Part shown: positions 1 through 60,736 of the stretch, one piece after another
How the letters are laid out: each line of letters opens with the position of its first letter
How positions within the stretch are numbered: position 1 is the stretch's first letter
Assembly: GCA_038062375.1 (NCBI GenBank)
Contig: JBBTXG010000002.1
Coordinates: 1-60,736, forward strand
DNA from: Patescibacteria group bacterium
GTDB lineage: Bacteria; Patescibacteriota; Minisyncoccia; Minisyncoccales; UBA10102
DNA: 60,736 nt
Reading direction: 5' to 3'
Translations under genes and position numbers: made by a program
The notes under the pieces: model-generated
What the model was told of the DNA's origin: nothing
What the model saw: only the letters and a program-made list of their open reading frames with translations
Databases searched by the model: none

Positions 1-140
1 TTTGTAACCATAAGGGTATTTTAACTCCTCTTGGTTACGAAACGCACTAATTACCTTACTTTATTTTATATTCTTATCTTCGACTCACTTTTATTATACC
101 TCAAATTCAAGCCCCTGCATAGTGCGTCTATCAGAGCACA

Positions 141-170
141 AAAGGAAAACTCCCCTTGCGGGGAGCTTTC
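141..170 (-). terminator. Intrinsic terminator of groESL
   Basis: The minus strand reads GAAAGCTCCCC-GCAA-GGGGAGTTTTC followed by CTTTT, about 45 nt after the groEL stop. Confidence 0.8.
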
Positions 171-213
171 GAGTTTTTCTTTGCCTATTCTGCCTTTAGC
201 CAGCTTAGCTTGG

Positions 214-1857
<1,644 letters not shown>

Positions 1858-1875
1858 TTATTCCTTATTCCTTTG

Positions 1876-2169
1876 TTACTTCTCTAAAATCGCAAGGATG
1901 TCCTCCTCTTTTGCAATGAGGTATTCTTTATCGTCAATTTTCACCTCATTGGGACCATATTTGGTAAAGAGAACAAGATCCCCTGTCTTCACATCAAGGG
2001 GTACGACCTTTCCCTCATCTGTCTTTCTTCCAGGCCCCACGGCAATTATCTTGCCTTGTTCTGGCCTTTCTTTCTCTACGGTCTCTGGCAATAGAATCCC
2101 TGACTTTGTCTTTTCCTCTTGCCGGAGAGGTTCGATCACTACGTGATCTGAAAGTGGTTTGATATTCAT
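1876..2169 (-). CDS. groS: Co-chaperonin GroES
   Basis: MNIKPLSDHVVIEP...KTKSGILLP...GKIIAVGPG...EEDILAI. Start trimmed to the ATG at 2169, downstream of CIRCE. Confidence 0.98.
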   Translation of the reverse strand: MNIKPLSDHVVIEPLRQEEKTKSGILLPETVEKERPEQGKIIAVGPGRKTDEGKVVPLDVKTGDLVLFTKYGPNEVKIDDKEYLIAKEEDILAILEK

Positions 2170-2207
2170 TACTATTATATGGAAAATTGTGTTTAACAAT
2201 CGGACCT

Positions 2208-2234
2208 TTAGCAATCGAAGGGTTTGAGTGCTAA
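2208..2234. promoter_or_regulatory. CIRCE element (HrcA operator)
   Basis: TTAGCAATC-N9-GAGTGCTAA, one mismatch to the consensus TTAGCACTC-N9-GAGTGCTAA, directly upstream of groES. Confidence 0.93.
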
Positions 2235-2249
2235 TCCTTCTACTACTCT

Positions 2250-2277
2250 ATATTAGAGAAGCAAACATCCTTGTCAA
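2250..2277 (-). promoter_or_regulatory. Sigma-70-type promoter for groESL
   Basis: Minus-strand TTGACA (2277-2272), a 16-nt spacer, then TAATAT, upstream of CIRCE. Confidence 0.55.
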
Positions 2278-2284
2278 GAGCATG

Positions 2285-2309
2285 AACAAAACTGCGCTAT
2301 TCGCGCAGT
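2285..2309 (-). terminator. Putative secA terminator
   Basis: ACTGCGC-5 nt-GCGCAGT stem followed on the minus strand by TTTGTT, just after the secA stop. Confidence 0.55.
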
Positions 2310-2326
2310 ATAAACGTTGCCTTGGC

Positions 2327-4888
2327 CTATCGTCCGTGGCAACGTTTATATTTCTTCCCAGAACCGCAAGGACAAGGATCATTACGGCCTACCTTCACTG
2401 AAGCCATGGGAGATGAGTCCACTTTTGAATTATCAGCAATGCCTAAAGGCCCATTGGAAAAAACTCGGCGCTGGGGAACTGATCTTGCTTGTTGGGTTGC
2501 TATTTGAACTCGCATAATCGAGTTTGCAGTAAGTTCTTCGATTTTGTCGAGCAGCTCACGGAACATCCGATGGCCTTCATTTTTATATTCTACCAGAGGA
2601 TCTTGTTGGCCATACGCACGAAGCCCCACAGAATCGCGCAAATACTCCATATTCTCTAAGTGCTCAACCCATAGAGAATCGATCGCTCGCAGGCTGATAA
2701 TTTTTTCGGCTTGGCGCATATTCTCTTCTCCGAGTTCCTTCTCTTTCTTCTCATAGTCTTCTTCTGTATAACCAAATTTTTTGCATATCGTAAGTACATA
2801 AAATCTCATGCTCTTTGGGTCATTGGGATTTGCCCCGCCATCGAGCTGGGCATCCGGTTCAATGAGTAGATGAGATTTTTCTAAGATTTCTTTTCTCTTT
2901 CGATAGATTGTATCTCTGTGTTTATTGAGTACATCGTCGAACTCAAGCAGATGTTTCCTTGCGTCAAAGTTAAAACCTTCAATTCTTGATTGGGCAGATT
3001 CGATACCATTGGAAACTAACCTATTTTCAATAGGTTGATCTTCGGGAAGACGAAACCTATCCATCAATCCCTTAATTCGATCTCCCCCAAAAATACGAGC
3101 TAAATCATCCTCAAGCGAAATAAAAAACTGTGATGACCCCGGATCACCCTGCCTTCCCCCTCTTCCTCGAAGCTGATTATCAATTCTTCTTGCCTCGTGG
3201 CGTTCGGTTCCGAGCACATGCAATCCCCCGACTTCGCGAACCCTTCGACTTCGCTCAGGGTCATCCTCGGGGTTACCCCCGAGGATGATGTCAACCCCGC
3301 GACCTGCCATGTTTGTTGCAACAGTCACTGCACCGAATTTTCCTGCTTGAGCTATAATTTGAGCCTCCCTTTCATGGTTCTTTGCATTCAGAACCTCGTG
3401 AGGAATTCCTTCTCTCTCAAGCAGTATATGGAGATATTCATTTTTTTGAATGGAGACTGTTCCTACCAAGAGAGGTTGTCCTTTCTCGTGCCTTTCTTTG
3501 ATCTCTTTTACCACTGCATCGAACTTTGCTTTTTCGGTCTTGGAGATTCGATCTGAAAAATCCTGACGAATCATCGGCTTATTCGTAGGAATTACCGCTA
3601 CCTCTAACCCATAGACTTTATGAAACTCTTCTGCTGACGTGGCGGCAGTACCTGTCATGCCCGCTAACTTCTTATACATTCGAAAATAATTCTGAAAAGT
3701 AATGGAGGCTAGCGTGATGGATTCGGGTTGAACTTGTACCCCTTCTTTTGCTTCCAATGCCTGATGAAGTCCTCCTGAATACCTGCGGCCTGACAGTAAG
3801 CGCCCTGTAAATTCATCTACAATAATAACCTCTCCGTTTCGCACCACATAATCCTGATCTCGCTTGAACAACACTTGCGCTTTTAACGCCTGTTCTAAAT
3901 GGTGCACATACTTGATTCCTTTCTCCTGATAGATATCTTTGAGGTTAAGAAAATCCTCTACCTTATTGATGCCAGACTCTGTGATGCTGACTGCCTTTAA
4001 TTTTTCATCAACGGCATAATCAATTTCTTGCTCGAGTCGAGGAATAACTCTGGAAAATTCGACATACCATTGAGAACTCTCCTGATCGGGAGCAGAGATG
4101 ATAAGCGGAGTTCGCGCTTCATCGATAAGAATAGAATCCACTTCATCAATAATCGCAAAATGATGACCGCGCTGCACCTGATGCTCCAGGTCATAGGCCA
4201 TGTTGTCTCGGAGGTAGTCAAAACCAAATTCGTTGTTCGTGCCGTAGGTAATGTCGGCTGCGTATGCCTCCTTACGGCTACAAGGACGAAGATATGTTTC
4301 TTCTACCTTAAAACTTCCGAGAATGTCTCTTCTTGTATCGCGGTCCTGAATCGCGAATTTCGTAATTCTTGATTCTTGATTCTCGGTCGGTTGATAAGCC
4401 GGATCATACAAATAAGCCGCATCGTGCGCGATGCAACCCACGGACAATCCCAACACATGGTATATCTGCCCCATCCACACCGTGTCTCTTTTCGCAAGAT
4501 AATCGTTTACCGTAATAATATGTACTCCCTGTTCTCCGAGCACATTGAGATACGCAGGAAGGGTTGCCGCAAGAGTTTTTCCCTCCCCGGTTTTCATTTC
4601 CGCTATCTTTCCTTCGTGAAGCACAATTCCTCCCATGAGTTGTACATCAAAATGACGCTGGCCAAGCGTCCTTTTTGCTGCTTCTCTTACAAGTGCAAAT
4701 GCTTCGGGCAAAAGCTCATCGAGTAACTGTCCCCGCGCAAATCTTTCTTGTAACTCCAATGTTTTTTCTTTTAATTCGTGGGGCTGGAGGGTTTCAATGG
4801 AATGCTCGCGATTATTAATTTCTCCTACGATGCGCTGAAGGCGCGGGTAGTCTGCTGAAGTCCCAAGAATTTTTGTAAAAATACTCAT
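2327..4888 (-). CDS. secA: Preprotein translocase subunit SecA
   Basis: Motifs [37 protein letters not shown] and [10 protein letters not shown], plus C-terminal SEC-C motif [19 protein letters not shown]. Start set at the ATG at 4888. Confidence 0.98.
3242..3288. repeat. REP-like unit plus 12-bp hairpin inside secA (encodes [14 protein letters not shown])
   Basis: CCTTCGACTTCGCTCAGG (3242-3259) lies next to a perfect hairpin TCATCCTCGGGG-ttac-CCCCGAGGATGA (3261-3288). Confidence 0.6.
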
Positions 4889-4939
4889 GGTTCGCCGCGA
4901 TTCCTTTTCTATCGCTTCTATCCTATCATTCCGAATCGA

Positions 4940-4974
4940 AAACACAACACCCCACCATCGCTGGTGGGGTGTTG
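4940..4974 (-). terminator. Strong intrinsic terminator upstream of secA
   Basis: Perfect 13-bp stem CAACACCCCACCA-tcgc-TGGTGGGGTGTTG followed on the minus strand by TGTTTT. Confidence 0.8.
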
Positions 4975-4987
4975 AAAGAGTATCAGA

Positions 4988-5014
4988 TTATCTCTTCTTT
5001 TTTTTCTTTGGCAT
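4988..5014 (-). CDS. Putative tiny basic peptide MPKKKKKR (20 aa if started at ATG 5050)
   Basis: ATG CCA AAG AAA AAA AAG AAG AGA TAA, ending 13 nt before the strong terminator. Confidence 0.3.
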   Translation of the reverse strand: MPKKKKKR

Positions 5015-5146
5015 TTGCTTGAGAAATTCGATTTTGAAATTATTGTACATTGGCTGCAGATAGCATCGACTTTACAAATTTTTGCTATCTCCAACAAATC
5101 ATTATTTTATTTTTTCATTCTCCATAACCAATGTCAATGTGGAAAA

Positions 5147-6100
5147 CTACTGTACGTACTCTATTTCAGATTCTAACCCAATAAAAAATTTTTTTTGAAT
5201 GATTTCTTTTACTTTTCTTATCAAAAAAAGAACATCGCGAGAACTTGCGTTTCCCAGATTCACCATATAATTTGGATGCTTCTCTGAAACCTGTGCATTG
5301 CCTTCACGCAATCCCTTGAGTCCTGCCTCCGAAATAAGATATGCGGCGGGTACCACAGGAAATGGATCATTCTTTACGACGTGTTCGATGAATTTTCTAA
5401 GCGCAGCTGGAAATTTTTCGTATTCGTAATTTTTAAAAATGCTTCCTGCATTTGGGTATTCCAAAGGATGTCGGGATTTCCGATAGAGAATGTGGTCTTG
5501 CGCAATCGATTGGATTTTCTCTCGATCCCCTTTCTCGAGCCGAAAATGTGCGGATAGCACAATCCATCCTTCTTCTTTCAATCGAGAAGATCGATAGGAA
5601 AATTGGCATTCTTCTTTTGAAAAAACTTTGAGCTCCCCCTTCCCATCAAGCGCTTCTACGTCAAGGACGTTATCTTTTGTTTCTGATCCAAAAGCTCCTG
5701 CGTTCCCTCGAATAGCCCCTCCGACTGTCCCTGGCAATCCTCCTGCCCATTCAAAACCAACAAGCCCTTTTCTTGCCGTTTCTTCCACAAGCGTAGCTAT
5801 CGAAACACCAGCTTCTGCATGCAACATCGAATCACGAATCTCAAATTTCGAATTTTGAATGTGGATCACCAATCCATCAAATCCCTCATCGCAGATAAGA
5901 AGATTGCTTCCTCCTCCCAAAACGAAAAAGGGGATCTCCAGTTCCCTTGCTCCATGGATTGCTCCAATGATCTCTTCCTTACTCCTCGCAACAAAAAAAT
6001 ATCTCGCAGGACCTCCGATGCGAAATGTTGTATATTCTTTGAGAGATACCCCAAATTGAATACCCGGAAGTTTTTCCTTGAGTAAGTTTTCCTTCTCCAC
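5147..6100 (-). CDS. murB: UDP-N-acetylmuramate dehydrogenase (UDP-N-acetylenolpyruvoylglucosamine reductase)
   Basis: Motifs TTFRIGGPA, LGGGSNLL, GLPGTVGGAIRGNAGAFG, PNAGSIFKN and VSEKHPN. GTG start at 6100 preceded by AGGAGG. Confidence 0.96.
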   Translation of the reverse strand: MEKENLLKEKLPGIQFGVSLKEYTTFRIGGPARYFFVARSKEEIIGAIHGARELEIPFFVLGGGSNLLICDEGFDGLVIHIQNSKFEIRDSMLHAEAGVSIATLVEETARKGLVGFEWAGGLPGTVGGAIRGNAGAFGSETKDNVLDVEALDGKGELKVFSKEECQFSYRSSRLKEEGWIVLSAHFRLEKGDREKIQSIAQDHILYRKSRHPLEYPNAGSIFKNYEYEKFPAALRKFIEHVVKNDPFPVVPAAYLISEAGLKGLREGNAQVSEKHPNYMVNLGNASSRDVLFLIRKVKEIIQKKFFIGLESEIEYVQ

Positions 6101-6222
6101 TTGGGTCCAACCTCCTCTCAACGTGAAGATTCGACCCAAGGGATCGAGGGCGTAAACTCCAATAAGTAAGACTTTATGAGTGCTGCCCCTCGATCCAATT
6201 TCCATCGTACAAGTTGTAGGGT

Positions 6223-6260
6223 AAAAAAGCAACAAACCCCGCTCGAGTGGGGTCTGCTGC
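6223..6260 (-). terminator. Intrinsic terminator after the metallopeptidase gene
   Basis: Minus strand GCAGCAGACCCCAC-TCGA-GCGGGGTTTGTTGC followed by TTTTTT. Confidence 0.75.
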
Positions 6261-6307
6261 CGTCTTACTGGGAGGCCGAGCACATACATGCTACAGCACT
6301 CATGATT

Positions 6308-8098
6308 CTATTGTACTCCTTGTAACAGAATTGTCAACCCCCGCAATGCATTTATCTTCTTTCTCGTAAGAGACCCCACAAATCCGGTACCCTTCTGCAT
6401 CCCAAGCGGAGCTAAAATCTCTGACGCATATTTCTCCTGGAATCTAATCGCCGCGGCATGGGTGAGTTCAAAGAAGTTGCCCGTAACTAATCTTTCCGGA
6501 TAAATCTCTGTGCCTTGAGACGCAAAAAATTCCTGAAGACATCGTATGTTCTCGTCATCTTGCAATCCGAAAAATAAATCTCTGGCGAATGCGGCGCACC
6601 TACGTGGTTGCTTGCCTTGAGCTACTAGCGCAACTTGGGCTTGGAGTCTCATGACTTCTCTCTTCAAAATCTCTATCTGTTTAGCTAACTCTCCAATGAG
6701 CTTGGCGCGATTGTCTTGGCTCACGCGCTCTTTCCTGTTTGTTTCTTCCTCCCTTTTCTCCAATTCTTCGTTCGTGGTAGCGGCTGTCCAAGAAAAAAGG
6801 TAAGAAGGTTCGGAAGAATCGAAGTTGGGGTTCTCGTTTTGAATAGAGGGAAGGATGACAACAGCAGTGTTCGTAGCCCCGAACTCCTCTACTCGTATCT
6901 TTCCTTTTTGAGTTTTCGTGAGGTCGAAAAAACCAATATCGTACGCTCCCGAATTCTTCTGGATAAGATAAGGCACTTGAAAGCGTACGATGGGATTACC
7001 CTCAAAGGTGATCTCCAAAGCGCCTTTTCCTCCGCTTATCTTATGCCAATTTCCCGCCCAGTTTTTCGTTGGATTTGTTACGGTCAGTTGACTTTCACCA
7101 AACGGCAAAAGGAAACTCGTGAAAGGAAGAATGCGAAGGTTCTGGAGATGTTCGTCTTTGAAACAGTATCGTTCTCCGTAGGAACAATCATTCAGAAATA
7201 CTGCAACCGTCCAATTGGTAAATACTTGAGAAAAGTTCTCTTTCCGCTCACGTTTGGCAAATACCTCGTTGAATGTCGCAATTCCAGCCTTTGGAACTTT
7301 TAGCATCTCAACAAAAGTCTCTGTGCCGTAATGATCAATGAGGTAGCGAAAGAATACGCTCACCACCCCATAATCTTCAGGTAACCCTTTCCATTCGGTC
7401 AACGAATTTCTCGGATTCCCAATAAAATCTTTGATTCTTTTGGAAAAATAGCTTTCTTCAAACTCCTTTTCATACCCCACAAACCACGGAGCCAATTCTG
7501 CAAATCCCTCTTGCATCCATATTTCATCGGAGATGCCTCGGATTCGCTCTTTCTGATTGAAATAAATAAGGTGCATAAACTCGTGCGCAAGGTAATTTTT
7601 TGCCAAAGGAGTTCCAATGGCATCGCTCCCAAGATACACCATTTCCCTCTCGTTGGATCTTGGCGCTTGAAGCTTTGGGTAGCCATCAGCAGTGTTAAAA
7701 TATCCTTTGGCGCCTTGCTTCATTCGATGAATGAGCACCGTGATATGAGCGTCTTTATCAACTCCTGGTCTGTTTTCTGATCCAAAAATCTTCGTAAGAG
7801 TTGGGTAAATCTCTTGCTGAAAATGGACACCTAATCGCCCGAGCGCTTCGCCAACCTCCTGCTTTCCCTCCGGAGGCAATGAATTCCACCACTCATCTTC
7901 AATATAAAAATATAAATCGTCCGTAATGACCTGGAGGGAAGCTGCCACCATACTTCTTTTCTGAAAGTCGAATTCAGGATCAACCAAGAATACGACTCGC
8001 TGGGAAAGCACATCAGCAAAAACAAAAGCCGGCAAAAAGAGAATTGCTAATCCCATCAATGGAATTGTGCTTTTGATGTTCTTCATAATCCTTCTCAT
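6308..8098 (-). CDS. Secreted zinc metallopeptidase (HEXXH, M30/hyicolysin-like) with C-terminal peptidoglycan-binding-like domain
   Basis: Signal peptide; LAHEFMHLI followed by WMQEGFAE; coiled coil; C-terminal FQEKYASEILAPLG..GTGFVGSLTRKKIN. Confidence 0.75.
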   Translation of the reverse strand: MRRIMKNIKSTIPLMGLAILFLPAFVFADVLSQRVVFLVDPEFDFQKRSMVAASLQVITDDLYFYIEDEWWNSLPPEGKQEVGEALGRLGVHFQQEIYPTLTKIFGSENRPGVDKDAHITVLIHRMKQGAKGYFNTADGYPKLQAPRSNEREMVYLGSDAIGTPLAKNYLAHEFMHLIYFNQKERIRGISDEIWMQEGFAELAPWFVGYEKEFEESYFSKRIKDFIGNPRNSLTEWKGLPEDYGVVSVFFRYLIDHYGTETFVEMLKVPKAGIATFNEVFAKRERKENFSQVFTNWTVAVFLNDCSYGERYCFKDEHLQNLRILPFTSFLLPFGESQLTVTNPTKNWAGNWHKISGGKGALEITFEGNPIVRFQVPYLIQKNSGAYDIGFFDLTKTQKGKIRVEEFGATNTAVVILPSIQNENPNFDSSEPSYLFSWTAATTNEELEKREEETNRKERVSQDNRAKLIGELAKQIEILKREVMRLQAQVALVAQGKQPRRCAAFARDLFFGLQDDENIRCLQEFFASQGTEIYPERLVTGNFFELTHAAAIRFQEKYASEILAPLGMQKGTGFVGSLTRKKINALRGLTILLQGVQ

Positions 8099-9966
8099 TG
8101 AGTATGATACGATGGCACAAGCATTCGCAACGTCTCCCTAAGTACATCCCTATCGTTCCGATCGATTGCCTCCCGCAGCCTCCGTAATCCTTCTTCCAGA
8201 AGATGTTCCTCGCATAGGGAGAGTTCTGCCCTCAAGATCTTTTGATTCTGGGTAGCCACTGTTTGTTCGCTCGCAGAAAGAATATCTTCAAAAAATTTCT
8301 CGCCAATCCTTGGACCGGTGAACACAATAGGAATATCCTGATCTGGCTCAAGTCCAGAAAGCCGAATCATTTCTCTTGCCAAATCGACAATCTTGATGGG
8401 ATGACCCATATCTAAGACAAACACTTCTCCTCCCTTCCCCATCGCGCCTGCCTGCATCACCAACAAACATGCTTCCGAAGTACTCATAAAGTATCTCTTC
8501 ATTTCTGGATGTGTCACCGTGACAGGACCTCCTCTTTTTATTTGCTCTCGGAAAACCGGAATAACGCTCCCCCTACTATCCAATACGTTTCCGAATCTCA
8601 CGGATATAAAGCGAGTGTGATTTTTTTGATTCAACACCTGACAAATCATCTCGCCAACTCTTTTGGTCGCGCCCATAACCGACGTTGGGTCTACTGCTTT
8701 ATCAGTCGAGATAAACACGAATTTTTCGACCCCATATTCCATTGACGCTCCTGCAACTGCGAAGGTGCCAAAAATGTTATTTTTTACTGCCTCATCTGGA
8801 TGTTTTTCCATCAAGGGGACGTGCTTATACGCTGCCGCGTGAAATACAATGGAGGGATGAAAGTCTCGAAAGATTTGTTTCATTTTACTCTCGTCTCGAA
8901 CATCGGTAACAAAAGAGGAAAATGAAACATAGGGAAATTGCTGCAAAAATTCCTCTTCCATACGAAAAATTCCTGTTTCATCGTGATCAATCAGAAGAAG
9001 TTGAGACGGAAGGAATTGAGCTACCTGCCGGGAAAGTTCAGCTCCGATAGAGCCTGCGGCTCCGGTAATTGCAATCGTGCGGCCCGCAATACATTGTTTG
9101 ATGAGTTGAGTATCCAGGGAAATTGATTCTCTGCCGAGAAGATCTTCTACCTGAACCTCTCGCAGGTTTCCAATGGACACTTCCCCATTGAGGAGCTCCA
9201 CAAGCGAAGGAACAATTTTGATTTTTGTAATTCCTGCCTTTCTCCCCAATTCCACTGCCCTGCGAATAAGCCGAGATCCAGCCGATGGCAATGCGATAAT
9301 GATGCTTTCAATCTGGTAGGAGCTCGCGAGTTCCGGGATATCTTCAATGGTCTTCATGACTCTCACCCCATGGATCATACTTTCTATCTTGCTCACATCA
9401 TCATCTACAAACCCTACGGGAAAATAGAAGCGAGGAGAACTACTCAAAATGCTCTTTACGAGCTGTGCTCCCGCATCTCCTGCTCCTACGATAAGCGTCC
9501 GTTCTCCCTCGTGTGTATGTACCTCCAATTCTTTATACATTCTTTTTGCCAAACGTATTGCCCCCGTAAAGAAAAAAGTCAAAATAGAGCTGATAAATAG
9601 GGTGGATCGAGGGAATCCTTCAAATGCATAAGAATCTCTTGCCAGGTACAACAAAACTCCCATCAAAACAAACGTAAGCGTGAGAGCCCGAGCTAGAGAG
9701 AATAATTCGCTTACACCCACATAACCCCACGTAAAAGAATAGAGGCGTGACCAGAAAAAAATCGGTATACCCACCGCAACCATCAGGAGGATCACGCGTT
9801 CAATGAGAAGAATGTGTTGGGATGCAATTTGTCCTTCAAATCTCAACAGAAAAGAAAGCCACACTGCTGCTGCCATAGAGACAACATCTCCAACAACAAA
9901 GAAGCCCAGACGGCTCTGGGGCCATTTCTCAACGACTCTTTTGACAAGCTGCTCGAGGATCTTCAT
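8095..9966 (-). CDS. Membrane-bound UDP-GlcNAc 4,6-dehydratase (CapD/PglF/WbpM family)
   Basis: Four N-terminal TM segments, then LIVGAGDAG, TGAAGSIGAEL, FHAAAYKHVPLME, STDKAV and VRFGNVLDSRGSV. Confidence 0.95.
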   Translation of the reverse strand: MKILEQLVKRVVEKWPQSRLGFFVVGDVVSMAAAVWLSFLLRFEGQIASQHILLIERVILLMVAVGIPIFFWSRLYSFTWGYVGVSELFSLARALTLTFVLMGVLLYLARDSYAFEGFPRSTLFISSILTFFFTGAIRLAKRMYKELEVHTHEGERTLIVGAGDAGAQLVKSILSSSPRFYFPVGFVDDDVSKIESMIHGVRVMKTIEDIPELASSYQIESIIIALPSAGSRLIRRAVELGRKAGITKIKIVPSLVELLNGEVSIGNLREVQVEDLLGRESISLDTQLIKQCIAGRTIAITGAAGSIGAELSRQVAQFLPSQLLLIDHDETGIFRMEEEFLQQFPYVSFSSFVTDVRDESKMKQIFRDFHPSIVFHAAAYKHVPLMEKHPDEAVKNNIFGTFAVAGASMEYGVEKFVFISTDKAVDPTSVMGATKRVGEMICQVLNQKNHTRFISVRFGNVLDSRGSVIPVFREQIKRGGPVTVTHPEMKRYFMSTSEACLLVMQAGAMGKGGEVFVLDMGHPIKIVDLAREMIRLSGLEPDQDIPIVFTGPRIGEKFFEDILSASEQTVATQNQKILRAELSLCEEHLLEEGLRRLREAIDRNDRDVLRETLRMLVPSYHTQ

Positions 9967-10011
9967 AGAAGCGATGGTCTGCTATCGTAAAAATAAAAAT
10001 TTCTGCGCTCC

Positions 10012-11250
10012 CTAGAACGATAATGTTTTTGACCATTTGAGAAGTCTTTGAAAACCTTCTTGGATGTCTTCCGGGCTGCATCCGAAAGAAAATCGGAGAT
10101 GCCCCTGTCCCGTCGCCCCAAATGCAATTCCGGGAATCGTAATCACATGGGTTTCATAAAGAATCTTCAATGCAAACTCAAGAGAAGTCATGGGAATTTT
10201 ATATCTTGCAAAGACATAGTAGGCTCCTTGCGGTTTTTCGTACTCAAATAAATCCTTCAGTTCGTCTAACTTCTTGCATATCAGTTCTCTGTTGAAAGTC
10301 AACTTTTCTACGAATTCTCTCACCGAATCTTGCGTTCCTTTCAAGGCAGTAATCGCGGCTTCTTGAGAAATGGCTGGGGCACAGATCGCGAGGGCATCAT
10401 GCACTTTAAGGATATGATCCATAATTCCTGCTTGCGCAAGGCAATAGCCCACCCGATAGCCCGTGAGCGCGTATTTTTTAGAAAAACTCCCACAGAGAAT
10501 CACGCGGTCCCGTAACTCGACAAACGAAGCTGGAGAAATATGCTTTACTCCCTCATAGGTCAAAAAATCGTAGGTTTCGTCACTGATAATCATTACATCG
10601 TGTTCCTTCGCGATCTTTCCAAGTGCCGTCAAGTCTTCCTTGCTAAGCACCGTGCCCGTCGGGTTGCAAGGATGGGAAAATAAAATTGCTTTTGTCTTTG
10701 CGGTCATTTTCGCCTTGACAAGATTCGGATCAAACCTCCATGCTTCTTTCTCAACGAAAGGCACAAACACCGGAATTCCCCCGAACTCAAGAGTCTGCTC
10801 AATATGCGAGGGGAAGGCAGGAGAAAGAATCAAAATCTCATCTCCCTCATCAAGCACGGTTGCAAGTACGCAAGCCATCGCTTCCTGGCAGCCGGTACTT
10901 ACCATCACTTCTTTCTTTGCATCAATAGGTGCTATCTCTTTTCGCTGCTCAAGGTCTCTTGCGATGAGCTCTCGTAATTCGGTGATCCCTGGCTCTAACG
11001 TGTATCTGGCAGTACTCTTTTTCTCTAAAGCTTTTCGTATTCCTTCTTTGATATATCCGGGAGTATCAAAGTATGGAATCCCTTGACCAAAAGAGATGAT
11101 ATCACGAACCCCTTGCTCCTCTTGCAGTCGAGCAGCCAAAAGCGACATCTCTTTAATAGGAGACATCACCATGCGTTGCACCCGTTTTGAAATATTTTTC
11201 GTACGAAATTTATGCCCCAAGGCGGCAATCGCTGACCGTTGATTCCTCAT
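10012..11250 (-). CDS. PLP-dependent aminotransferase class I/II (AspAT-like)
   Basis: Motifs ISFGQGIP, PCNPTG, ISDETY and SFSKKYALTGYRVGY. Confidence 0.9.
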   Translation of the reverse strand: MRNQRSAIAALGHKFRTKNISKRVQRMVMSPIKEMSLLAARLQEEQGVRDIISFGQGIPYFDTPGYIKEGIRKALEKKSTARYTLEPGITELRELIARDLEQRKEIAPIDAKKEVMVSTGCQEAMACVLATVLDEGDEILILSPAFPSHIEQTLEFGGIPVFVPFVEKEAWRFDPNLVKAKMTAKTKAILFSHPCNPTGTVLSKEDLTALGKIAKEHDVMIISDETYDFLTYEGVKHISPASFVELRDRVILCGSFSKKYALTGYRVGYCLAQAGIMDHILKVHDALAICAPAISQEAAITALKGTQDSVREFVEKLTFNRELICKKLDELKDLFEYEKPQGAYYVFARYKIPMTSLEFALKILYETHVITIPGIAFGATGQGHLRFSFGCSPEDIQEGFQRLLKWSKTLSF

Positions 11251-11252
11251 AG

Positions 11253-12380
11253 CTACAGAAAACGATGAATGGCTTTTTTGAGTGTATCCGCGACCAAGTC
11301 AATTTCTTCCTCTCTCAAATTATTGTAAAAAGGAAGGGCGACCGTACGATCTCCTGCCCGTTCAGCTGCTGGAAAATCACCACGCCGGTACCCAAAAAGT
11401 TTTCGATAGAAGGGCTGCAGATGAATTGGCTGAAAGTAGATACCGCAATGAATCCCTTTTCTTTTCAGAGCATCCACGAGAGAATCTCGTTGCTTTCTTG
11501 TATATTTTTGAGAAAGTCTGATCACGTACACAAACCAACTCATTTTCACAGAGGGCGCAACAAAGGGCAACTCGATTTGAGAAACATCTCTAAGCCTTTC
11601 GTTGTAGCATTGAGCAACTCTCTCTCTTTTCTCTAAGATTTCCGGCAGTCTTCTCAATTGGGCTAATCCAACGGCACACTGCATTTCGGTGAGCCGGTAA
11701 TTGAACCCCAAACGCACATGTTCAAACCACTGCATGTTCACCGCTCTCCTTCCTTGATTTCTCATGCTTTGGCATTGAAGCGCAATACTCTTATGATTCG
11801 TGAGAATCGCTCCTCCTTCCCCACCGGTTGTGATTTGTTTATTAGGATAAAAAGAGAAGATCGCGGCGTCTCCAAAACTTCCGCATCTTTTCTTTTTGTA
11901 TTCAGATCCCAAAGCTTCGGCAGAATCCTCAATGATCGTAAGTTTATGATTCCTTGCAATCTCTACAATCGCTTCCCAATGTGCGGGGTGTCCAAATACA
12001 TCTACGGGCAAAATTGCTTTTGTGCGCTTCGTAATAGCTTTTTCAATTTTGGAAGGGTCCATGGTGAGGGTATGTTCATCGATGTCCACAAAGACAGGTT
12101 TTGCCCTCTCATACAGAATACAATTTGCAGAAGCAATGAAAGAAAAAGGGGTTGCAATGACCTCGTCTCTTTCCCTGATCCCCAACGCTTCCATGAGAAG
12201 ATGCAACGCCGCTGTTCCAGAACTTACCGCGACTGCATATCTCCGTTGAGCAAAGAGCGCAATCTCTTTCTCAAACCCACGTGTCTTTGGGCCAGAGCTC
12301 AAAATCGGCGTGCGGAGAACTTCCAGCACCGCTTTACGTTCCAGGTTCGTAATATCGGGAGACGATAAGGGAATACTCAC
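11253..12380 (-). CDS. DegT/DnrJ/EryC1/StrS sugar aminotransferase (PglE-like)
   Basis: Motifs SSGTAALHL, IEDSAEALG and FSFYPNKQITTGGEGG. GTG start at 12380 chosen. Confidence 0.93.
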   Translation of the reverse strand: MSIPLSSPDITNLERKAVLEVLRTPILSSGPKTRGFEKEIALFAQRRYAVAVSSGTAALHLLMEALGIRERDEVIATPFSFIASANCILYERAKPVFVDIDEHTLTMDPSKIEKAITKRTKAILPVDVFGHPAHWEAIVEIARNHKLTIIEDSAEALGSEYKKKRCGSFGDAAIFSFYPNKQITTGGEGGAILTNHKSIALQCQSMRNQGRRAVNMQWFEHVRLGFNYRLTEMQCAVGLAQLRRLPEILEKRERVAQCYNERLRDVSQIELPFVAPSVKMSWFVYVIRLSQKYTRKQRDSLVDALKRKGIHCGIYFQPIHLQPFYRKLFGYRRGDFPAAERAGDRTVALPFYNNLREEEIDLVADTLKKAIHRFL

Positions 12381-12387
12381 AAAATTT

Positions 12388-12885
12388 TTATTTTTTGATT
12401 TGTAATTTCCTTGCTGGTATTCCAGCAACCACCGTATTTGGAGAAACGTCTTTATTCACAAAGCTCATTGCGCCTACCATTGCGTTTTCTCCCACCGTGA
12501 CTCCGGGCATAATCACCGAGTGCGTTCCTATTTTACAGTTCTTTTTTAAGATGACTTGCCCTTCCTTTCCATCAATCGTCGAAACAGAATAGATAGAACA
12601 ATGGGAACCAATCTGCACCCCATCTTCAACCACCACGCCGTTTTTTGCATTGATGTACGTAAAGGTACCAATATCGGTGTATCTCCCGAGTTTTAAGTTT
12701 TTTGCGTGATGAACCAGCCAGTAATATTCGGTGAGCTTCCGTTCCTCGATCTTTGGGTCCTTCCAGCTGGGAAACCTTGTCTTGCCACCAATACTCCTCA
12801 TCCCTTGAGAAATTTGTTTTCTCTTCTTGTCATTCTTATGTCCCAAGAGATTCCTTTGATTTCTGGAATTTCTAACGGTATTCAT
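12388..12885 (-). CDS. Hexapeptide-repeat acetyltransferase
   Basis: Left-handed beta-helix repeats (IGTHSVIMPGVTVGENAMVGAMSFVNKDV..VVAGIPA). Confidence 0.88.
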   Translation of the reverse strand: MNTVRNSRNQRNLLGHKNDKKRKQISQGMRSIGGKTRFPSWKDPKIEERKLTEYYWLVHHAKNLKLGRYTDIGTFTYINAKNGVVVEDGVQIGSHCSIYSVSTIDGKEGQVILKKNCKIGTHSVIMPGVTVGENAMVGAMSFVNKDVSPNTVVAGIPARKLQIKK

Positions 12886-13532
12886 ATGACTTCGCGAATA
12901 AGCACAAATGCTTCGGCGTATTCAAGGCCTGCCTCAAAACCTCTTTTTTGCGCGCGCACCTCGATTGCCTTGAGAGAACGGGGATGCGGAGCTTCTTTGA
13001 GTTCGCTCTGATATGATTTCATAGCTTCGATTTTCGACGCAATCGTATCTTTAATATCCACATAGACATTGGGAACAAATGGTTTGATCCCCCAGTCAGT
13101 GGCATGAAGCGACTCATACGAAAAAACTTTTTTCACTATGGATCCTGGCAAAGGCCTTGTCGCAACAAGACCTGCCTCAAAAAACAAACGGTGGTCTCTG
13201 TTGAGATCTCCGCCGTGAGGCAGATAGACAACCTCTGGCTGTACTTCCCTTACCACTGCTTCCAAAGCATCATTGAGTTCTTTGGTAGGAATGGTATTGA
13301 CTTTGACGCTAGGAAAATTGAGGGAAAATATCTTTTCGATCCCAAGAACCTCTCGAACGTGCTCTAATTCTTTTTGTCTTTCTTTCAGGAATTCTTCCGA
13401 CCAATCGGGAGTGTAGGCAACCGTTCCAACACAAAGATACACCTTGTCGCCACGGTTTGTATATTTCTTTATGACTCCTCCGCATCCTAATGTTTCGTCA
13501 TCGGGATGGGGAGTTATAACAAGAACTTTCAT
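12882..13532 (-). CDS. PIG-L/LmbE family de-N-acetylase
   Basis: Motifs PHPDDETLGCGG and DLNRDH; C-terminal HPRS...AEAF. ATGA overlap with the upstream gene. Confidence 0.9.
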   Translation of the reverse strand: MKVLVITPHPDDETLGCGGVIKKYTNRGDKVYLCVGTVAYTPDWSEEFLKERQKELEHVREVLGIEKIFSLNFPSVKVNTIPTKELNDALEAVVREVQPEVVYLPHGGDLNRDHRLFFEAGLVATRPLPGSIVKKVFSYESLHATDWGIKPFVPNVYVDIKDTIASKIEAMKSYQSELKEAPHPRSLKAIEVRAQKRGFEAGLEYAEAFVLIREVI

Positions 13533-14269
13533 AGCCTTTTTCCTTCCAAAATTTCTCTGCTCTGCGGCCCTTCGTTGAAAAGCAAATCGAGAATGCACAT
13601 ATGGGAAAGAAACCCTTGTTCCATAAACTGCTGGGCATAGGAAGGGTGTTCGAATTCATGGATTTGGAGTTTGATTCCGGCATGCCCAAACTTTTCCGGC
13701 TCCATATATGCTTTCTTCCCTTCTCTCATTCCCGGCCCTGAAAGATACGTATCAGCTCCAAGCTCTTTGCAAATCTGCACCAAAAGATCAGTACCCTTGC
13801 CTTTTGCTTGCAGGTCGGAAGCTTTGAGCACTCGTAGAGAAATGTTCAGATACCGCGCAACTTCATTGAAAAATTGCCTGTCCAAATCCCCTATCTTCTC
13901 TCCATCCTCGCGAAAGACTTTCTGAACAATCTGCATCACTTCTTCAAAGTAGGGAGTCTTTCGGTAACTTTGACGAAGTACTCCTTCCTGGGACTCTTTC
14001 CAGTTCTTCGTATGATCAATCACCAAATCTTTAATGGGAGTAAAAGAAGATTTATCTTTCAAGGGAACCGTGATCCATTGCCCGCCATTCGATGTCTTCA
14101 CCCTGTTGCGATGAATGAATCCATGCTTTTGAAATGTGGCAGTGTCAAGTATCACATAGACATCTGCTTTCATCAATCTATTCCAAAATCCAATCCACGG
14201 CAGATATTCGGGCTGATGGATCATCACCACCATATCTTTGAGAATAGGATTTCTCAACTTAAAAGTCAA
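13529..14269 (-). CDS. WbqC-like family protein
   Basis: Motifs HQPEYLPWIG, RNRVKT, TYLSGPG and FLSHMCILDLLFNEG. Confidence 0.9.
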   Translation of the reverse strand: MTFKLRNPILKDMVVMIHQPEYLPWIGFWNRLMKADVYVILDTATFQKHGFIHRNRVKTSNGGQWITVPLKDKSSFTPIKDLVIDHTKNWKESQEGVLRQSYRKTPYFEEVMQIVQKVFREDGEKIGDLDRQFFNEVARYLNISLRVLKASDLQAKGKGTDLLVQICKELGADTYLSGPGMREGKKAYMEPEKFGHAGIKLQIHEFEHPSYAQQFMEQGFLSHMCILDLLFNEGPQSREILEGKRL

Positions 14270-14891
14270 CCTTTTCTGCAGGATTTCTTCCTCTGTAATC
14301 CTCTATCACTCCTTTTCCATATTCATCTTTTCCCGAGAGTATGAGGAAAAGCGTGCCGAGCAAAATTTTCAGATCAAGCAAGAAAGACCAGTGATCAATA
14401 TACCAAACATCCCATTGAATGCGTTCTTCCCATGAAAGCAGATTTCCTCCTTTGATCATATCCATGCTTGCCATGCCGGGGAGTACGCTTAAACGCTGTC
14501 GTTCCGACTCGGTATATCTTGCTGCTTGGTGAGGAAGTCCGGGGCGCGGACCCACCAAAGACATTTTACCTTCAAGGACAGAGATGAGCTGGGGAAATTC
14601 ATCAATGCGAAACCTCCTCAACCACTTCCCTACCTTTGTGATTCGAAAGTCATTTCTTTCGACCTCAATTCCTCTGCCCATGTGTACTGCCCCCTCCACC
14701 ATCGTACGGAATTTCAACATCTCAAAAACCTTTCCCTGTTTGCCCACCCGCTCTTGCTTGAAAAACACCGAACCCTTTGAATTTAGTCGAATCAGAACTG
14801 CGATAATCAAAAAAGGAACCGCAAGCAAAAGAAGACCAGCCAATGCTCCCCAAAAATCCATCTGTGTTTTTAAAAATCGTTGAAATTGCAT
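14259..14891 (-). CDS. Initiating phosphoglycosyl transferase (bacterial sugar transferase, PglC-like)
   Basis: Motifs FFKQERVG, KFRTM, RITKVGKWLRRFRIDEFPQL and MSLVGPRP. Confidence 0.93.
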   Translation of the reverse strand: MQFQRFLKTQMDFWGALAGLLLLAVPFLIIAVLIRLNSKGSVFFKQERVGKQGKVFEMLKFRTMVEGAVHMGRGIEVERNDFRITKVGKWLRRFRIDEFPQLISVLEGKMSLVGPRPGLPHQAARYTESERQRLSVLPGMASMDMIKGGNLLSWEERIQWDVWYIDHWSFLLDLKILLGTLFLILSGKDEYGKGVIEDYRGRNPAEKVDF

Positions 14892-14963
14892 CCTCTCTTA
14901 CTCTACCAAAACCCCTTCTCTCTCACAAGCTGTTGTATGAGACAAAAGATGATAAAGGGGCTT

Positions 14964-15677
14964 TTATCGTGTTTTGCGAGCTTGCAGGTAGAAACTGTGA
15001 GAAAAAAACAAGAACAGGGGAAAAAACAAAAAATTCAAAATCGCAAAGAGCTTGAAACGCAAGATGACTTTGGCAATGAAGCGAAAGGGTCGGGGGAATA
15101 CATATACTCCCTTCAAACTCATGGAATGAAACTGCATCTGTTCAAGTATTTTCATAATCTCATAAGGATTGTACCTCTGGATATTTCGCAGAAAAAGGGA
15201 ACTCAAAGAAAGGGAGTTGAGGGTTCGGATCACCAGAATTCCTCCCGGCTTGAGAACACGGCTAAGTTGGACAAGTGCTTTTTTGGGTTGATTCACGGTT
15301 TGCAACACTCCCAAACAAAGTACGATGTCAAACTTCTCGGAAGGAAAAGGAAGGTGGTAGATATCCGCAACCTCAAAATGAACATTGGAGTTGCTTTGGG
15401 ACGTTCGCTGTCTGGCAATGGCAATCATTTCTGCAAGATAATCCACTGCCCAAACATCAAATCCCTTTTCTCCAAGCCATCGAGCAACCTCTCCCGTTCC
15501 ACACCCAACGTCAAGGACAGAAATTCGAGAATTCTCGCTCAATGGAGGAACCCGAAAGTACTCCACAAAATAAAAAAAATAATCTTCTGGATTTTTGTCC
15601 AACACCACCGAGAGTTTTCCTGCTCTTGCTGCTTGAGAAAATTTTTCTTTCCATTGAAGTTCAGAGTGGTCAAGCAT
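14964..15677 (-). CDS. Class I SAM-dependent methyltransferase
   Basis: Motifs VLDVGCGTG, LPFPSEKFD and RVLKPGG. Confidence 0.88.
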   Translation of the reverse strand: MLDHSELQWKEKFSQAARAGKLSVVLDKNPEDYFFYFVEYFRVPPLSENSRISVLDVGCGTGEVARWLGEKGFDVWAVDYLAEMIAIARQRTSQSNSNVHFEVADIYHLPFPSEKFDIVLCLGVLQTVNQPKKALVQLSRVLKPGGILVIRTLNSLSLSSLFLRNIQRYNPYEIMKILEQMQFHSMSLKGVYVFPRPFRFIAKVILRFKLFAILNFLFFPLFLFFSHSFYLQARKTR

Positions 15678-15683
15678 AAAATC

Positions 15684-16847
15684 TCAATGAAGTTTCTCTC
15701 TTATGAGGCGTTCATACTCCTCCATCAAAGTTTCAAAAATAACTTCTTGATTAAACTCTTGTGCTGCTTTTTGCCTTCCTGCTTTCCCTAACGCTTTTGC
15801 TTTCTCTGGATTCAAAAATAATTCCTCGATTGCCTCTACCAATCTTGCCACATTTCTGGGAGGAACAAGAATTGCAGTTTTCCCATCTTCTGCGGCTTCT
15901 CTACAGCCGCGGATTGCGGTGGCAACCACCGGCCTTTCCATCGCAGAAGCCTCAAGGATGGAGATACCCAATCCCTCTCGATACGTAGGAAGCACAAAAA
16001 CATCCATGATTGCATAGAATTCCTCGACATTGATGCGTTCGCCCAAAAACCTCACATTTTTTCCGATGCGGGAGCTTAGAACGATGGAGGGGTCAATGCG
16101 ATCACTTTTGGCAGGCTCTTTGGCGCCTATCATGATTAACACGGCGCCAGGGAACTTTTGTAACACACGATCGAACGCATCAAAAAGTTCAAGATACCCT
16201 TTTTCCCGCACGAATCTCGCGACAATTCCAATCACCTTGGCATCAAGGGGAATGGCGAGTCCTTTCTTTTTCTCTCTGCAAAATTCTTCAGAGAAACGCG
16301 CGGGATTGAATTTTTCAAGATCGATGCCAAGAGGAAGATACGTGAGCTTTTCAGGAGAATATATTCCCATCTTCAAGAGTTTGACAGTGTCTTCTCTGTT
16401 TACCGAAAATGCACGATGCACGAGAAGCGCGATGACTCTTTCGAGCAAGACGAAAAACGCTTTTTTCAGCAGAGAAAAATTATTTTCAAAATCCAAGCCA
16501 TGAATCGTATACATGCGAATTGGTACTCTTGCAACAAAAGCTGCAAGCTGTCCCACAAAGCTTGCTTTGAGGGTATGGGTATGCACGATATCAAATCGTT
16601 CTTTGCGAAACAAAAGGATGAGTCGGATGAATGCCCGTACATCGGTAAATGGGGTGAGGATCCTTCTGGTAATAGGAATGGTTTTCACGGAGATACCTGC
16701 CTGCCTGATCTCTGGGATCCATTTTCCATCAGAAGAAATTGCCCACACCTCAAACCCTTGTCTTTTCAGGTATTGAAGATTTGAAAACAAAAGAAACCGA
16801 AGCGTAATGTCAGCAGAAGCAACGGAGCAAATTTTTATCTTCTTCAT
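15684..16847 (-). CDS. Glycosyltransferase family 4 (PglA/CapM-like)
   Basis: Motifs DIVHTHT, ARFVREKG and FVLPTYREGLGISILEASAM. Confidence 0.92.
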   Translation of the reverse strand: MKKIKICSVASADITLRFLLFSNLQYLKRQGFEVWAISSDGKWIPEIRQAGISVKTIPITRRILTPFTDVRAFIRLILLFRKERFDIVHTHTLKASFVGQLAAFVARVPIRMYTIHGLDFENNFSLLKKAFFVLLERVIALLVHRAFSVNREDTVKLLKMGIYSPEKLTYLPLGIDLEKFNPARFSEEFCREKKKGLAIPLDAKVIGIVARFVREKGYLELFDAFDRVLQKFPGAVLIMIGAKEPAKSDRIDPSIVLSSRIGKNVRFLGERINVEEFYAIMDVFVLPTYREGLGISILEASAMERPVVATAIRGCREAAEDGKTAILVPPRNVARLVEAIEELFLNPEKAKALGKAGRQKAAQEFNQEVIFETLMEEYERLIREKLH

Positions 16848-17710
16848 ATTCGATACGTGAAAAACAACCTCAACCAAATAAAAAGAATGTATCCAAGGAG
16901 TGTGAGCCTGCGAAAAAATGGATAGCCTTTTCTCTCAAGGACGTCGCGCAGATAGGTATGGAGGTACGGCGTCAGCGATAGAAGAAACGGATAAAAGACT
17001 TTAATGAGCATACTCTTGAGGCGTGCTCTTTTACGAGGATACACTCGTTTGAAAAAAGAGGTTCGGTCAGTGAAACCAAAAGGTCCCTTGAGGAGCATTC
17101 GAAATACAAAATTCGCATCAGCTCCCCATTTTTTCCAGTTATCAACCAATTGAAACTCCACACCTCTTACTACTCCGCATTTCCATAATCCGTAAAGCAA
17201 ATTTGCCTTTCCATCGTGGTGAAGGAGCACGAGAAAACGTTTCAACTGCTCATACTGATCTTTGCCGAATGGAAAAAATGTATGAGGATCATGCATCTTT
17301 ATGATCTTCCCTTGTTCATCCATATACACAAAGTTACAAAAAACCATGATAAGATGGGGGGATCTCAAAAAGAAGGTTACACACTCTTGGAGAAAATGCG
17401 CGTCCCACACATCGTCGTGAGAAGCCCACATGAAATAGAATCCTTGAGCTCTCTCCAATACAAATCTGAAATTTTCTGTTGGAGTTCCAAGTCTCTGCTG
17501 CCTAAAATACCGAATTCGCGAATCTTTCCTTGTATATTCTTGGCAGATGTTGGAAGTTTCATCGGTAGAGGCATTGTCAGAGATAAGAAGTTCAAAATTT
17601 TGGTATGTTTGCGAAAGCAAAGAATCCAGTGCTTTTTTGATATAGAAAGCACCATTGTACACCGGCATGCCGATAGTCACCAGATCTCTTTGAGAAAACC
17701 CTTGATTCAT
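16844..17710 (-). CDS. Glycosyltransferase family 2
   Basis: Motifs VTIGMPVYNG, ISDNASTD and FMWASHDD. Confidence 0.92.
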   Translation of the reverse strand: MNQGFSQRDLVTIGMPVYNGAFYIKKALDSLLSQTYQNFELLISDNASTDETSNICQEYTRKDSRIRYFRQQRLGTPTENFRFVLERAQGFYFMWASHDDVWDAHFLQECVTFFLRSPHLIMVFCNFVYMDEQGKIIKMHDPHTFFPFGKDQYEQLKRFLVLLHHDGKANLLYGLWKCGVVRGVEFQLVDNWKKWGADANFVFRMLLKGPFGFTDRTSFFKRVYPRKRARLKSMLIKVFYPFLLSLTPYLHTYLRDVLERKGYPFFRRLTLLGYILFIWLRLFFTYRI

Positions 17711-18441
17711 TTGATACGCTTGAGATATCCTGCAGCGAATGCAGTAATAAGAAGTTTTGAGGAAATGGTTTCATCCACAAGAAAGTGTTTATTTTTCCCG
17801 AGAAACTCCTCCACTGCAATCTTGGGATTATTTCCTTTCCCAAAAGGTCTGTCCCTGATCGCACCTTCCGGCAGATCTTCAATAAAGGTATCGCATACAA
17901 TAAGGTAGCTCCCTTTTTTCACAAGAGGGGCATACAACTCCAATTCTTTCTTCACGTGTGCACAGGTATGATTCGAATCAAGGATCACAAGAATCTTCTC
18001 TTTGCCCTTGGCAATCTTCTGTACCCGCTCGAAAATTTTAGGATCTGTAGAGCTTCCCTCGAGCATCTTGATCCTTTTGAACAAAGGGTGTGTTTGAATT
18101 GCTTTTTTGTTGTGGGGACGAATCTCCACATCAATTCCAAGAACCTCTCCCTTTCCGATCAACTCGAGAATGGAAGCATACAAGATAAGTCCACCGCCGT
18201 GCGCAATGCCCGTTTCGAGAACAAGATCTGGTTTGACTTGCCAAATAATTTCCTGGATGGCAACGATGTCGGCAGGATATTGGATAATCGGAGAACCAAG
18301 CCACGAAAATACATAGGGATATTTTTGAGCAAGGGATCTTCCCAGAAACTCTTCTGCCAATTTCTTGAGTCTTTGGTCTCTTGCGATGTTCTCAATGTAT
18401 TCTCTTTTTTCTGATTCAAACTTACCAAAAGACTTTTCCAT
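17707..18441 (-). CDS. CmcI/cephalosporin hydroxylase family protein (rhamnosyl O-methyltransferase-like)
   Basis: Motifs WLGSPIIQYPAD, KPDLVLETGIAHGG, ILDSNHT and GNNPKIAV. Confidence 0.88.
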   Translation of the reverse strand: MEKSFGKFESEKREYIENIARDQRLKKLAEEFLGRSLAQKYPYVFSWLGSPIIQYPADIVAIQEIIWQVKPDLVLETGIAHGGGLILYASILELIGKGEVLGIDVEIRPHNKKAIQTHPLFKRIKMLEGSSTDPKIFERVQKIAKGKEKILVILDSNHTCAHVKKELELYAPLVKKGSYLIVCDTFIEDLPEGAIRDRPFGKGNNPKIAVEEFLGKNKHFLVDETISSKLLITAFAAGYLKRIK

Positions 18442-18444
18442 GCG

Positions 18445-19221
18445 TTAAAAATTTTGCTTTTCAGAAAGAGACACTTTGATATAGACTTTTTTCCCATTGT
18501 GAAGATAATATGCGTACGTGCGATCTCCAAAGCTCCGCGCACGCAACTGCCAGATGAGCTCTCTTCCTTTGTACATCTTTTCCAAATCAATCACATCAAG
18601 ACGCTCCACATCTTTTGCCCGATGGTATGTTCCCTCGTCTTCGTTTTGTGCGACAACCCTGATGTTTCCTTTCTTGAGCTTTGGCCATGTATCTTTGAAT
18701 AATCTGACTACCTCTCTCAATGCGCGCTCATACAAGGTTCCCGCAATATCTGTCTCTCTGATCTCCAGACGCCTTTGAGCAATAACGGGGCCGCTGTCGA
18801 TCCTCTCGTCTATATAATGAATGCTTACTCCGTAAGGTGAACCTTCATGGAGGGCCCAGACCTGCGGATACTTTCCACGGCCAAGCGGAAGATAACTATG
18901 ATGAAGGTTGACGCATCCTGCAGGGAAAAGATCAATGATCTCTTTTTTGAGAATGTAGCCAAACCATGCACAAATTCCCACGTGAGGATGAAAACTCTTG
19001 ATCCTTTCTTGCAAGGTGTGATCGGAAAGCATCTGGGCATACACCACGAGGTCTGCTTTTGCTGTTTTCTTGATCTCTTTGGCGAATTTTGCAGTCTCTT
19101 TGGGCTCGAGAACCAAGACAACAATATGTTCACCCCTTTCTGCAAGGTAGCGAGTAATTTGCAAGCCCACCGCATCATTTGCAAAGAGCACGATATTCGG
19201 CTTTCGCGGCATTGGCTTCAT
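18445..19221 (-). CDS. Sugar N-formyltransferase (Fmt/PurN fold)
   Basis: Motifs NLHHSYLPLGRG and IDSGPVI; C-terminal IDL...LRARSF...AYY resembles NDP-4-amino-sugar formyltransferases. Confidence 0.85.
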   Translation of the reverse strand: MKPMPRKPNIVLFANDAVGLQITRYLAERGEHIVVLVLEPKETAKFAKEIKKTAKADLVVYAQMLSDHTLQERIKSFHPHVGICAWFGYILKKEIIDLFPAGCVNLHHSYLPLGRGKYPQVWALHEGSPYGVSIHYIDERIDSGPVIAQRRLEIRETDIAGTLYERALREVVRLFKDTWPKLKKGNIRVVAQNEDEGTYHRAKDVERLDVIDLEKMYKGRELIWQLRARSFGDRTYAYYLHNGKKVYIKVSLSEKQNF

Positions 19222-20330
19222 ACGCTTTTACGTAAGATTTCAACAAATTTGGCACACACATACTCCACTTCTCCTTCCGTTATCTTGAAACCAGAAGGGA
19301 GGTTCACGCCGCGAGAAGAGATATCAAACGTAATCGGGGTATCTGCTTTTTCGTTGATCGCAGGAAGAAAACTCAAGGGATAGAAAAATGGACGTGCCTG
19401 GATTCCGAAACGTTCAAGTTGTCTTACCATCTCCTCCTTTCTGATTTTATACTGATTATCCCATGCCACTGCCGCAACCCAGAAACTGCTCTTCGTGTGA
19501 GGAAGTTCGCTGTTGAGTGCTATCCCCCGAATCGGGGCGAGCCGTTTTCGATACCAAGAGAAAATCCTTCGTTTCTTTTCAATAAGCTCCTTTATGCGCT
19601 CTAACTGTGCTAATCCGCATGCTGCTTGGAAATTGGTCATCTTATATTTATACCCTATCTCCAAATTCCAATATATCTTTTTGGGATCCTTGCAGTGATC
19701 ATTATAATACCTCGCTTTTTCTATGAGGGTCTTGCGATCGCAAAGGAGCATCCCGCCCTCTCCTGTCACCAACATTTTTGAGCCATGAAAACTAAAACAG
19801 GAAACGTCTCCAAATGATCCTGCCTTTTTCCCATGATATTCAGCTCCAACTGCTTCTGCAGCATCTTCGACGACAAAGAGACGATGAGCTCGAGCAATAC
19901 GAGCAATTGCGTTCATCTCCGGCATTCCTCCATAGAGATCAACCACCAAAACTGCTTTTGTCCTTTTGGTGATCTTCTTTTCTATATCTGCGGGAGAAAT
20001 ACATTGGGTGCGAGGATCAATGTCTACAAACAAGGGTTTGGCTCCCATATAATAGAGGGGTTCCACGCTCGCAATCCAGGACATATTGGGAACAATCATC
20101 TCATCTCCTTTTTGGATCCCAAGCGCAAGAAAGGCTAAATGTAAAGCAGCCGTCCCATTTGCGGTTGCCAACGCATATTTCCTTCCCACATAGCGAGCAA
20201 ATCTCTTCTCAAAAAGATTCACGTACTTCTCATGATTCTCATCCCAGCCATCTCTTGCTGCTTTTGCAACGTATCGTACTTCTTTGTCGGTGATGGATGG
20301 CCCCGCCAAGGGAATAAATGGTTTCTTCAT
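19218..20330 (-). CDS. DegT family 4-aminotransferase (perosamine synthase-like)
   Basis: Motifs NGTAALHLA, EDAAEAVG and FSFHGSKMLVTGEGGM. Confidence 0.92.
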   Translation of the reverse strand: MKKPFIPLAGPSITDKEVRYVAKAARDGWDENHEKYVNLFEKRFARYVGRKYALATANGTAALHLAFLALGIQKGDEMIVPNMSWIASVEPLYYMGAKPLFVDIDPRTQCISPADIEKKITKRTKAVLVVDLYGGMPEMNAIARIARAHRLFVVEDAAEAVGAEYHGKKAGSFGDVSCFSFHGSKMLVTGEGGMLLCDRKTLIEKARYYNDHCKDPKKIYWNLEIGYKYKMTNFQAACGLAQLERIKELIEKKRRIFSWYRKRLAPIRGIALNSELPHTKSSFWVAAVAWDNQYKIRKEEMVRQLERFGIQARPFFYPLSFLPAINEKADTPITFDISSRGVNLPSGFKITEGEVEYVCAKFVEILRKSV

Positions 20331-20339
20331 ACGAAAATC

Positions 20340-20879
20340 TTACTTTTCCTTCTTTGCAAAGAGTGCCCAACTCCGATCTTTTTGAGAAAGGATGGGGTTG
20401 GCAAGAGGCCACGAAATTCCAAACAGAGGATCATCCCAACGGACTCCTTGCTCATGGTCTGGAGAATAAAATTCAGAGGTAATCATGAGGACCTCACAGT
20501 TATCCTGTAAGGTCTGAAATCCATGAGCGCATCCCTTTGGCACCAAGATCATTCTTTGATTATTCTCGCTCAATTCATTGCAAACCCATTTTCCCCGGGT
20601 TGGAGAACCTTTTCTCAAATCGAGTACCACATCAAAAATTGCACCTTGAAGGCATGCAATAATTTTGTCTTCTTCTTTGGATTTTCGCTGAAAATGCAAC
20701 CCTCGAATGGTACCTCTCTTTCTCGTAAAACTTCGACTGATCTGCGCCACCTCAAATGTTATTCCCGCTTTTCCCAATTCTTCTCTGCAAAAAATCCGAG
20801 CGAACTCTCCCCTTCCATCCTTGACTGGCTCCCCCTTAATCACATATATTCCAATAATCTTCGTTGCTTGAAACTTCAT
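20340..20879 (-). CDS. rfbC: NDP-4-keto-6-deoxyhexose 3,5-epimerase (RmlC cupin)
   Basis: Motifs DGRGEFAR, GTIRGLHFQ, VPKGCAHGFQTL and GVRWDDP. Confidence 0.92.
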   Translation of the reverse strand: MKFQATKIIGIYVIKGEPVKDGRGEFARIFCREELGKAGITFEVAQISRSFTRKRGTIRGLHFQRKSKEEDKIIACLQGAIFDVVLDLRKGSPTRGKWVCNELSENNQRMILVPKGCAHGFQTLQDNCEVLMITSEFYSPDHEQGVRWDDPLFGISWPLANPILSQKDRSWALFAKKEK

Positions 20880-20912
20880 GCGCCTCACCTCTCAATCGTT
20901 TGAATGTGTTTC

Positions 20913-20921
20913 ATTATAACA
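20913..20921 (-). promoter_or_regulatory. Extended -10 internal promoter (TGnTATAAT)
   Basis: Minus-strand TGTTATAAT about 35 nt upstream of the rfbC start, in an intergenic gap. Confidence 0.5.
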
Positions 20922-20997
20922 CAGTTTACGTAAGCGGATCAATCGGAACCAATGCCGTGGCATACCCCGTGCGCTCCCAAGGAATCACAAGAGAAGG

Positions 20998-22215
20998 CTA
21001 TACCAAACGGACAGAGGGAATGGGAATGATGAATTTTCCCCCGCTCTCTCTGAATGGCCGTAATTCTTCCATTCCCATCACTTCATCTCCAAGATTCCAG
21101 CATAAAAGCAATAAATAGGCAGGTTTGTCTTCGGAGATTTTTTCGATGGGATGGATAAGCATATGAGTGCCCGGGGTATATAATCCTTGTTTTGCGGGAG
21201 ATTTATCTACGATAAAATCAAGATAATTCTCTCCGATGCCACAATAGTTCAGCAAGGTCATCCCTTTTGCAGGAGCGCTGTACGCAGCAATCCTCTTTCC
21301 CTCTTTCTTCAACTGGTCAAGCAAAGCAAGAAGTTCTGACTTGAGACCGCGTACCTTCCCTTCAATCGCCCGATAGGTTTCGACGCGATCAAACCCATCT
21401 TTACACTCTCTCTTTGCGAGTTCTTCAATGTTCTTGGTGATTTGATGGGCACCAGGGTGCCCTGCAAAAATTCGCAACGAGCCTCCTTGCAGAGGAATGA
21501 ACTCGACATCATAAATCTCAAGGTCTGCTTTTGAAAAAAGATGCTGAAGCGAAAGCAAAGAGTAATAAAACACATGTTCGTGGTAGATAAGATCAAACTT
21601 CCCTTCGAGTAAACCCGCTCCATAGGGAAATTCAAACACTGCGCTTCCCTTCGGTTTGAGCATGACTTTCACTCCTTGAACAAAATCGACAATTTCGCTC
21701 ACGTGGGCTAACACATTCGCACCATACACAAGATCGGCTTGCATGCCTTGTTCTTCGTGAAACCTTCTTGCAAACTCATGGGTAAAAAAACTGGGGATGG
21801 TCCACATGCCTTTCTCGTTTGCGAGTTTTGCAATATTTTTTGCAGGTTCTATCCCAACGAAAGGAATCTCAAGCTCCTTGAGATATTGCAAAAACGCGCC
21901 GTCATTGCTCCCGATTTCGAGCACAAAACTTTGGGGGGTCAATCGGAATCGCTCTCTGACATACAGAGCAGTGTGTTTGCAGTGTTCCAAAAAGGATTGA
22001 GAAATAGAGGAAAAATAGAGATAACTTTTAAAGAGCTCCGGGCCAGGAACAACAGAGAAAAGCTGCACTAAAAAGCATTGGGGACAAAATCCCACACTTA
22101 TATCATACTTCTTCTCAAGGGGCAGCTCTTCTGCCTTTGCAAAGGCATTCGCAAGAGGCATCTGTCCAAGAGAAAGAAACGGAATGAGTTGCACATCGCA
22201 GACCCGACAGTTCAT
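20998..22215 (-). CDS. NDP-hexose C3-methyltransferase (Zn-binding, class I SAM)
   Basis: N-terminal CRVC...CPQC, EIGSNDG, ANVLAHV and FDLIYHEH; C-terminal YSAPAKG...KQG..TPGTH. Confidence 0.9.
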   Translation of the reverse strand: MNCRVCDVQLIPFLSLGQMPLANAFAKAEELPLEKKYDISVGFCPQCFLVQLFSVVPGPELFKSYLYFSSISQSFLEHCKHTALYVRERFRLTPQSFVLEIGSNDGAFLQYLKELEIPFVGIEPAKNIAKLANEKGMWTIPSFFTHEFARRFHEEQGMQADLVYGANVLAHVSEIVDFVQGVKVMLKPKGSAVFEFPYGAGLLEGKFDLIYHEHVFYYSLLSLQHLFSKADLEIYDVEFIPLQGGSLRIFAGHPGAHQITKNIEELAKRECKDGFDRVETYRAIEGKVRGLKSELLALLDQLKKEGKRIAAYSAPAKGMTLLNYCGIGENYLDFIVDKSPAKQGLYTPGTHMLIHPIEKISEDKPAYLLLLCWNLGDEVMGMEELRPFRESGGKFIIPIPSVRLV

Positions 22216-23300
22216 GGAGTCTCAAAAAGTGAAGAAATATGACGATTGGTAATTTCAATCATATCACCTCTGTCATAAAACCGTTGGTACCACTCAACCG
22301 TCATCTCAAGACACGTACGCAAAGAGAATCTCGAATGCCATCGGAGCATTTCCTGCGCATGATGGACATCAAGCTTGAGAGATTCAGCTTCATGAGGTTC
22401 TTGGGTATCTTGATCAATACGATAGAACCCACTCTTTTTTAAAAACCCGAGTAGCTCTTCTGTAAGTTCTTGCACCGTTATGTAGTTTTCCTCTTGGGGA
22501 CCAAAATTCCAAGCTCCTGCGCATTCTTTCTTGCCCTCATAGAGGTATTTGGCAAGAACAAGATACCCAAGCAAAGGCTCCATGACGTGCTGCCATGGCC
22601 TGACCGAAGAGGGATTCCGGAGAATCACAGGCTCATATTTCTCAAACACTGATCTGATAATATCAGGAATGATCCGATCTTTCGACCAATCTCCCCCTCC
22701 GATCACGTTCCCAGATCGTACCGATGCAATCAAGGTCTCATGCTTGAGTGAATAGTCTTTGGGGTGAAAAAACGATCGAAGGTATGAACTGATCACCATT
22801 TCAGCTCCTGCCTTGCTCGCGCTATAGGGATCATACCCTCCCAACTGATCATGCTCGCGATACGCAGAGGTTGGATCTTCCTTGATCTCATACACTTTAT
22901 CGGTGGTCACCAGCACGATTACTTTGGCACTCCCGACATCCTTTGCCGCCTGGAGAACGTTCGCTGTTCCAAGGATATTGGTCTCAAACGTATACAAAGG
23001 ATTAAGATAGCTTTCTCTCACCAAGGGTTGTGCTGCCAAATGAAAGATAATCTCTGGTCTTTCTTTTTGAATGATCTCGTGAACCGCTCTCTGATCTCGA
23101 ATGTCTGCAAAATAGTTGTGAATATTTGGTTGTATCTCCAAGATTTCAAAGAGATTCGGATTCGTATGGGGCACAAGCGCAATCCCGCTCACCTGTGCTC
23201 TCCAATGCACGAGAATCTGCGAAAGCCAACTTCCCTTAAAACCCGTATGCCCGGTGATAAGGATTTTTTTACCTTGAAAAAATGGTTGAAGATTCTCCAT
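22212..23300 (-). CDS. rfbG: CDP-glucose 4,6-dehydratase
   Basis: Motifs ITGHTGFKGSWL, HLAAQPLVRESY, DPYSASK, GNVIGGGDW and RPWQHVMEPL. Confidence 0.95.
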   Translation of the reverse strand: MENLQPFFQGKKILITGHTGFKGSWLSQILVHWRAQVSGIALVPHTNPNLFEILEIQPNIHNYFADIRDQRAVHEIIQKERPEIIFHLAAQPLVRESYLNPLYTFETNILGTANVLQAAKDVGSAKVIVLVTTDKVYEIKEDPTSAYREHDQLGGYDPYSASKAGAEMVISSYLRSFFHPKDYSLKHETLIASVRSGNVIGGGDWSKDRIIPDIIRSVFEKYEPVILRNPSSVRPWQHVMEPLLGYLVLAKYLYEGKKECAGAWNFGPQEENYITVQELTEELLGFLKKSGFYRIDQDTQEPHEAESLKLDVHHAQEMLRWHSRFSLRTCLEMTVEWYQRFYDRGDMIEITNRHISSLFETP

Positions 23301-23310
23301 ACAAAGTCCT

Positions 23311-24075
23311 TCATTTTTCCCACACCGCCCACGGCCGATCTTTTTTCCAGATCTCATTTAACTCCTGCATTTCTCGATGAGTATCCATTGACTTGAAAAA
23401 TCTCTCGTGCATATACACCGATAACTGATTCTGTTCGATCAACCTGGGAAACACACTTTCCATATCCCCCTTATCGAAATACTCAAATACCTCTCGCCGA
23501 AAAATCATGAATCCCCCATTCACACACTCTCCCATGAGAGGTTTTTGAACAAAGCTCTTGGCCAGACCCGTTTCCTTATCAAAGAGAAGAAGTCCGTACT
23601 TGGAATAGGGATGAACAGCCGTGACGGTGCCAAGCGTTCCTTGTTTTCGATGAAAAGAGACGAGTTGTTCGATGTTGATATCTGCCACTCCGTCTCCATA
23701 CGTAACCATGAATTCATCTTCGGTAATATAAGGTTTCGCTCTCAAAATCCGCTCTCCCGTGAGACTATCCAAGCCAGTTTCTGTAAAAGTGATGATAAAT
23801 CCGTCGTTCAATTTCGTGTGATAAGAGATCTCACCGTTTACGGTATCGATCGTAAAATCATTAGAAATCGCGCGTTCATAAAGGAAGTATTCTTTGATCA
23901 TCTCTCCTTTGTAGCCCAACGCAAGAACAAACTCATGGTATCCATAATGAGCGTATATTTTCATAATGTGCCAGAGGATTGGTCTTGGCCCCACCATTAC
24001 CAAGGGCTTTGGTTTAAACTCGGTTTCTTCTCTCAAGCGCGTGCCCAAACCTCCGCAGAGAATAATCGTCTTCAT
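23311..24075 (-). CDS. rfbF: Glucose-1-phosphate cytidylyltransferase
   Basis: Motifs LCGGLGTRLREETEFKPKP, PILWHIMKIY and TYGDGVADI. Confidence 0.93.
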   Translation of the reverse strand: MKTIILCGGLGTRLREETEFKPKPLVMVGPRPILWHIMKIYAHYGYHEFVLALGYKGEMIKEYFLYERAISNDFTIDTVNGEISYHTKLNDGFIITFTETGLDSLTGERILRAKPYITEDEFMVTYGDGVADINIEQLVSFHRKQGTLGTVTAVHPYSKYGLLLFDKETGLAKSFVQKPLMGECVNGGFMIFRREVFEYFDKGDMESVFPRLIEQNQLSVYMHERFFKSMDTHREMQELNEIWKKDRPWAVWEK

Positions 24076-24081
24076 AAAGAA

Positions 24082-25575
24082 TTAGACTCGAGAAAAACTC
24101 CATAGATGAACTCTATAGAAGAACAGGAGAAAAGTAAAGTAGATTCCCAACCCCACGAGACCTACCACTATCACATGGAAGGAAGAGAAAATGGGATGCC
24201 CAAGAGCAATCCCCATCAAGAGAGCCGAAATGCTCGCTGCCAATACCACACGGAGAAAATCGGGCGCGACAATTCTCGTGGGCGTAAAATTCCTCGCAAA
24301 GAGAATCCCGAGTATCAAAAGAATGGCATACCCTCCAACGGTAGCCCCAACCGCACCTTGGAGGCCAAAGAAAGGAATACCGATGAGCGATAGAAGAATA
24401 TAAGAAACTGCTCCCACGAATTGGCAGAGAAAATACTTTTTCTCTTTGTTGGAGACAACCAAAAGCACGCCGAAAGGAAGATAGAGGAAATAGAACCCAA
24501 TGATCAAAGAGAATACTTCAAGAACAGGAATCGCTCGTGCATAGGAGGACCCATAGAGAAAATCAACGAGTTTGGGAGCAAGAGAAAACCCTCCGACGAC
24601 AAGGGGTAAGGCAAGGACAACCATAACAGAAAGAAAATGAGACCAAATGCGTCTAAGTTCTTCTTGGGATTTCGCCCATGCTTTGCTTAACGCTGGCACA
24701 AAAGCGAGGGCAACCAAGGAAGCTCCAAGAAAGGCTGCTCCTGCCAACTGGAATGCAGCATTGTACCAGCCAACCTCTCTCACATACCCCCAGTACCCTA
24801 AAAGTGCAGAACTAAAGTACAGGTACACCCCTCCCATAAGCGAAGCAAATCCGATGGGTAATGAACTCTTCAGATATCGAATCCAGACAGGTCTATTCCA
24901 TTCGAGAGAGAGGGGGCGTATACGCACATGGAAAAAAACGAGAGAGGCTACCAAAGCAGCAAACGTTGCGAGGAGGTATCCATAACTCACATTCGCGAGA
25001 GAAGGAGCTTTCCAAAGCACCAACATACCCACCACCAAAAGAACTCCTCCATGGACACCCTTCAAAAGAGCCTCATAGTGCATGCGTTGGCGAGCTTGGA
25101 AAAAGGCAAAGAAGAGAGAAAGAAAATTTCGAAAAATGAGAAAAAGGGTCAATACCAAAATTGCATGCCTGATTGCCAAATCCTGCGTAACGAGAAAAGA
25201 GAGTGCCACCATCCCAACAAAAGTTCCCAAGGCAAAAAGAAGCTTGAGAGAAAGAAGCGAGGGGAAGTCCCGCTCTTTCAATGGAGAACGAGAAAATTCC
25301 CGCGGAATAATATCAGAAATGCCCATATCCGAAAACAATGCAAAAAGCGATACCAGTGCGAGAGCAAATTGAAACTTTCCAAATTCCCCTACCCCCAGAA
25401 TTCTCGCAATAGAAATCATCAACAAAACGTATACCCCTCTTTGCATCATTTCTCCCATCAAAAGCCATCCGAGATTCTTCCAGATTGTCTGTTGGATACC
25501 CTTATATTGAACTGTTGATTTTGTTTCGTTCACGAAAGAAAGAAAAAACTTTTGAAAACATACCCCCAAATTCAT
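24082..25575 (-). CDS. wzx: Wzx-type flippase
   Basis: About 12-14 TM segments with IARILGVGEFG, SDMGI and EVGWYNAA patterns. Confidence 0.88.
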   Translation of the reverse strand: MNLGVCFQKFFLSFVNETKSTVQYKGIQQTIWKNLGWLLMGEMMQRGVYVLLMISIARILGVGEFGKFQFALALVSLFALFSDMGISDIIPREFSRSPLKERDFPSLLSLKLLFALGTFVGMVALSFLVTQDLAIRHAILVLTLFLIFRNFLSLFFAFFQARQRMHYEALLKGVHGGVLLVVGMLVLWKAPSLANVSYGYLLATFAALVASLVFFHVRIRPLSLEWNRPVWIRYLKSSLPIGFASLMGGVYLYFSSALLGYWGYVREVGWYNAAFQLAGAAFLGASLVALAFVPALSKAWAKSQEELRRIWSHFLSVMVVLALPLVVGGFSLAPKLVDFLYGSSYARAIPVLEVFSLIIGFYFLYLPFGVLLVVSNKEKKYFLCQFVGAVSYILLSLIGIPFFGLQGAVGATVGGYAILLILGILFARNFTPTRIVAPDFLRVVLAASISALLMGIALGHPIFSSFHVIVVGLVGLGIYFTFLLFFYRVHLWSFSRV

Positions 25576-28500
25576 GGGTTTGAAAGTAAAAAGGAAAGAG
25601 GGTGAAAAGTACGAGGAAAGCGGGAATGCGAATTCTCATCAAAGTTCCTAAGTCCTCAATGGTCAAGGTGATTCCGGCGAATATCCCAAACGAAACAAGA
25701 ATAATCGGAAACCATCTTCTCCATTGGGGCAAGGAACGGAGAATCCCTTTTGTGGTGAAAAAGATAAAAAGAGCCCATGGAATGGTTTCTCCGAGTACGA
25801 AAAGTTGGCGAGCGTAATGAAGCTCCCATGGAAAAGGGCCAAGCGCGACCGAAGCGAACGAAAGGAAGGAATACTTGAAAAACGAGAATGGGTTTTCGAA
25901 CATCCGCTCTCGACTGTGCAAAGAATCAGATGTCCTTTCTTCTGAAATCCAAGGAAGCCTCCCTCTTTCCAAAGACTCTCGGGAGAAAAGAACCTGTTTA
26001 TCGTTTGGATTCCAAGGCTTCAAGAACAAAACAGTTTCTTCTTGGGATTTCTCGAATAAGAAGAAGGGAAATGGGGTTATCACCCTCTCCCCTCGAATTC
26101 CATTGCCCATCACCTCCACGCGAGGCGCCATGAGCACTTGCGTAACCTTTGAAATTCCATAATACCCGTAACCCCACAACACAGGAATGCATCCAACAAG
26201 CAACATCAGAAAGAGACCGTATCGAAGCCGACTGCGCCAAGCAATAGAAGAACACATAAAGAAAGAAGCCACGAAAGCAATTCCTCCGATGAGTCCCACA
26301 TAGAAACGAAAGTGCACAAGCAAAAACAAGAGCAGAAGAACTCCAAAAACATTTCTTGCCGAGAATGTTCCAAGGGTCTTGAGCATCCACAGAACAAAAC
26401 TTAACACAAGGACTGCAACAATGCTCTCCCGTAAAAGCAAACTCCCAAAATAAAGATAGCTCGGATAGAAACCAACCAGATATCCGGGAACCAGCGCCCA
26501 TCTTGCTTGTGCGCCGAGTTGTCTTGCAATCAAAAAAACAAGCACTGCGGAAAGACCCGCAAGCCACACATTCAGCATTTTCCCAAAGAGTTGGTCTGGC
26601 ACCCCAACCACGTAGATTGCTCCGATCAAGAGCGGGTAATAATGATCAAAGGTGTCATTCTCTCTAAGATGTTGCTCGATACTCTTCCAAGAAAAATCTC
26701 CCTGACGGAAATCCTGTGCAATGGAAACCGCGGCTCGATGGTAGTACTTCTGATCTCCTTCTCCTCTTCCAAATGGGTAAAACTCTGCGTAATGAACAAA
26801 CAATGTACCAATGAGATGGAAAGAAAGCACCACCGAAAACAGAAAGATAAGGGAAGGTTTCCCAAGTCCAAATCTCCTCCCCATCAGGAACGTTCCCAGG
26901 ATGAAAGAAAAAAGAAAAAGAAGTGAGAAGCCCAACGCTCTATCGAAAAGAGCGATTCCCAGGAGCATCACAATTCCTCCCAAGAAGAGGCGGCGCATTT
27001 TCAAAAATCGATCGTCTTGAGTCCGGTGGAAAAAAGATCTTATCTTCTCTTTCCACTCTCCCCACGAAAACCTCCATATACCTGCTGTCTGAATTCCCTT
27101 GACGGCAAAGGGCAAAAGCACAAGGAATGCAGGAATGCGAATGCGCATGTAGGTTCCATAATTATTGAGAAATAGCGCGAGGAGCGCAATGATTCCCAGC
27201 GCGACCATGAGGACAGGGATCATTACTCTCCATTGAGACCTCGCCGCAAAGATTCCTTTGAACACAAAAATCAAGAGCACTATCCATGGGATGGTTTCGA
27301 TCAATACAAACAGTTGGCGAGAATAACGAATATGCCATGGAAAGGGACCAAGCGCGACAGAAGCCAAAGAAGCAAGGTAGCTTTTCCCAAATATCAGGGG
27401 ATTCTCAAAATCTGCTTTTGCTGCAATGGTAGAACCAGGTTCCGGATTCTTGGGTGAAATTGAAACTGGAGAAGGGTTTTGAGAAGGCGGGGAAGGGGCT
27501 GGCAAGGGAATTTGAGGCGGAGTTGGTTTTGCAATTTGAGGCGGAGAACCAACAGAAGGAGAAACGACTTGTAATGTCCCTTGAGAAGAAGGTTTGACTT
27601 GATTCTGAAGAGCCCGGTTTATTTCTTTATCTCTCTGTTGGGCAACATCCGAATAGGCCCGGTAAGAAGCAATCACCTCTGGTTTCAGATAGTAAGCGAT
27701 CTGATCTTTGGCAAAATATCCATGCCCCCAAAATTGGGGCAAAAATCCAAGCAGAGGGAACAGAACCACTGCATACGCAAGTCTGGTCCGCCATTCGAGG
27801 CGAGGAAGGAAAAGCCATGAAACAACAAATATCCCCAATAGTATAAATCCAAGATATTCTCGGAAATGAATGAGCCAAAATACCGCAAGGGCAAAAAGGG
27901 AAAATGTGCGCCAGGAAAAATGCTTGATGAGCTTTATGACCGAAAGTAGGGCAAACAACACCAAAAAAACCACCAGACCTTCTTTGAGGAGTAGGCTTCC
28001 AAAATAGAGATAGCTGGGCAGAACACCCCCCAGATATCCGCTAAGCACTGCCGCTTTTCTGCCCAAGCCAAGCTCTAAAGCAATGAGATAGAGTACAATC
28101 ACCGAAATTCCCACAAACCACACGCTTACCATTTTTCCAATAATTTTTGCAGGCGTGGTAGCTGCATAGAGTCCTCCCAGCAACAGAGGATAATAGTGTT
28201 CGAGTTGGTATGCCTTGATGCTCGCCAATGAGAAATTTCCTTGGCGAATATCTTGGCTAATTGCTGTTCCTACACGATGGTAGATTCGCTGATCTGATCC
28301 CTCTTTCCCTCCAAAAGGATAAAACTCTCCATAATGGATAAACAGCGTGGCTCCCAAATGAACGAGTACTACAAGGAGGAAAAGAATTCCAAGGGAACTC
28401 GTATAGATGCCGATTTTCCGTATCAAAAAGAGCGTTCCCATGCTCAAGAATCCAAGCAAAAGAAATGCAAAGAGGAGTTCCTGATTCGCGAGGGCTATAC

Positions 28501-29875
28501 TCCCGAATATCAGAGAGAGAAGAAGCACTGTGCTCCTCTGCACAATCTTTTCATGAAATTTGATCCAATGCCACCAAGAGCCGATTTTGGAAAAAATTGC
28601 TTTGGTTCTTACGGGAAAAGAAAAACTCACCAACGAAAGAAGCGCGAGGAAGGCGGGAATACGAAGACGCATTGTCATGCCAGAATCCATCTCATAGAGA
28701 GAAAGCAAGAGAAACACCCCGGCGCCAAAAAGAATCAGAGGAAAGGCGACTGTGCGGCGTTCCTGGAAAGAACGAAAAATCCCTCTCCCCACCAAAAACA
28801 GCAAGAAATACCAGGGAATCGTTTCTGCAAGAAAGAAAATATTTCGAGAAGATTGTATCTCCCAAGGGAAGGGTCCGAGCAGCGCTCCAAGGAAAGACTG
28901 GGCGATCTTGCCAAGGCCAGAGAGAATACCAGAACTCATCTCAACCTCGGTCCCCACAAGAGGGAGCGCAAGCGCTTGACCAAAACTTCCTCCCCAAGCA
29001 CTTTGGGTAAGAAATTCAGAAATGAAAGGAACGAAAAGAATCAAGAGCACAACGAGCCCCAACGAGGAAATGTTCTTTCTTGGAGAAAGAGTGCTCCAAA
29101 GGATGAAAGAAAACAGGCTCGCAATTCCCAGGACAATACCAACGGAAGAACGCACGTGCGCAGCAAGAAGCAAGGCTCCGTAAAAAGAAAAAAATACCTT
29201 CCAAGAAAAAAGTTTGAGGGATTTCATGAGGAAAAGAAGTCCCGCAAGGAGAGAGACAATCAGGAGGCTGTCTTCGAGCAGAGCGCCAGAAAAAAGAAGA
29301 AAGCTTGGATACAAAGAAGCAAGGAATCCCACCAGAAGAGCTCGATGAAAAGATCCCCCGATTTCCCTGACGAGCAAAAAGAGGAAAAGAGTCGCAAGAA
29401 CTGAAAGCCAAACGCCCAAGAGCTGCCCCATGAGCACATGAGGAATCGTGAACCAATAGACATACCCCACGAGCACCGGAAAGAGATGATCCAAACCTAA
29501 ACCGCGCAAGGAAAAATTCCCTTGAGAAATGCGTTCTGCAACGTGGCGAGCTTGGGTATGATATTCCTCATAATCTGCTCCTCCGCTTATAAAAGCGTCG
29601 AAGCCCGAACCAGACAGAAAAAGAATCGGAAGGAGATGGAGAAAAAGTGCAAAGAAAAGGAGAATAAAAACTTCTTTTCTTTGTAATCCCATCCTCCAAA
29701 GTACCTCCATGGTTCCTGCCATAAGAAATACAAGTAATCCAATCCCAACAACGAGCGGATGTTCAAAGAAGAGCATCGCAATCAATGCTCCAAGAAATAA
29801 AGCAGCTTTTCTCCAGAAAGCATATTTATGAAGGAGAGTGAAAGTTGTCATGAATCTGAATAATTCCCGTATCAT
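25502..29875 (-). CDS. Large polytopic membrane protein with three tandem GT-C/Wzy-like units
   Basis: Each of these motifs occurs three times: D...YH......(S/A)..(I/F).QG.FS, PS(Y/F)L.F...LL.(E/D), LGPFPW, L.ETIPW and R(I/L)RIPAFL.L. Alternative start at 29851. Confidence 0.75.
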   Translation of the reverse strand: MIRELFRFMTTFTLLHKYAFWRKAALFLGALIAMLFFEHPLVVGIGLLVFLMAGTMEVLWRMGLQRKEVFILLFFALFLHLLPILFLSGSGFDAFISGGADYEEYHTQARHVAERISQGNFSLRGLGLDHLFPVLVGYVYWFTIPHVLMGQLLGVWLSVLATLFLFLLVREIGGSFHRALLVGFLASLYPSFLLFSGALLEDSLLIVSLLAGLLFLMKSLKLFSWKVFFSFYGALLLAAHVRSSVGIVLGIASLFSFILWSTLSPRKNISSLGLVVLLILFVPFISEFLTQSAWGGSFGQALALPLVGTEVEMSSGILSGLGKIAQSFLGALLGPFPWEIQSSRNIFFLAETIPWYFLLFLVGRGIFRSFQERRTVAFPLILFGAGVFLLLSLYEMDSGMTMRLRIPAFLALLSLVSFSFPVRTKAIFSKIGSWWHWIKFHEKIVQRSTVLLLSLIFGSIALANQELLFAFLLLGFLSMGTLFLIRKIGIYTSSLGILFLLVVLVHLGATLFIHYGEFYPFGGKEGSDQRIYHRVGTAISQDIRQGNFSLASIKAYQLEHYYPLLLGGLYAATTPAKIIGKMVSVWFVGISVIVLYLIALELGLGRKAAVLSGYLGGVLPSYLYFGSLLLKEGLVVFLVLFALLSVIKLIKHFSWRTFSLFALAVFWLIHFREYLGFILLGIFVVSWLFLPRLEWRTRLAYAVVLFPLLGFLPQFWGHGYFAKDQIAYYLKPEVIASYRAYSDVAQQRDKEINRALQNQVKPSSQGTLQVVSPSVGSPPQIAKPTPPQIPLPAPSPPSQNPSPVSISPKNPEPGSTIAAKADFENPLIFGKSYLASLASVALGPFPWHIRYSRQLFVLIETIPWIVLLIFVFKGIFAARSQWRVMIPVLMVALGIIALLALFLNNYGTYMRIRIPAFLVLLPFAVKGIQTAGIWRFSWGEWKEKIRSFFHRTQDDRFLKMRRLFLGGIVMLLGIALFDRALGFSLLFLFSFILGTFLMGRRFGLGKPSLIFLFSVVLSFHLIGTLFVHYAEFYPFGRGEGDQKYYHRAAVSIAQDFRQGDFSWKSIEQHLRENDTFDHYYPLLIGAIYVVGVPDQLFGKMLNVWLAGLSAVLVFLIARQLGAQARWALVPGYLVGFYPSYLYFGSLLLRESIVAVLVLSFVLWMLKTLGTFSARNVFGVLLLLFLLVHFRFYVGLIGGIAFVASFFMCSSIAWRSRLRYGLFLMLLVGCIPVLWGYGYYGISKVTQVLMAPRVEVMGNGIRGERVITPFPFFLFEKSQEETVLFLKPWNPNDKQVLFSRESLERGRLPWISEERTSDSLHSRERMFENPFSFFKYSFLSFASVALGPFPWELHYARQLFVLGETIPWALFIFFTTKGILRSLPQWRRWFPIILVSFGIFAGITLTIEDLGTLMRIRIPAFLVLFTLFPFYFQTHEFGGMFSKVFSFFRERNKINSSI

Positions 29876-31052
29876 AACTTACAATGCGCTCGTACAATGG
29901 AATCTGTTGGACATGAGGGAAGTGGTGATGAAGATACGCTGAAATTTCTTCTTGGAAGGGATAGGAAGAGATCAACACAGGGATTTTCGCTTTACGCAAC
30001 AATTCAGGGCTTTGAACCCAATGTCCTTCAAAAAACGTATTCCACTTCCTTGGGTTTGAATCCACAATAGCTTCAATCGCCCGTTCTCCCAAGATTCCCG
30101 ATTGAATCAATTGGGAAGTATGCCCTCCTGCGCCATAGATGATAAGTCTTTTGATTTGGGGATCCAACCGTGAACGGAGCTTTTCCAACAATGCGGTTCT
30201 CTTTTTCTGATATTCCTCCATCACGTGCTTCATCTCCTCCACGCCACTCTCCAACGGTTTCTGTCTCTCTTGTTCATTCTGGAGGAGCACTCGGATCGCA
30301 GAAATCTCGGGTACCGGCTCCATAACGATGATGCGAAGACCGAGTCTTGCAGCAAGATTTCTCAAAGAGGATTGCGTGAAATGAAGAAGGTGATGAAAGG
30401 AAAAAAAGTCAGTTAATTGTTCTGCCCATGGACGCTCGGTATCTGGAACTTCCACATAGATATACTTGCCAGGATTGGTAATTCTCTTTGCGAGTTCTAA
30501 AAACTCCATGGGATCTCGCACGTGCTCTAACACATGACGTATCGTGACGATATCAAAGCTCCCGGAGAGCTGCCGAACAAATTGCTCATTGAAAAATCCA
30601 TGAGAGATCGAAATCCCATACTTTTTCGCAGCTTCTTGACAAGCCTCGAGAGACGGCTCTACGCCGGATACCTCGTATCCTCGATCTCTTGCGAGCAAAA
30701 GCAGATCTCCGTTGAAGGCTCCTACATCAAAGAGGGTTTTACAATCAGGAGAAACATGACTCGAAAGAAATTCTAACTGCGAAATCCGAGGGGAAGCCGA
30801 AATCTCTCCAAATCTGCTGTACGTTTCGTAGTACCACTCCAGGCTTTCCTTGGAAGGTTGAGGATTTGTGTACACCATTGCGCAACGCTTACAAATCACT
30901 TGTCTTGCGAGCCAGAGAAAAAGTTCATTGTCATGCCAAAACCGAAATTTGTTTTCGTAGAGCGGCTCGAACTCTCGAGACTCACACAGAGGACAATCAA
31001 TCTCTTGAGACTCAATCGTATGCTCAAGGGTTTTCTTTGATGTTTCTCTCAT
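29826..31052 (-). CDS. Class I SAM methyltransferase with N-terminal Zn site and C-terminal Rossmann-like domain
   Basis: CPLC...CKRC, FDVGAFNG, HVLEHV and IIYGAGGHT. Confidence 0.82.
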   Translation of the reverse strand: MRETSKKTLEHTIESQEIDCPLCESREFEPLYENKFRFWHDNELFLWLARQVICKRCAMVYTNPQPSKESLEWYYETYSRFGEISASPRISQLEFLSSHVSPDCKTLFDVGAFNGDLLLLARDRGYEVSGVEPSLEACQEAAKKYGISISHGFFNEQFVRQLSGSFDIVTIRHVLEHVRDPMEFLELAKRITNPGKYIYVEVPDTERPWAEQLTDFFSFHHLLHFTQSSLRNLAARLGLRIIVMEPVPEISAIRVLLQNEQERQKPLESGVEEMKHVMEEYQKKRTALLEKLRSRLDPQIKRLIIYGAGGHTSQLIQSGILGERAIEAIVDSNPRKWNTFFEGHWVQSPELLRKAKIPVLISSYPFQEEISAYLHHHFPHVQQIPLYERIVSYDTGIIQIHDNFHSPS

Positions 31053-32044
31053 AGGTTTTTGAGAAGAGAAATCCAGGCATTTCCAAATTTTTCCAATGTA
31101 AACTCTTTTGCAAAAAGATGTCCTTCCTCCCCCCTCTTTTCTTGAATCTGTGGGTTGGTCAACAAAAACTCTACTTTTCCTTTCAAGTCACGAAAATCTT
31201 CACAGATGATTTGTCTCCCTCCCTCCAGAAGTTCTCGCATGCCTGCAATTCCAGATCCAATCACCGGAGTTTTTACAAGCATTGCTTCATGCGCGGTTCT
31301 GCACCATCCTTCTTTCAATTTGGACATTGCAAGCGCCACGCACGAAGCTTTCAGCAAAGTCAAATACTCCCGGTATCTCACTTGAAAGTTTCTTACCGGA
31401 AGCTTCACTTCTTGTCGCCCGGAGGTTACCAGATGCACGGGAAGATGCTTTAACGCATGATATGCTTCCACCACTCCTTTTGGTCTTTGGCAATTCCCCA
31501 GATAGATAATTGGTTTCCCTTGGAGGCCGTACCTCTCCTTGAACTCTTGAACTTCTTGGGCTGGAATCTCAAATGAAGCAGAATCAAATCCATTATAGAT
31601 AACATGGATATTGGAATATCCTTTGTTTCCGAAATACTCTTTCCAAAATTGAGAAACCACCACAATCGCATCTATTTTTTTCAGGTTGCGAAAGAAAAGT
31701 TTCGTGAGAACAAAAAATACGGGCTGGGAGACCAAAGGGAATCCTGAAAAATCAAGATGATGCATAATCGCCACATTCTTTCCTTGAGTTCTATCAAAAG
31801 GCAGGGTGAGCACCGAATAAAAATCTCGAATCCAGATATCCTTTTCTCCTTTCAAACGCGAAAGACGCAAGAGGGACTCGGGAATCTTAAGGTATCGAAA
31901 TCTCTTGAGATGCTTGGCTTGCATATCCACAAGTTCCACATCAAAGTTTCCGGATACCATATCCCTTGCTTGTTCGTTGTACACAATCGCCCCTTGTTTT
32001 CGCAGGGAAATCTCGATCCACCCTATTGTCTTTCTTGTATCCAT
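31049..32044 (-). CDS. Glycosyltransferase family 4
   Basis: Motifs VVSQF, VIYNG and EGWCRTAHEAM..TPVIGS. Confidence 0.85.
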   Translation of the reverse strand: MDTRKTIGWIEISLRKQGAIVYNEQARDMVSGNFDVELVDMQAKHLKRFRYLKIPESLLRLSRLKGEKDIWIRDFYSVLTLPFDRTQGKNVAIMHHLDFSGFPLVSQPVFFVLTKLFFRNLKKIDAIVVVSQFWKEYFGNKGYSNIHVIYNGFDSASFEIPAQEVQEFKERYGLQGKPIIYLGNCQRPKGVVEAYHALKHLPVHLVTSGRQEVKLPVRNFQVRYREYLTLLKASCVALAMSKLKEGWCRTAHEAMLVKTPVIGSGIAGMRELLEGGRQIICEDFRDLKGKVEFLLTNPQIQEKRGEEGHLFAKEFTLEKFGNAWISLLKNL

Positions 32045-32069
32045 AACCAACAGTTCAGATGCCACCGTC

Positions 32070-33596
32070 TTATCGTTTGATAATATACAAAGCAAGTTCG
32101 TTGCCCAAATGTTCTGGCTTTTCTAAACTTTGCGTTCCTCCTTCCATACGCACTCCTTCCTCGGAGACAAATCTCCCGTTCGGAATATCATACCAGTACA
32201 AATCGTATATCCCTTGACTCATCCCTTCAAGCCCCATGTTTCCCTGAAGATTCCACGCATAGAGAATATAACTTTCTCCCGGATTTGCCAACACGTACTC
32301 GGTGCCTCCAGATGCCAACTCATCGGAAGGCGTCATTTCATCGAAAGTCGTTGATTCAAAGAATTGTTGGAGCCTTCTCATATCTCCGAGCATCTCTTGA
32401 GTTGGGGTACTATTCTCGTAGTAAGGGTTCCACGCGCCAAAGGTCAAATGGAAAGCGCCAGCCATTGCAATTGCCCAATGAATCTTGCGAAGCGTTTCTC
32501 GATCCCCTCTTTGGAGAACTTCAATGAGGGGTATAATCTCTCCATACACTACTGCATATCCCTTCTTTGCAGCCCGAACCGCTCCAACCGCATGGCGATG
32601 ATATTCTCGAGAATCATTACTCCCCTCTTGCAGTTGAATGAACAGAGCATCGATGTTTCGGTCACCTTCAAATCGAGAAAAAGTTGCGGGTTTTAACACA
32701 TGAACCCCAATGCCATGTTTATAGTCGTCTGTTTGGCCAATCGTCTCTGCGATTTTTTTCGTGTGCGGCACATACTCTTGCCAAGATACATGAAGAAATG
32801 CAAAAAGAATCAACGAACTCCCTCCTAGGATAAGGAAAGAAAATCCAATCAGCCCAAGATATCTCCTCTCCATCCTTTTGAGAAAGACGACAATGGCATA
32901 CGAAAGAATGAGGAGAAATGCAATACCCAAAAAGAAACTCGTTCCTCGATGTTCTCCAAAAAATCTCGCACAAAACTCGAGCGCGCCCCTGATTTTCACT
33001 GCAAGAGGTACGAAGAAATCAGGAACTTGTCTGGCAGACATTTCCTCTGTCTCCTCCATGACCACCCAAACAAGATTCTTGTGGTGCTCAAAACGATTCA
33101 CCAACGTTTCAATAAAATAGCGTTCTTGGGGATGCAGATTCCCTTGAAGATTCATCGGCCACCCAAGCTCCGATCGAATGGAAATTCCGTCATCATAAAA
33201 GAAAAATACGATCGTAATTCCGGCCTTTTCCATGTCATCGAACCATTCTTCCCACTGGTGAAGAATATCCTCGTCAAGCTCTCCCTGAACATCAGAATCA
33301 ACAAAAGGATTCTCCGTCAAATCTCCATCGCCGTGAGAACGCAACGCCAACACAACCATTGCATTCCCTCCAGAACTTTTCACGCGCTCGATGAGCTCTT
33401 TTTGATCTCCATTCCTTGTGCCATCAGGGTTTCGTATCCCTCGATAGAGAAACCCTTCGGGGTCTGCCAGACCAATAAGAAAAGGATGCCTATCAAGATC
33501 CGTGAGAACCCGACCTTCACTGCCCGCACCCTCCAAGGGAATAAATCCCCAAAAGACCATTGAACCCAAAAGAAGTAAAAAAAGAAATGTTCTCAT
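32070..33596 (-). CDS. Exported glycoside-hydrolase-like (DUF4038/apiosidase-like TIM barrel) protein with an internal TM hairpin
   Basis: Signal peptide; RFEHHKNLVWVVMEE; C-terminal LANPGESYILY...YDLYWYD beta domain; two hydrophobic helices mid-protein. Confidence 0.55.
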   Translation of the reverse strand: MRTFLFLLLLGSMVFWGFIPLEGAGSEGRVLTDLDRHPFLIGLADPEGFLYRGIRNPDGTRNGDQKELIERVKSSGGNAMVVLALRSHGDGDLTENPFVDSDVQGELDEDILHQWEEWFDDMEKAGITIVFFFYDDGISIRSELGWPMNLQGNLHPQERYFIETLVNRFEHHKNLVWVVMEETEEMSARQVPDFFVPLAVKIRGALEFCARFFGEHRGTSFFLGIAFLLILSYAIVVFLKRMERRYLGLIGFSFLILGGSSLILFAFLHVSWQEYVPHTKKIAETIGQTDDYKHGIGVHVLKPATFSRFEGDRNIDALFIQLQEGSNDSREYHRHAVGAVRAAKKGYAVVYGEIIPLIEVLQRGDRETLRKIHWAIAMAGAFHLTFGAWNPYYENSTPTQEMLGDMRRLQQFFESTTFDEMTPSDELASGGTEYVLANPGESYILYAWNLQGNMGLEGMSQGIYDLYWYDIPNGRFVSEEGVRMEGGTQSLEKPEHLGNELALYIIKR

Positions 33597-34435
33597 GTGG
33601 TGCTGCTTCTCTCTAACCATACATCTCCTTGATAAGGAGATCCCTCTTTTATCCGTCGTACTTGGAATCCCTTGGTGCCAAGAAACTTCACGAGCGCAGA
33701 TCCCGTGTTCTTCGTATCTCCCAAATGGTTGTGGTACTCCAACCGTATCTCTCTGATGCGAGAAAAGTATGGATCGGGAAGATGATACAAAATATCGTAT
33801 TCTGCTCCTTCGCAATCTATCTTCAAAAGATCACATCGCAAAATCCCATTGCTTTCAAAAACTTCGTCTAAAGGAATGCACTCTACCTCTATGAATTTTT
33901 GAGCAGAGATCTTTCCTGGAGAAAACTGCGCGTGAAAAGGCGACTCATGGATAGGAAGAAAAGAGTGGAGGGGCGATTCTCCCAGGTACAATCGTCTTTT
34001 CTCTCGCCTTCCACTGACCGCATAGGGATAGGGAGAAATTCTGTCTTCCAATCCATTGCGTGCAATGTTTTCTTTGAGCAGAGAGAAATTCTCTGGCATT
34101 GGCTCATAGGCATATACCCTTACCCCCGGCGATTGACACGCATACAGAGCATAGACTCCAATGTTTGCCCCAATATCAATAAGGACGGCGTTTGGAGGAG
34201 GGGGTTCTCCATAATCTTTTTTGATAAAGATCACTGCAATGGTGCCTGAACTCATGCCGTCTCCGGTTCTGATGTTCATGCCGTTTCGCAATGCGTAGAC
34301 ACGCCCCTTGTTGGTGAGTCCGACATAATCGAAAACAAACGGAATCCAATTCTTAACACTTCTCCAAATGCGTGGAATATACGTTACGTATGAAAAGGCG
34401 TGGGGAGAAACGATCTCTTTGATTTTCCTTCTCAT
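33593..34435 (-). CDS. FkbM family methyltransferase
   Basis: Motifs IDIGANIG, YAYEP and DLLKIDCEGAEY. Confidence 0.9.
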   Translation of the reverse strand: MRRKIKEIVSPHAFSYVTYIPRIWRSVKNWIPFVFDYVGLTNKGRVYALRNGMNIRTGDGMSSGTIAVIFIKKDYGEPPPPNAVLIDIGANIGVYALYACQSPGVRVYAYEPMPENFSLLKENIARNGLEDRISPYPYAVSGRREKRRLYLGESPLHSFLPIHESPFHAQFSPGKISAQKFIEVECIPLDEVFESNGILRCDLLKIDCEGAEYDILYHLPDPYFSRIREIRLEYHNHLGDTKNTGSALVKFLGTKGFQVRRIKEGSPYQGDVWLERSSTT

Positions 34436-36432
34436 AACTTAAGCGCCTCTATTCTCATGGGGAATACGAGGTGCACCTGTTCCTTGGGCGGCCTCGATGC
34501 ATTGGTATCATCCACCTCTCCAAGAGAAAAGAGAACTCGAAAGAAAAAGGTGTCTCGCATTCTCACAAAATGAATGCGAGGGATCGCGGCAATCGTTGCC
34601 ATATCAGTGGTCAGGCGCACCACCTTTTCTCGATCTCCCACTTCAAGCTGTCCTGCCGTATTTCCAAGTCCGGAGGAAGATGATACCAAAAATGAAACAG
34701 GGCCAGGTTCCATGCGTTCCACGTCTTTAAGTGAAAATACCTCCGGGAACTCTCCTCCATTTTTGCAGCTGTAAAAAAGTTGCTTTGGCAAGAACGCTTC
34801 CGGATGCAATGTAACGATGCCCGAGACAAAGGAAGAGGGAGATAAGTCCTGCAACTCAAACTCATAAGAAAGTTCTATCCAGTTGCCGTGAGAAGGAATC
34901 AACCATATCTTGGCAATGGTGCCCAGAGGGGTTTTGATCGTCCCTTTCACCTCGAGACCGCGGGGCTTCTCTGCAATCTCTGGCTCCACAAATTCCAAAT
35001 CTGTTATTTTTGGCTTTCCAAACATTTCAATGATCGTGTGTCCGGTATAAAAGTCAGCTCCCAAGTGAATATCTTCGTAATACCCGTGATGCAAGGTACC
35101 AACCAAGGGTTTCCGAGAAACCTTCTTGAATATCGCAGAATCAACTGCCAACCCCCTTCTCCTGTTCAGCACAATCTGAAGGGAGGCAGTCTCCACGGTT
35201 AAGAGATTTTGTTCGCGAGAAACTCTTGGGTTCGTTTTGGCGCTCTTGCCTATCAAGGTTCCTGAATTCTCTTTTTCTTTTGGGAGAAAGGGCTGCGCAA
35301 AAGAAAGCATTGCTCTAAGACTCTTTTGAAACTTTTGGAATTTCTGCTCTTCAATATGCGTTCGAAAATCACTTGACCACAAAAAACAGAGTTCTTTCCA
35401 TTTTTCTTTTTTTTCTTTGAGAGAAGCTCTCCACCTCTTTAACCCTTTCAAGATCCGGTAGCACGCACTATTTATTTGGAGGTTATCTCTTCCTGCGAGC
35501 GCCCATCGCGTAGGCGTATATTTTTCTTGCTTCTTCACAGGGATCGGCTGCCCGGGTGCATCCAATCGAAGCTCATGGAACGCGTGAGGACGTTTGGCAA
35601 GATGAAGTACTTGAGAAGGAAAAACAATCTCCACGCTTGAATCTTCCAAGAGCGCGGCAAACAACTTTCTGATTCTGTTCCACTCTCCTTCCGGATGAAC
35701 AACCCCTTCCGTATGATAGCGGCCTGGCCGATAATCGAAAATCTCCGCGTCATTGCCATAGAGGGGAAAAAATCGAGTCTGCTTTGCCTTATGGGTTGCC
35801 AGAGAATCCATATACTCATCAAGTTCCAACTCTCCATGAACGTATCGCTGGAATTTTTGAAATGCAATGGATTGGTTCCAGATCAAGGGGATCTTGGCGC
35901 CAACCTGATCTGTTGCATATTGAGGATGATACTGCCATTCTTTCTTCCATTCGGGATGTTCCTTGTGAGGATTCTCCCACTCCATCACAAGGGCCTTGAA
36001 TCCCGCCTCTTTGTATAATTGAACTAATCCTTGGGAATATGTTTGCTCATTGACATAGGCAACAGACGGACGCCTCGAAAGAAAGGATTGATATACTTCG
36101 TTTCCGAGCCGAAGATTCCATTGATTCACCTCTGCTGGCACCAAGGGTCCGATAATCTGGGCATAGCCTGATCCCACGAATTCACATTTCCCTTCTTTGA
36201 GCAACTCTTTGAGCTTGGAGACCCAGGAAGAATCAACCTTGTTGATTTGCTCTAATGTATATCCAGGAGCCTCAATTCCTAAGGGAACATTCAATTCTTC
36301 CACTACATGCAAAAGAGGCCAGTAGCATTTCTCAACAAGAACTGGCCATTCTTTTTCTGGAATCGAAGAATAGAGGATATTCAAATGGAAAACGGTATAA
36401 AGCTCAAGTCTTCCTTTTCTTACACCTCCCAT
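34432..36432 (-). CDS. Glycoside hydrolase family 57-like protein
   Basis: Motifs VFHLN, KCYWPLL, GSGYAQIIGPLVP, NEQTY and YGNDAEIF. Start trimmed to the ATG at 36432. Confidence 0.75.
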   Translation of the reverse strand: MGGVRKGRLELYTVFHLNILYSSIPEKEWPVLVEKCYWPLLHVVEELNVPLGIEAPGYTLEQINKVDSSWVSKLKELLKEGKCEFVGSGYAQIIGPLVPAEVNQWNLRLGNEVYQSFLSRRPSVAYVNEQTYSQGLVQLYKEAGFKALVMEWENPHKEHPEWKKEWQYHPQYATDQVGAKIPLIWNQSIAFQKFQRYVHGELELDEYMDSLATHKAKQTRFFPLYGNDAEIFDYRPGRYHTEGVVHPEGEWNRIRKLFAALLEDSSVEIVFPSQVLHLAKRPHAFHELRLDAPGQPIPVKKQEKYTPTRWALAGRDNLQINSACYRILKGLKRWRASLKEKKEKWKELCFLWSSDFRTHIEEQKFQKFQKSLRAMLSFAQPFLPKEKENSGTLIGKSAKTNPRVSREQNLLTVETASLQIVLNRRRGLAVDSAIFKKVSRKPLVGTLHHGYYEDIHLGADFYTGHTIIEMFGKPKITDLEFVEPEIAEKPRGLEVKGTIKTPLGTIAKIWLIPSHGNWIELSYEFELQDLSPSSFVSGIVTLHPEAFLPKQLFYSCKNGGEFPEVFSLKDVERMEPGPVSFLVSSSSGLGNTAGQLEVGDREKVVRLTTDMATIAAIPRIHFVRMRDTFFFRVLFSLGEVDDTNASRPPKEQVHLVFPMRIEALKL

Positions 36433-36531
36433 CTGCCTAGTATATCCAACCTGTCCCTCAAAATCAACTTGACAGAACTCACTTCCATATACTATTCTAT
36501 TTCCAGAAAGACCGATGGAACTCATCTTTTG

Positions 36532-36569
36532 TACTATACTATAGATGCTATAGCATTTATAGTATAGTA
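36532..36569. repeat. 38-bp loop-less palindrome (one mismatch)
   Basis: TACTATACTATA-g-ATGCTA|TAGCAT-t-TATAGTATAGTA. Confidence 0.85.
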
Positions 36570-36689
36570 AATTTCGATTACGCAAATCAGAATATCTTTT
36601 GGCCTACTGTTGAGTGGGCAATTCTAAAGAAGTTGGCTTTCGTGAAATGGTTAGTAGTTAGACGCTCAACATCTAACACCACAGAAGGG

Positions 36690-36717
36690 TTGACTGTCTT
36701 GACAATTCAAGTATGAT
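36690..36717 (+). promoter_or_regulatory. Sigma-70-type promoter for the kinase gene
   Basis: TTGACT-N16-TATGAT, 30 nt upstream of the ATG at 36748. Confidence 0.6.
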
Positions 36718-36747
36718 TGGATGTAGTCATTAAAAATAGGGGGGGAA

Positions 36748-37551
36748 ATGCTAAAAGGTAAACTCATTGGATTTGGTACAAGGTCAGAAGTCTTTGAGTG
36801 GGGGGAAGACGACGCACTCAAACTTTCCCGTGAAGAAACTTATCCCCTCAAACAAGAATTTAGTAACACCGAAGCGGCTTATCGTGCTGGCCTGCCTGTG
36901 CCTGAGCCAAAAGAACTTCTACGCATAGAAGGAAGGGATGCGATTGTCTTTGAGCGCATCCACCACAAAACAACCCTATGGGCACAACTCACAGATGAGG
37001 TGCCGTGGATGTTTATCGAACGTGCTCGTGCGTTCGCAGAACTCCACGTAAGAATACATAACTCGCGTATGGATGGACTTCCGCGCCAAAGAGAGTTCCT
37101 TGGCGAGCACATCCAACGCGCTCTCATATCTCCAAGCCAGAAGGAAACCATACTCAGAGTTCTTAATAAGTTGCCTGAAGGGATGAGTCCTTGCCACTTT
37201 GATTTCCATCCGGACAACATCTTGGTTTGTCCAGATGACTACATCATCGTGGATTGGCCACTGGCAAACTGTGGAAATCCTCTTGCAGATGTGGCAAGGA
37301 CCATAGTTCTCATCCAGCAGGGGTCACTCTCGGCTTATAACTCCCGCCCGTGGATCGCAGACCAAGAATTTCGTGCGTGGTTTCTTCATTTCTACCTCAC
37401 CCGATACCTCGAACTCCGTCCAGGCTCACAGACAGAGCTTAAATGGTGGGAAGGAATAATTGCAGCTGCGCGTCTCGCTGAAAATATTCGCCATGAACAA
37501 AGCCTCCTTCTCCAAAGAGTAGAGGCTACAGTGGCACGAACAGACACATAG
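36748..37551 (+). CDS. Aminoglycoside phosphotransferase (APH/ChoK)-family kinase
   Basis: IGFGTRSEVF P-loop, Brenner motif HFDFHPDNI, IVDW and GNPLADVAR. Confidence 0.88.
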   Translation: MLKGKLIGFGTRSEVFEWGEDDALKLSREETYPLKQEFSNTEAAYRAGLPVPEPKELLRIEGRDAIVFERIHHKTTLWAQLTDEVPWMFIERARAFAELHVRIHNSRMDGLPRQREFLGEHIQRALISPSQKETILRVLNKLPEGMSPCHFDFHPDNILVCPDDYIIVDWPLANCGNPLADVARTIVLIQQGSLSAYNSRPWIADQEFRAWFLHFYLTRYLELRPGSQTELKWWEGIIAAARLAENIRHEQSLLLQRVEATVARTDT

Positions 37552-37562
37552 TGCATCAAAAT

Positions 37563-37606
37563 GCCACCAGATTTCCATGTATAAGGTTTTGGTGGCTTTT
37601 TCTTTT
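37563..37606 (+). terminator. Terminator after the APH gene
   Basis: GCCACCA...TGGTGGC followed by TTTTTCTTTT. Confidence 0.6.
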
Positions 37607-37734
37607 GTCTCAAGCAAGTTGATGAGAAGAAAAACTATATAAAAAGAAACTTTCCTGTTCGCTGTTAGGAAAGCTTCATATTCGCAGACAAGAAAAACTT
37701 AACCCTGGGGAATGCGATGAGGAAAAACACTTTC

Positions 37735-38109
37735 TCAATAGAGCACCAAGTAAATCACCTGGCCGTTACGAGCCTCAAGATCGACAAGACGTTCGTGACC
37801 AGTGTAGTTTATCCTAGCTGCCAGAATAATTTCATCTCCATGTTCTGCCTGCGAAAGAACTTCAATGGGGAAACGACGCCCCCCAGGCACCCTCTCGAAA
37901 GGCTTCTCGGATTTTATCAAGTTCACATAGGCAGTGTACCGCCTTGTAGTATCGTGAGGCACAGGACCCGACGGTACTGACTGAAAGATTTCTGCAACTG
38001 CACCGGGATATCCAGGACCATAGGGTTCCAAGTAAGTGATCCCGGGTATCCCGAGATACAATGAAGACATCCCTACATAACTTATCTTTGGTTGTACACT
38101 CTGAACCAT
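37735..38109 (-). CDS. Hypothetical protein (about 124 aa)
   Basis: Fills an otherwise empty gap; G-rich SD-like GGGGGGAGA before the ATG; no recognised motif. Confidence 0.5.
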   Translation of the reverse strand: MVQSVQPKISYVGMSSLYLGIPGITYLEPYGPGYPGAVAEIFQSVPSGPVPHDTTRRYTAYVNLIKSEKPFERVPGGRRFPIEVLSQAEHGDEIILAARINYTGHERLVDLEARNGQVIYLVLY

Positions 38110-38278
38110 GATTCTCCCCCCCATTGCACTGGTTTTGAAATTTTAAGGGAGTTTCTCCCACCAGTGTATGCTAAATATATTAATACATTACATTTACAAT
38201 TGGATCAATCACTCCAAGATTATGTGACTGTTCGTGCTGGGACGTACAAGTCGTGAGTTGTGCTTTGGAGGATCTTCT

Positions 38279-38300
38279 TATTCTTGCATATGCAAGAATA
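38279..38300. repeat. Perfect 22-bp loop-less palindrome
   Basis: TATTCTTGCAT|ATGCAAGAATA. Confidence 0.85.
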
Positions 38301-38460
38301 GAAAGATACAAAATTTTACGAAATTGCGCCCTCGACTGGCAACTTTTTGAGCGAGGCGATTTTCGTTTTGAGGAAGTTCAATTTCTCAAACCCAATGAAT
38401 TAGGCGTATTTCCTGCGCTATCGTAGCATACTTGGATTGTCTCTATTTGATTTTTTTGCC

Positions 38461-39510
38461 TCAAGCGAGTTGATCAAAAGAGATCAAAGTATCTTCTTTG
38501 ATATCCACGATGGCGCGCTTCCCAATCACATCGGGAAGATAGCGGCTTTCCAGACCAGTGCCTGGATTCTTAAGCGTGAGCATGTCTCTTGTGATGATCG
38601 TGCCTTGAGGGATACGACTCACCGAAACAATCGATACATGGTACTTTCTTCTTGTAACCCACTCGGGCGCAAGAATCCTCCGCTCTCCCGATCCTAACGC
38701 CTTCTCAATGATCCGTGCTTCCTGCACAAGGCGCTTGAGCTCCTCGGGCTCCACGGAGAGCTTGTGATCAAAACCCATCATGTTGCGATCAAGGGTAATA
38801 TGGCGCTCAACCGCCTTTGCTCCCAAAGCAACTGCGGCTAAGGAAATAACAATGCCGACCTCGTGGCCTGAATAGCCAATCGGAACATCGGGATAGCGCT
38901 GCTGCAATGTTTGCATGATACGAAGGTTCGCAAGCTCTGGCTGCAGGGGATACGAAGAAATGCAATGAAAAACAAGCAAAGGTATGTTGTGGGCTTTGAT
39001 CGTCTTCACTGCCTGATCAATTTCATCAATGGTCGACATCCCTGTGGAAATGAGCATGGGTTTACCCTTTCTTGCAATGTGTTCAAGCAACGGCAAGTTC
39101 GTAAGAGAGTGGCTCGCGAGTTTAAAAGCAGGCACCCCAAGTTCATCGATAAAATCAGCGGAGTTGACATCAAAAGCAGTGCACATGAACATAATTCCTT
39201 TCTGGTCGCAATACATTTTCAGTTCACGATATTGCTCTTCTGAAAACTCAACATGTTCTCGGATCTTTCGATAGGTATTACCGAATTCGGGAAATCTGCT
39301 ATCAGGTGCGTCGAGCACTTCTTTGATCGCAAGGTTTGCGACATCCCGCTTTTGAAATTTTGCGCAATCTGCACCAGCTTCTTTTGCCGCATCAATGAGT
39401 TTCTTTGCAACCTCCATATCCCCATTGTGATTTAAGCCGATCTCCGCAATGACAAAGCAAGGGCTCTCGCCCCCAATGGTTTTATCTTGGATTTGAAATG
39501 TGTTGCTCAT
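38461..39510 (-). CDS. neuB: N-acetylneuraminate/nonulosonate synthase family (NeuB/SpsE) with SAF domain
   Basis: Motifs IAEIGLNHNGD, AKFQKR, FHCISSYP, GYSGHE, ERHITLDR and KNPGTG. Confidence 0.9.
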   Translation of the reverse strand: MSNTFQIQDKTIGGESPCFVIAEIGLNHNGDMEVAKKLIDAAKEAGADCAKFQKRDVANLAIKEVLDAPDSRFPEFGNTYRKIREHVEFSEEQYRELKMYCDQKGIMFMCTAFDVNSADFIDELGVPAFKLASHSLTNLPLLEHIARKGKPMLISTGMSTIDEIDQAVKTIKAHNIPLLVFHCISSYPLQPELANLRIMQTLQQRYPDVPIGYSGHEVGIVISLAAVALGAKAVERHITLDRNMMGFDHKLSVEPEELKRLVQEARIIEKALGSGERRILAPEWVTRRKYHVSIVSVSRIPQGTIITRDMLTLKNPGTGLESRYLPDVIGKRAIVDIKEDTLISFDQLA

Positions 39511-39517
39511 ACAGTTT

Positions 39518-40081
39518 TCAAGAGGCAAGTATTCCCATGAATCTTGTTTTTATTTCCTCGGGGGTATAAGGGATGATTTTCGTGCCCTCCAGTTGTTCTT
39601 TCTCAACCTTTGCTAAAAGAAAATGGGGTCCTTGTTTTTCGCGAATTTGTTCGAGCGCGGCCTGGAGTTCTTCTCTGCTCTGAACTCTCCATACGCTTGG
39701 ATATCCGCATGCCTTGGCAACTTCACTCAAGTCAATCTTTGCAGAAAGCGTCTCTTGTCCTCCGGTGGTGGCATAGATCTCGTTATCAAGAACCACATGC
39801 ACCAGGTTGGCAGGCTGCAAATACCCTACCATAGCAAGATTATCAAGATTCATCAAGACATTCCCATCGCCGTCAATCACCACGACACGCCGCTCTTTTC
39901 TCTCAAGCGCAATGCCCAATCCAATGGAAACGGTCTTGCCCATCGAAGCTAACATATAAAAATTGCGTGGAGCATCGCGCTTGAGATATCCTTCTCTGCT
40001 AATCCTTCCATTGGTAAATATAAAGACCGCCTTCTCATCCATCGCATCATATACAATAGTCAGAGCTTCATCTCGTCTCAT
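39518..40081 (-). CDS. ThDP-dependent phosphonopyruvate/sulfopyruvate decarboxylase, beta (TPP-binding) subunit
   Basis: Motifs NGRISRE, NFYMLASMG, IDGDGNVLMNL and LDNEIYATTGGQ. Confidence 0.88.
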   Translation of the reverse strand: MRRDEALTIVYDAMDEKAVFIFTNGRISREGYLKRDAPRNFYMLASMGKTVSIGLGIALERKERRVVVIDGDGNVLMNLDNLAMVGYLQPANLVHVVLDNEIYATTGGQETLSAKIDLSEVAKACGYPSVWRVQSREELQAALEQIREKQGPHFLLAKVEKEQLEGTKIIPYTPEEIKTRFMGILAS

Positions 40082-40577
40082 CGAGGTATCCCCTCCGCAT
40101 AATCAAAGCAGCAGAGGTCTTCTCCTGCTCTCCTATGCGGAGGGCTTTTTCTATTTCTCCTTTATAATTCTCCCTCTCAATGAGAAAACCCGGCATCTGG
40201 ATAGCTTCGAGAAAGGGAAAGGTAATCTTGCCCCAGTCAAGATGCTGCACTTCGTCTTTTCCGTCGAATCCTCGCCAGGCAACCAAAAACAAGAATGGAA
40301 TTTTGTAGAGTACATTTAGTGTCATAATGGCATCGGCAGCGTTTCCAAGTCCTGAATTTTGAAAGACCATACACGGTTTCTTCCCTGCCAGATACGCTCC
40401 CACTCCCATTCCCACTGCCACATCTTCGCACGTCGCAGGGACATACGAAAGTCCCCGCTCTTGGATCAAACGAATCACTGCGCGCAAGACCGAATCTGGC
40501 ACTCCACAGAAAAAATTCGTTCCGCGCGACACCAGTTCGTCTATCAATTCTCCTGACGTAAGGATGTTGTTATTCAT
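40068..40577 (-). CDS. Phosphonopyruvate/sulfopyruvate decarboxylase, alpha subunit
   Basis: Motifs FFCGVPDS, QNSGLGN and WRG...DEVQH...GKIT, which are Ppd/AepY-like. Confidence 0.88.
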   Translation of the reverse strand: MNNNILTSGELIDELVSRGTNFFCGVPDSVLRAVIRLIQERGLSYVPATCEDVAVGMGVGAYLAGKKPCMVFQNSGLGNAADAIMTLNVLYKIPFLFLVAWRGFDGKDEVQHLDWGKITFPFLEAIQMPGFLIERENYKGEIEKALRIGEQEKTSAALIMRRGYLDETR

Positions 40578-41793
40578 GCTGCTCCATTTGTACTTTTATT
40601 TGTGCTACTGCCTGCTGCACGTATCTGCGAGCCTGCGATTGACTTTTTCCAGTCCCAATGACCACTGCTACCTTATGAATGTCGGTTGGGGTAGGAGGAA
40701 GAATGGGATCTCTTTTGAAGTTCGAGAGAAGCTGTACAAATTTTATCCCTGGCATGGTCGCCGCCCTCCGGATGCCTTTGATAGAGCGAATCTTCCCTGG
40801 CCGAGTAAATACATAACGTTCAATGGAGGGTTTCGAATGCTTGGGAAGTAAATCTTCTTCATTGACTCTATCGCCAACGCTCATCTGGATCAAGGGTTTT
40901 AAGATTTGAATGCCATTTTGGAGAGGTGTCTGCGCAGAACAAAAGAATCCTCCGCTCGTCCGGCAAGCCATTTCAAGTATCTTTGGCCCGTCACGAACGA
41001 TAATAATATCTCCTTTTGCAGCTCCAAAACGAATCTGGAGTGCTTCGATTGCCTGTTCAATAGCCAGTTTTACTCGAGCGAGTTCTTTGAAAGAAAGTTT
41101 CGTGGGCATGTCGCCGCCGTCTTCGACAAAACGAGGAAGATAGCGCTTCGTGTCTCCATAATTGCGATCAGAAAAAGCAGTATGATACACTTTTCCCTCC
41201 CAGACTACAGCCTCTGAACTCAAATCATGGCCTTGGAGATATTCTTCGATAAGCACGACTTTCTGGTGAGAAAACGAAAGAGCTTCTTGGTAGGCATGCG
41301 CCACCTCACGCACATTTGACACCAGGCTCACTCCCCTGGAAGCCGAATTGTCAATGGGCTTGCATACGCAAGGAAAACCAATCGACTGCGCTCTCTCTCG
41401 GGCTTGCTTGATTGTGTGTGCAGTCTCAAATTTCGGGCAGGGCACGTCCTGCGCCTTCAACCGTTCAATCCGCTGCAATTTATTCGTTGCTCGCTCTGCT
41501 ACTTTTGAATCAAGCCCCGGAAGTCCAAGACTCTTTGCAATGTGAGCTACCACAACCGGCATCTCCACTGCATGCGCCATCACTCCATGCACCTTATACT
41601 TCTTGCCGATCTGAATCATTGCTTGCGCGTCTTGAATATCCCCAGACAAACCAATATGAGCTTCTTTCAAACCTCGAGCATAAGGATTTCCATCTACTGC
41701 GAGAACACGGTATCCAAGACTCCGAGCAATGCGAATTGCAATCGTCTGGTCCGGACCTGCGCCAAGAAGCATGATTGTTTTTTGTCTTCTCAT
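40570..41793 (-). CDS. ATP-grasp domain ligase
   Basis: Motifs LLGAGPDQ, KPIDNSASRGV, IEEYLQG and EMACRTSGG. Confidence 0.88.
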   Translation of the reverse strand: MRRQKTIMLLGAGPDQTIAIRIARSLGYRVLAVDGNPYARGLKEAHIGLSGDIQDAQAMIQIGKKYKVHGVMAHAVEMPVVVAHIAKSLGLPGLDSKVAERATNKLQRIERLKAQDVPCPKFETAHTIKQARERAQSIGFPCVCKPIDNSASRGVSLVSNVREVAHAYQEALSFSHQKVVLIEEYLQGHDLSSEAVVWEGKVYHTAFSDRNYGDTKRYLPRFVEDGGDMPTKLSFKELARVKLAIEQAIEALQIRFGAAKGDIIIVRDGPKILEMACRTSGGFFCSAQTPLQNGIQILKPLIQMSVGDRVNEEDLLPKHSKPSIERYVFTRPGKIRSIKGIRRAATMPGIKFVQLLSNFKRDPILPPTPTDIHKVAVVIGTGKSQSQARRYVQQAVAQIKVQMEQHE

Positions 41794-42953
41794 GGTATTT
41801 CATCTCTCCATTTGCATACCTCCTCCAATAACCTCTGAAGCATTGATGCCTCAATCGGTACCAAAGAGACCCCGGGCAAGCCCTTATCCATGAGCACGCG
41901 CTCTACAAACCAGTTTTTCAAATCAGGCGAAAAGCGTTGATCCTCCAAAGTAAGAGTGCCCGCCACATCCTTCACAAAACCTTCGATATGTTCAATGAAT
42001 ACTGCGGAATCAGAAATGGACTCCCCGTAGACATAGTGGTGCATCTCTCTCATTTCTTGTGTGCCTGCATTTTGCTCTCGATAGAATTTCAGCACATGGG
42101 GCAAAATTCTCCCTACCACTTCTCCGTGCGAAAGTGCACCATGCGGTTCCATCGCTGCAGACATCGTATGAACAACACCTGTTCTTGCGTTGGTGATCAC
42201 CAATCCTCCGATCGTTCCCGCGAGCATCATCTGCTCTCGCGACACGACATCTTCGGGATGTCCGAAAACTTTTGGAAGTGTGGTGAGAATAATTCTCATT
42301 CCCAAAAGTGCCAATGTTTTGGAATAGAGACTGCTTTGCGTATTCAGATACCCTTCGATGCAATGCACAAGAGCGTCCAACCCCGTAGCCCCAGTAATTC
42401 CTTTTGGCAGATTGACCGTGAGCAAAGGATCGACAAGAGCGAGCCAAGGACATACCATCTCTGACTTAATGGTGAACTTGCGCTTCTGCTTCTTATCAGA
42501 GAATACCGCGTACATCGTTACTTCGCTTCCCGTTCCTGCGGTCGTGGGCACTGCAAGGAGGGGAAGAGAAGGAAAAAGAATTTTCGCGGGGTCCAGAAAA
42601 TCTCCACACGTTCCTCCGTTCGCTGCAAGAAGCGCGATGTGCTTTCCGGTATCGAGCACACTTCCTCCTCCGACGGCAATCACCATGTCGCATCCGTGTT
42701 CTTTCAGCGCATCCCTTCCTTTTTCTGGAACAGAACAATCTGGTTCTGGAGTCACCTCATCAAATTGCACGTACTCCACGTTTGCATCTCTCAATAGAGA
42801 ATCGATCCTTTCGGCTAATCCCTGGGCCTCAAGAAATCCCTTGTAACTCACAAGGAGTGCCTTCTTCCCTCGCATGCGCGCCCTCTCCCCGAGTTGGTCA
42901 AACGCTCCAACTCCGAATATGACTTTCGTTCGTGTCCCTATCTCGTAGATCAT
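41790..42953 (-). CDS. Iron-containing alcohol dehydrogenase (phosphonoacetaldehyde reductase-like)
   Basis: Motifs AVGGGSVLDTGK and VPTTAGTGSEVT; metal ligands in DALVHCIE, VVHTM and SHG. Confidence 0.88.
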   Translation of the reverse strand: MIYEIGTRTKVIFGVGAFDQLGERARMRGKKALLVSYKGFLEAQGLAERIDSLLRDANVEYVQFDEVTPEPDCSVPEKGRDALKEHGCDMVIAVGGGSVLDTGKHIALLAANGGTCGDFLDPAKILFPSLPLLAVPTTAGTGSEVTMYAVFSDKKQKRKFTIKSEMVCPWLALVDPLLTVNLPKGITGATGLDALVHCIEGYLNTQSSLYSKTLALLGMRIILTTLPKVFGHPEDVVSREQMMLAGTIGGLVITNARTGVVHTMSAAMEPHGALSHGEVVGRILPHVLKFYREQNAGTQEMREMHHYVYGESISDSAVFIEHIEGFVKDVAGTLTLEDQRFSPDLKNWFVERVLMDKGLPGVSLVPIEASMLQRLLEEVCKWRDEIP

Positions 42954-42983
42954 GCTCCACTATAAAAAACCTTTGAGAGTAAG

Positions 42984-44165
42984 TCAAACGATACGCTGCT
43001 CGAGTCGTTCAACAAAGCGTTTCATATCAAAATCTTTTGCCCTCAAGAACGCCCTTTCTTTCAACATCTTTGATGTATGTTCATTTTTCAAAAGTTCAAG
43101 GATTGCTTTTCCAAATAATTCCTCTTGGAGGGAAGGTTCCATTGCTCCGGTGAATTCGCTTGATCCTACCGGCACCAAAATTCCATATTCTCCATACTCC
43201 ACATCTCGAGCTTGCGCACGAAAGGAGCTCGAGGGCGCAAGAATCTCCCGAGGACCCGAGGTGCAATCAGTAGAAACAACGGGAAGACCGCACGCCATTG
43301 CTTCCACGATACTCATCGGGAATCCTTCCCATGAAGAACACAATACAAATACTTTCGCTTTCGCAAGAAATTTATAGGGATTTGTCTGCCAGCCCAAGAA
43401 ATGCACGAGTTCTGCTATCCCGAGTTCGTTGGCAAGTTCTTTCAGAATCTTTTCCCATTCCCCTTCTCCAAGAATTACAAGGTGTGTTCCGGGCAATCCT
43501 TCTTTCACTCTCAAAAATGCTTCGAGAAGATGCCACTGTGCTTTTTCTTTACTCAACCTACCCATCGTGATTACCACCGGATGAGAGAAGAGCTGCTCAA
43601 AACTTGGCTCGAGCGGTTCTCTCGAAAGTTGTTCGATTTTCTCAAGATCAATGGGGTTATACCAAACTTCAATCTTTTCTTTTGGAACGCCAAAATGCTT
43701 CTCCAGATCTTCGCCCGCAGCTCTTGAAACCACAATGACGCATGCTGCCTTATGGAACAAAAACCGAGCTATGAGCTTATAGAGAAATCCCCAGAAACCT
43801 TTTTTTGCTTGAGAGGGGAAAGAATCTACTCTCACCATTGGTCTTGTGTTGAGCAAGAGCGCAATCAACGCAGCAGCTCCTCCAAAGGTAATCACTCCAT
43901 CGGGGTGCTCTTCTTTTATAATCTTTCGAAATTTGAAAAATCGAGGAATCAGACGATAGAATCGCAGGAAAAAATTTCTCGAAAGTGGTTCATCGAGACT
44001 CAAAAGCCGCGCTTCATAAGGGTATGCAATTTTTTTCTCAAAAAGTACAATGAGAGACTCTACGGAATCTGCAAGATGAAGTGAAAGTTCAGAAACTAGA
44101 CGTTCTCCTCCTCCGTAAAAAAGTGTAGGGATAAAAAAGAGAATTTTTTTCTTTTGTTGGCTCAT
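42984..44165 (-). CDS. Glycosyltransferase family 4 (PglJ-like)
   Basis: Motifs GGGERLV, GRLSKEK and EGFPMSIVEAMACGLPVVSTDCTSGPREIL. Confidence 0.92.
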   Translation of the reverse strand: MSQQKKKILFFIPTLFYGGGERLVSELSLHLADSVESLIVLFEKKIAYPYEARLLSLDEPLSRNFFLRFYRLIPRFFKFRKIIKEEHPDGVITFGGAAALIALLLNTRPMVRVDSFPSQAKKGFWGFLYKLIARFLFHKAACVIVVSRAAGEDLEKHFGVPKEKIEVWYNPIDLEKIEQLSREPLEPSFEQLFSHPVVITMGRLSKEKAQWHLLEAFLRVKEGLPGTHLVILGEGEWEKILKELANELGIAELVHFLGWQTNPYKFLAKAKVFVLCSSWEGFPMSIVEAMACGLPVVSTDCTSGPREILAPSSSFRAQARDVEYGEYGILVPVGSSEFTGAMEPSLQEELFGKAILELLKNEHTSKMLKERAFLRAKDFDMKRFVERLEQRIV

Positions 44166-45409
44166 GAAGGTGAACTCAAAAGAAAGGAGAATACGCGCTT
44201 GGCCGCGTTCCCATCTTGATGCACGAAACAAAGATCTCTCTGACGTTTCCTTGCTTCTTTGAAATGATCTTCTCTTTTCAACGTCTCTTCTAAAATCTTG
44301 AGAAAATCTTCAAACGTATACGCCTTTGGGCCTGGAGTAAACTCATCGTAGTCAAAATAGAGTTCTCTGTCCTTGGTAACATATTTTTCCAAATCGTATG
44401 CAAAAAATATCTCTGGCCGATCCAACAAAAGAAAATCGACGAAAATGGACGAGTAGTCAGTAACCAGAACGTCGGCGAGTTTGAGCAAAGGGTAGGAATC
44501 CGTCACTGGCAAAACGAATATGATATGGGAATACTCTCCTTGTGGTATTGAGATTCGAGTAAAGGGATGAACTTTTACCACGAAAAATGCGTGGGACCTC
44601 TCGAGCAATCCATTGAGCATTTCGAGCTTCTCCCTCTCTTCTAAAAACGACTGATCGCCCGTATCTCGAAAAGTGGGTGCATAGAGTACTACTTTTGAAC
44701 CTTTTTGTTTTAATTCCTGAATCTTTTCATGCGCATGCAGATCAACGCCAACTTCAGCTCCCGGAATCTCGCGCATCAATACATCAGTCCTTGGACACCC
44801 TACCTGGATAATTCTTTCCTCGGGAATGTCAAATGCAGACCGAAAAATTCCGGTATAGAGAGGAGAAGGACTTGCTACATAATCTGGCTTGACAAAGCGC
44901 CAAGGAAAAAGAAAGCGCATTGCCAATTTAAGAATTCCTTGAGAAGCAAAAAGGAGAACTTCGCTTGACTCTCCTTTTTTCACATCCTGCTCCATCTTTT
45001 TGATCGGAAGCGCATGGAACAAATTGATGATCTTTGCCCCTCCCGATAACCAATAGCTGATCACTTCAACAGAGGTATCCGTGATAAAATACTTTGCTCT
45101 CAAAAGGTACCAGATTCCTTGAAAAGATTTCCCTTGCACTGCAAGGCATCCTTTTCCCCGAAGCTCGTCTCCAAGCTCTTCATTCCGCGAAATCCATATT
45201 GCCTTGATACCAGAATCTTTTGCGTTATTTTGGATATGCAAAAAGAGATACTTGCCATTCCCCTCAAACTTCCTCGGATGCCCAAACACCCAAATCTTCT
45301 CCTCTCGCGGCACAAGGTAAGAAAAAAATCGAATGAGAAATAAAAAGGGGTGTACAAGAAGACAAAAAAGATACCGTCTTATTTTCTCCCCATTCATGTT
45401 TATCTTCAT
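44162..45409 (-). CDS. CDP-glycerol glycerophosphotransferase family (TagB/TagF-like)
   Basis: Motifs FHALPIKK, GCPRTD, LYAPTFRD and LVTDYSSIFVDFLLLDRP. Confidence 0.9.
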   Translation of the reverse strand: MKINMNGEKIRRYLFCLLVHPFLFLIRFFSYLVPREEKIWVFGHPRKFEGNGKYLFLHIQNNAKDSGIKAIWISRNEELGDELRGKGCLAVQGKSFQGIWYLLRAKYFITDTSVEVISYWLSGGAKIINLFHALPIKKMEQDVKKGESSEVLLFASQGILKLAMRFLFPWRFVKPDYVASPSPLYTGIFRSAFDIPEERIIQVGCPRTDVLMREIPGAEVGVDLHAHEKIQELKQKGSKVVLYAPTFRDTGDQSFLEEREKLEMLNGLLERSHAFFVVKVHPFTRISIPQGEYSHIIFVLPVTDSYPLLKLADVLVTDYSSIFVDFLLLDRPEIFFAYDLEKYVTKDRELYFDYDEFTPGPKAYTFEDFLKILEETLKREDHFKEARKRQRDLCFVHQDGNAAKRVFSFLLSSPS

Positions 45410-45496
45410 AATATCTCAAACATAGCATTTTCTACCCTAGGGGAGAACTCTCTCAAAGTCAAATTCTCAACGAGTAACTACTTCCTGGGGTCATCT

Positions 45497-45632
45497 GCTC
45501 GGAATATAATCTGAAGGACTACCCGCAGCGAATTTGCATGGTTCCCGAGGACTGTCGAGGGAAAATTCGCGAGGAACTAAGCTTGCGCCTCGCTGGAGGC
45601 GCAGAGCGCGTCCTTCAGATTATATTCCGAGC
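45497..45632. mobile_element. MITE-like element or structured repeat with 23-bp perfect terminal inverted repeats
   Basis: GCTCGGAATATAATCTGAAGGAC (45497-45519) and its exact reverse complement (45610-45632) enclose two internal hairpins. No transposase and no clear target-site duplication. Confidence 0.55.
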
Positions 45633-45668
45633 TTTTTGCAGGGGGGCCAGTGAGGAGTTGCCTCAACG

Positions 45669-45715
45669 AAACCAAAAACCGCCCCGAGTTTATCGAAGGA
45701 CGGTTTTTGGTTTTT
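45669..45715. terminator. Terminator of the S-layer-like gene
   Basis: AAACCAAAAACCG...CGGTTTTTGGTTT stem; the loop CCCGAGTTTATCGAAGG is REP-like. Confidence 0.65.
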
Positions 45716-45760
45716 CCCTCACGACCCCCCACAAGAAGGTATGAGGATTCAGTTCAAGCG

Positions 45761-48700
45761 TTAGCTCGGATTCACGAGAGAACCAGCAAAGATGTCTCCA
45801 CGGAAGATAATATTTGGATACTCGTATTCACCGATTGCGTCGATGCCCCATTCAAGTTTGTCTGCAGCAAGATTATCATCGAGCCATAGCTGTATGGCGT
45901 CCCCGTTATCCTCCAGTTCCAGAGTGTCTGAATAGACATAGAGTTTCTTGGTTTGACCCGCAGGTATCGTGAAGCTGTCGGTAGTGAAGTCAAATGTTAC
46001 AGAAGTGCTTGATTGTTCAGAACCAGCTGAACCTGCAGCAGTCGCGTCAAGCGTGGTTCCATCTTGATCCTTGAGCGTGAACACTTCAAGGTTTCCATCA
46101 GAATCGTTAATGCTCTGGGAGAGACTCACGGTGAGCAGGCTCGTGCTGTTAAAGGTTACATCCTCTCCTGCTGCGGCTTTCACGTCAAAGATTGCAAGCA
46201 AGCTATTCGAGCTTTCCACAAGATTTCCTTGTGGCGATGCGGAGTTCACGCTAAAGTATGGTCTGCTCTTAAAGAATGTGTGAGCCTTTCCGTCTCGATC
46301 TGTCGCATCGTTCACCGCACTTCCCGAAGCCTTTCCCGTAGTATTTGCCTTGTTAAGCTTCACTTGCACGGTAATGTCGTTGTCTGCAGCAGCAGTCGTG
46401 GTGTCATACAAGTCACCTTTCACCGTAATCTTCTTGTTGCTATTTCCAGGAACTACCAGCGTGCCATCAGTAAACGGGATGTTGAAGTCGTCAGGATCAG
46501 TGGAAGATCCTTTTCCTCCAGGAGCTGTTCCGAGCAAGGTCGCGCCATCATAGAACTTGTAGGTAGCAACCTTATAGCCTCCCGTAACGTCAATGTCCAT
46601 GTCATCGAGATCAAGACTCTCCACTGCGTTGGCTGCCAATCTGAATACTGCCAGTGTTACGTCTTTTCCATTCGCAAGTACCAAATCTGCACTTGGAGTG
46701 GAAGCATCCAAAGAAGTTGTCAACGTACCCGCAGAAGCTACAGTCATTGCCTGACCGCTCCCGGTAAATGTTGCCGTAATAGAGTTTCCGGTATCAGCTC
46801 CAGTTACCGTAGCAGCGCTGATTTTTAGTGTATGCGTTCCGCTCGTGGCTCCTGTCACCAGATCAGCAATAACCGCCACTGCTGTGCTTGTTTCTTTCTT
46901 TACCGTAATAGTCTGCGTTAACGTATAGGCAAGCGTATCTGCCGTGTTTGCAGCTGTCTCGTCGAACTGCGCAGCGTTTCCTATGCGCGTTTCGTAGGCA
47001 TCCCCTCTGGAGCTGTTCGCTGAAGTCAAATCAACCCATAGTTCGGTATTGTCTACGTCTTGAGCATCAGCTCCGCTTGCAGTGGTATTGGTAACGGTCA
47101 AGGAAGTTACGTGTACAGCTTCGCCTGAAGCGCTTGCATTAAGAGCAACGGTTGCGAAGACAAGGTCTTGAATCCCTGCGGCAATGCTTTTTGCAGCAGG
47201 TTCCGTAAGTGTTTCTGCCTTCAACGCTCCAGCTTTCACGGTAAGAGTATTCGCGTTCACTTCGGTGTTCGCAGGAGTCGGGGTGATTGAATTGTTGGAC
47301 GTCATCCCTGTTGCGGTGATATCAGTTGCATCCGCATCAGCAATACCAACTCGAATGGTATCGCTCGCCGATGTTGCAGTCGCGATGTTTGCTGTTACCG
47401 TAATAGGATTCGTTCCGATGGGAAGAATAATCGTGTCAGTGAATGTTACCGAACCCTCGTATGCGGTGCTGTTTGCTCCTGTCACATCAGTCGTGCTCAG
47501 ATCTGCCGGACCAGCAAGCAATTTCCCGTCTTTGTCTAACACTTTGACGCTTGTTACTTCAGTCTCTACCATGGTGCCCAAGTCGAAAGAAAACTTCAAA
47601 GAAGTAATCTTGATGGATTCACCCTGCACAAGGAAGTCAAAGACTCCGAGTTTTTGGCTGTTTGCTTGAGCAATATTTCCTGTCGCGGGGGTAGAGGTAG
47701 CCTTCGAAGTTGCTAAAGAGCCATTGTTGATTGTCTGATTCGCATTCGCCAATCCATCATTGCTGTTGGTCCAGTCTGAAGCATCATTTCCGTCTGGAGT
47801 AATGTAGAATCCATAGGTATTGCCTTTCACGGACATGAGCACATCGCTTCCATCCATGAGATCAGCATTCACCGTAAGACTCACTCCGCTGATTATATCA
47901 AGTTGCACTCTGAAGCGACGTGTCTCTCCTTTATCAACAACGATATTCAATCCGCTCCATGATGCTTTTCCATCCGACGTCCACTGGCTGGTGCCCAAGG
48001 ACACATTTTTGCTTACATCAAACAACTCGATATTGCTCGTGTCTGACAAGGAAGCTGAACCTGACTCTGCGATCGTAATCTGCTCGATTGTTGCGGCCTC
48101 CGTAGACCCAACCACTACCTTGAAGGTATTCACGATCACATCCTTGTCGCCAACATCAGGTGTAGAGTCTGTCAGTGCTCCATCCTCCATTACTTCTACC
48201 GTGCCAATGGCAAGAGCAACTGTAGTAAACGCATTCCCTTTAACAGGGAAGGTACCGCTTACCGTAGCTGATCCTGCTGATATGTCAGCAGCGGAATTAA
48301 TACCAAGCGCTACTGTCTTTCCGCCAGCAGTGCCATTCAGAATACCAGCTCGAATGTAGAATGCTTTACTTGTATTAGCGGCAATCTTCAATGCAGGCGA
48401 GAAAGTCAGCTGTGCTTTATTATCAGTACTCAACGTGCCAATGGAACCAATTTTTACTCCATTTTCGTCGAGAATTTTAATGTTCTCGATATCGGCGTTC
48501 GCAGTCAATCCATACCTTGTCACCCAAACGGTGCTCACCGATACATCCTGCATCCCCGCTGTAAGCCAGAATTTGGTCATATTGGCATTTCCCTCATCAG
48601 CAATGGTGGCAGAAGCTGGAGTATCAGAACCCAAAGTCACTTGCAAGGTATTTCCAGACACTGGAGGAACTTCAGGCGGTGCGGGAGGTGTTGTCGGCGT

Positions 48701-49219
48701 TGGACCTGGGGCAGGTGTTGGTGTCGGAGCAGCAGCAAGCCAACCATTCAACTTTGTCCTTGTGGAAGGACCGACAAATCCTGTACCCATTGACAAACCC
48801 ACTGGTACCAATATGTCGCTCGCATATTTCTCCTGGAACTTCATTACAGCAACTCTTGTTAAGGGACCAAAGTACTGGCTCTCGTTTCCTGGGGAACCAG
48901 CGCCCGAAGAAGCAACCTGCGTCATTGAATCAGAGTTTAAGACCATCTGGAGATACTTTACGTCAGATCCACTCGCTCCCTGCACGAGGTTCTTGGTGAA
49001 CGTGAAACCTGCTGGAATCCCAGCAATCCCTCCTCCTGGGCCACCCTGCAATACGTTCAACTGGGTCTGCAACTGCGCGATTGTCGCTAAAAGCTGCTGA
49101 ATCTGCGCTTGCAACTCTCCAGCAGTTTGCGCCTGTGCTGCGCCTGAAGGCACAACAACGCTCACTGCAACAATTGCAGCCATCGCGCTGAAAACAGTCT
49201 TTTTTACGAAATTACTCAT
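45761..49219 (-). CDS. S-layer-like secreted protein with peptidoglycan-binding-like domain and Ig-like beta repeats
   Basis: Signal peptide, Gln-rich coiled coil, FQEKYASDILVPVG..GTGFVGPSTRTKLN, Pro-rich linker, then about 950 aa of Thr/Ala/Ser/Asp-rich beta sequence. Confidence 0.72.
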   Translation of the reverse strand: MSNFVKKTVFSAMAAIVAVSVVVPSGAAQAQTAGELQAQIQQLLATIAQLQTQLNVLQGGPGGGIAGIPAGFTFTKNLVQGASGSDVKYLQMVLNSDSMTQVASSGAGSPGNESQYFGPLTRVAVMKFQEKYASDILVPVGLSMGTGFVGPSTRTKLNGWLAAAPTPTPAPGPTPTTPPAPPEVPPVSGNTLQVTLGSDTPASATIADEGNANMTKFWLTAGMQDVSVSTVWVTRYGLTANADIENIKILDENGVKIGSIGTLSTDNKAQLTFSPALKIAANTSKAFYIRAGILNGTAGGKTVALGINSAADISAGSATVSGTFPVKGNAFTTVALAIGTVEVMEDGALTDSTPDVGDKDVIVNTFKVVVGSTEAATIEQITIAESGSASLSDTSNIELFDVSKNVSLGTSQWTSDGKASWSGLNIVVDKGETRRFRVQLDIISGVSLTVNADLMDGSDVLMSVKGNTYGFYITPDGNDASDWTNSNDGLANANQTINNGSLATSKATSTPATGNIAQANSQKLGVFDFLVQGESIKITSLKFSFDLGTMVETEVTSVKVLDKDGKLLAGPADLSTTDVTGANSTAYEGSVTFTDTIILPIGTNPITVTANIATATSASDTIRVGIADADATDITATGMTSNNSITPTPANTEVNANTLTVKAGALKAETLTEPAAKSIAAGIQDLVFATVALNASASGEAVHVTSLTVTNTTASGADAQDVDNTELWVDLTSANSSRGDAYETRIGNAAQFDETAANTADTLAYTLTQTITVKKETSTAVAVIADLVTGATSGTHTLKISAATVTGADTGNSITATFTGSGQAMTVASAGTLTTSLDASTPSADLVLANGKDVTLAVFRLAANAVESLDLDDMDIDVTGGYKVATYKFYDGATLLGTAPGGKGSSTDPDDFNIPFTDGTLVVPGNSNKKITVKGDLYDTTTAAADNDITVQVKLNKANTTGKASGSAVNDATDRDGKAHTFFKSRPYFSVNSASPQGNLVESSNSLLAIFDVKAAAGEDVTFNSTSLLTVSLSQSINDSDGNLEVFTLKDQDGTTLDATAAGSAGSEQSSTSVTFDFTTDSFTIPAGQTKKLYVYSDTLELEDNGDAIQLWLDDNLAADKLEWGIDAIGEYEYPNIIFRGDIFAGSLVNPS

Positions 49220-49369
49220 CTTTTAGTTTTTTAGTTTTGTTGGTTTGTTATTCTACGACCTATCTCTGAAGGATCGAGAATTACTCGATCCTTTCGAACG
49301 TTTCGACCTTTTCTCAATTTGCCAATCCCAAAAAGGGATTTGCTTTCTATAAATAAATTATATGCTTTG

Positions 49370-50155
49370 CTATTCAAGGTTTTCTAATGCCCACACCTTT
49401 TCCAATGCTCCTTGGTAATCCCCTCTCTCATAGAGCGCTTTCGCCTCTTGGAAAAGTATCTCTTGCTTTTCTGTCAATGAACGAATTCCCAACTCTCCAA
49501 ATTCTCTTTCCAGTAAACTTCTCATAACATCCTCGAGCTCATCTTCTGCTTCTTCTCCGATTGTTGTCCCCAAAACCTTTTCTATTTCAGCTTTTTCCCT
49601 TTGGAACTGAACGAGCTCTTTTACTACCCGTAAAGTCTTCTCTGGCTTTTTTTCTACAATCTGTCCTATGCTCTTTGATACCCCAGAAACATTTTCTTTA
49701 AACTCTTGAATCGCAGAGGAGAGATTTTTTATATCTCCGCCCTCTCGATCTCCAGCAATTCTTTTCAAGTCTTCAAGGCGCCTCTGGACAATCGCGAGTT
49801 GCAAGAAAGGCTTTTCTTCTTCTGGGGAAAAAGTAAAAAGGATGCGTTCAGCTGCCGTTCTCACCGGATACAATGCATCTCCTGGTAAGCTCTTGATCAC
49901 GATGTGCCATGCTATTATCCCCGAGATCAAAAGAGCAAAACAAGACAACACAAAAGATGGCTTCTGTAGATAATATCGTAGCCAAGAAACAAGGTCAAGT
50001 ATCCGAGAAAACCTCGTTTTTCCCCAACCAAAAGAGGGCACAGCTCTTTCTCTTCTGAAAAGCCTATTTTTCGTCAACACAACCCATTCTTCTCTGGGTC
50101 TAATTGTTTTCAGAAGGGAAATTTTTTCGTGAAGTTCTTTATCGTCCATATCCAT
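49370..50155 (-). CDS. Putative anti-sigma factor (DUF5667-like)
   Basis: One TM segment followed by SLPGDALYPVRTAAE; directly downstream of the ECF sigma gene. Confidence 0.75.
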   Translation of the reverse strand: MDMDDKELHEKISLLKTIRPREEWVVLTKNRLFRRERAVPSFGWGKTRFSRILDLVSWLRYYLQKPSFVLSCFALLISGIIAWHIVIKSLPGDALYPVRTAAERILFTFSPEEEKPFLQLAIVQRRLEDLKRIAGDREGGDIKNLSSAIQEFKENVSGVSKSIGQIVEKKPEKTLRVVKELVQFQREKAEIEKVLGTTIGEEAEDELEDVMRSLLEREFGELGIRSLTEKQEILFQEAKALYERGDYQGALEKVWALENLE

Positions 50156-50192
50156 GGGAGTGGAACGTTATCAACATCCCTTATATTATTAT

Positions 50193-50218
50193 GTCGAAAA
50201 AACGTGGGTTTTGTTACA
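50193..50218 (-). promoter_or_regulatory. ECF-type promoter
   Basis: Minus-strand TGTAAC-N16-CGAC overlapping the sigma stop codon, upstream of the anti-sigma gene. Confidence 0.65.
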
Positions 50219-50720
50219 CAATCTCCTTTTCTTGCCCAGACATCTTCTCCTTTAACTCCTGGAGGGCTCGATGGATTCCTACCCTTACATTCCCCTCTGT
50301 TTTTCCCGTAAGTTGAGCGATTTCAGGGATTGAAAGCTCATCGAGATATCGCCAAATAATGAGGTTTTGTTCCTCGTCCTCGAGTTCTGCCATATTTTCC
50401 CTTATACGATCCATATCTGAATGAACGGCAGCTTGCCTTATTATCCCTTCGGGAGGATCAATGATATCACCTATCTCTTCTACTGGCACGACACGAAATT
50501 TTGCCCTTTCTCGATAATAATCTGCAAGAGTATTCCTGGCTATTTGATACAAAAAGGCTTGGATATTTTCAATTCTTGTTTTCTCCATTTGATTCATCAC
50601 ACGCACAAAAACATCCGCGCAGAGGTCTTCGGCAGTCTCTTGCGAAGTTACTTTCAAGAAAATAAATCGATAAATCCTCTCTATATATTGATCATAAACT
50701 TGACCAAAATCTTCATTCAT
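50214..50720 (-). CDS. ECF RNA polymerase sigma factor
   Basis: Region 2 AEDLCADVF...FLYQIARN..D; region 4 LSIPEIAQLTGKTEGNVRVGIHRA. Confidence 0.93.
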   Translation of the reverse strand: MNEDFGQVYDQYIERIYRFIFLKVTSQETAEDLCADVFVRVMNQMEKTRIENIQAFLYQIARNTLADYYRERAKFRVVPVEEIGDIIDPPEGIIRQAAVHSDMDRIRENMAELEDEEQNLIIWRYLDELSIPEIAQLTGKTEGNVRVGIHRALQELKEKMSGQEKEIV

Positions 50721-50728
50721 AGATTAGA

Positions 50729-50779
50729 TAGGACAAACTAGGACATAAAATAACTTCTAAAATTGTCCTATCTGTCCTA
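50729..50779. promoter_or_regulatory. Operator-like array: two TAGGACA direct repeats facing two TGTCCTA
   Basis: TAGGACA at 50729 and 50739; TGTCCTA at 50764 and 50773. Confidence 0.6.
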
Positions 50780-50786
50780 CCTTTAT

Positions 50787-51431
50787 TCACACTTTTTCCA
50801 CAACATTCTCTTTTAACTCATAAAACACTGCATTCCACTCCCCTTTTCTCTGAATAAAATCCATTTGTAGCAGATCGTCAAGGTCTCTTCGCAAAGTCCG
50901 CTTTGTTACCTGCGGGAGAACCTTCTGAAGCTCCCATACTTGAACTTTCCTTTTTGCCCGCAAAAACTCAAGGATTTTCTCTTGCCTCTCTGAAAGTCGC
51001 AGCTCCTCTTTGACTATCTTTTCTTCCTCTTCTTCCTTAGCTTCCTTGGTTTCCTTGGCTACCTCTTCTCTTTCTTCGAATGCCTCCTCTTTCTTCGCTT
51101 CGATCGGTTGCCCTTCTATCTCCGCTACCACTTCAAGAAGATCTTTTATCTTTCCGTACTCTGCCTGGAGCATCGAGAAATTTGTTGGATCCACCAACCC
51201 TTCTCGCTTTGCTCTTCGAAAGCACATTTCAAGGGTTTGAAGCTCTCTAAGAATTTGAGTAACAAACCCTCTCTTCCTCTCTCTTAAAACCCCTTCTTTC
51301 TCTGATAATAAAATAAGATCAGCCAATATGATATTGGCCGAATTCTTCATTTCTTGCTTCAACTGTCCTTGAAAAGCATCTGCAATTCGATGGATCGCAA
51401 ATGTAAGTCGTATAAAAAAATCCCGATTCAT
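50787..51431 (-). CDS. DeoR-like winged-HTH protein
   Basis: C-terminal LSERQEKILEFL...VTKRTLRRDLDDL...RKG after a helical N-terminal domain. Confidence 0.75.
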   Translation of the reverse strand: MNRDFFIRLTFAIHRIADAFQGQLKQEMKNSANIILADLILLSEKEGVLRERKRGFVTQILRELQTLEMCFRRAKREGLVDPTNFSMLQAEYGKIKDLLEVVAEIEGQPIEAKKEEAFEEREEVAKETKEAKEEEEEKIVKEELRLSERQEKILEFLRAKRKVQVWELQKVLPQVTKRTLRRDLDDLLQMDFIQRKGEWNAVFYELKENVVEKV

Positions 51432-51503
51432 GCCAACTTCAATATACCAAACATCTCTTGAGGAATCAAAGAAATGAAGCTCCACTCTCTTCTCCTTTCA
51501 GTA

Positions 51504-53117
51504 TCAAGGAAGAGAAGCGCTATTTACTCCTCTCGGAGTGCCGTTGATAGGAGAATCATTAGCAGCTTTGCCGTTGCGTTTGATTTGATTGTTGCTTGCC
51601 CAATTCGCCGGATCGGATCCTGAAATCTCTGGATTCTTACGTTCCATAGAAGTTTTTTCATCATTCTTCCCGGCAAACCAACCAGGCAAAGCATCTACAA
51701 AATCAATAAGATTCCCTTGGGCATCAAAGAGTTTCAACAGTTCACCTTCGTTGTTCAAAGCACCAGTGTAGGTAAGGTCTGCTTGTACATCAGAAATTGG
51801 AGTATCATCTGGTCGCTCCAGAAGATAGTACCCTTGTCCAGAAATTTCTCCTGATAACTCAATGGATGGAGTTCCATCATTTGCAGTCAATTTCCACCCC
51901 GCGAGATTAACTGATTCTGGTCCTCCATTGTAGAGTTCAATCCACTCATCGTTTTCATATGCTTTTGTCCCCATCCATGCAATCTCGTTTATCACGAGCT
52001 TCACGGTTGGACTTGAACCCTCTTTTTTATCTCCATTTTCTTGAGGAGGTGGAGGAGTCTGTTTTTTCTGATTCTGTGCCTTGGGACTTGGGATTTGAGC
52101 CTCGAGATCTTCCGAATTGTTGTCGGTATCCTGGTAGGTTCCGTTTTCAAACTTTCTCCCAAGGCTTTCGCCTTGAGAATGATTTGCGATGGGTACTCCC
52201 TCAAAATCTTGAGTCTCTCCAAATCCAATTTTATCTACCAAGTCGCCATTTGGATTATAGAGAAGCGCCGTGTTGTCAGAAGCTACCGAATAGGTCTTCC
52301 CTGAATAGAAAAGATCAGGGGTTGCGCTTCCCGTATAATTTGGCGTACCATCCTCATTTGAAGGAGGAGCAACGAGGAAATATCCAAGAGCTGCAATCGT
52401 ACCAGAAAATGCTGTTTTGCTCACAAGATTTGTCTCATTTCCTCCTGAAGTCTTGCGTTTGAGAGACCAGCCCTTCAAGTCAACATCTTGAGTATTTGGA
52501 TTAAAAAGCTCAACAAATTCATCTTTCGAGGAAGCGCCTTCGATCTGAATTTCAGAAATCAGAATTTTGAGATAGGATGCCTGTTCTTCGGTCTGATCTG
52601 AACCTTGTTGGGTAGGAGTGGGCGGCGGCGCAGGAGAATTCTCATTTTGTGGGCTCCAAGATTCTGGCATCGAGCTTTTCTCCTCCTTAGCTTTAGGGGA
52701 AGGAATCGAATTCTTTTGGGACGTCTCTGTCTCGGCCACATGCTTCTCTTCAGAACCCCTCTTGGCAAGCGCTTGTTCTTGCGCAATCCTCTCTTGGCTA
52801 ACCATCTGCTTCTTACTTTCTTTCGATACTGAAATCCCCGCTTGCTTACCTTCCTTCTCTGCAGATTTCTGCTTGCCCGGAGAATCCTTGCCAGAACCTT
52901 TTTCTTGCGCTGACTCCTTACTTGCAGAATTATCCTCATGCTTTCCCTCTTCCAAAATCTCGTTTTGCCCCAATTCAACCCCTACCGCACCCAAAAACTC
53001 TTCATTCGTAACTCGTGCGGGCGCTCTTTCGTTATCCCCTCCCACAAATAAAACAGCTCCTCCGATCCCTGCAATGAGCAGGATAAACTGTCCAAAAACA
53101 ATAACATTTCTATTCAT
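51504..53117 (-). CDS. Membrane-anchored protein with two lamin-tail domains
   Basis: ILISEIQ...DEFVELFNP...DLKGWSL and VINEIAWMG...DEWIELYN...NLAGWKL, after a charged low-complexity linker. Confidence 0.82.
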   Translation of the reverse strand: MNRNVIVFGQFILLIAGIGGAVLFVGGDNERAPARVTNEEFLGAVGVELGQNEILEEGKHEDNSASKESAQEKGSGKDSPGKQKSAEKEGKQAGISVSKESKKQMVSQERIAQEQALAKRGSEEKHVAETETSQKNSIPSPKAKEEKSSMPESWSPQNENSPAPPPTPTQQGSDQTEEQASYLKILISEIQIEGASSKDEFVELFNPNTQDVDLKGWSLKRKTSGGNETNLVSKTAFSGTIAALGYFLVAPPSNEDGTPNYTGSATPDLFYSGKTYSVASDNTALLYNPNGDLVDKIGFGETQDFEGVPIANHSQGESLGRKFENGTYQDTDNNSEDLEAQIPSPKAQNQKKQTPPPPQENGDKKEGSSPTVKLVINEIAWMGTKAYENDEWIELYNGGPESVNLAGWKLTANDGTPSIELSGEISGQGYYLLERPDDTPISDVQADLTYTGALNNEGELLKLFDAQGNLIDFVDALPGWFAGKNDEKTSMERKNPEISGSDPANWASNNQIKRNGKAANDSPINGTPRGVNSASLP

Positions 53118-53175
53118 GGTACTTCCCTTGTTTTCATTGTACCACAGAATTTACGAACAACCTGCATACGTCATC

Positions 53176-53916
53176 CTAAAATCCTGCAAAGGAGCGAAGA
53201 AGAGAGAATGGAGTCGCGGCCACCCTTCCTTCTTTATCAATGGTAGTGAGGCCAAGGACTCTTCCCTCTCTATTAAAGAGTGGACTTCCATTGAAAAAGG
53301 GTTCTTCAAAAATGGTTGTAGTAATTGTGTTTGGACTTTGCGACTTTACAATTCCTTGGTTCACAACCGTGGCAAGAGATCCATTGTCTTTGGTTTTACC
53401 CACCAAAAACACTCCCGTGCCAAGCTTTATGGGTAAAGCATCTGCAAAACTTGTGGTGGGAAGATTTCCTTCCTCGATCTTTAAGAGCGCGAGATTCCGC
53501 TTTCCATCGCGCTTGAGAACCAGAGCCTCCCGTGGCTTCTCTTCACCCTCAAGCTCAACTTGCGCCCGGAATCCTTCAGGGACGAGATCAGCTAAGGTAA
53601 GAATGAGCCCATCTGAAGTTACAATAAAGCCTGATCCTTCAAGAATCGTTTTTCCCTTGGTACTCTGCACCCTCACCGATACTTTTTGAACTCGTTCTAT
53701 GGTACGTTCCAGCGCTTGGGCTTCAGTAACCACAATCTCTTGAACCTCTCGAATTATGGTAGTGCGTGAATTCCACTGTTGAATAAACTTCCAGTCTTCA
53801 AAGGGAGCAGTCCAAGCTAAATAAGGCAACAAAAAAGCTTGGGCCCAAATCCCGCCTGCAACGCCCAAGCAAAAAGGGGAAAGCACCATCAGGATTTTTC
53901 GAAAGATAGGGGGCAT
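53176..53916 (-). CDS. Trypsin-like (HtrA-fold) protein, catalytic triad degenerate
   Basis: GSGFIVTSDGLILT fold motif, but TLADL, RNLALL and FNGSPL replace TNxHV, DLAVL and NSGGPL. Confidence 0.75.
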   Translation of the reverse strand: MPPIFRKILMVLSPFCLGVAGGIWAQAFLLPYLAWTAPFEDWKFIQQWNSRTTIIREVQEIVVTEAQALERTIERVQKVSVRVQSTKGKTILEGSGFIVTSDGLILTLADLVPEGFRAQVELEGEEKPREALVLKRDGKRNLALLKIEEGNLPTTSFADALPIKLGTGVFLVGKTKDNGSLATVVNQGIVKSQSPNTITTTIFEEPFFNGSPLFNREGRVLGLTTIDKEGRVAATPFSLLRSFAGF

Positions 53917-53994
53917 TTCGCCGAGAGCAAATATTTCTGGGAATATCTCTACCTATGTGAGCGATGACAAAATCCCTTTTGAAAACGCTAATTC

Positions 53995-56718
53995 TTAGGA
54001 AACTTCAACTTTTGCGAGTTTTCCCTTTTGTTTCGTAAGAGTCTCCATGTCATACGCCTTTCGCGTGATTATCTTCCCATCTTCCACATCAATAAGAATT
54101 CTCTCTCCTTCCTTCACTTCCCCTGACACGATCTTTAACGCGAGCGGATTCAATACGGTTCTCTGAATAACCCTCCGTAAAGGCCTCGCGCCAAAGTTTG
54201 GGTCAAAACCCTCTTTGGCAAGCAACTCCTTTGCCTGCTCGGTAATTTCCAGTCGGATGTGTTTTGCAGAAAGTCGTCCTGCAACTTTTGTAATTTCGAG
54301 CTCCACAATCTTTTTAATCTCTTCTTTTCCAAGATAATTAAAGATGAGAATCTCGTCGACTCGGTTTAAGAATTCGGGTCGAAATTGTTCTCGGAGAGCT
54401 GTCATCACCCGATCTGTTACGACGCTCTTCTCCTCTCCTTGAATCTTTTCTCTCGAAAATCCAATCGGGCTCATTTCTGCGATATGCTGGGATCCAACAT
54501 TCGAAGTCATGGTGATAAGCGTGTTCTTAAACGAAACAACCCTTCCCTTTGCGTCCGTCAATCTCCCATCTTCTAAAATCTGAAGGAGCATATTAAATAC
54601 TTCAGGATGTGCTTTTTCAATCTCATCTAAGAGCACCACGCTATACGGCCGCCTTCTAATTTTTTCGGTAAGCTGCCCCCCTTCTTCGTACCCCACATAT
54701 CCAGGAGGTGAACCTATCATTCGAGAAACGGTATGCCGCTCCATGTACTCGGACATGTCGAGACGAATCAGCGCGTTTTCGTCATTGAAAAGAAACCCTG
54801 CCAATGCTTTTGCAGTCTCCGTTTTTCCAACCCCTGTGGGGCCCAAAAACATAAAGGATCCCAGTGGACGATTTTCCTCTGCAATGCCAGCCCTGCTTCT
54901 CCGAATTGCATCGGAGATTACTTTTAACACGTCGTCTTGACCAACGATGCGTTTTCGAAGAAACTCCTCCATTTTTTCTAACTTTTTCGCTTCTTCTTCC
55001 AGAAGCCGAGTCACCGGGATTCCCGTCCATCTCGAAACAACCGCAGCAACGTCTTCTTCTGTTACCTCTTCCTTAAGGAGCGGATGATTTTTTTGAAAAC
55101 GAGCGAGTTTGCGCTCCTCGACGCGCAATTGCTTTTGCAGCTCCGGAAGTTTTCCATATTTCAATTCTGCCACCTTCTGGAGATTTCCTCCTGCTTGTTC
55201 TCGCTCAATTTGGAATCTCGAATTCTCACTTTCTTTCTTGAGTTCTTTGATCTTTCCAATCACCTCTTTCTCGGCAAACCATTTCGTCTCAATAGCCTTT
55301 GCGCGCTCTTGAAGATCAGCCAATGAGCGATTGAGAACTTTCAATTTCCTTTCTTCTTCTTTCTCGTTTTTCAAAGCCTCTCTCTCAATTTCAAATTTTT
55401 GGATCTCCCTCTTCAGACTGTCTAACTCTACTGGTTCAGATTCCATATCTAAACGCAGAGAACTCATTGCCTCATCCATGAGATCCACGGCTTTATCGGG
55501 AAGGAAACGATCAGAAATATACCTTGCCGCAAGATTCCCCGCAGCAAGCAGCGCAGAATCTTTAATTTTCACTCCGTGGTGAAGTTCGTACTTTTCCTTA
55601 ATGCCTCGCAAGATCATCACGGTATCTTCAATGGTGGGCTCCGCGACATAGATGGGTTGGAACCTGCGCTCTAAAGCTGGATCTCTCTCAATGTATTTTT
55701 GATATTCTTTGAGGGTGGTAGCTCCAATCGCACGAAGCTCTCCTCTTGCTAAGGCAGGTTTTAAAAGGTTGGAGGCATCAATTGCTCCTTCTGCCGCTCC
55801 AGCCCCTACTAAGGTGTGGAGCTCATCAATGAACAGGAGATATTTCCCTCCTGCTCGATCCATCTCTCGCAGTAAGGCCTTGATTCGATCCTCAAATTCT
55901 CCTCGATATTTCGTTCCTGCGACCAACGCGCCAAGGTCCAAGGCAATGATCTCTTTGTCGTTCAGGCTTTCTGGCACATCACCCCTCACAATTTTTTGAG
56001 CGAGTCCCTCCACTACCGCGGTTTTTCCAACTCCTGCTTCTCCGATCAGCACCGGATTATTCTTCGTGCGGCGCGAGAGCACCTGCATTAAACGCCTGAT
56101 TTCATTCTCTCTTCCAATCACCGGATCGAGCTTTCCTTGTTGAGCTAAACGCGTAAGATTTCTCGCGTACTTTTCGATGACCTGATACTTTGATTCAGGA
56201 GAAGGATCAGTAATGCGCACCCCTCCTCGAATTTGAGCTAAAATTTTCAAGATAGTCTCGTAATCCAATTTTCCAAATTCTAAAGTCGCGGCGTCTCCTT
56301 TGCCGTTCGGAAGAAGGGTGGTGTGCTGTAAAATTTCTTTTGTTTTCGATTCGGTATCTAATAACGCAAGAAAGAGATGTTCCACTGAAATATACTCATC
56401 TCCCATTTTGTTTGCTTCTTGACGAGCGCGCTCCAACACTTTTGCCAAGTCTTGAGTGAGATAAAACTGCCCAAAGGGAGCAGAGGTAGCCCCCACCGGC
56501 AGACGCGCTAAAACCATCTCAATCCGGCGCTTCATCCCCTCCAAGTCAGCCCCTATTTTCTGCAACACGGTCGTCACCACACTATCTTCTTGAGAAAGCA
56601 ATGCGTATGCCAAATGCAAGGTATCTACCTGCTGCTGTCCTCGTTCTTGAGCAATATTTTGCGCCTGAAGGATTGCTTCTTGCGCTTTATGGGTGAAATT
56701 TCCAGGACCGTTCATCAT
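53995..56718 (-). CDS. clpB: ATP-dependent disaggregase ClpB
   Basis: Two AAA+ modules (GEAGVGKT and GPTGVGKT), a long coiled-coil M domain (LKYG) and GARPLRR. Confidence 0.95.
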
Positions 56719-56833
56719 ATATTATATATTTCATGGTATCACCATCAAGAAAAGAGAGCAAGAGTTCATAATCGTTCTCGTTCTTCAAAAAAAATGCAGG
56801 AAATTCGATAATCTCGAGTTTCCTGCTGCTGGA

Positions 56834-57520
56834 TCATTGAGACGGTGCTGGTCCGATGAACCGGTATCCTACGCCATGCATATTTATAATCCATCGAGGT
56901 TCTACCGCAGAATCTCCCAGCTTCCGCCGCAGACGCTGTATGTACTTCTTCACGTTGTCTACCTCGCCTCCCCATAGTTGTCCCATGATCTCTTTTCGCA
57001 CCACCCCCGGCTTGCTCATGAGCAAATAGAGAAGTTCAAACTCTTTGTGGGTAAGTCCTATTTTTTGACCTTCCAGAAAAACCTCGTGGGTAGCTCGATT
57101 GACGACCAAAGCGCCCCTCACAAGAACATCACTTTCCGAGGGTCTCCCTATTTGAACACGCCTCCACAATGCCCATATTCGAGTTGCCATCTCCGTTACA
57201 TTACAAGGAAGCTGAATCACTCTATCTGCACCCAAAGTTAGTGCTCCAAACATGATCTCTTGAGTTCTCTGTGAACTTAAAACAATAATGGGTATAGAGG
57301 AGAACCTCCTTAGTTCGCTTATGCTTTGGAGGGAGAAGTCGAAAGAGTCAAGATGAAAAATGACGATGTCTGGCTCCAGCACCATCGCCATCTTCACCTC
57401 TTCTATTCCCCCTTGAACAACTTGAATCTCCAGATCTGGCCAGCGCAGATCGAGACTTATGGTAACAGCATCCTGAACGGCAGGGTCTCTTACAAGAAAC
57501 AAAACCTTCATCACCTTCAT
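56834..57520 (-). CDS. OmpR-family response regulator with a pseudo-receiver domain
   Basis: Winged-helix LTHKEFELL...YIQRLRRKLGD...GVGYRF. The receiver lacks the acidic pair (VRD), the phospho-Asp (IFHLD) and the Lys (QLP). SD GGAGG precedes ATG 57520. Confidence 0.85.
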   Translation of the reverse strand: MKVMKVLFLVRDPAVQDAVTISLDLRWPDLEIQVVQGGIEEVKMAMVLEPDIVIFHLDSFDFSLQSISELRRFSSIPIIVLSSQRTQEIMFGALTLGADRVIQLPCNVTEMATRIWALWRRVQIGRPSESDVLVRGALVVNRATHEVFLEGQKIGLTHKEFELLYLLMSKPGVVRKEIMGQLWGGEVDNVKKYIQRLRRKLGDSAVEPRWIINMHGVGYRFIGPAPSQ

Positions 57521-57660
57521 CGTACCCTCCTCTTGCGTGTTTTCTTTACACTTCCATATAAACCTGCTTTTGTCAATCAATCGCACCCCACACAATTGAC
57601 TTTTTATCAAGTTTACATCATCCTAGATTTGGATCAAAATCGTACCTAAGGAGAATAAGA

Positions 57661-58005
57661 ATGCCAGCAGATACAGATACACTTACACTGAAACTCGGTT
57701 TTATCGACGACACACCGGCAGAGCTTCCCATGGCGGCAGAGAACCTCCGTGTCCAGGGGGTTCGAGTAATAGGCGCGCTGACCCTGGGCGCGTTCCAGGC
57801 GACCGGCATCGTGCCTGAACTTGTTTATCTTGGATGTTTCATACGTCCTTGACGAAGAACCGGACGAGCAACGGGTTAAAGAGTTGCTCGAGAGTCCACC
57901 GTCGATGCTTCCGTTGATTGGGGATCTAGTTGCGATCCTGCGCAATTCGTACGGAAACAGCGTCCTTACAACGTTCTCCTGGGCTAAATCGCGGCGTGTA
58001 CAAGC
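57661..58005 (+). pseudogene. Frameshifted CheY-like receiver-domain gene
   Basis: AAGGAG-N7-ATG; LGFIDD. Removing one base at 57817-57820 (GAAC to GAC) joins two ORFs through VPDLFILDV. Confidence 0.55.
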
Positions 58006-58006
58006 A

Positions 58007-59341
58007 CTACTCGTTCCTCTCTATCAAGGTGGCGTTGAGCAGCTTCTCTTGATTATCCCGAAGGATTTTGAGAGTTATACGATCCCCGGGATTGTACAGT
58101 TGGATCATCTTGGCAAAAGAATTTTTAAGAGTAATTTTCCTTCCGTTGAGTTCTAAAATAATATCTCCTTCTTTGAGTCCCGCCTTTTCTGCTGCAGATC
58201 CTGGGGTTATTGCAGGTCCCCTTCGGCTTCCCGTAATAAGGATTCCGTAGTCAACGGCTAATCCGAGCTCCTCTTTTGTTTTTTCGTCGATCGCCCTGTA
58301 TTGCACACCCAGAAATGGGTACACAATTTTGCCCAACTTTTTCACCTGTTCCACATCTCTTTTTGCTTTGTTCACCAGAATTGCAAATCCGATATTCTCT
58401 GCTTGCTGGGCCATTGCAGTGTTGATACCAATTACCCCCCCTGCCAAATTTAATAAAGGCCCGCCGGAATTGCCCCGATTAATCGCAGCATCGCTCTGAA
58501 TTACATCTTCCACGATTTCAGAGAATCCGCCACCCGAGGCCTCTATGGTTCTACCGAGTCCAGAAATCACTCCAACCGAAACGGTATTGCGAAACTCTCC
58601 TAAGGCGTTCCCAATCGCAATGACTGTTTGACCAATCTGAAGAGCGTCTGAATCTCCAAGCTGTAAGGTAGGAAATTTTTTCTCCCCGACTCTCTCTTGG
58701 TCAACTTTTAATACCGCGAGGTCTTCAAAGGGATCTCGCGCGAGGACTTTGGCAGGATACGATTCTCCGTCAGTCGTAAATATCGTGTATTCTGCTTCCT
58801 TGTCGAGAACAACATGTTTATTCGTCACAATCAATCCATCCGGAGAGATAAAAAAACCAGAGCCTGCTCCTACCTCTTGTTTTTCTACTCCCTTCTGTCG
58901 AAATTGAGGAACTTGAAAGGGCGAAGGTCCAAAGAAATCCTCAAAGGGATCGCGAAAGAATCGTTCAACCACCGGCACATCTTTGGTGATTACAATACTT
59001 ACCACTGCCGGGGATGCTTCTTTCACGACACGAATAATTCGCTCTTCTTGGCTCGTTTGAGGAATATACTCTTTTTCAACAACTGTTTTTTCGATGAGGC
59101 GCTCTTGTCCTTGAGCGAGACTTCCTTTGAGAACATCCAATTCGTTCTTTACCATCCAATACGCGTATCCTCCAATCATTCCTCCAGCAGCCAAACCAAA
59201 AAGAGCGGAAAGGAGGACAATCCCCACCAAAAGCGACATATTCGTCTGACCGCCCACCAACCTCTGCCAAACTGTTTTCCTTTGACCCATACTCTCTTGC
59301 AACTCTGAAAGAGGAGAAGATGAAAAATCAAAAGGAGACAT
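58007..59341 (-). CDS. htrA: HtrA/DegP-family serine protease with one PDZ domain
   Basis: TM anchor; triad motifs TNKHV, DLAVL and GNSGGPL; PDZ SAAEKAGLKEGDII. Confidence 0.93.
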   Translation of the reverse strand: MSPFDFSSSPLSELQESMGQRKTVWQRLVGGQTNMSLLVGIVLLSALFGLAAGGMIGGYAYWMVKNELDVLKGSLAQGQERLIEKTVVEKEYIPQTSQEERIIRVVKEASPAVVSIVITKDVPVVERFFRDPFEDFFGPSPFQVPQFRQKGVEKQEVGAGSGFFISPDGLIVTNKHVVLDKEAEYTIFTTDGESYPAKVLARDPFEDLAVLKVDQERVGEKKFPTLQLGDSDALQIGQTVIAIGNALGEFRNTVSVGVISGLGRTIEASGGGFSEIVEDVIQSDAAINRGNSGGPLLNLAGGVIGINTAMAQQAENIGFAILVNKAKRDVEQVKKLGKIVYPFLGVQYRAIDEKTKEELGLAVDYGILITGSRRGPAITPGSAAEKAGLKEGDIILELNGRKITLKNSFAKMIQLYNPGDRITLKILRDNQEKLLNATLIERNE

Positions 59342-59359
59342 GGTCTATTGATAGAATTA

Positions 59360-60580
59360 TTATACACCTCCTTTTCTCAATTTCGCAACGCCGAGAGTAA
59401 GTACCTTGATGACTTTTTCTATCTCTTCTAACTTTGTGTATTTGCCAATCGTGATTCGAACGCTCGAGAGTGCTTCCTCTTGCTCCAAGCCCAATGCAAG
59501 CAGCACATGAGACGGCTCTTGAGTTGTTTCCGAGCACGCAGACCCCGCAGAAACTGCAATCCCCTTCTGGTCGAGCAGAAGCACAAGATCTCGTCCTTCA
59601 ATTCCATGGAAACGAAAATGCGTGTTGTTGGCAAGCCGCTTCTCTTGAGATCCTGTTAAAACACTCTCTGGAATCCTCCTCAATACCTTCTTTACCAACG
59701 TATCTCGTAATTGACGAGTTTTGATGTTCACTACCAACATGCGGGGGTTTTGAAGTTCTTGAAGCGCGACTCCAAACCCGACAATCCCTGCGACATCTTC
59801 TGTGCCAGAGCGCAACCCTCCTTCCTGACCTCCACCCCCTAAAAGTGCGTGAAGAGAAGCCCCTTCTCTTACATATAACAATCCAATCCCTTTGGGCCCG
59901 TAGACCTTATGTGCGCTCAAAGTCAGAAGATCAACTCCTAGCTTCTCTACGTTGCAATCGAGATAATTTGCTGCTTGGACCGCATCGGTGTGAAATAGTA
60001 TCTTGTATGTTGCATCTTGTAGGTTGTGTTTCCTAAGGAGTTGGCCAATTTCAGTAATTGGTTGAATGGTTCCAATCTCACTGTTCGCATACATGATCGA
60101 GACCAATACCGTATTCTCTTGAATCGCCTTTTCCACATCCTCCACTCTTACGAATCCTTCTTTGGTTACCGGCACATACGTGACTTGGGCAACTCCTTCT
60201 TTCTCGAGCATTTTACATGGTTCAAGCACCGACTCATGCTCAATCTGCGAAGTAACAATATGAGGTTTTGCATCTTGTCGCCTTGCGGGAGATTCCTCCA
60301 AGAGGGATGTTTGATTGCTAATATACTGTATGACTCCTTGAATCGCAAGGTTATTCGCTTCCGTAGCTCCCGAAGTAAAAACAACCTCCAGGGGAGAACA
60401 ATGGAGAAATTTCGCTGCTTTCTCTCTAGCTTCTTCGATTGCAGCTTTTGCTTTCTGGCCAAACCCATGCGTAGAGGAAGGATTGCCATGGTGCTTACGC
60501 AGGTATGGCAACATTGCCTCTAACACCTTTTTGTCAATCGGCGTCGAAGCCGCATAATCAAGGTAGATTCTTTTCTTCAT
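59360..60580 (-). CDS. iscS: Cysteine desulfurase (IscS/NifS)
   Basis: Motifs YLDYAASTP, GNPSS, TSGATEANN, SAHKVYGPKG and SAGSAC. Confidence 0.92.
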   Translation of the reverse strand: MKKRIYLDYAASTPIDKKVLEAMLPYLRKHHGNPSSTHGFGQKAKAAIEEAREKAAKFLHCSPLEVVFTSGATEANNLAIQGVIQYISNQTSLLEESPARRQDAKPHIVTSQIEHESVLEPCKMLEKEGVAQVTYVPVTKEGFVRVEDVEKAIQENTVLVSIMYANSEIGTIQPITEIGQLLRKHNLQDATYKILFHTDAVQAANYLDCNVEKLGVDLLTLSAHKVYGPKGIGLLYVREGASLHALLGGGGQEGGLRSGTEDVAGIVGFGVALQELQNPRMLVVNIKTRQLRDTLVKKVLRRIPESVLTGSQEKRLANNTHFRFHGIEGRDLVLLLDQKGIAVSAGSACSETTQEPSHVLLALGLEQEEALSSVRITIGKYTKLEEIEKVIKVLTLGVAKLRKGGV

Positions 60581-60653
60581 ACTCCTCCCAATGTTGGAAA
60601 CCCTCCTGAGATATTCTTTGCTTATTCGTTTATCAAAAGTTTATCGGACTCTT

Positions 60654-60695
60654 GGTGTCTTACAATTCCTGCTCGAGCAATTATTGCAAGACACC
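60654..60695. repeat. Imperfect 42-bp palindrome upstream of iscS
   Basis: GGTGTCTTACAAT...TGCTCGAGCA...ATTGCAAGACACC. Confidence 0.6.
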
Positions 60696-60736
60696 TCTCT
60701 TCCTCACTCTCCATACATTACGAATTGGCCGCCGAG

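Follow-up and report, generated by a model that had tools for sequence, protein, structure and literature searches.

The locus described here lies in a groundwater Patescibacteria genome of 670,814 bp (86.6% complete); members of this group are found attached to other cells, and the chemistry of their surfaces is nearly unexplored. In the 60,736-nucleotide stretch that was analyzed, referred to as the window, an open reading frame on the minus strand (25502-29875) encodes a 1457-residue protein with three GT-C units, as established by translation and by spanning contigs of sequencing runs from two studies. The features that flank it are also on the minus strand. Directly downstream, and overlapping the end of the frame, is a Wzx-type (MOP) flippase gene (24082-25575; PF01943, E 2.5e-26; NF041871, E 1.9e-16, below the cut-off of that model), in agreement with the adjacency to wzx pointed out in an earlier sequence-only reading of this DNA. 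Directly upstream is a SAM-dependent methyltransferase (29826-31052; PF13489, E 7e-20), followed by a short divergent GT4 of 348 residues (31049-32095; PF00534, E 2e-8), whose counterpart adjoins the single-unit gene in relatives L017, L020, L022 and L023 and is found at 13 of 38 wider loci. More distant minus-strand genes include a ‘type A’ GT4 (15684-16877), identified by Pfam and by identity, which in other organisms has an orthologue joined C-terminally to single GT-C units (the GT4 parts of P0022 and P0082 are 53% and 51% identical to it, respectively); a small phosphoglycosyl transferase (PGT) of the Bac_transf type (14259-14891; PF02397, E 1.3e-58), a domain that also terminates P0082 (GT-C+GT4+Bac_transf, in that order); and a GT4 related to ‘type B’ together with a TagF-like glycerophosphotransferase (42984-45409), two genes that also occur together next to the single-unit genes of relatives. 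The locus as a whole contains PglF-, PglE-, PglD- and PglC-like genes, GT4s and methyltransferases. For the sole GT2 in the window (16844-17710), the best matches are to soluble GT2s that build chains (GalT1, chondroitin synthase), and no GtrB/DPM1-type synthase was recognized within the window. The only other polytopic membrane proteins there are Wzx and the PglF-like dehydratase, so the earlier claim that the protein is the sole polymerase or ligase candidate of the locus is supported, with the qualification that elsewhere in the genome contig C7 encodes an 837-residue Wzy_C+TPR protein beside a second Wzx.

The frame contains no internal stop codon across 4374 nt and would yield a single chain of 160 kDa; the database copy of the protein (P0070, 1449 residues) starts 8 codons later. 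Unit 1 (u1; residues 1-440, 28556-29875), the most diverged of the three, is followed by unit 2 (u2; residues 441-950, 27026-28555; profile match E 5e-171) and unit 3 (u3; residues 951-1457, 25505-27025), all on the minus strand. In BLASTP comparisons u2 and u3 are 38.5% identical over 501 residues (E 2e-96), u1 and u3 are 29% identical over 352 residues (E 1e-31) and 44% over 106, and u1 and u2 are 35% identical over 157 residues (E 2e-23) and 47% over 92; the E values indicate that the repeats reflect homology and not chance. Five motifs each occur exactly three times in the protein: LGPFPW (residues 333, 842 and 1345; minus strand 28862-28879, 27335-27352 and 25826-25843), ETIPW (residues 351, 860 and 1363), R[LI]RIPAFL (residues 403, 911 and 1414), PSFLLF/PSYLYF/PSYLYF (residues 190, 620 and 1138) and, in the first outer loop, DYEEYH of u1 (residues 101-106, 29558-29575) with its counterparts DQRIYH in u2 (residues 528-533, 28277-28294) and DQKYYH in u3 (residues 1041-1046, 26738-26755), all minus strand, which share an invariant Asp and Tyr and supply the candidate catalytic Asp. 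The three tandem homologous units proposed in the earlier reading are thus present in one polypeptide. The linkers between u1 and u2 (residues 422-448, 28532-28612, minus strand; Lys/Arg/His-rich) and between u2 and u3 (residues 929-962, 26990-27091, minus strand; Lys/Arg-rich) are predicted to be cytoplasmic. The long outer loop EL4 of u2 holds a Pro/Ser-rich stretch with 17 Pro in 60 residues (754-813; 27437-27616, minus strand), which had been taken for a u2-specific insertion. This view has to be abandoned, as EL4 is long and variable across the family: it measures 133 residues in u2, 118 in u3 and 51 in u1, and in the u3 model the corresponding loop is disordered (pLDDT <50 at residues 305-374).

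A gene made of repeats raises the question of whether three neighboring genes were read through by error, either because of faulty assembly or because of gene decay. Eight runs from two groundwater metagenome studies contain the stretch, and four were compared. In each of runs X1, X3 and X5 a single Logan contig extends over the whole of 25400-29975, free of indels and differing by 0-3 substitutions; the three substitutions among the run contigs are missense. Run X7, the only one compared that was not flagged as a possible source, covers the stretch piecewise, and records 6 and 9 of this run cross the junctions u2/u3 (~27025) and u1/u2 (~28555), including both linkers. Coverage across the junctions, on which the earlier reading had made its proposal depend, is therefore provided by contigs of two studies that agree without indels. 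At the DNA level only short patches of 72-83% identity link u2 to u3 and none involve u1, which makes misassembly by repeat collapse implausible, and the linkers are merely the tail and head of adjoining units with the charge pattern kept. A three-gene ancestor is plausible, as two separate unit genes are adjacent at 3 of the 38 wider loci (L033, L057 and L063), and the comparison rests on contigs rather than raw reads; with the frame open throughout, we nevertheless regard an artefact or decaying gene as scarcely credible. We are highly confident that this is a real single gene with three complete, diverged GT-C modules, belonging to a small, mostly patescibacterial family that remotely resembles PMT and ArnT.

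To place the units structurally, AlphaFold2 models were made for u1 (pLDDT 85.8, pTM 0.86) and u3 (pLDDT 81.1, pTM 0.82), and u2 was assigned through its 38.5% identity to u3. In VIA comparisons u1 matched Pmt4 (Z 21.9), AglB (21.8), ArnT (21.6) and PglB (19.6), and u3 matched AglB (19.8), Pmt4 (19.7), ArnT (19.6) and PglB (18.3). For both u1 (Z 11.8-21.9; next chain 9.2) and u3 (Z 11.5-19.8; next chain 7.0), each of the best 20 chains has a GT-C fold, with unrelated chains at Z 7-9, although three of these chains in either list belong to GPI transamidase entries, which are not glycosyltransferases. A Foldseek search with the u3 model likewise returned only GT-C proteins at ranks 1-24. By definition (PMC11127046), the membrane domain of GT-C enzymes is polytopic, with about 7-13 helices. 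The secondary structure of both models contains a ten-helix core preceded by a two-helix N-terminal hairpin, in agreement with the hydropathy and charge table, and the helix count falls within the GT-C range. After the first core helix there is a small outer domain with a conserved acidic residue: a 56-64-residue loop after TM1, with two or three short helices, carries the Asp at positions 101, 528 and 1041, ~10 residues beyond that helix in every unit. The Asp of the first outer loop, which the earlier reading called typical of GT-C enzymes, is present in every unit and invariant; it is a candidate equivalent of the catalytic Asp of PglB, ArnT or PMT, by position rather than by residue-level superposition. 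Judged from the models, the units are GT-C proteins of the PMT/ArnT/OST type, which upholds the GT-C half of the original ‘GT-C/Wzy-like’ label. The ‘Wzy-like’ half is not supported, as the strong structural matches are all of the PMT/ArnT/OST/ALG/Aft type and a genome-wide search for Wzy_C (PF04932) gave a single match, on another contig (G000:C7:23632-24111), and none in the window. No WaaL- or RodA-like chain is among the 50 matches listed for each model, an absence that does not exclude either family. Sequence profiles resemble known families more faintly. Pfam PMT_2 (PF13231) scores 17 bits on the whole protein, below the gathering threshold of 26.1 (16.8 bits in the genome-wide search); among 32 family members, weak matches to PMT_2 were obtained for 16 (at E<=0.01, best 2.3e-6) and weak matches to PMT for 11. 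NCBIfam gave no match for the protein, and the PDB sequences gave none, even by profile search; one homologue is named ‘glycosyltransferase family 39 protein’ by NCBI. An STT3/PglB/AglB oligosaccharyltransferase signature was considered and rejected: Pfam STT3 had no match at E<=1, the WWD (WWDYG) motif is absent from the protein, and each unit ends 19-25 residues past its last helix with no C-terminal soluble domain.

Fourteen columns are invariant across 32 sequences, u1-u3 included, among them the Asp (32 of 32) and Tyr of DxxxYH, an Arg after helix 5, GPxxW, the Glu of ETIPW and RxRxP. Since u1, u2 and u3 retain all of these residues, no unit looks like a dead scaffold. Secondary structure, hydropathy, loop charges and natural fusions together predict a module of 12 membrane helices, the hairpin plus the core, with both ends in the cytoplasm. 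In each of the three units, the short loops placed on the inner side have 1-4 Lys/Arg with hardly any Asp/Glu, and the two linkers are basic as well. Cytoplasmic module ends imply ~36 predicted helices in total and three active sites that all should face the membrane's outer side.

Homologues with one unit, which the sequence-only reading had proposed to look for, do occur in related genomes: 15 of 35 family genomes carry a single unit and none carries several, and the relatives' loci are much smaller, with one unit each. In a search of 1.84 billion proteins, three units were found only in the 1457-residue protein among the matches listed. Two-unit proteins are rare (P0071, P0072 and P0073; 936-975 residues), and each joins units from two different clades; their first units fall outside the clade of u1, so the two-unit fusions arose independently. 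Other natural fusions add GT4, GT4+PGT, FkbM or class I methyltransferases or a radical SAM/SPASM domain to the C-terminus of a single unit, and P0077 carries a GT4 at the N-terminus. These partners need cytoplasmic substrates, which places the unit ends in the cytoplasm and, in our reading, would settle the topology of the family. Within 6 kb of the unit, 33 of the 38 wider loci have a GT4, 31 an SDR epimerase (GalE-like) and at least 10 a Wzx (phmmer, E 1e-8, a lower bound). Among the relatives, 11 loci were read, and in several of them (L017, L022, L023 and others) the unit has Wzx as a neighbor; PF01943 has a match in all 16 family genomes that carry a unit. In the tree, the starred clade that contains u1 is not that of u2 and u3. 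Constraining all three to one clade costs 53.6 lnL units (p-AU 0.06), which is borderline evidence that u1 may have a separate origin, and u2 and u3 as sisters are not rejected (p-AU 0.62).

From these observations, three lipid-linked glycosyl transfers on the glycan that the locus makes are the most likely role of the protein, with the donor, acceptor and division of labor inferred. Coupling to the builders of a lipid-linked glycan is suggested by the P0082 fusion, the nearby GT4 and epimerase genes and the adjoining Wzx; different jobs for the units are suggested by the separate clade of u1 and by the relatives, whose smaller loci need one unit. Cytoplasmic enzymes (the PglFED-like proteins, the PglC-like transferase, GT4s and methyltransferases) would build a glycan on undecaprenyl phosphate, the adjoining Wzx would flip it, and the three modules, drawing on lipid-linked donors, would catalyze as many as three different outward-facing transfers. 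One module or more would probably move the flipped oligosaccharide en bloc to an acceptor (protein, wall or growing chain), in an oligosaccharyltransferase or ligase role, while the others may extend or branch it; fusion would set a fixed stoichiometry and proximity. We consider this mechanism tentative, at or a little under an even chance, and the explanation as a whole about evenly balanced. Against lipid-linked oligosaccharide transfer are the monosaccharide donors of the closest sequence families and of ArnT, the service of Wzx-type flippases in single-sugar systems such as GacK, the missing soluble C-terminal domain and WWD motif and the low frequency of Wzx at the wider loci, and the Wzy_C+TPR protein on C7 could be the ligase instead.

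A doubtful but substantial alternative is that the units are three single-sugar decorators like GtrC, GacL, YfhO and ArnT, each using a Wzx-flipped polyprenyl-monophosphate-sugar to decorate, with a side branch or a cap, a polymer that other proteins, such as that on C7, export and anchor. The only Pfam resemblance is to PMT_2/PMT, and the units are compact, with no large soluble acceptor-binding domain. Three-component glycosylation systems are widespread (PMC11127046), and a Wzx-type flippase, GacK, serves a single-sugar system with GacL (PMC10821137); the GalE-like epimerase common beside the unit recalls PgfE, which accompanies PgfM1/M2 in S. mutans (bioRxiv 10.1101/2024.05.05.592596). Of such a scheme, the locus has the GT-C and the Wzx-type flippase, but the window has no recognized GtrB/DPM1-type synthase, only a GT2 that resembles soluble enzymes; a GT2 is present in just 3 of the 11 relatives' loci read (L020, L023 and L025), and the natural fusions to GT4 and PGT belong to an undecaprenyl-diphosphate glycan line. 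It is quite improbable that the protein is a hard-wired oligomer for one reaction, with concatenated protomers that are isofunctional or of which one matters catalytically. Solved GT-C dimers exist (Pmt1-Pmt2, the Pmt4 homodimer and EmbA-EmbB, by entry title), and u2 and u3 may be sisters by internal duplication; however, identities of 29-39% and the separate clade of u1 indicate long independent divergence, the retained invariant residues would be needless in a pure scaffold, and the two-unit proteins likewise join different clades. Units of the Wzy polymerase or WaaL ligase type would fit the position beside wzx, the usual place of Wzy, and the lack of another polytopic candidate in the window, but the Wzy_C result and the structural matches above Z 11, all of the PMT/ArnT/OST/ALG/Aft fold, leave this reading with hardly any probability.

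Three fused units are a rare layout for an enzyme type that is known. Together with its relatives, the locus outlines a compact cassette that recurs, consisting of GT4s, an epimerase, often Wzx and a PGT, and one GT-C, in which this uncharacterized family is the only outward-facing enzyme. The fusions of GT-C with GT-C, GT4, GT4+PGT or methyltransferase are Rosetta-stone links to working partners, and the triple fusion, an unusual membrane-protein architecture, offers a route to study how GT-C active sites cooperate. The family may merit its own CAZy family, as ORF12 founded GT136 (PMC11127046). Were the units ordinary side-chain transferases, the protein would be a gene-fusion curiosity. An unlikely but far-reaching view is that the family is an undescribed class of flippase-coupled transferases replacing Wzy, WaaL and LCP functions in minimal genomes, with the 1457-residue protein as a three-station line that polymerizes, branches and anchors one glycan; it would then be the first triple-fused GT-C enzyme, with ~36 membrane helices.

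Among characterized systems, ArnT (CAZy GT83) and Pmt1/2/4 (GT39) share with the units the GT-C fold (Z 19.6-21.9 over about 300-330 aligned residues), the conserved loop Asp that follows the first core helix and weak Pfam matches. The units differ in their sub-threshold Pfam scores, the missing PDB sequence match, the two helices added at the N-terminus, an even number of helices that leaves the C-terminus inside, the absence of MIR or periplasmic domains and the presence of three units per chain. Enzymes of the PMT and PMT_2 families and ArnT use polyprenyl-monophosphate monosaccharides, not oligosaccharides, as donors. PglB, AglB and STT3 share the fold (Z 19.8 and 21.8 for AglB, 18.3 and 19.6 for PglB, with u3 and u1, respectively), and the Pgl-like genes plus a GT4 give the locus a pgl-like context, whereas the signature features rejected above are lacking and the flippase is Wzx-type. 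Wzy and WaaL are alike in wzx adjacency, polytopic build and outward-facing loops, but they carry the Wzy_C signature absent from the window. The assembly line put forward in the earlier reading, with a polymerase plus a ligase or with three side-chain transferases, is a reasonable proposal. Lactococci use separate GT-C enzymes for polymerization, anchoring and side-chain addition on one polymer (PMC10821137). GacI/J/K/L, WpsA/B/G/H/J with CsdC/D-CflA, and PgfS/PgfE/PgfM1/PgfM2 pair a Wzx-type flippase with outside-acting GT-C enzymes on a wall polymer or protein, as proposed here, with several GT-C enzymes per pathway and an epimerase partner; their GT-C enzymes are separate proteins with donors that begin at a GT2 synthase, whereas those studied here are fused and partnered by GT4s and a phosphoglycosyl transferase. 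P0071-P0073 join GT-C units in tandem and in frame as the 1457-residue protein does, with two units in place of three.

The three tandem units are encoded by a single open frame of 1457 codons on the minus strand (25502-29875), and every repeated motif listed in the sequence-only reading occurs once per ~500-aa unit, where that reading had located it. Protein comparison reveals that the second and third units (u2 and u3, residues 441-950 and 951-1457, respectively) are 38.5% identical over 501 aa (E 2e-96), that the first unit (u1, residues 1-440) shares 29% identity with u3 over 352 aa (E 1e-31), and that u1 and u2 are 35% and 47% identical in two segments. As judged by sequence, the units are homologous over their full length, and the proposal that the gene specifies one polypeptide of three tandem units thus holds. 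At the DNA level, u2 and u3 share just four short patches (72-83%) and u1 shares none; because the units of this old repeat are so diverged, a collapsed or duplicated assembly is impossible as its source. An artefact is also less likely in view of contigs from public sequencing runs, 8 of which (two studies, with the label groundwater metagenome) contain the stretch; no RNA run is listed among them. In three of four compared runs, one Logan contig each (an assembled contig of a public sequencing run) covers positions 25400-29975 with 0, 2 and 3 substitutions and zero indels; the three substitutions are missense. In the fourth, the only one of the four not flagged as a possible source, the stretch is covered by pieces that overlap, and the junctions between units are bridged by two of them. 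The junctions, at which the sequence-only reading had advised a check, are therefore both crossed or bridged without an indel, although this was ascertained on contigs rather than raw reads, so that minority frameshifts are possible. The same protein is found in the protein collection (P0070, 1449 aa, with a start 8 codons later), where it is located on three contigs.

Standard family models barely register the units: Pfam yields a sub-threshold PMT_2 match alone (17 bits vs a cut-off of 26.1), NCBIfam has no family for any unit, and a search of all PDB sequences with a profile of the unit family returned one chance match (E 5.8), such that no solved GT-C enzyme was reached by sequence. AlphaFold2 calculations using family alignments produced confident models of u3 (pLDDT 81, pTM 0.82) and u1 (pLDDT 86, pTM 0.86). 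When these models were searched against representative chains, the top 20 matches for each were all of the GT-C fold, including Pmt4, AglB, ArnT, Pmt1/2, ALG12, STT3, PglB, PIG-M, AftA/B/D, ALG3/9/6, PimE, EmbA/B and DPY19; three of the chains are GPI transamidase entries, not glycosyltransferases. The Z scores of the top 20 range from 11.5 to 19.8 for u3 and from 11.8 to 21.9 for u1, with unrelated helical proteins next at 7.0 and 9.2, respectively. Foldseek is concordant but gives weak E-values (best 2.6e-3, TM about 0.44). The GT-C fold put forward from sequence is thus borne out in the models of both u3 and u1, the most divergent unit, and is extended to u2 by its 38.5% identity to u3. The accompanying description of the units as ‘Wzy-like’ fared less well, as their resemblance is to the PMT/ArnT/OST class, and a genome-wide search for Wzy_C found no match inside the window; a Wzy/WaaL-type enzyme is accordingly a less likely identity for the protein. 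WaaL, RodA and Wzy structures are absent from the rows shown by either fold search, which is not counted as an exclusion. Collectively, the units belong to an uncharacterised family of a known enzyme kind that does not reach the thresholds of Pfam or NCBIfam.

When the three units are aligned with 29 single-unit homologues, 14 columns are invariant (D91, Y95, S112, Y138, P188, R240, G396, P397, W400, E413, G460, R464, R466 and P468 in u3 numbering), and all 14 residues are retained by u1, u2 and u3. The structural matches begin at approximately residue 50-65 of every unit, indicating that two extra helices precede the canonical first GT-C helix in each. Mapping the helices of the model onto all three units suggests that each contains 12 helices with its N- and C-termini inside; this topology is derived from the model helices, loop charges and natural fusions. 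In every unit, the short loops assigned to the cytoplasm contain 1-4 Lys/Arg and almost no acidic residues, both inter-unit linkers are basic, and the invariant residues are positioned in loops and helix ends assigned to the outside. The natural fusions are varied. Single units are joined at their C-termini to GT4 domains of two types, to GT4 plus a Bac_transf phosphoglycosyl transferase (P0082), to class I methyltransferases and to a radical-SAM/SPASM domain (P0101), an FkbM-type methyltransferase is fused to the unit in 5 of the 18 long proteins scanned (P0086, P0128, P0109, P0095 and P0106), and in P0077 a GT4 is fused N-terminally. All of these partners need cytoplasmic substrates, which argues that both ends of the unit are cytoplasmic and, in turn, that units can be joined in tandem without inversion. 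The fusions also constitute rich Rosetta-stone links for an uncharacterised pathway. The GT4 in the P0022 and P0082 fusions is an orthologue (51-53% identity) of the window gene at 15684-16877, which is two genes from the phosphoglycosyl transferase.

Among the matches that the protein searches listed, only the triple fusion has three units. With u3 as the query, HMMER was run exhaustively against 1.84 billion representative proteins and gave 283 matches at E<=1e-3; among the 150 of these listed, three units occur only in the window's protein and two only in P0071. When proteins of 801-2550 aa were searched by word index, 15 were recovered: the triple protein, three proteins of two units (936-975 aa) and eleven fusions of the GT-C+GT4 type. 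The genome itself contains no further copy of the unit. Single-unit homologues exist in relatives, as the sequence-only reading had suggested might be looked for: 15 of 35 other species genomes of the taxonomic family carry the unit, in complete frames always as a single ORF of 448-593 aa (one genome, G447, has fragments on two contigs), and none of the 35 has a multi-unit ORF. Farther afield, one of 400 other genomes in an even sample of the phylum matched at E<=1e-10, and scanning 185,579 species genomes with a pattern identified 38 loci, mostly in Patescibacteria (with titles such as Wildermuthbacteria, Staskawiczbacteria, Nealsonbacteria and Parcubacteria) and one on a Phycisphaerales chromosome. 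No multi-unit ORF is present at any of the 38 loci, and at three of them (L033, L057 and L063) two separate unit genes are located ~0.9 kb apart, a plausible precursor state of the fusion. At L057 the second unit gene is 0.9 kb upstream of a 1282-aa ORF (5986-9831, plus strand) in which some 830 aa follow a single GT-C unit. The Phycisphaerales member (L036, CP070678.1) comes from a planctomycete genome of 5.8 Mb, where homologues of GT4 and phosphoglycosyl transferase lie close by, and may reflect horizontal transfer. No published description of a tandem GT-C fusion was found in a literature search of papers available without subscription.

In a 141-row tree, u2 and u3 fall within one 14-row clade (SH-aLRT 97), and u1, on a long branch, belongs to another clade, of 11 rows (SH-aLRT 99). 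Constraining u2 and u3 to group together is not rejected (p-AU 0.62) and scores better than the short free search; uniting all three units costs 53.6 lnL (p-AU 0.06). We conclude that u2 and u3 may represent an old internal duplication and that u1 probably, though without certainty, derives from another subfamily. The two-unit proteins (P0071-P0073) arose independently of the triple protein, as their units come from two different clades, neither of which is that of u1.

The gene lies within a long minus-strand glycan locus that spans about 8 to 45 kb of the window. This locus encodes a PglF-like dehydratase, two DegT aminotransferases, a hexapeptide acetyltransferase, PIG-L and WbqC proteins, a PglC-like phosphoglycosyl transferase, GT4 and GT2 enzymes, several methyltransferases, an N-formyltransferase and a dTDP/CDP-sugar set. 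Its central order is Wzx, the triple GT-C gene, a methyltransferase and a short GT4, in agreement with the earlier placement of the gene beside wzx; an FkbM methyltransferase, a GH57-like protein, a NeuB-like gene set, another GT4 and a TagF-like glycerophosphotransferase are also present. The NeuB-like set (38461-42953, minus strand) contains a NeuB-like synthase, a TPP-dependent decarboxylase that is split between two small ORFs of 169 and 187 aa, and also an ATP-grasp ligase and an Fe-alcohol dehydrogenase. The split TPP enzyme resembles sulfopyruvate or phosphonopyruvate decarboxylases, and the product of the sub-cluster may be an unusual substituent of acidic or phosphonate type. Amid the glycosyltransferase genes, the 717-aa GH57-like protein (34432-36585, minus strand) sits beside a 581-aa ORF (32070-33815, minus strand) to which neither Pfam nor NCBIfam assigns a family; this ORF has a hydrophobic, signal-like start at approximately residues 74-97 and contains two hydrophobic helices internally. 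The locus is flanked at its edge by a gene for a 1152-aa protein (45761-49219, minus strand) that lacks a Pfam match and has a single hydrophobic segment, at its N-terminus; this protein is a possible secreted or surface substrate. Elsewhere in the window, a 537-aa protein (51504-53117, minus strand) is membrane-anchored at its N-terminus and has two lamin-tail domains (PF00932, E 2e-32); an ECF-type sigma factor and a DUF5667 protein are encoded close to it.

The triple protein had also been singled out as the sole polymerase or ligase candidate of the locus. This stands for the window, where the only other polytopic membrane proteins are Wzx and the dehydratase, but not for the genome, as another contig (C7, locus L027) carries a second Wzx-type flippase (6206-7018) and, about 17 kb away, a Wzy_C match (23632-24111) within an 837-aa Wzy_C+TPR protein. 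Of 35 family genomes, 24 have a Wzy_C match, in proteins of about 740-870 aa, and the C7 pair is probably the lineage's core surface-glycan ligase system; a search of this 86.6%-complete genome yielded no LCP protein. Across 11 loci from relatives, the single unit is accompanied by a short GT4 upstream and a 305-aa SDR epimerase downstream, along with Wzx, more GT4s and at times a TagF-like gene. Within 6 kb of the unit at the 38 wider loci, GT4 was found at 33, epimerase at 31, phosphoglycosyl transferase at 13 and Wzx at at least 10. Wzx is commoner than the unit in the family (27 of 36 vs 16 of 36 genomes, with some weak Wzx matches probably MurJ-like), so their co-occurrence shows only that every unit-bearing genome has a flippase.

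GT-C enzymes act on the membrane's outer side with lipid-linked donors (PMC11127046). We favour a mechanism in which the units' fused and adjacent partners would build a glycan on undecaprenyl diphosphate and the units would act on this glycan once flipped, with at least one transferring it en bloc, as an OST or ligase does, and the remaining units extending or branching it; the presence of three units would then mirror the unusual size and complexity of this species' locus. This reading is favoured because the partners make an undecaprenyl-diphosphate glycan, Wzx adjoins the gene and the cassette has no other outward-facing enzyme. A hard-wired oligomer of isofunctional units is less likely. 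Prediction of the u1+u2 complex (950 residues, own alignments) scored 0.00 in both runs, which says nothing on how units pack.

The main rival to en bloc transfer is that the protein combines three single-sugar decorators of the Gtr/Gac/YfhO type, supplied by polyprenyl-monophosphate sugars. A search of the window found no GtrB-like synthase, which counts against this idea. In its favour, PMT and ArnT are the nearest sequence families and the units have no soluble acceptor domain. Decorating systems also use Wzx-type flippases (PMC10821137), and the epimerase partner is reminiscent of the S. mutans Pgf cluster (bioRxiv 10.1101/2024.05.05.592596).

Follow-up and report, generated by a model that had tools for sequence, protein, structure and literature searches.

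RhiEF of rhizocticin synthesis is described as a split phosphonopyruvate decarboxylase (Ppd; PMC12141560) that works with a PEP mutase, PepM (PMC12141560, PMC8942020). Its subunits (PDB 9IZ3/9IZ4) represent a two-gene ThDP architecture of alpha (PYR) and beta (PP) chains, and its neighbours include the RhiG aldolase and PepM. In Segatella copri, a HEP-type cluster comprises aepX, which encodes a fusion of LicC-like, Fom1-like cytidylyltransferase and PepM domains, together with aepY, a phosphonoacetaldehyde reductase gene and a gene of the CDP-glycerol glycerophosphotransferase family. Split alpha and beta subunits also characterize ComDE, which acts in coenzyme M synthesis and in Roseobacter sulfolactate breakdown (e.g. 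Leisingera comDE). In the C. jejuni capsule, an amidoligase of the ATP-grasp family couples ethanolamine phosphate or serinol phosphate to glucuronate. N-acyl variants of the nonulosonic acids Pse and Leg include Tannerella Pse5Am7Gra, whose Am and Gra group enzymes were, in the account of PMC5378307, still unassigned as of 2017, and the 2-methoxy-4,5,6-trihydroxy-hexanoyl nonulosonic acid reported in a Treponema denticola glycan structure (PMC13439194).

In this study, we analysed a 60,736-nucleotide stretch of Patescibacteria DNA (the window) in which seven minus-strand genes, tightly packed between 38461 and 45409, include a split ThDP decarboxylase. The enzyme has the same alpha and beta architecture as RhiEF and shares with it the catalytic Glu, the His of the WRG...H motif and the GDG...N motif, but three residues kept in RhiE and RhiF (alpha R50, alpha N82 and beta R169) are replaced here by C, D and I, and NeuB, ATP-grasp and TagF-like genes stand here in place of a PEP mutase partner. 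As in the S. copri cluster, a Ppd-family decarboxylase, an iron-containing alcohol dehydrogenase (Fe-ADH) and a TagF-like transferase occur together in a glycan locus; in contrast to that cluster, the window operon contains neither PepM nor a nucleotidyltransferase, adds NeuB and ATP-grasp genes, has changed signature residues, and shows low identity (decarboxylase 37%, Fe-ADH against the phosphonoacetaldehyde reductase 31%, TagF-like 24%). By analogy with the C. jejuni amidoligase, the ATP-grasp enzyme may attach a small unit made by its neighbours, although that pathway, likened here by description, uses PLP enzymes rather than a ThDP decarboxylase and an ADH. Nonulosonic acid tailoring offers a second possible parallel, that of a NeuB-type synthase beside enzymes that could make and ligate a small hydroxylated acid.

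We propose, with a probability of roughly 0.6, that five of the genes (Fe-ADH, ATP-grasp, alpha, beta and NeuB) form a laterally acquired cassette whose decarboxylase, derived from Ppd, uses a 2-oxo acid other than a phosphonate. The product of the cassette is most likely an undescribed surface-sugar decoration and not a phosphonate.

Gene content and setting of the locus

The initial annotation had named the seven genes as TagF-like, GT4, Fe-ADH, ATP-grasp, decarboxylase alpha and beta, and NeuB; every ORF lies where it had been placed, and Pfam and NCBIfam searches agree with the assignments. The first in the direction of transcription (44162..45409; 415 aa) is a TagF-like protein of the CDP-alditol/glycerol phosphotransferase family, matched by Pfam Glyphos_transf at 230.4 bits over residues 32-410, with NCBIfam TarF, TarL and TarB scores all far under their cut-offs. 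It is followed by a GT4 glycosyltransferase (42984..44231; 415 aa; Pfam Glycos_transf_1 and Glyco_transf_4). PglJ is its highest-scoring NCBIfam model, with 173 bits where the cut-off is 500, and translation may actually begin downstream of the TTG. The Fe-ADH (41790..42953; 387 aa; Pfam Fe-ADH and ADH_Fe_C) scores 180-223 bits with the NCBIfam models ErcA, GbsB, FucO, PsrA (Phn_Fe-ADH, 187.5 bits), 4-hydroxybutyrate DH and SarD; all of these are far under cut-off and therefore do not tell its substrate. The ATP-grasp ligase (40570..41793; 407 aa) carries an L-amino-acid-ligase C-terminal domain (Pfam ATP-grasp_3, LAL_C2 and others), and its relatives in the PDB are the PurD-like 4dim, the L-amino acid ligase 3vot and PurT. 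Next come the alpha (40068..40577; 169 aa; TPP_enzyme_N) and beta (39518..40081; 187 aa; TPP_enzyme_C) subunits of the decarboxylase. The last gene (38461..39528; 355 aa) encodes a NeuB-family, nonulosonic-acid-synthase-type PEP-condensing enzyme with a SAF domain (Pfam NeuB, 285 bits); it scores 344 bits with TIGR03569 (cut-off 399.65) and 245 with PseI (cut-off 340), and its top PDB match is B. subtilis SpsE (1vli).

Measured from longest-ORF coordinates, TagF-like and GT4 overlap by 70 nt, GT4 and Fe-ADH are separated by 30 nt, and the remaining junctions overlap by 4 nt (Fe-ADH/ATP-grasp), 8 nt (ATP-grasp/alpha), 14 nt (alpha/beta) and 11 nt (beta/NeuB), a spacing that fits co-transcription. 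A scan of the locus for promoters and terminators gave nothing better than chance. The cassette follows the TagF-like and GT4 genes within an extensive surface-glycan locus; the bacterium is ultrasmall, and its genome assembly is 670 kb with a completeness of 86.6%. On the opposite (plus) strand, an APH-family gene (36748..37551; Pfam APH, 47.8 bits) resembles small-molecule kinases. The other PepM-less Patescibacteria genome (G387, locus L099) likewise has an APH-like gene close to its split decarboxylase, but the match between the two APH genes spans 72 residues only, and membership of the window gene in the pathway is uncertain.

A decarboxylase clade linked to NeuB

The top solved relatives of the two subunits are RhiE for alpha (9iz3_A, E 5.5e-24) and RhiF for beta (9iz3_B, E 3.3e-28). 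With the Ppd model TIGR03297 alpha scores 122.9 bits and beta 189.3, a sum of 312.2 that is just below the 312.5 cut-off; ComD (100.6 bits, cut-off 148) and ComE (173.7 bits, cut-off 221.5) give lower scores. Alpha contains GVPDS at 25-29 and WRGFDGKDEVQH at 101-112, resembling the GVPDS and WRGRPGHDEPQH of Segatella AepY and unlike the TVPCK and YRGELREPVACQ of a single Leisingera ComD reference, which bears out the initial call of Ppd/AepY-type rather than ComD-type motifs. That the enzyme is encoded by two genes is not unusual, since RhiEF is split (PDB 9IZ3), as are most of the 80 relatives in genome_contigs. LumK/LumL are described as split ThDP enzymes of a related kind that act on non-phosphonate substrates (PMC12746152).

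Alpha retains catalytic E51 and H112, beta retains G71-D72-G73 and N100, and the clade is marked by a signature of alpha C50, D82, T86, V110 and Q111 and beta A45, D80, T105 and I169, residues that, judged from sequence, would lie in the active site. In 40 PepM-linked rows of the alignment, position 110 of alpha is P throughout, position 111 (Q in the window's DEVQH) is E in 34, and position 82 is N in 39, as it is in AepY and ComD. Positions 45 and 80 of beta, A/S and D in the clade, are both G in 40/40 of these rows, and position 80 is G in AepY and ComE as well. Beta 169, Ile in the window, is R in 38/40 rows and in AepY and RhiF; this Arg is also lost in a true ComE, that of Leisingera, which has V. 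Alpha D82 and V110 are kept in the window and 14 further alpha rows, and among 17 beta rows A/S45 occurs in all and D80 in 15.

In the beta tree, the window subunit falls within a 15-row clade (SH-aLRT 97) that is sister (96) to L104 plus P0041 and separate from every PepM-linked row, from Segatella AepY and from Leisingera ComE, the last on a long branch. Its nearest neighbours are PepM-linked Ppd-type enzymes. The decarboxylase is descended from phosphonopyruvate decarboxylases, and its clade is now linked to NeuB instead of PEP mutase.

This linkage was seen directly in the three loci that provide gene context for the clade. Metagenome contig L100 encodes ATP-grasp (56% identity), Fe-ADH (54%), alpha (65%), beta (64%) and NeuB (68%) consecutively, and contig L104 encodes beta (46%) followed by NeuB (47%); in both, as in the window, the start of NeuB overlaps the end of beta or directly adjoins it. 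L101, which belongs to the clade (52% identity), lacks a NeuB after beta. An indirect sign of linkage elsewhere is that homologues of alpha, beta and NeuB (61-68% identity) have equal longest-contig sizes, with 316424, 10388, 5864 and 3442 common to all three, 7176 to beta and NeuB, and 3413 to alpha and NeuB. NeuB, ATP-grasp and TagF-like matches were absent from all 80 genome_contigs loci whose relatives show 40-56% identity. Of 400 other genomes sampled from the phylum, only 9 have any relative, none above 43% identity, and the cassette therefore looks acquired, probably by lateral transfer. Our literature search found no paper describing the five-gene cassette. Since this rare branch travels with a NeuB-like gene and not with PepM, a surface-sugar decoration is likelier than a phosphonate.

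Proposed pathway and alternatives

We infer a pathway from these genes in which the alpha-beta enzyme would decarboxylate a 2-oxo acid other than phosphonopyruvate or sulfopyruvate. Hydroxypyruvate, pyruvate and similar small acids, hydroxylated or neutral, would be lead substrates, as would a 4-hydroxy-2-oxo acid that the NeuB-type enzyme would form from PEP and an aldehyde. The Fe-ADH would reduce the carbonyl formed by decarboxylation, the ATP-grasp enzyme could, via an acyl phosphate, link either this product or a nonulosonic acid to an amine, and GT4 and the TagF-like protein would incorporate the decorated unit into the glycan.

One alternative, which we consider improbable, is that the genes share no pathway: NeuB would supply an ordinary nonulosonic acid, the TagF-like/GT4 pair would make a polymer containing glycerol phosphate, and the other three activities (decarboxylase, ADH and ATP-grasp) would serve unrelated metabolism, all these genes being neighbours by chance or operon economy. 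Pairs of TagF-like and GT4 proteins are known alone as polymerases. In addition, many NeuB-family proteins, several fused to a CMP-NulO synthetase, match the window NeuB at 52-59% identity, and 120/121 of them share its Asn in place of R314 of N. meningitidis NeuB, so that it resembles any other member of a large subclade. Against this, the beta-NeuB junction is conserved in three loci at 46-68% identity, the five-gene block recurs in L100, and the matching contig sizes point the same way. Furthermore, no NeuC-type epimerase was found in the genome, and its single CMP-NulO synthetase adjoins another NeuB paralogue, on contig 7.

A sulfonate pathway, with alpha-beta as a sulfopyruvate decarboxylase, Fe-ADH converting sulfoacetaldehyde to isethionate and the sulfonate placed on the glycan, is just as doubtful. 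Like ComDE, the window enzyme is split and has a hydrophobic residue at beta 169, and close homologues carry automatic 'sulfopyruvate decarboxylase' labels in public sources. An aspartate-aminotransferase-type gene is present in the window (10012-11250), and contig 7 carries genes for Sat/CysC, CysQ, a PAPS-reductase-like protein and a sulfotransferase, which would put activated sulfate and perhaps sulfite at hand; the sulfotransferase beside these genes, however, means that O-sulfation accounts for them. Both subunits are under the ComD and ComE cut-offs, differ from ComD in motif and do not group with ComE in the tree. Isethionate had been offered initially as an analogue product, but a search of the 86.6%-complete genome for the sulfopyruvate suppliers ComA, ComC and cysteate synthase found none of the three, and its lone ThrC-like gene scores 16.4 bits against a cut-off of 324.9.

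Least probable of all is the phosphonoglycan module of the initial annotation, in which alpha-beta would be a phosphonopyruvate decarboxylase, Fe-ADH would yield 2-hydroxyethylphosphonate for attachment by the TagF-like protein, and PepM and a cytidylyltransferase would lie on unassembled DNA. The Ppd-type motifs and HMM preference, a clade nested amid PepM-linked relatives, the same enzyme types in S. copri and a completeness that leaves room for an unassembled PepM all speak for it. PepM had been reported as missing from the window, and it was likewise absent from the genome by TIGR02320 and PF13714, the latter with a sole 11.7-bit chance match within neuB, and by tblastn with S. copri AepX; nor is it present on the L100 contig. 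Its suggested displacement by an insert at 36.5-38.4 kb left no remnant there (tblastn with AepX, E <= 10). A TIGR02320 match was found in 46/52 genomes with a relative at E <= 0.001 and in 40/52 at E <= 1e-77, and PepM lies about 2.5 kb or less from Ppd in 8/9 Patescibacteria genomes with a relative, or 8/8 of those with both. The residues replaced across the clade, including beta R169, are invariant or nearly so in the family, and linkage to NeuB and ATP-grasp is wanting in phosphonate clusters. Scavenging of a precursor does not rescue the idea, as imported phosphonates such as AEP or HEP would presumably need no phosphonopyruvate decarboxylase. What stands of the earlier reading is a surface-glycan tailoring module with a Ppd-type decarboxylase, Fe-ADH and TagF-like protein; a C-P compound or isethionate as its product is not supported, in view of the supply genes not found in the 86.6%-complete genome, the separate NeuB- and ATP-grasp-tied clade and the changed residues.

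The AepX search of the genome returned only a Fom1-like cytidylyltransferase domain on contig 7 (PDB 5x3d, E 1.1e-11), and its 39-42% relatives adjoin PepM in Patescibacteria genomes G225 and G375, which favours a phosphonate. This domain, however, is fused to a pyruvate-kinase-like barrel, and in genome G161 the same cytidylyltransferase/barrel pair lies in a glycan locus that has no decarboxylase.

The module and its link to a NeuB-type gene

In this analysis, we asked what chemistry is encoded at 38461-45409 on the minus strand of the window, which is contig 2 of a genome of 670,814 bases in 16 contigs (86.6% complete). ORF calls together with Pfam and NCBIfam matches confirmed seven minus-strand ORFs packed into this stretch: a TagF-like protein with a near-complete Glyphos_transf domain (PF04464, 230.4 bits, profile positions 8-365 of 367), a GT4 glycosyltransferase, an iron-containing alcohol dehydrogenase (Fe-ADH), an ATP-grasp ligase with an L-amino-acid-ligase C-terminal domain, the alpha (TPP_enzyme_N, 169 aa) and beta (TPP_enzyme_C, 187 aa) subunits of a ThDP decarboxylase, and a NeuB-type protein of 355 aa (NeuB 285 bits, SAF 36 bits). 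Successive overlaps from Fe-ADH through NeuB measure 4, 8, 14 and 11 nt. A large glycan locus takes up the remainder of the window, with PglF/E/D/C-like genes, a flippase and more GT4 genes, and it also encodes a pathway to a C-methylated, N-formylated amino-deoxy sugar. The initial annotation had proposed a phosphonoglycan module, or its isethionate analogue. Its assignment to surface-glycan tailoring holds, and the Ppd-type motifs that it named are found in alpha, but the phosphonate or sulfonate chemistry is probably wrong, given that neither PepM nor a route to sulfopyruvate was found. We favor, with a probability of about 60%, a non-phosphonate tailoring cassette linked to NeuB; the module is probably of a known kind in variant form, its product being neither a phosphonate nor a sulfonate.

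Homologues of the decarboxylase at 58-67% identity occur only in metagenome-derived collections, and it is there that the gene set recurs. The 4.7-kb metagenome contig L100 carries consecutive genes for ATP-grasp (56% identity), Fe-ADH (54%), alpha (65%), beta (64%) and NeuB (68%), with the ATP-grasp/Fe-ADH order reversed relative to the window, and a second contig, L104, has beta (46%) followed by NeuB (47%). Indirect evidence that homologues of alpha, beta and NeuB share contigs comes from homologues at 61-68% identity, whose longest contigs match at lengths of 316424, 10388, 5864 and 3442 (alpha, beta and NeuB), 7176 (beta and NeuB) and 3413 (alpha and NeuB). Thus far, ATP-grasp joins Fe-ADH, alpha-beta and NeuB in the window and in L100, and the window adds the TagF-like and GT4 pair. 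In a third metagenome contig, L101 (52%), the neighbors of alpha and beta are a D-2-hydroxyacid dehydrogenase gene, transcribed divergently, and a fragment weakly resembling TagF, and NeuB is absent. With these arrangements in hand, we consider it improbable that the module is a mere neighborhood of unrelated genes.

The window NeuB aligns end to end with SpsE of B. subtilis and NeuB of N. meningitidis, yet it misses the equivalog cut-offs for NeuB (344.4 vs 399.65 bits) and PseI (245.5 vs 340.25 bits). Many NeuB-family proteins, including fusions to CMP-NulO synthetase, share 52-59% identity with the window NeuB. Its PDB matches include the R314 variants 4ipi and 4ipj of the N. meningitidis enzyme, in which Arg314 is, we assume, an essential residue. 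Loss of this arginine could be taken as a sign of an unusual NeuB substrate; however, Asn occupies the site in 120 of 121 aligned sequences (the window NeuB and its 120 nearest homologues), CMP-NulO synthetase fusions included, and is therefore no mark of the cassette. No NeuC-type hydrolyzing epimerase (PF02350) exceeded the cut-off in the genome, and its sole CMP-NulO synthetase is encoded on contig 7, next to PseB, PseC and two other NeuB paralogues.

A distinct branch of Ppd-type decarboxylases

We built a quick maximum-likelihood tree from 107 beta sequences, in which the window beta fell within a 15-row clade (SH-aLRT 97) with metagenome homologues and loci L100-L103. Its sister (support 96) comprised L104 and one further relative, P0041, and every PepM-linked row lay outside. 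The clade remained separate from both references when the Segatella AepY and a PGAP-annotated Leisingera ComE, taken from plasmid records, were added, the position of ComE being unsure because of its long branch. This beta tree thus lacks the grouping with ComDE that would have counted against the initial annotation, but it does not place the enzyme with the reference Ppd, AepY, either.

Model scores proved a poor guide. Alpha (122.9 bits) and beta (189.3 bits) reach 312.2 bits on TIGR03297 (Ppd/AepY) by simple sum, against a cut-off of 312.5 that applies to the fused protein, and both miss the ComDE cut-offs (alpha 100.6 vs 148 bits on TIGR03845; beta 173.7 vs 221.5 bits on TIGR03846), each subunit scoring slightly higher on the Ppd than on the ComD or ComE model. 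Split betas from PepM-holding genomes score likewise (166-190 bits on the Ppd model, about the same on ComE, with 0 of 21 tested reaching the ComE cut-off), so the models fail to separate the clades and we dropped them as a test of Ppd versus ComDE.

Individual residues are more informative. The ThDP core is intact, with alpha E51 and H112 and beta G71-D72-G73 and N100 (window numbering) invariant across the alignments. The clade (17 beta rows; the window and 14 others for alpha) was set against 40 rows per subunit from PepM-holding genomes (38 with a strong and two with a fragmentary PepM match). At alpha 82, the clade has D (window D82) where 39 of 40 PepM-linked rows, AepY and ComD have N; at alpha 110, it has V, I or A (window V110) where all 40 and AepY have P and ComD has A. 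Beta 45 is A or S in the clade (window A45) and beta 80 is D in 15 of 17 (window D80), both positions being G in 40/40 PepM-linked rows as well as in AepY and ComE. Beta 105, which by ThDP-motif register we take to correspond to pocket residue I472 (presumed numbering) of Zymomonas pyruvate decarboxylase, is T in the clade and S in AepY, ComE and 36/40 PepM-linked rows. The remaining two positions concern arginines. Beta 169 is I, T or V in the clade (window I169), R in 38/40 PepM-linked rows and in AepY, and V in ComE; alpha 50 is C in the clade, R, N or S in the PepM-linked rows (32, 5 and 3 of 40), N in AepY and K in ComD. The argument that two lost arginines indicate a non-anionic substrate is weakened accordingly, as alpha 50 varies among PepM-linked rows and a true ComE has V at beta 169. 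For the same reason we narrow the strict signature to alpha D82, beta D80 and beta A/S45, which in these alignments appear to be the only residues unique to the clade. In RhiE/RhiF, the nearest solved enzyme (PDB 9IZ3 and 9IZ4), R, N and R align at alpha 50, alpha 82 and beta 169, respectively. Nine relatives from genomes in which PepM is absent or weak show no change from the family residues at beta 45, 80 and 169, have R at alpha 50, and vary elsewhere (V110 and Q111 in the Patescibacteria genome G387; E82, E110 and T105 in loci L040 and L066); G45, G80 and R169 are also retained in 14 of 15 unlabelled relatives, the exception being P0041, the sister of L104. We read the changes in the clade as a sign that its substrate may have been altered.

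Beyond the clade, a scan of species-representative genomes returned at least 587 relatives, the best 80 of which are 40-56% identical to the window beta. Among these best 80 loci, beta is present in all 80 and an adjacent alpha in 78, the pairs being mostly split, and none has a match to NeuB, ATP-grasp or the TagF-like protein. Their recurrent neighbors, a nucleotidyltransferase/CDP-alcohol phosphatidyltransferase (53/80), a class-V aminotransferase (48/80) and LPG_synthase_TM (24/80), are a phosphonolipid-type set, often within hopanoid clusters. Split pairs of this Ppd type occur commonly across Nitrospinota, Nitrospirota, Binatia, Scalindua, Omnitrophota and Chloroflexota, and the hopanoid clusters hold HpnH-, HpnI-, HpnJ-, HpnK- and HpnN-like genes along with a squalene-hopene cyclase. 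Relatives were not found in viral contigs and reached 39% identity at most on plasmids.

Ordinary members of the family accompany PepM, and in Patescibacteria PepM sits right beside them. We surveyed 52 relative-bearing genomes, namely those of 43 of the 80 loci and nine Patescibacteria, and found a PepM match in 46 at E <= 0.001 and in 40 at E <= 1e-77. Of 400 other genomes sampled within the phylum, nine carry a relative, each at 43% identity or less, and in eight of these nine PepM is no more than about 2.5 kb away from the decarboxylase. In contrast, the window module sits in the middle of a 60-kb contig with no PepM around it. The ninth genome, G387, carries a split form on a long branch and has no PepM in the genome. 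In a stretch at about 4000-12500 of locus L099 (G387 contig 8, 19000-38999), its decarboxylase (39% identity; family-type residues except alpha V110 and Q111) has as flanking genes methyltransferases, an APH-like kinase, a PHP-domain protein, a Pol-beta-type nucleotidyltransferase and GT4, and this may represent a second type of PepM-less module. An APH-like kinase at 36748-37551 of the window was considered as a conserved partner and set aside, since its similarity to the APH-like gene of the G387 module extends over just 72 residues.

Ppd-family genes and pepM are widely used as markers of phosphonate biosynthesis, and automatic annotation labels members of the clade "sulfopyruvate decarboxylase"; both labels are probably wrong here. 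The clade is probably a distinct branch that has departed from phosphonate chemistry and become tied to a sialic-acid-synthase-type gene. Splitting of the enzyme has precedents: RhiEF is described as a split Ppd (PMC12141560), Ppd encoded by separate genes is "occasionally observed" among phosphonate clusters (PMC8942020), and LumK/LumL are split ThDP enzymes of a similar kind that act on non-phosphonate substrates (PMC12746152). In literature outside subscription journals and supplements, we found nothing linking a phosphono- or sulfopyruvate decarboxylase to pseudaminic, legionaminic or sialic acid synthases.

Supply of phosphonate or sulfonate precursors

A sulfonate module would require sulfopyruvate, and the automatic database label of close homologues of the decarboxylase points in that direction. 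Against this, both ComDE cut-offs are missed, and neither ComA nor ComC/Ldh_2 was found in the whole genome, where the best score on the cysteate synthase model was 16.4 bits (cut-off 324.9). That score belongs to a lone ThrC-like gene, which we considered and rejected as a cysteate route to sulfopyruvate; an aminotransferase is present in the genome. We regard a sulfonate product as improbable. The ThrC-like PLP enzyme itself (470 aa, contig 13, 10458-11870; L115:1159-2571) scores 141.6 bits as a threonine synthase (cut-off 167.1) and is an oddity in a genome of little biosynthesis.

A phosphonate module fares slightly worse, and we think it quite unlikely. Among known layouts, the HEP-type cluster of Segatella copri (aepX, aepY, phosphonoacetaldehyde reductase and a TagF-like gene) comes nearest; it has enzyme types in common with the window at identities of 24-37%, but PepM is present only in S. 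copri. No match to the PEP mutase model TIGR02320 was found in the 670,814 bases, the sole PF13714 match across the whole genome is an 11.7-bit chance hit within neuB, and tblastn with S. copri AepX recovered a cytidylyltransferase domain on contig 7 and no PepM part. The family residues replaced by D82, V110, A45, D80 and I169 count further against a phosphonate substrate. The initial annotation had suggested that PepM might be encoded elsewhere in the genome, where it was not matched at 86.6% completeness, or that pepM had been displaced by an insert at 36.5-38.4 kb, a stretch in which AepX tblastn finds nothing. Although 13% of marker genes are missing from the assembly, pepM is likely truly absent from the organism, because ordinary relatives travel with PepM.

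A TagF-like enzyme would draw on a CDP-activated donor made by a cytidylyltransferase. Two PF01467-type domains are present in the genome, one in a 151-aa protein on contig 5, which has no TagD match at E <= 1e-10, and one in a fusion on contig 7, which scores 56.7 bits on the TagD model (cut-off 165.4). The fusion, P0072 (387 aa; contig 7, 1237-2400, minus strand, locus L111), has an N-terminal cytidylyltransferase-like domain that matches ethanolamine-phosphate cytidylyltransferase, TagD and the CyTase domain of Fom1 (PDB 5x3d), and it ends in the second half of a pyruvate-kinase barrel that lacks both lid and C domain. This arrangement resembles that of Fom1 (CyTase plus PepM), but the barrel is PK-like and not PepM-like. 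We considered the fusion as the missing activating enzyme and rejected it: its single close relative, in genome G161, has counterparts of both parts as separate ORFs in a KpsS-like glycan locus without a decarboxylase, so no link between fusion and module is shown. That the fusion replaces PepM in a PepM-independent C-P route is highly improbable.

Proposed glycan tailoring and neighboring genes

Read most simply, the cassette would tailor a nonulosonic acid or some other glycan unit. The alpha-beta decarboxylase would convert a 2-oxo acid to an aldehyde, Fe-ADH would reduce a pathway carbonyl, ATP-grasp would form an amide or ester via an acyl phosphate, and the TagF-like and GT4 transferases would install the product. 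We infer that the substrate is a small neutral or hydroxylated 2-oxo acid and not an anionic phosphonate or sulfonate, because PepM and the sulfopyruvate routes were not found and because new acidic side chains appear at positions that are otherwise Gly or Asn. Hydroxypyruvate or a related acid is a candidate, since a glyoxylate/hydroxypyruvate-reductase-like dehydrogenase is encoded on contig 16 and such a gene also adjoins alpha in L101.

A tidier but bolder scheme, which we offer tentatively and consider unlikely, places NeuB and then the decarboxylase in a hitherto undescribed PEP-driven chain-building route, in which an aldehyde and PEP would yield a 4-hydroxy-2-oxo acid. This acid could be reduced to a 3-deoxy-aldonic-type acid and ligated by ATP-grasp as an N-acyl side chain, or it could be decarboxylated and reduced to a deoxy-polyol that would enter the glycan via the TagF-like enzyme. 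The flagellar nonulosonic acid of Treponema denticola bears a 2-methoxy-4,5,6-trihydroxy-hexanoyl group (PMC13439194), and this acyl group resembles the predicted N-acyl side chains. If the bolder scheme were true, a decarboxylase with phosphonate roots would have been recruited to a new class of glycan building block.

For the favored tailoring cassette, identification of the substrate would extend the ThDP decarboxylase family by a new reaction and put right the over-calling of phosphonate or coenzyme-M-like metabolism from metagenomes. To our knowledge, the enzymes that make the odd side chains of bacterial nonulosonic acids are largely unknown, and the substrate could explain the origin of some of them. 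That seven genes of a 670-kb genome are spent on decoration suggests that the surface glycan is important to the lifestyle of this ultrasmall, probably host-attached bacterium.

A second glycan locus occupies about 1-23000 of contig 7 (L111 and L008) and encodes PseB, PseC, NeuB paralogues of 349 and 451 aa, the CMP-NulO synthetase, a KpsS/BFO_1060-like transferase, a sulfotransferase, a fused sulfate adenylyltransferase/APS kinase, CysQ and a PAPS-reductase-like gene. This content points to a sulfated, pseudaminic-acid-type surface glycan in the 670-kb genome.

Within the window, a promoter and terminator scan gave signals no better than chance. The roughly 900 bases 3' of neuB (37552-38460) hold no convincing ORF, only short overlapping ORFs of 87-129 aa on both strands, and no tRNA or Rfam family, as none occurs anywhere in the window; the stretch may be decayed sequence or an RNA of a new type. 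Four long minus-strand ORFs in the glycan locus, at 45761-49219 (1152 aa), 25502-29875 (1457 aa), 6308-8098 (596 aa) and 32070-33815 (581 aa), match no Pfam family at E <= 0.001, with weak sub-cut-off matches at E <= 0.01 to PMT_2 in the 1457-aa ORF and to DUF2304 in the 581-aa ORF; polymerases, ligases or surface proteins are candidate identities. Beyond the gap, as the next genes downstream of the module, the minus strand encodes a 717-aa GH57-domain protein (34432-36585) followed by an FkbM-type methyltransferase (33593-34435). GH57 enzymes usually act on alpha-glucan, and the presence of one in a surface-glycan locus is therefore unexpected.
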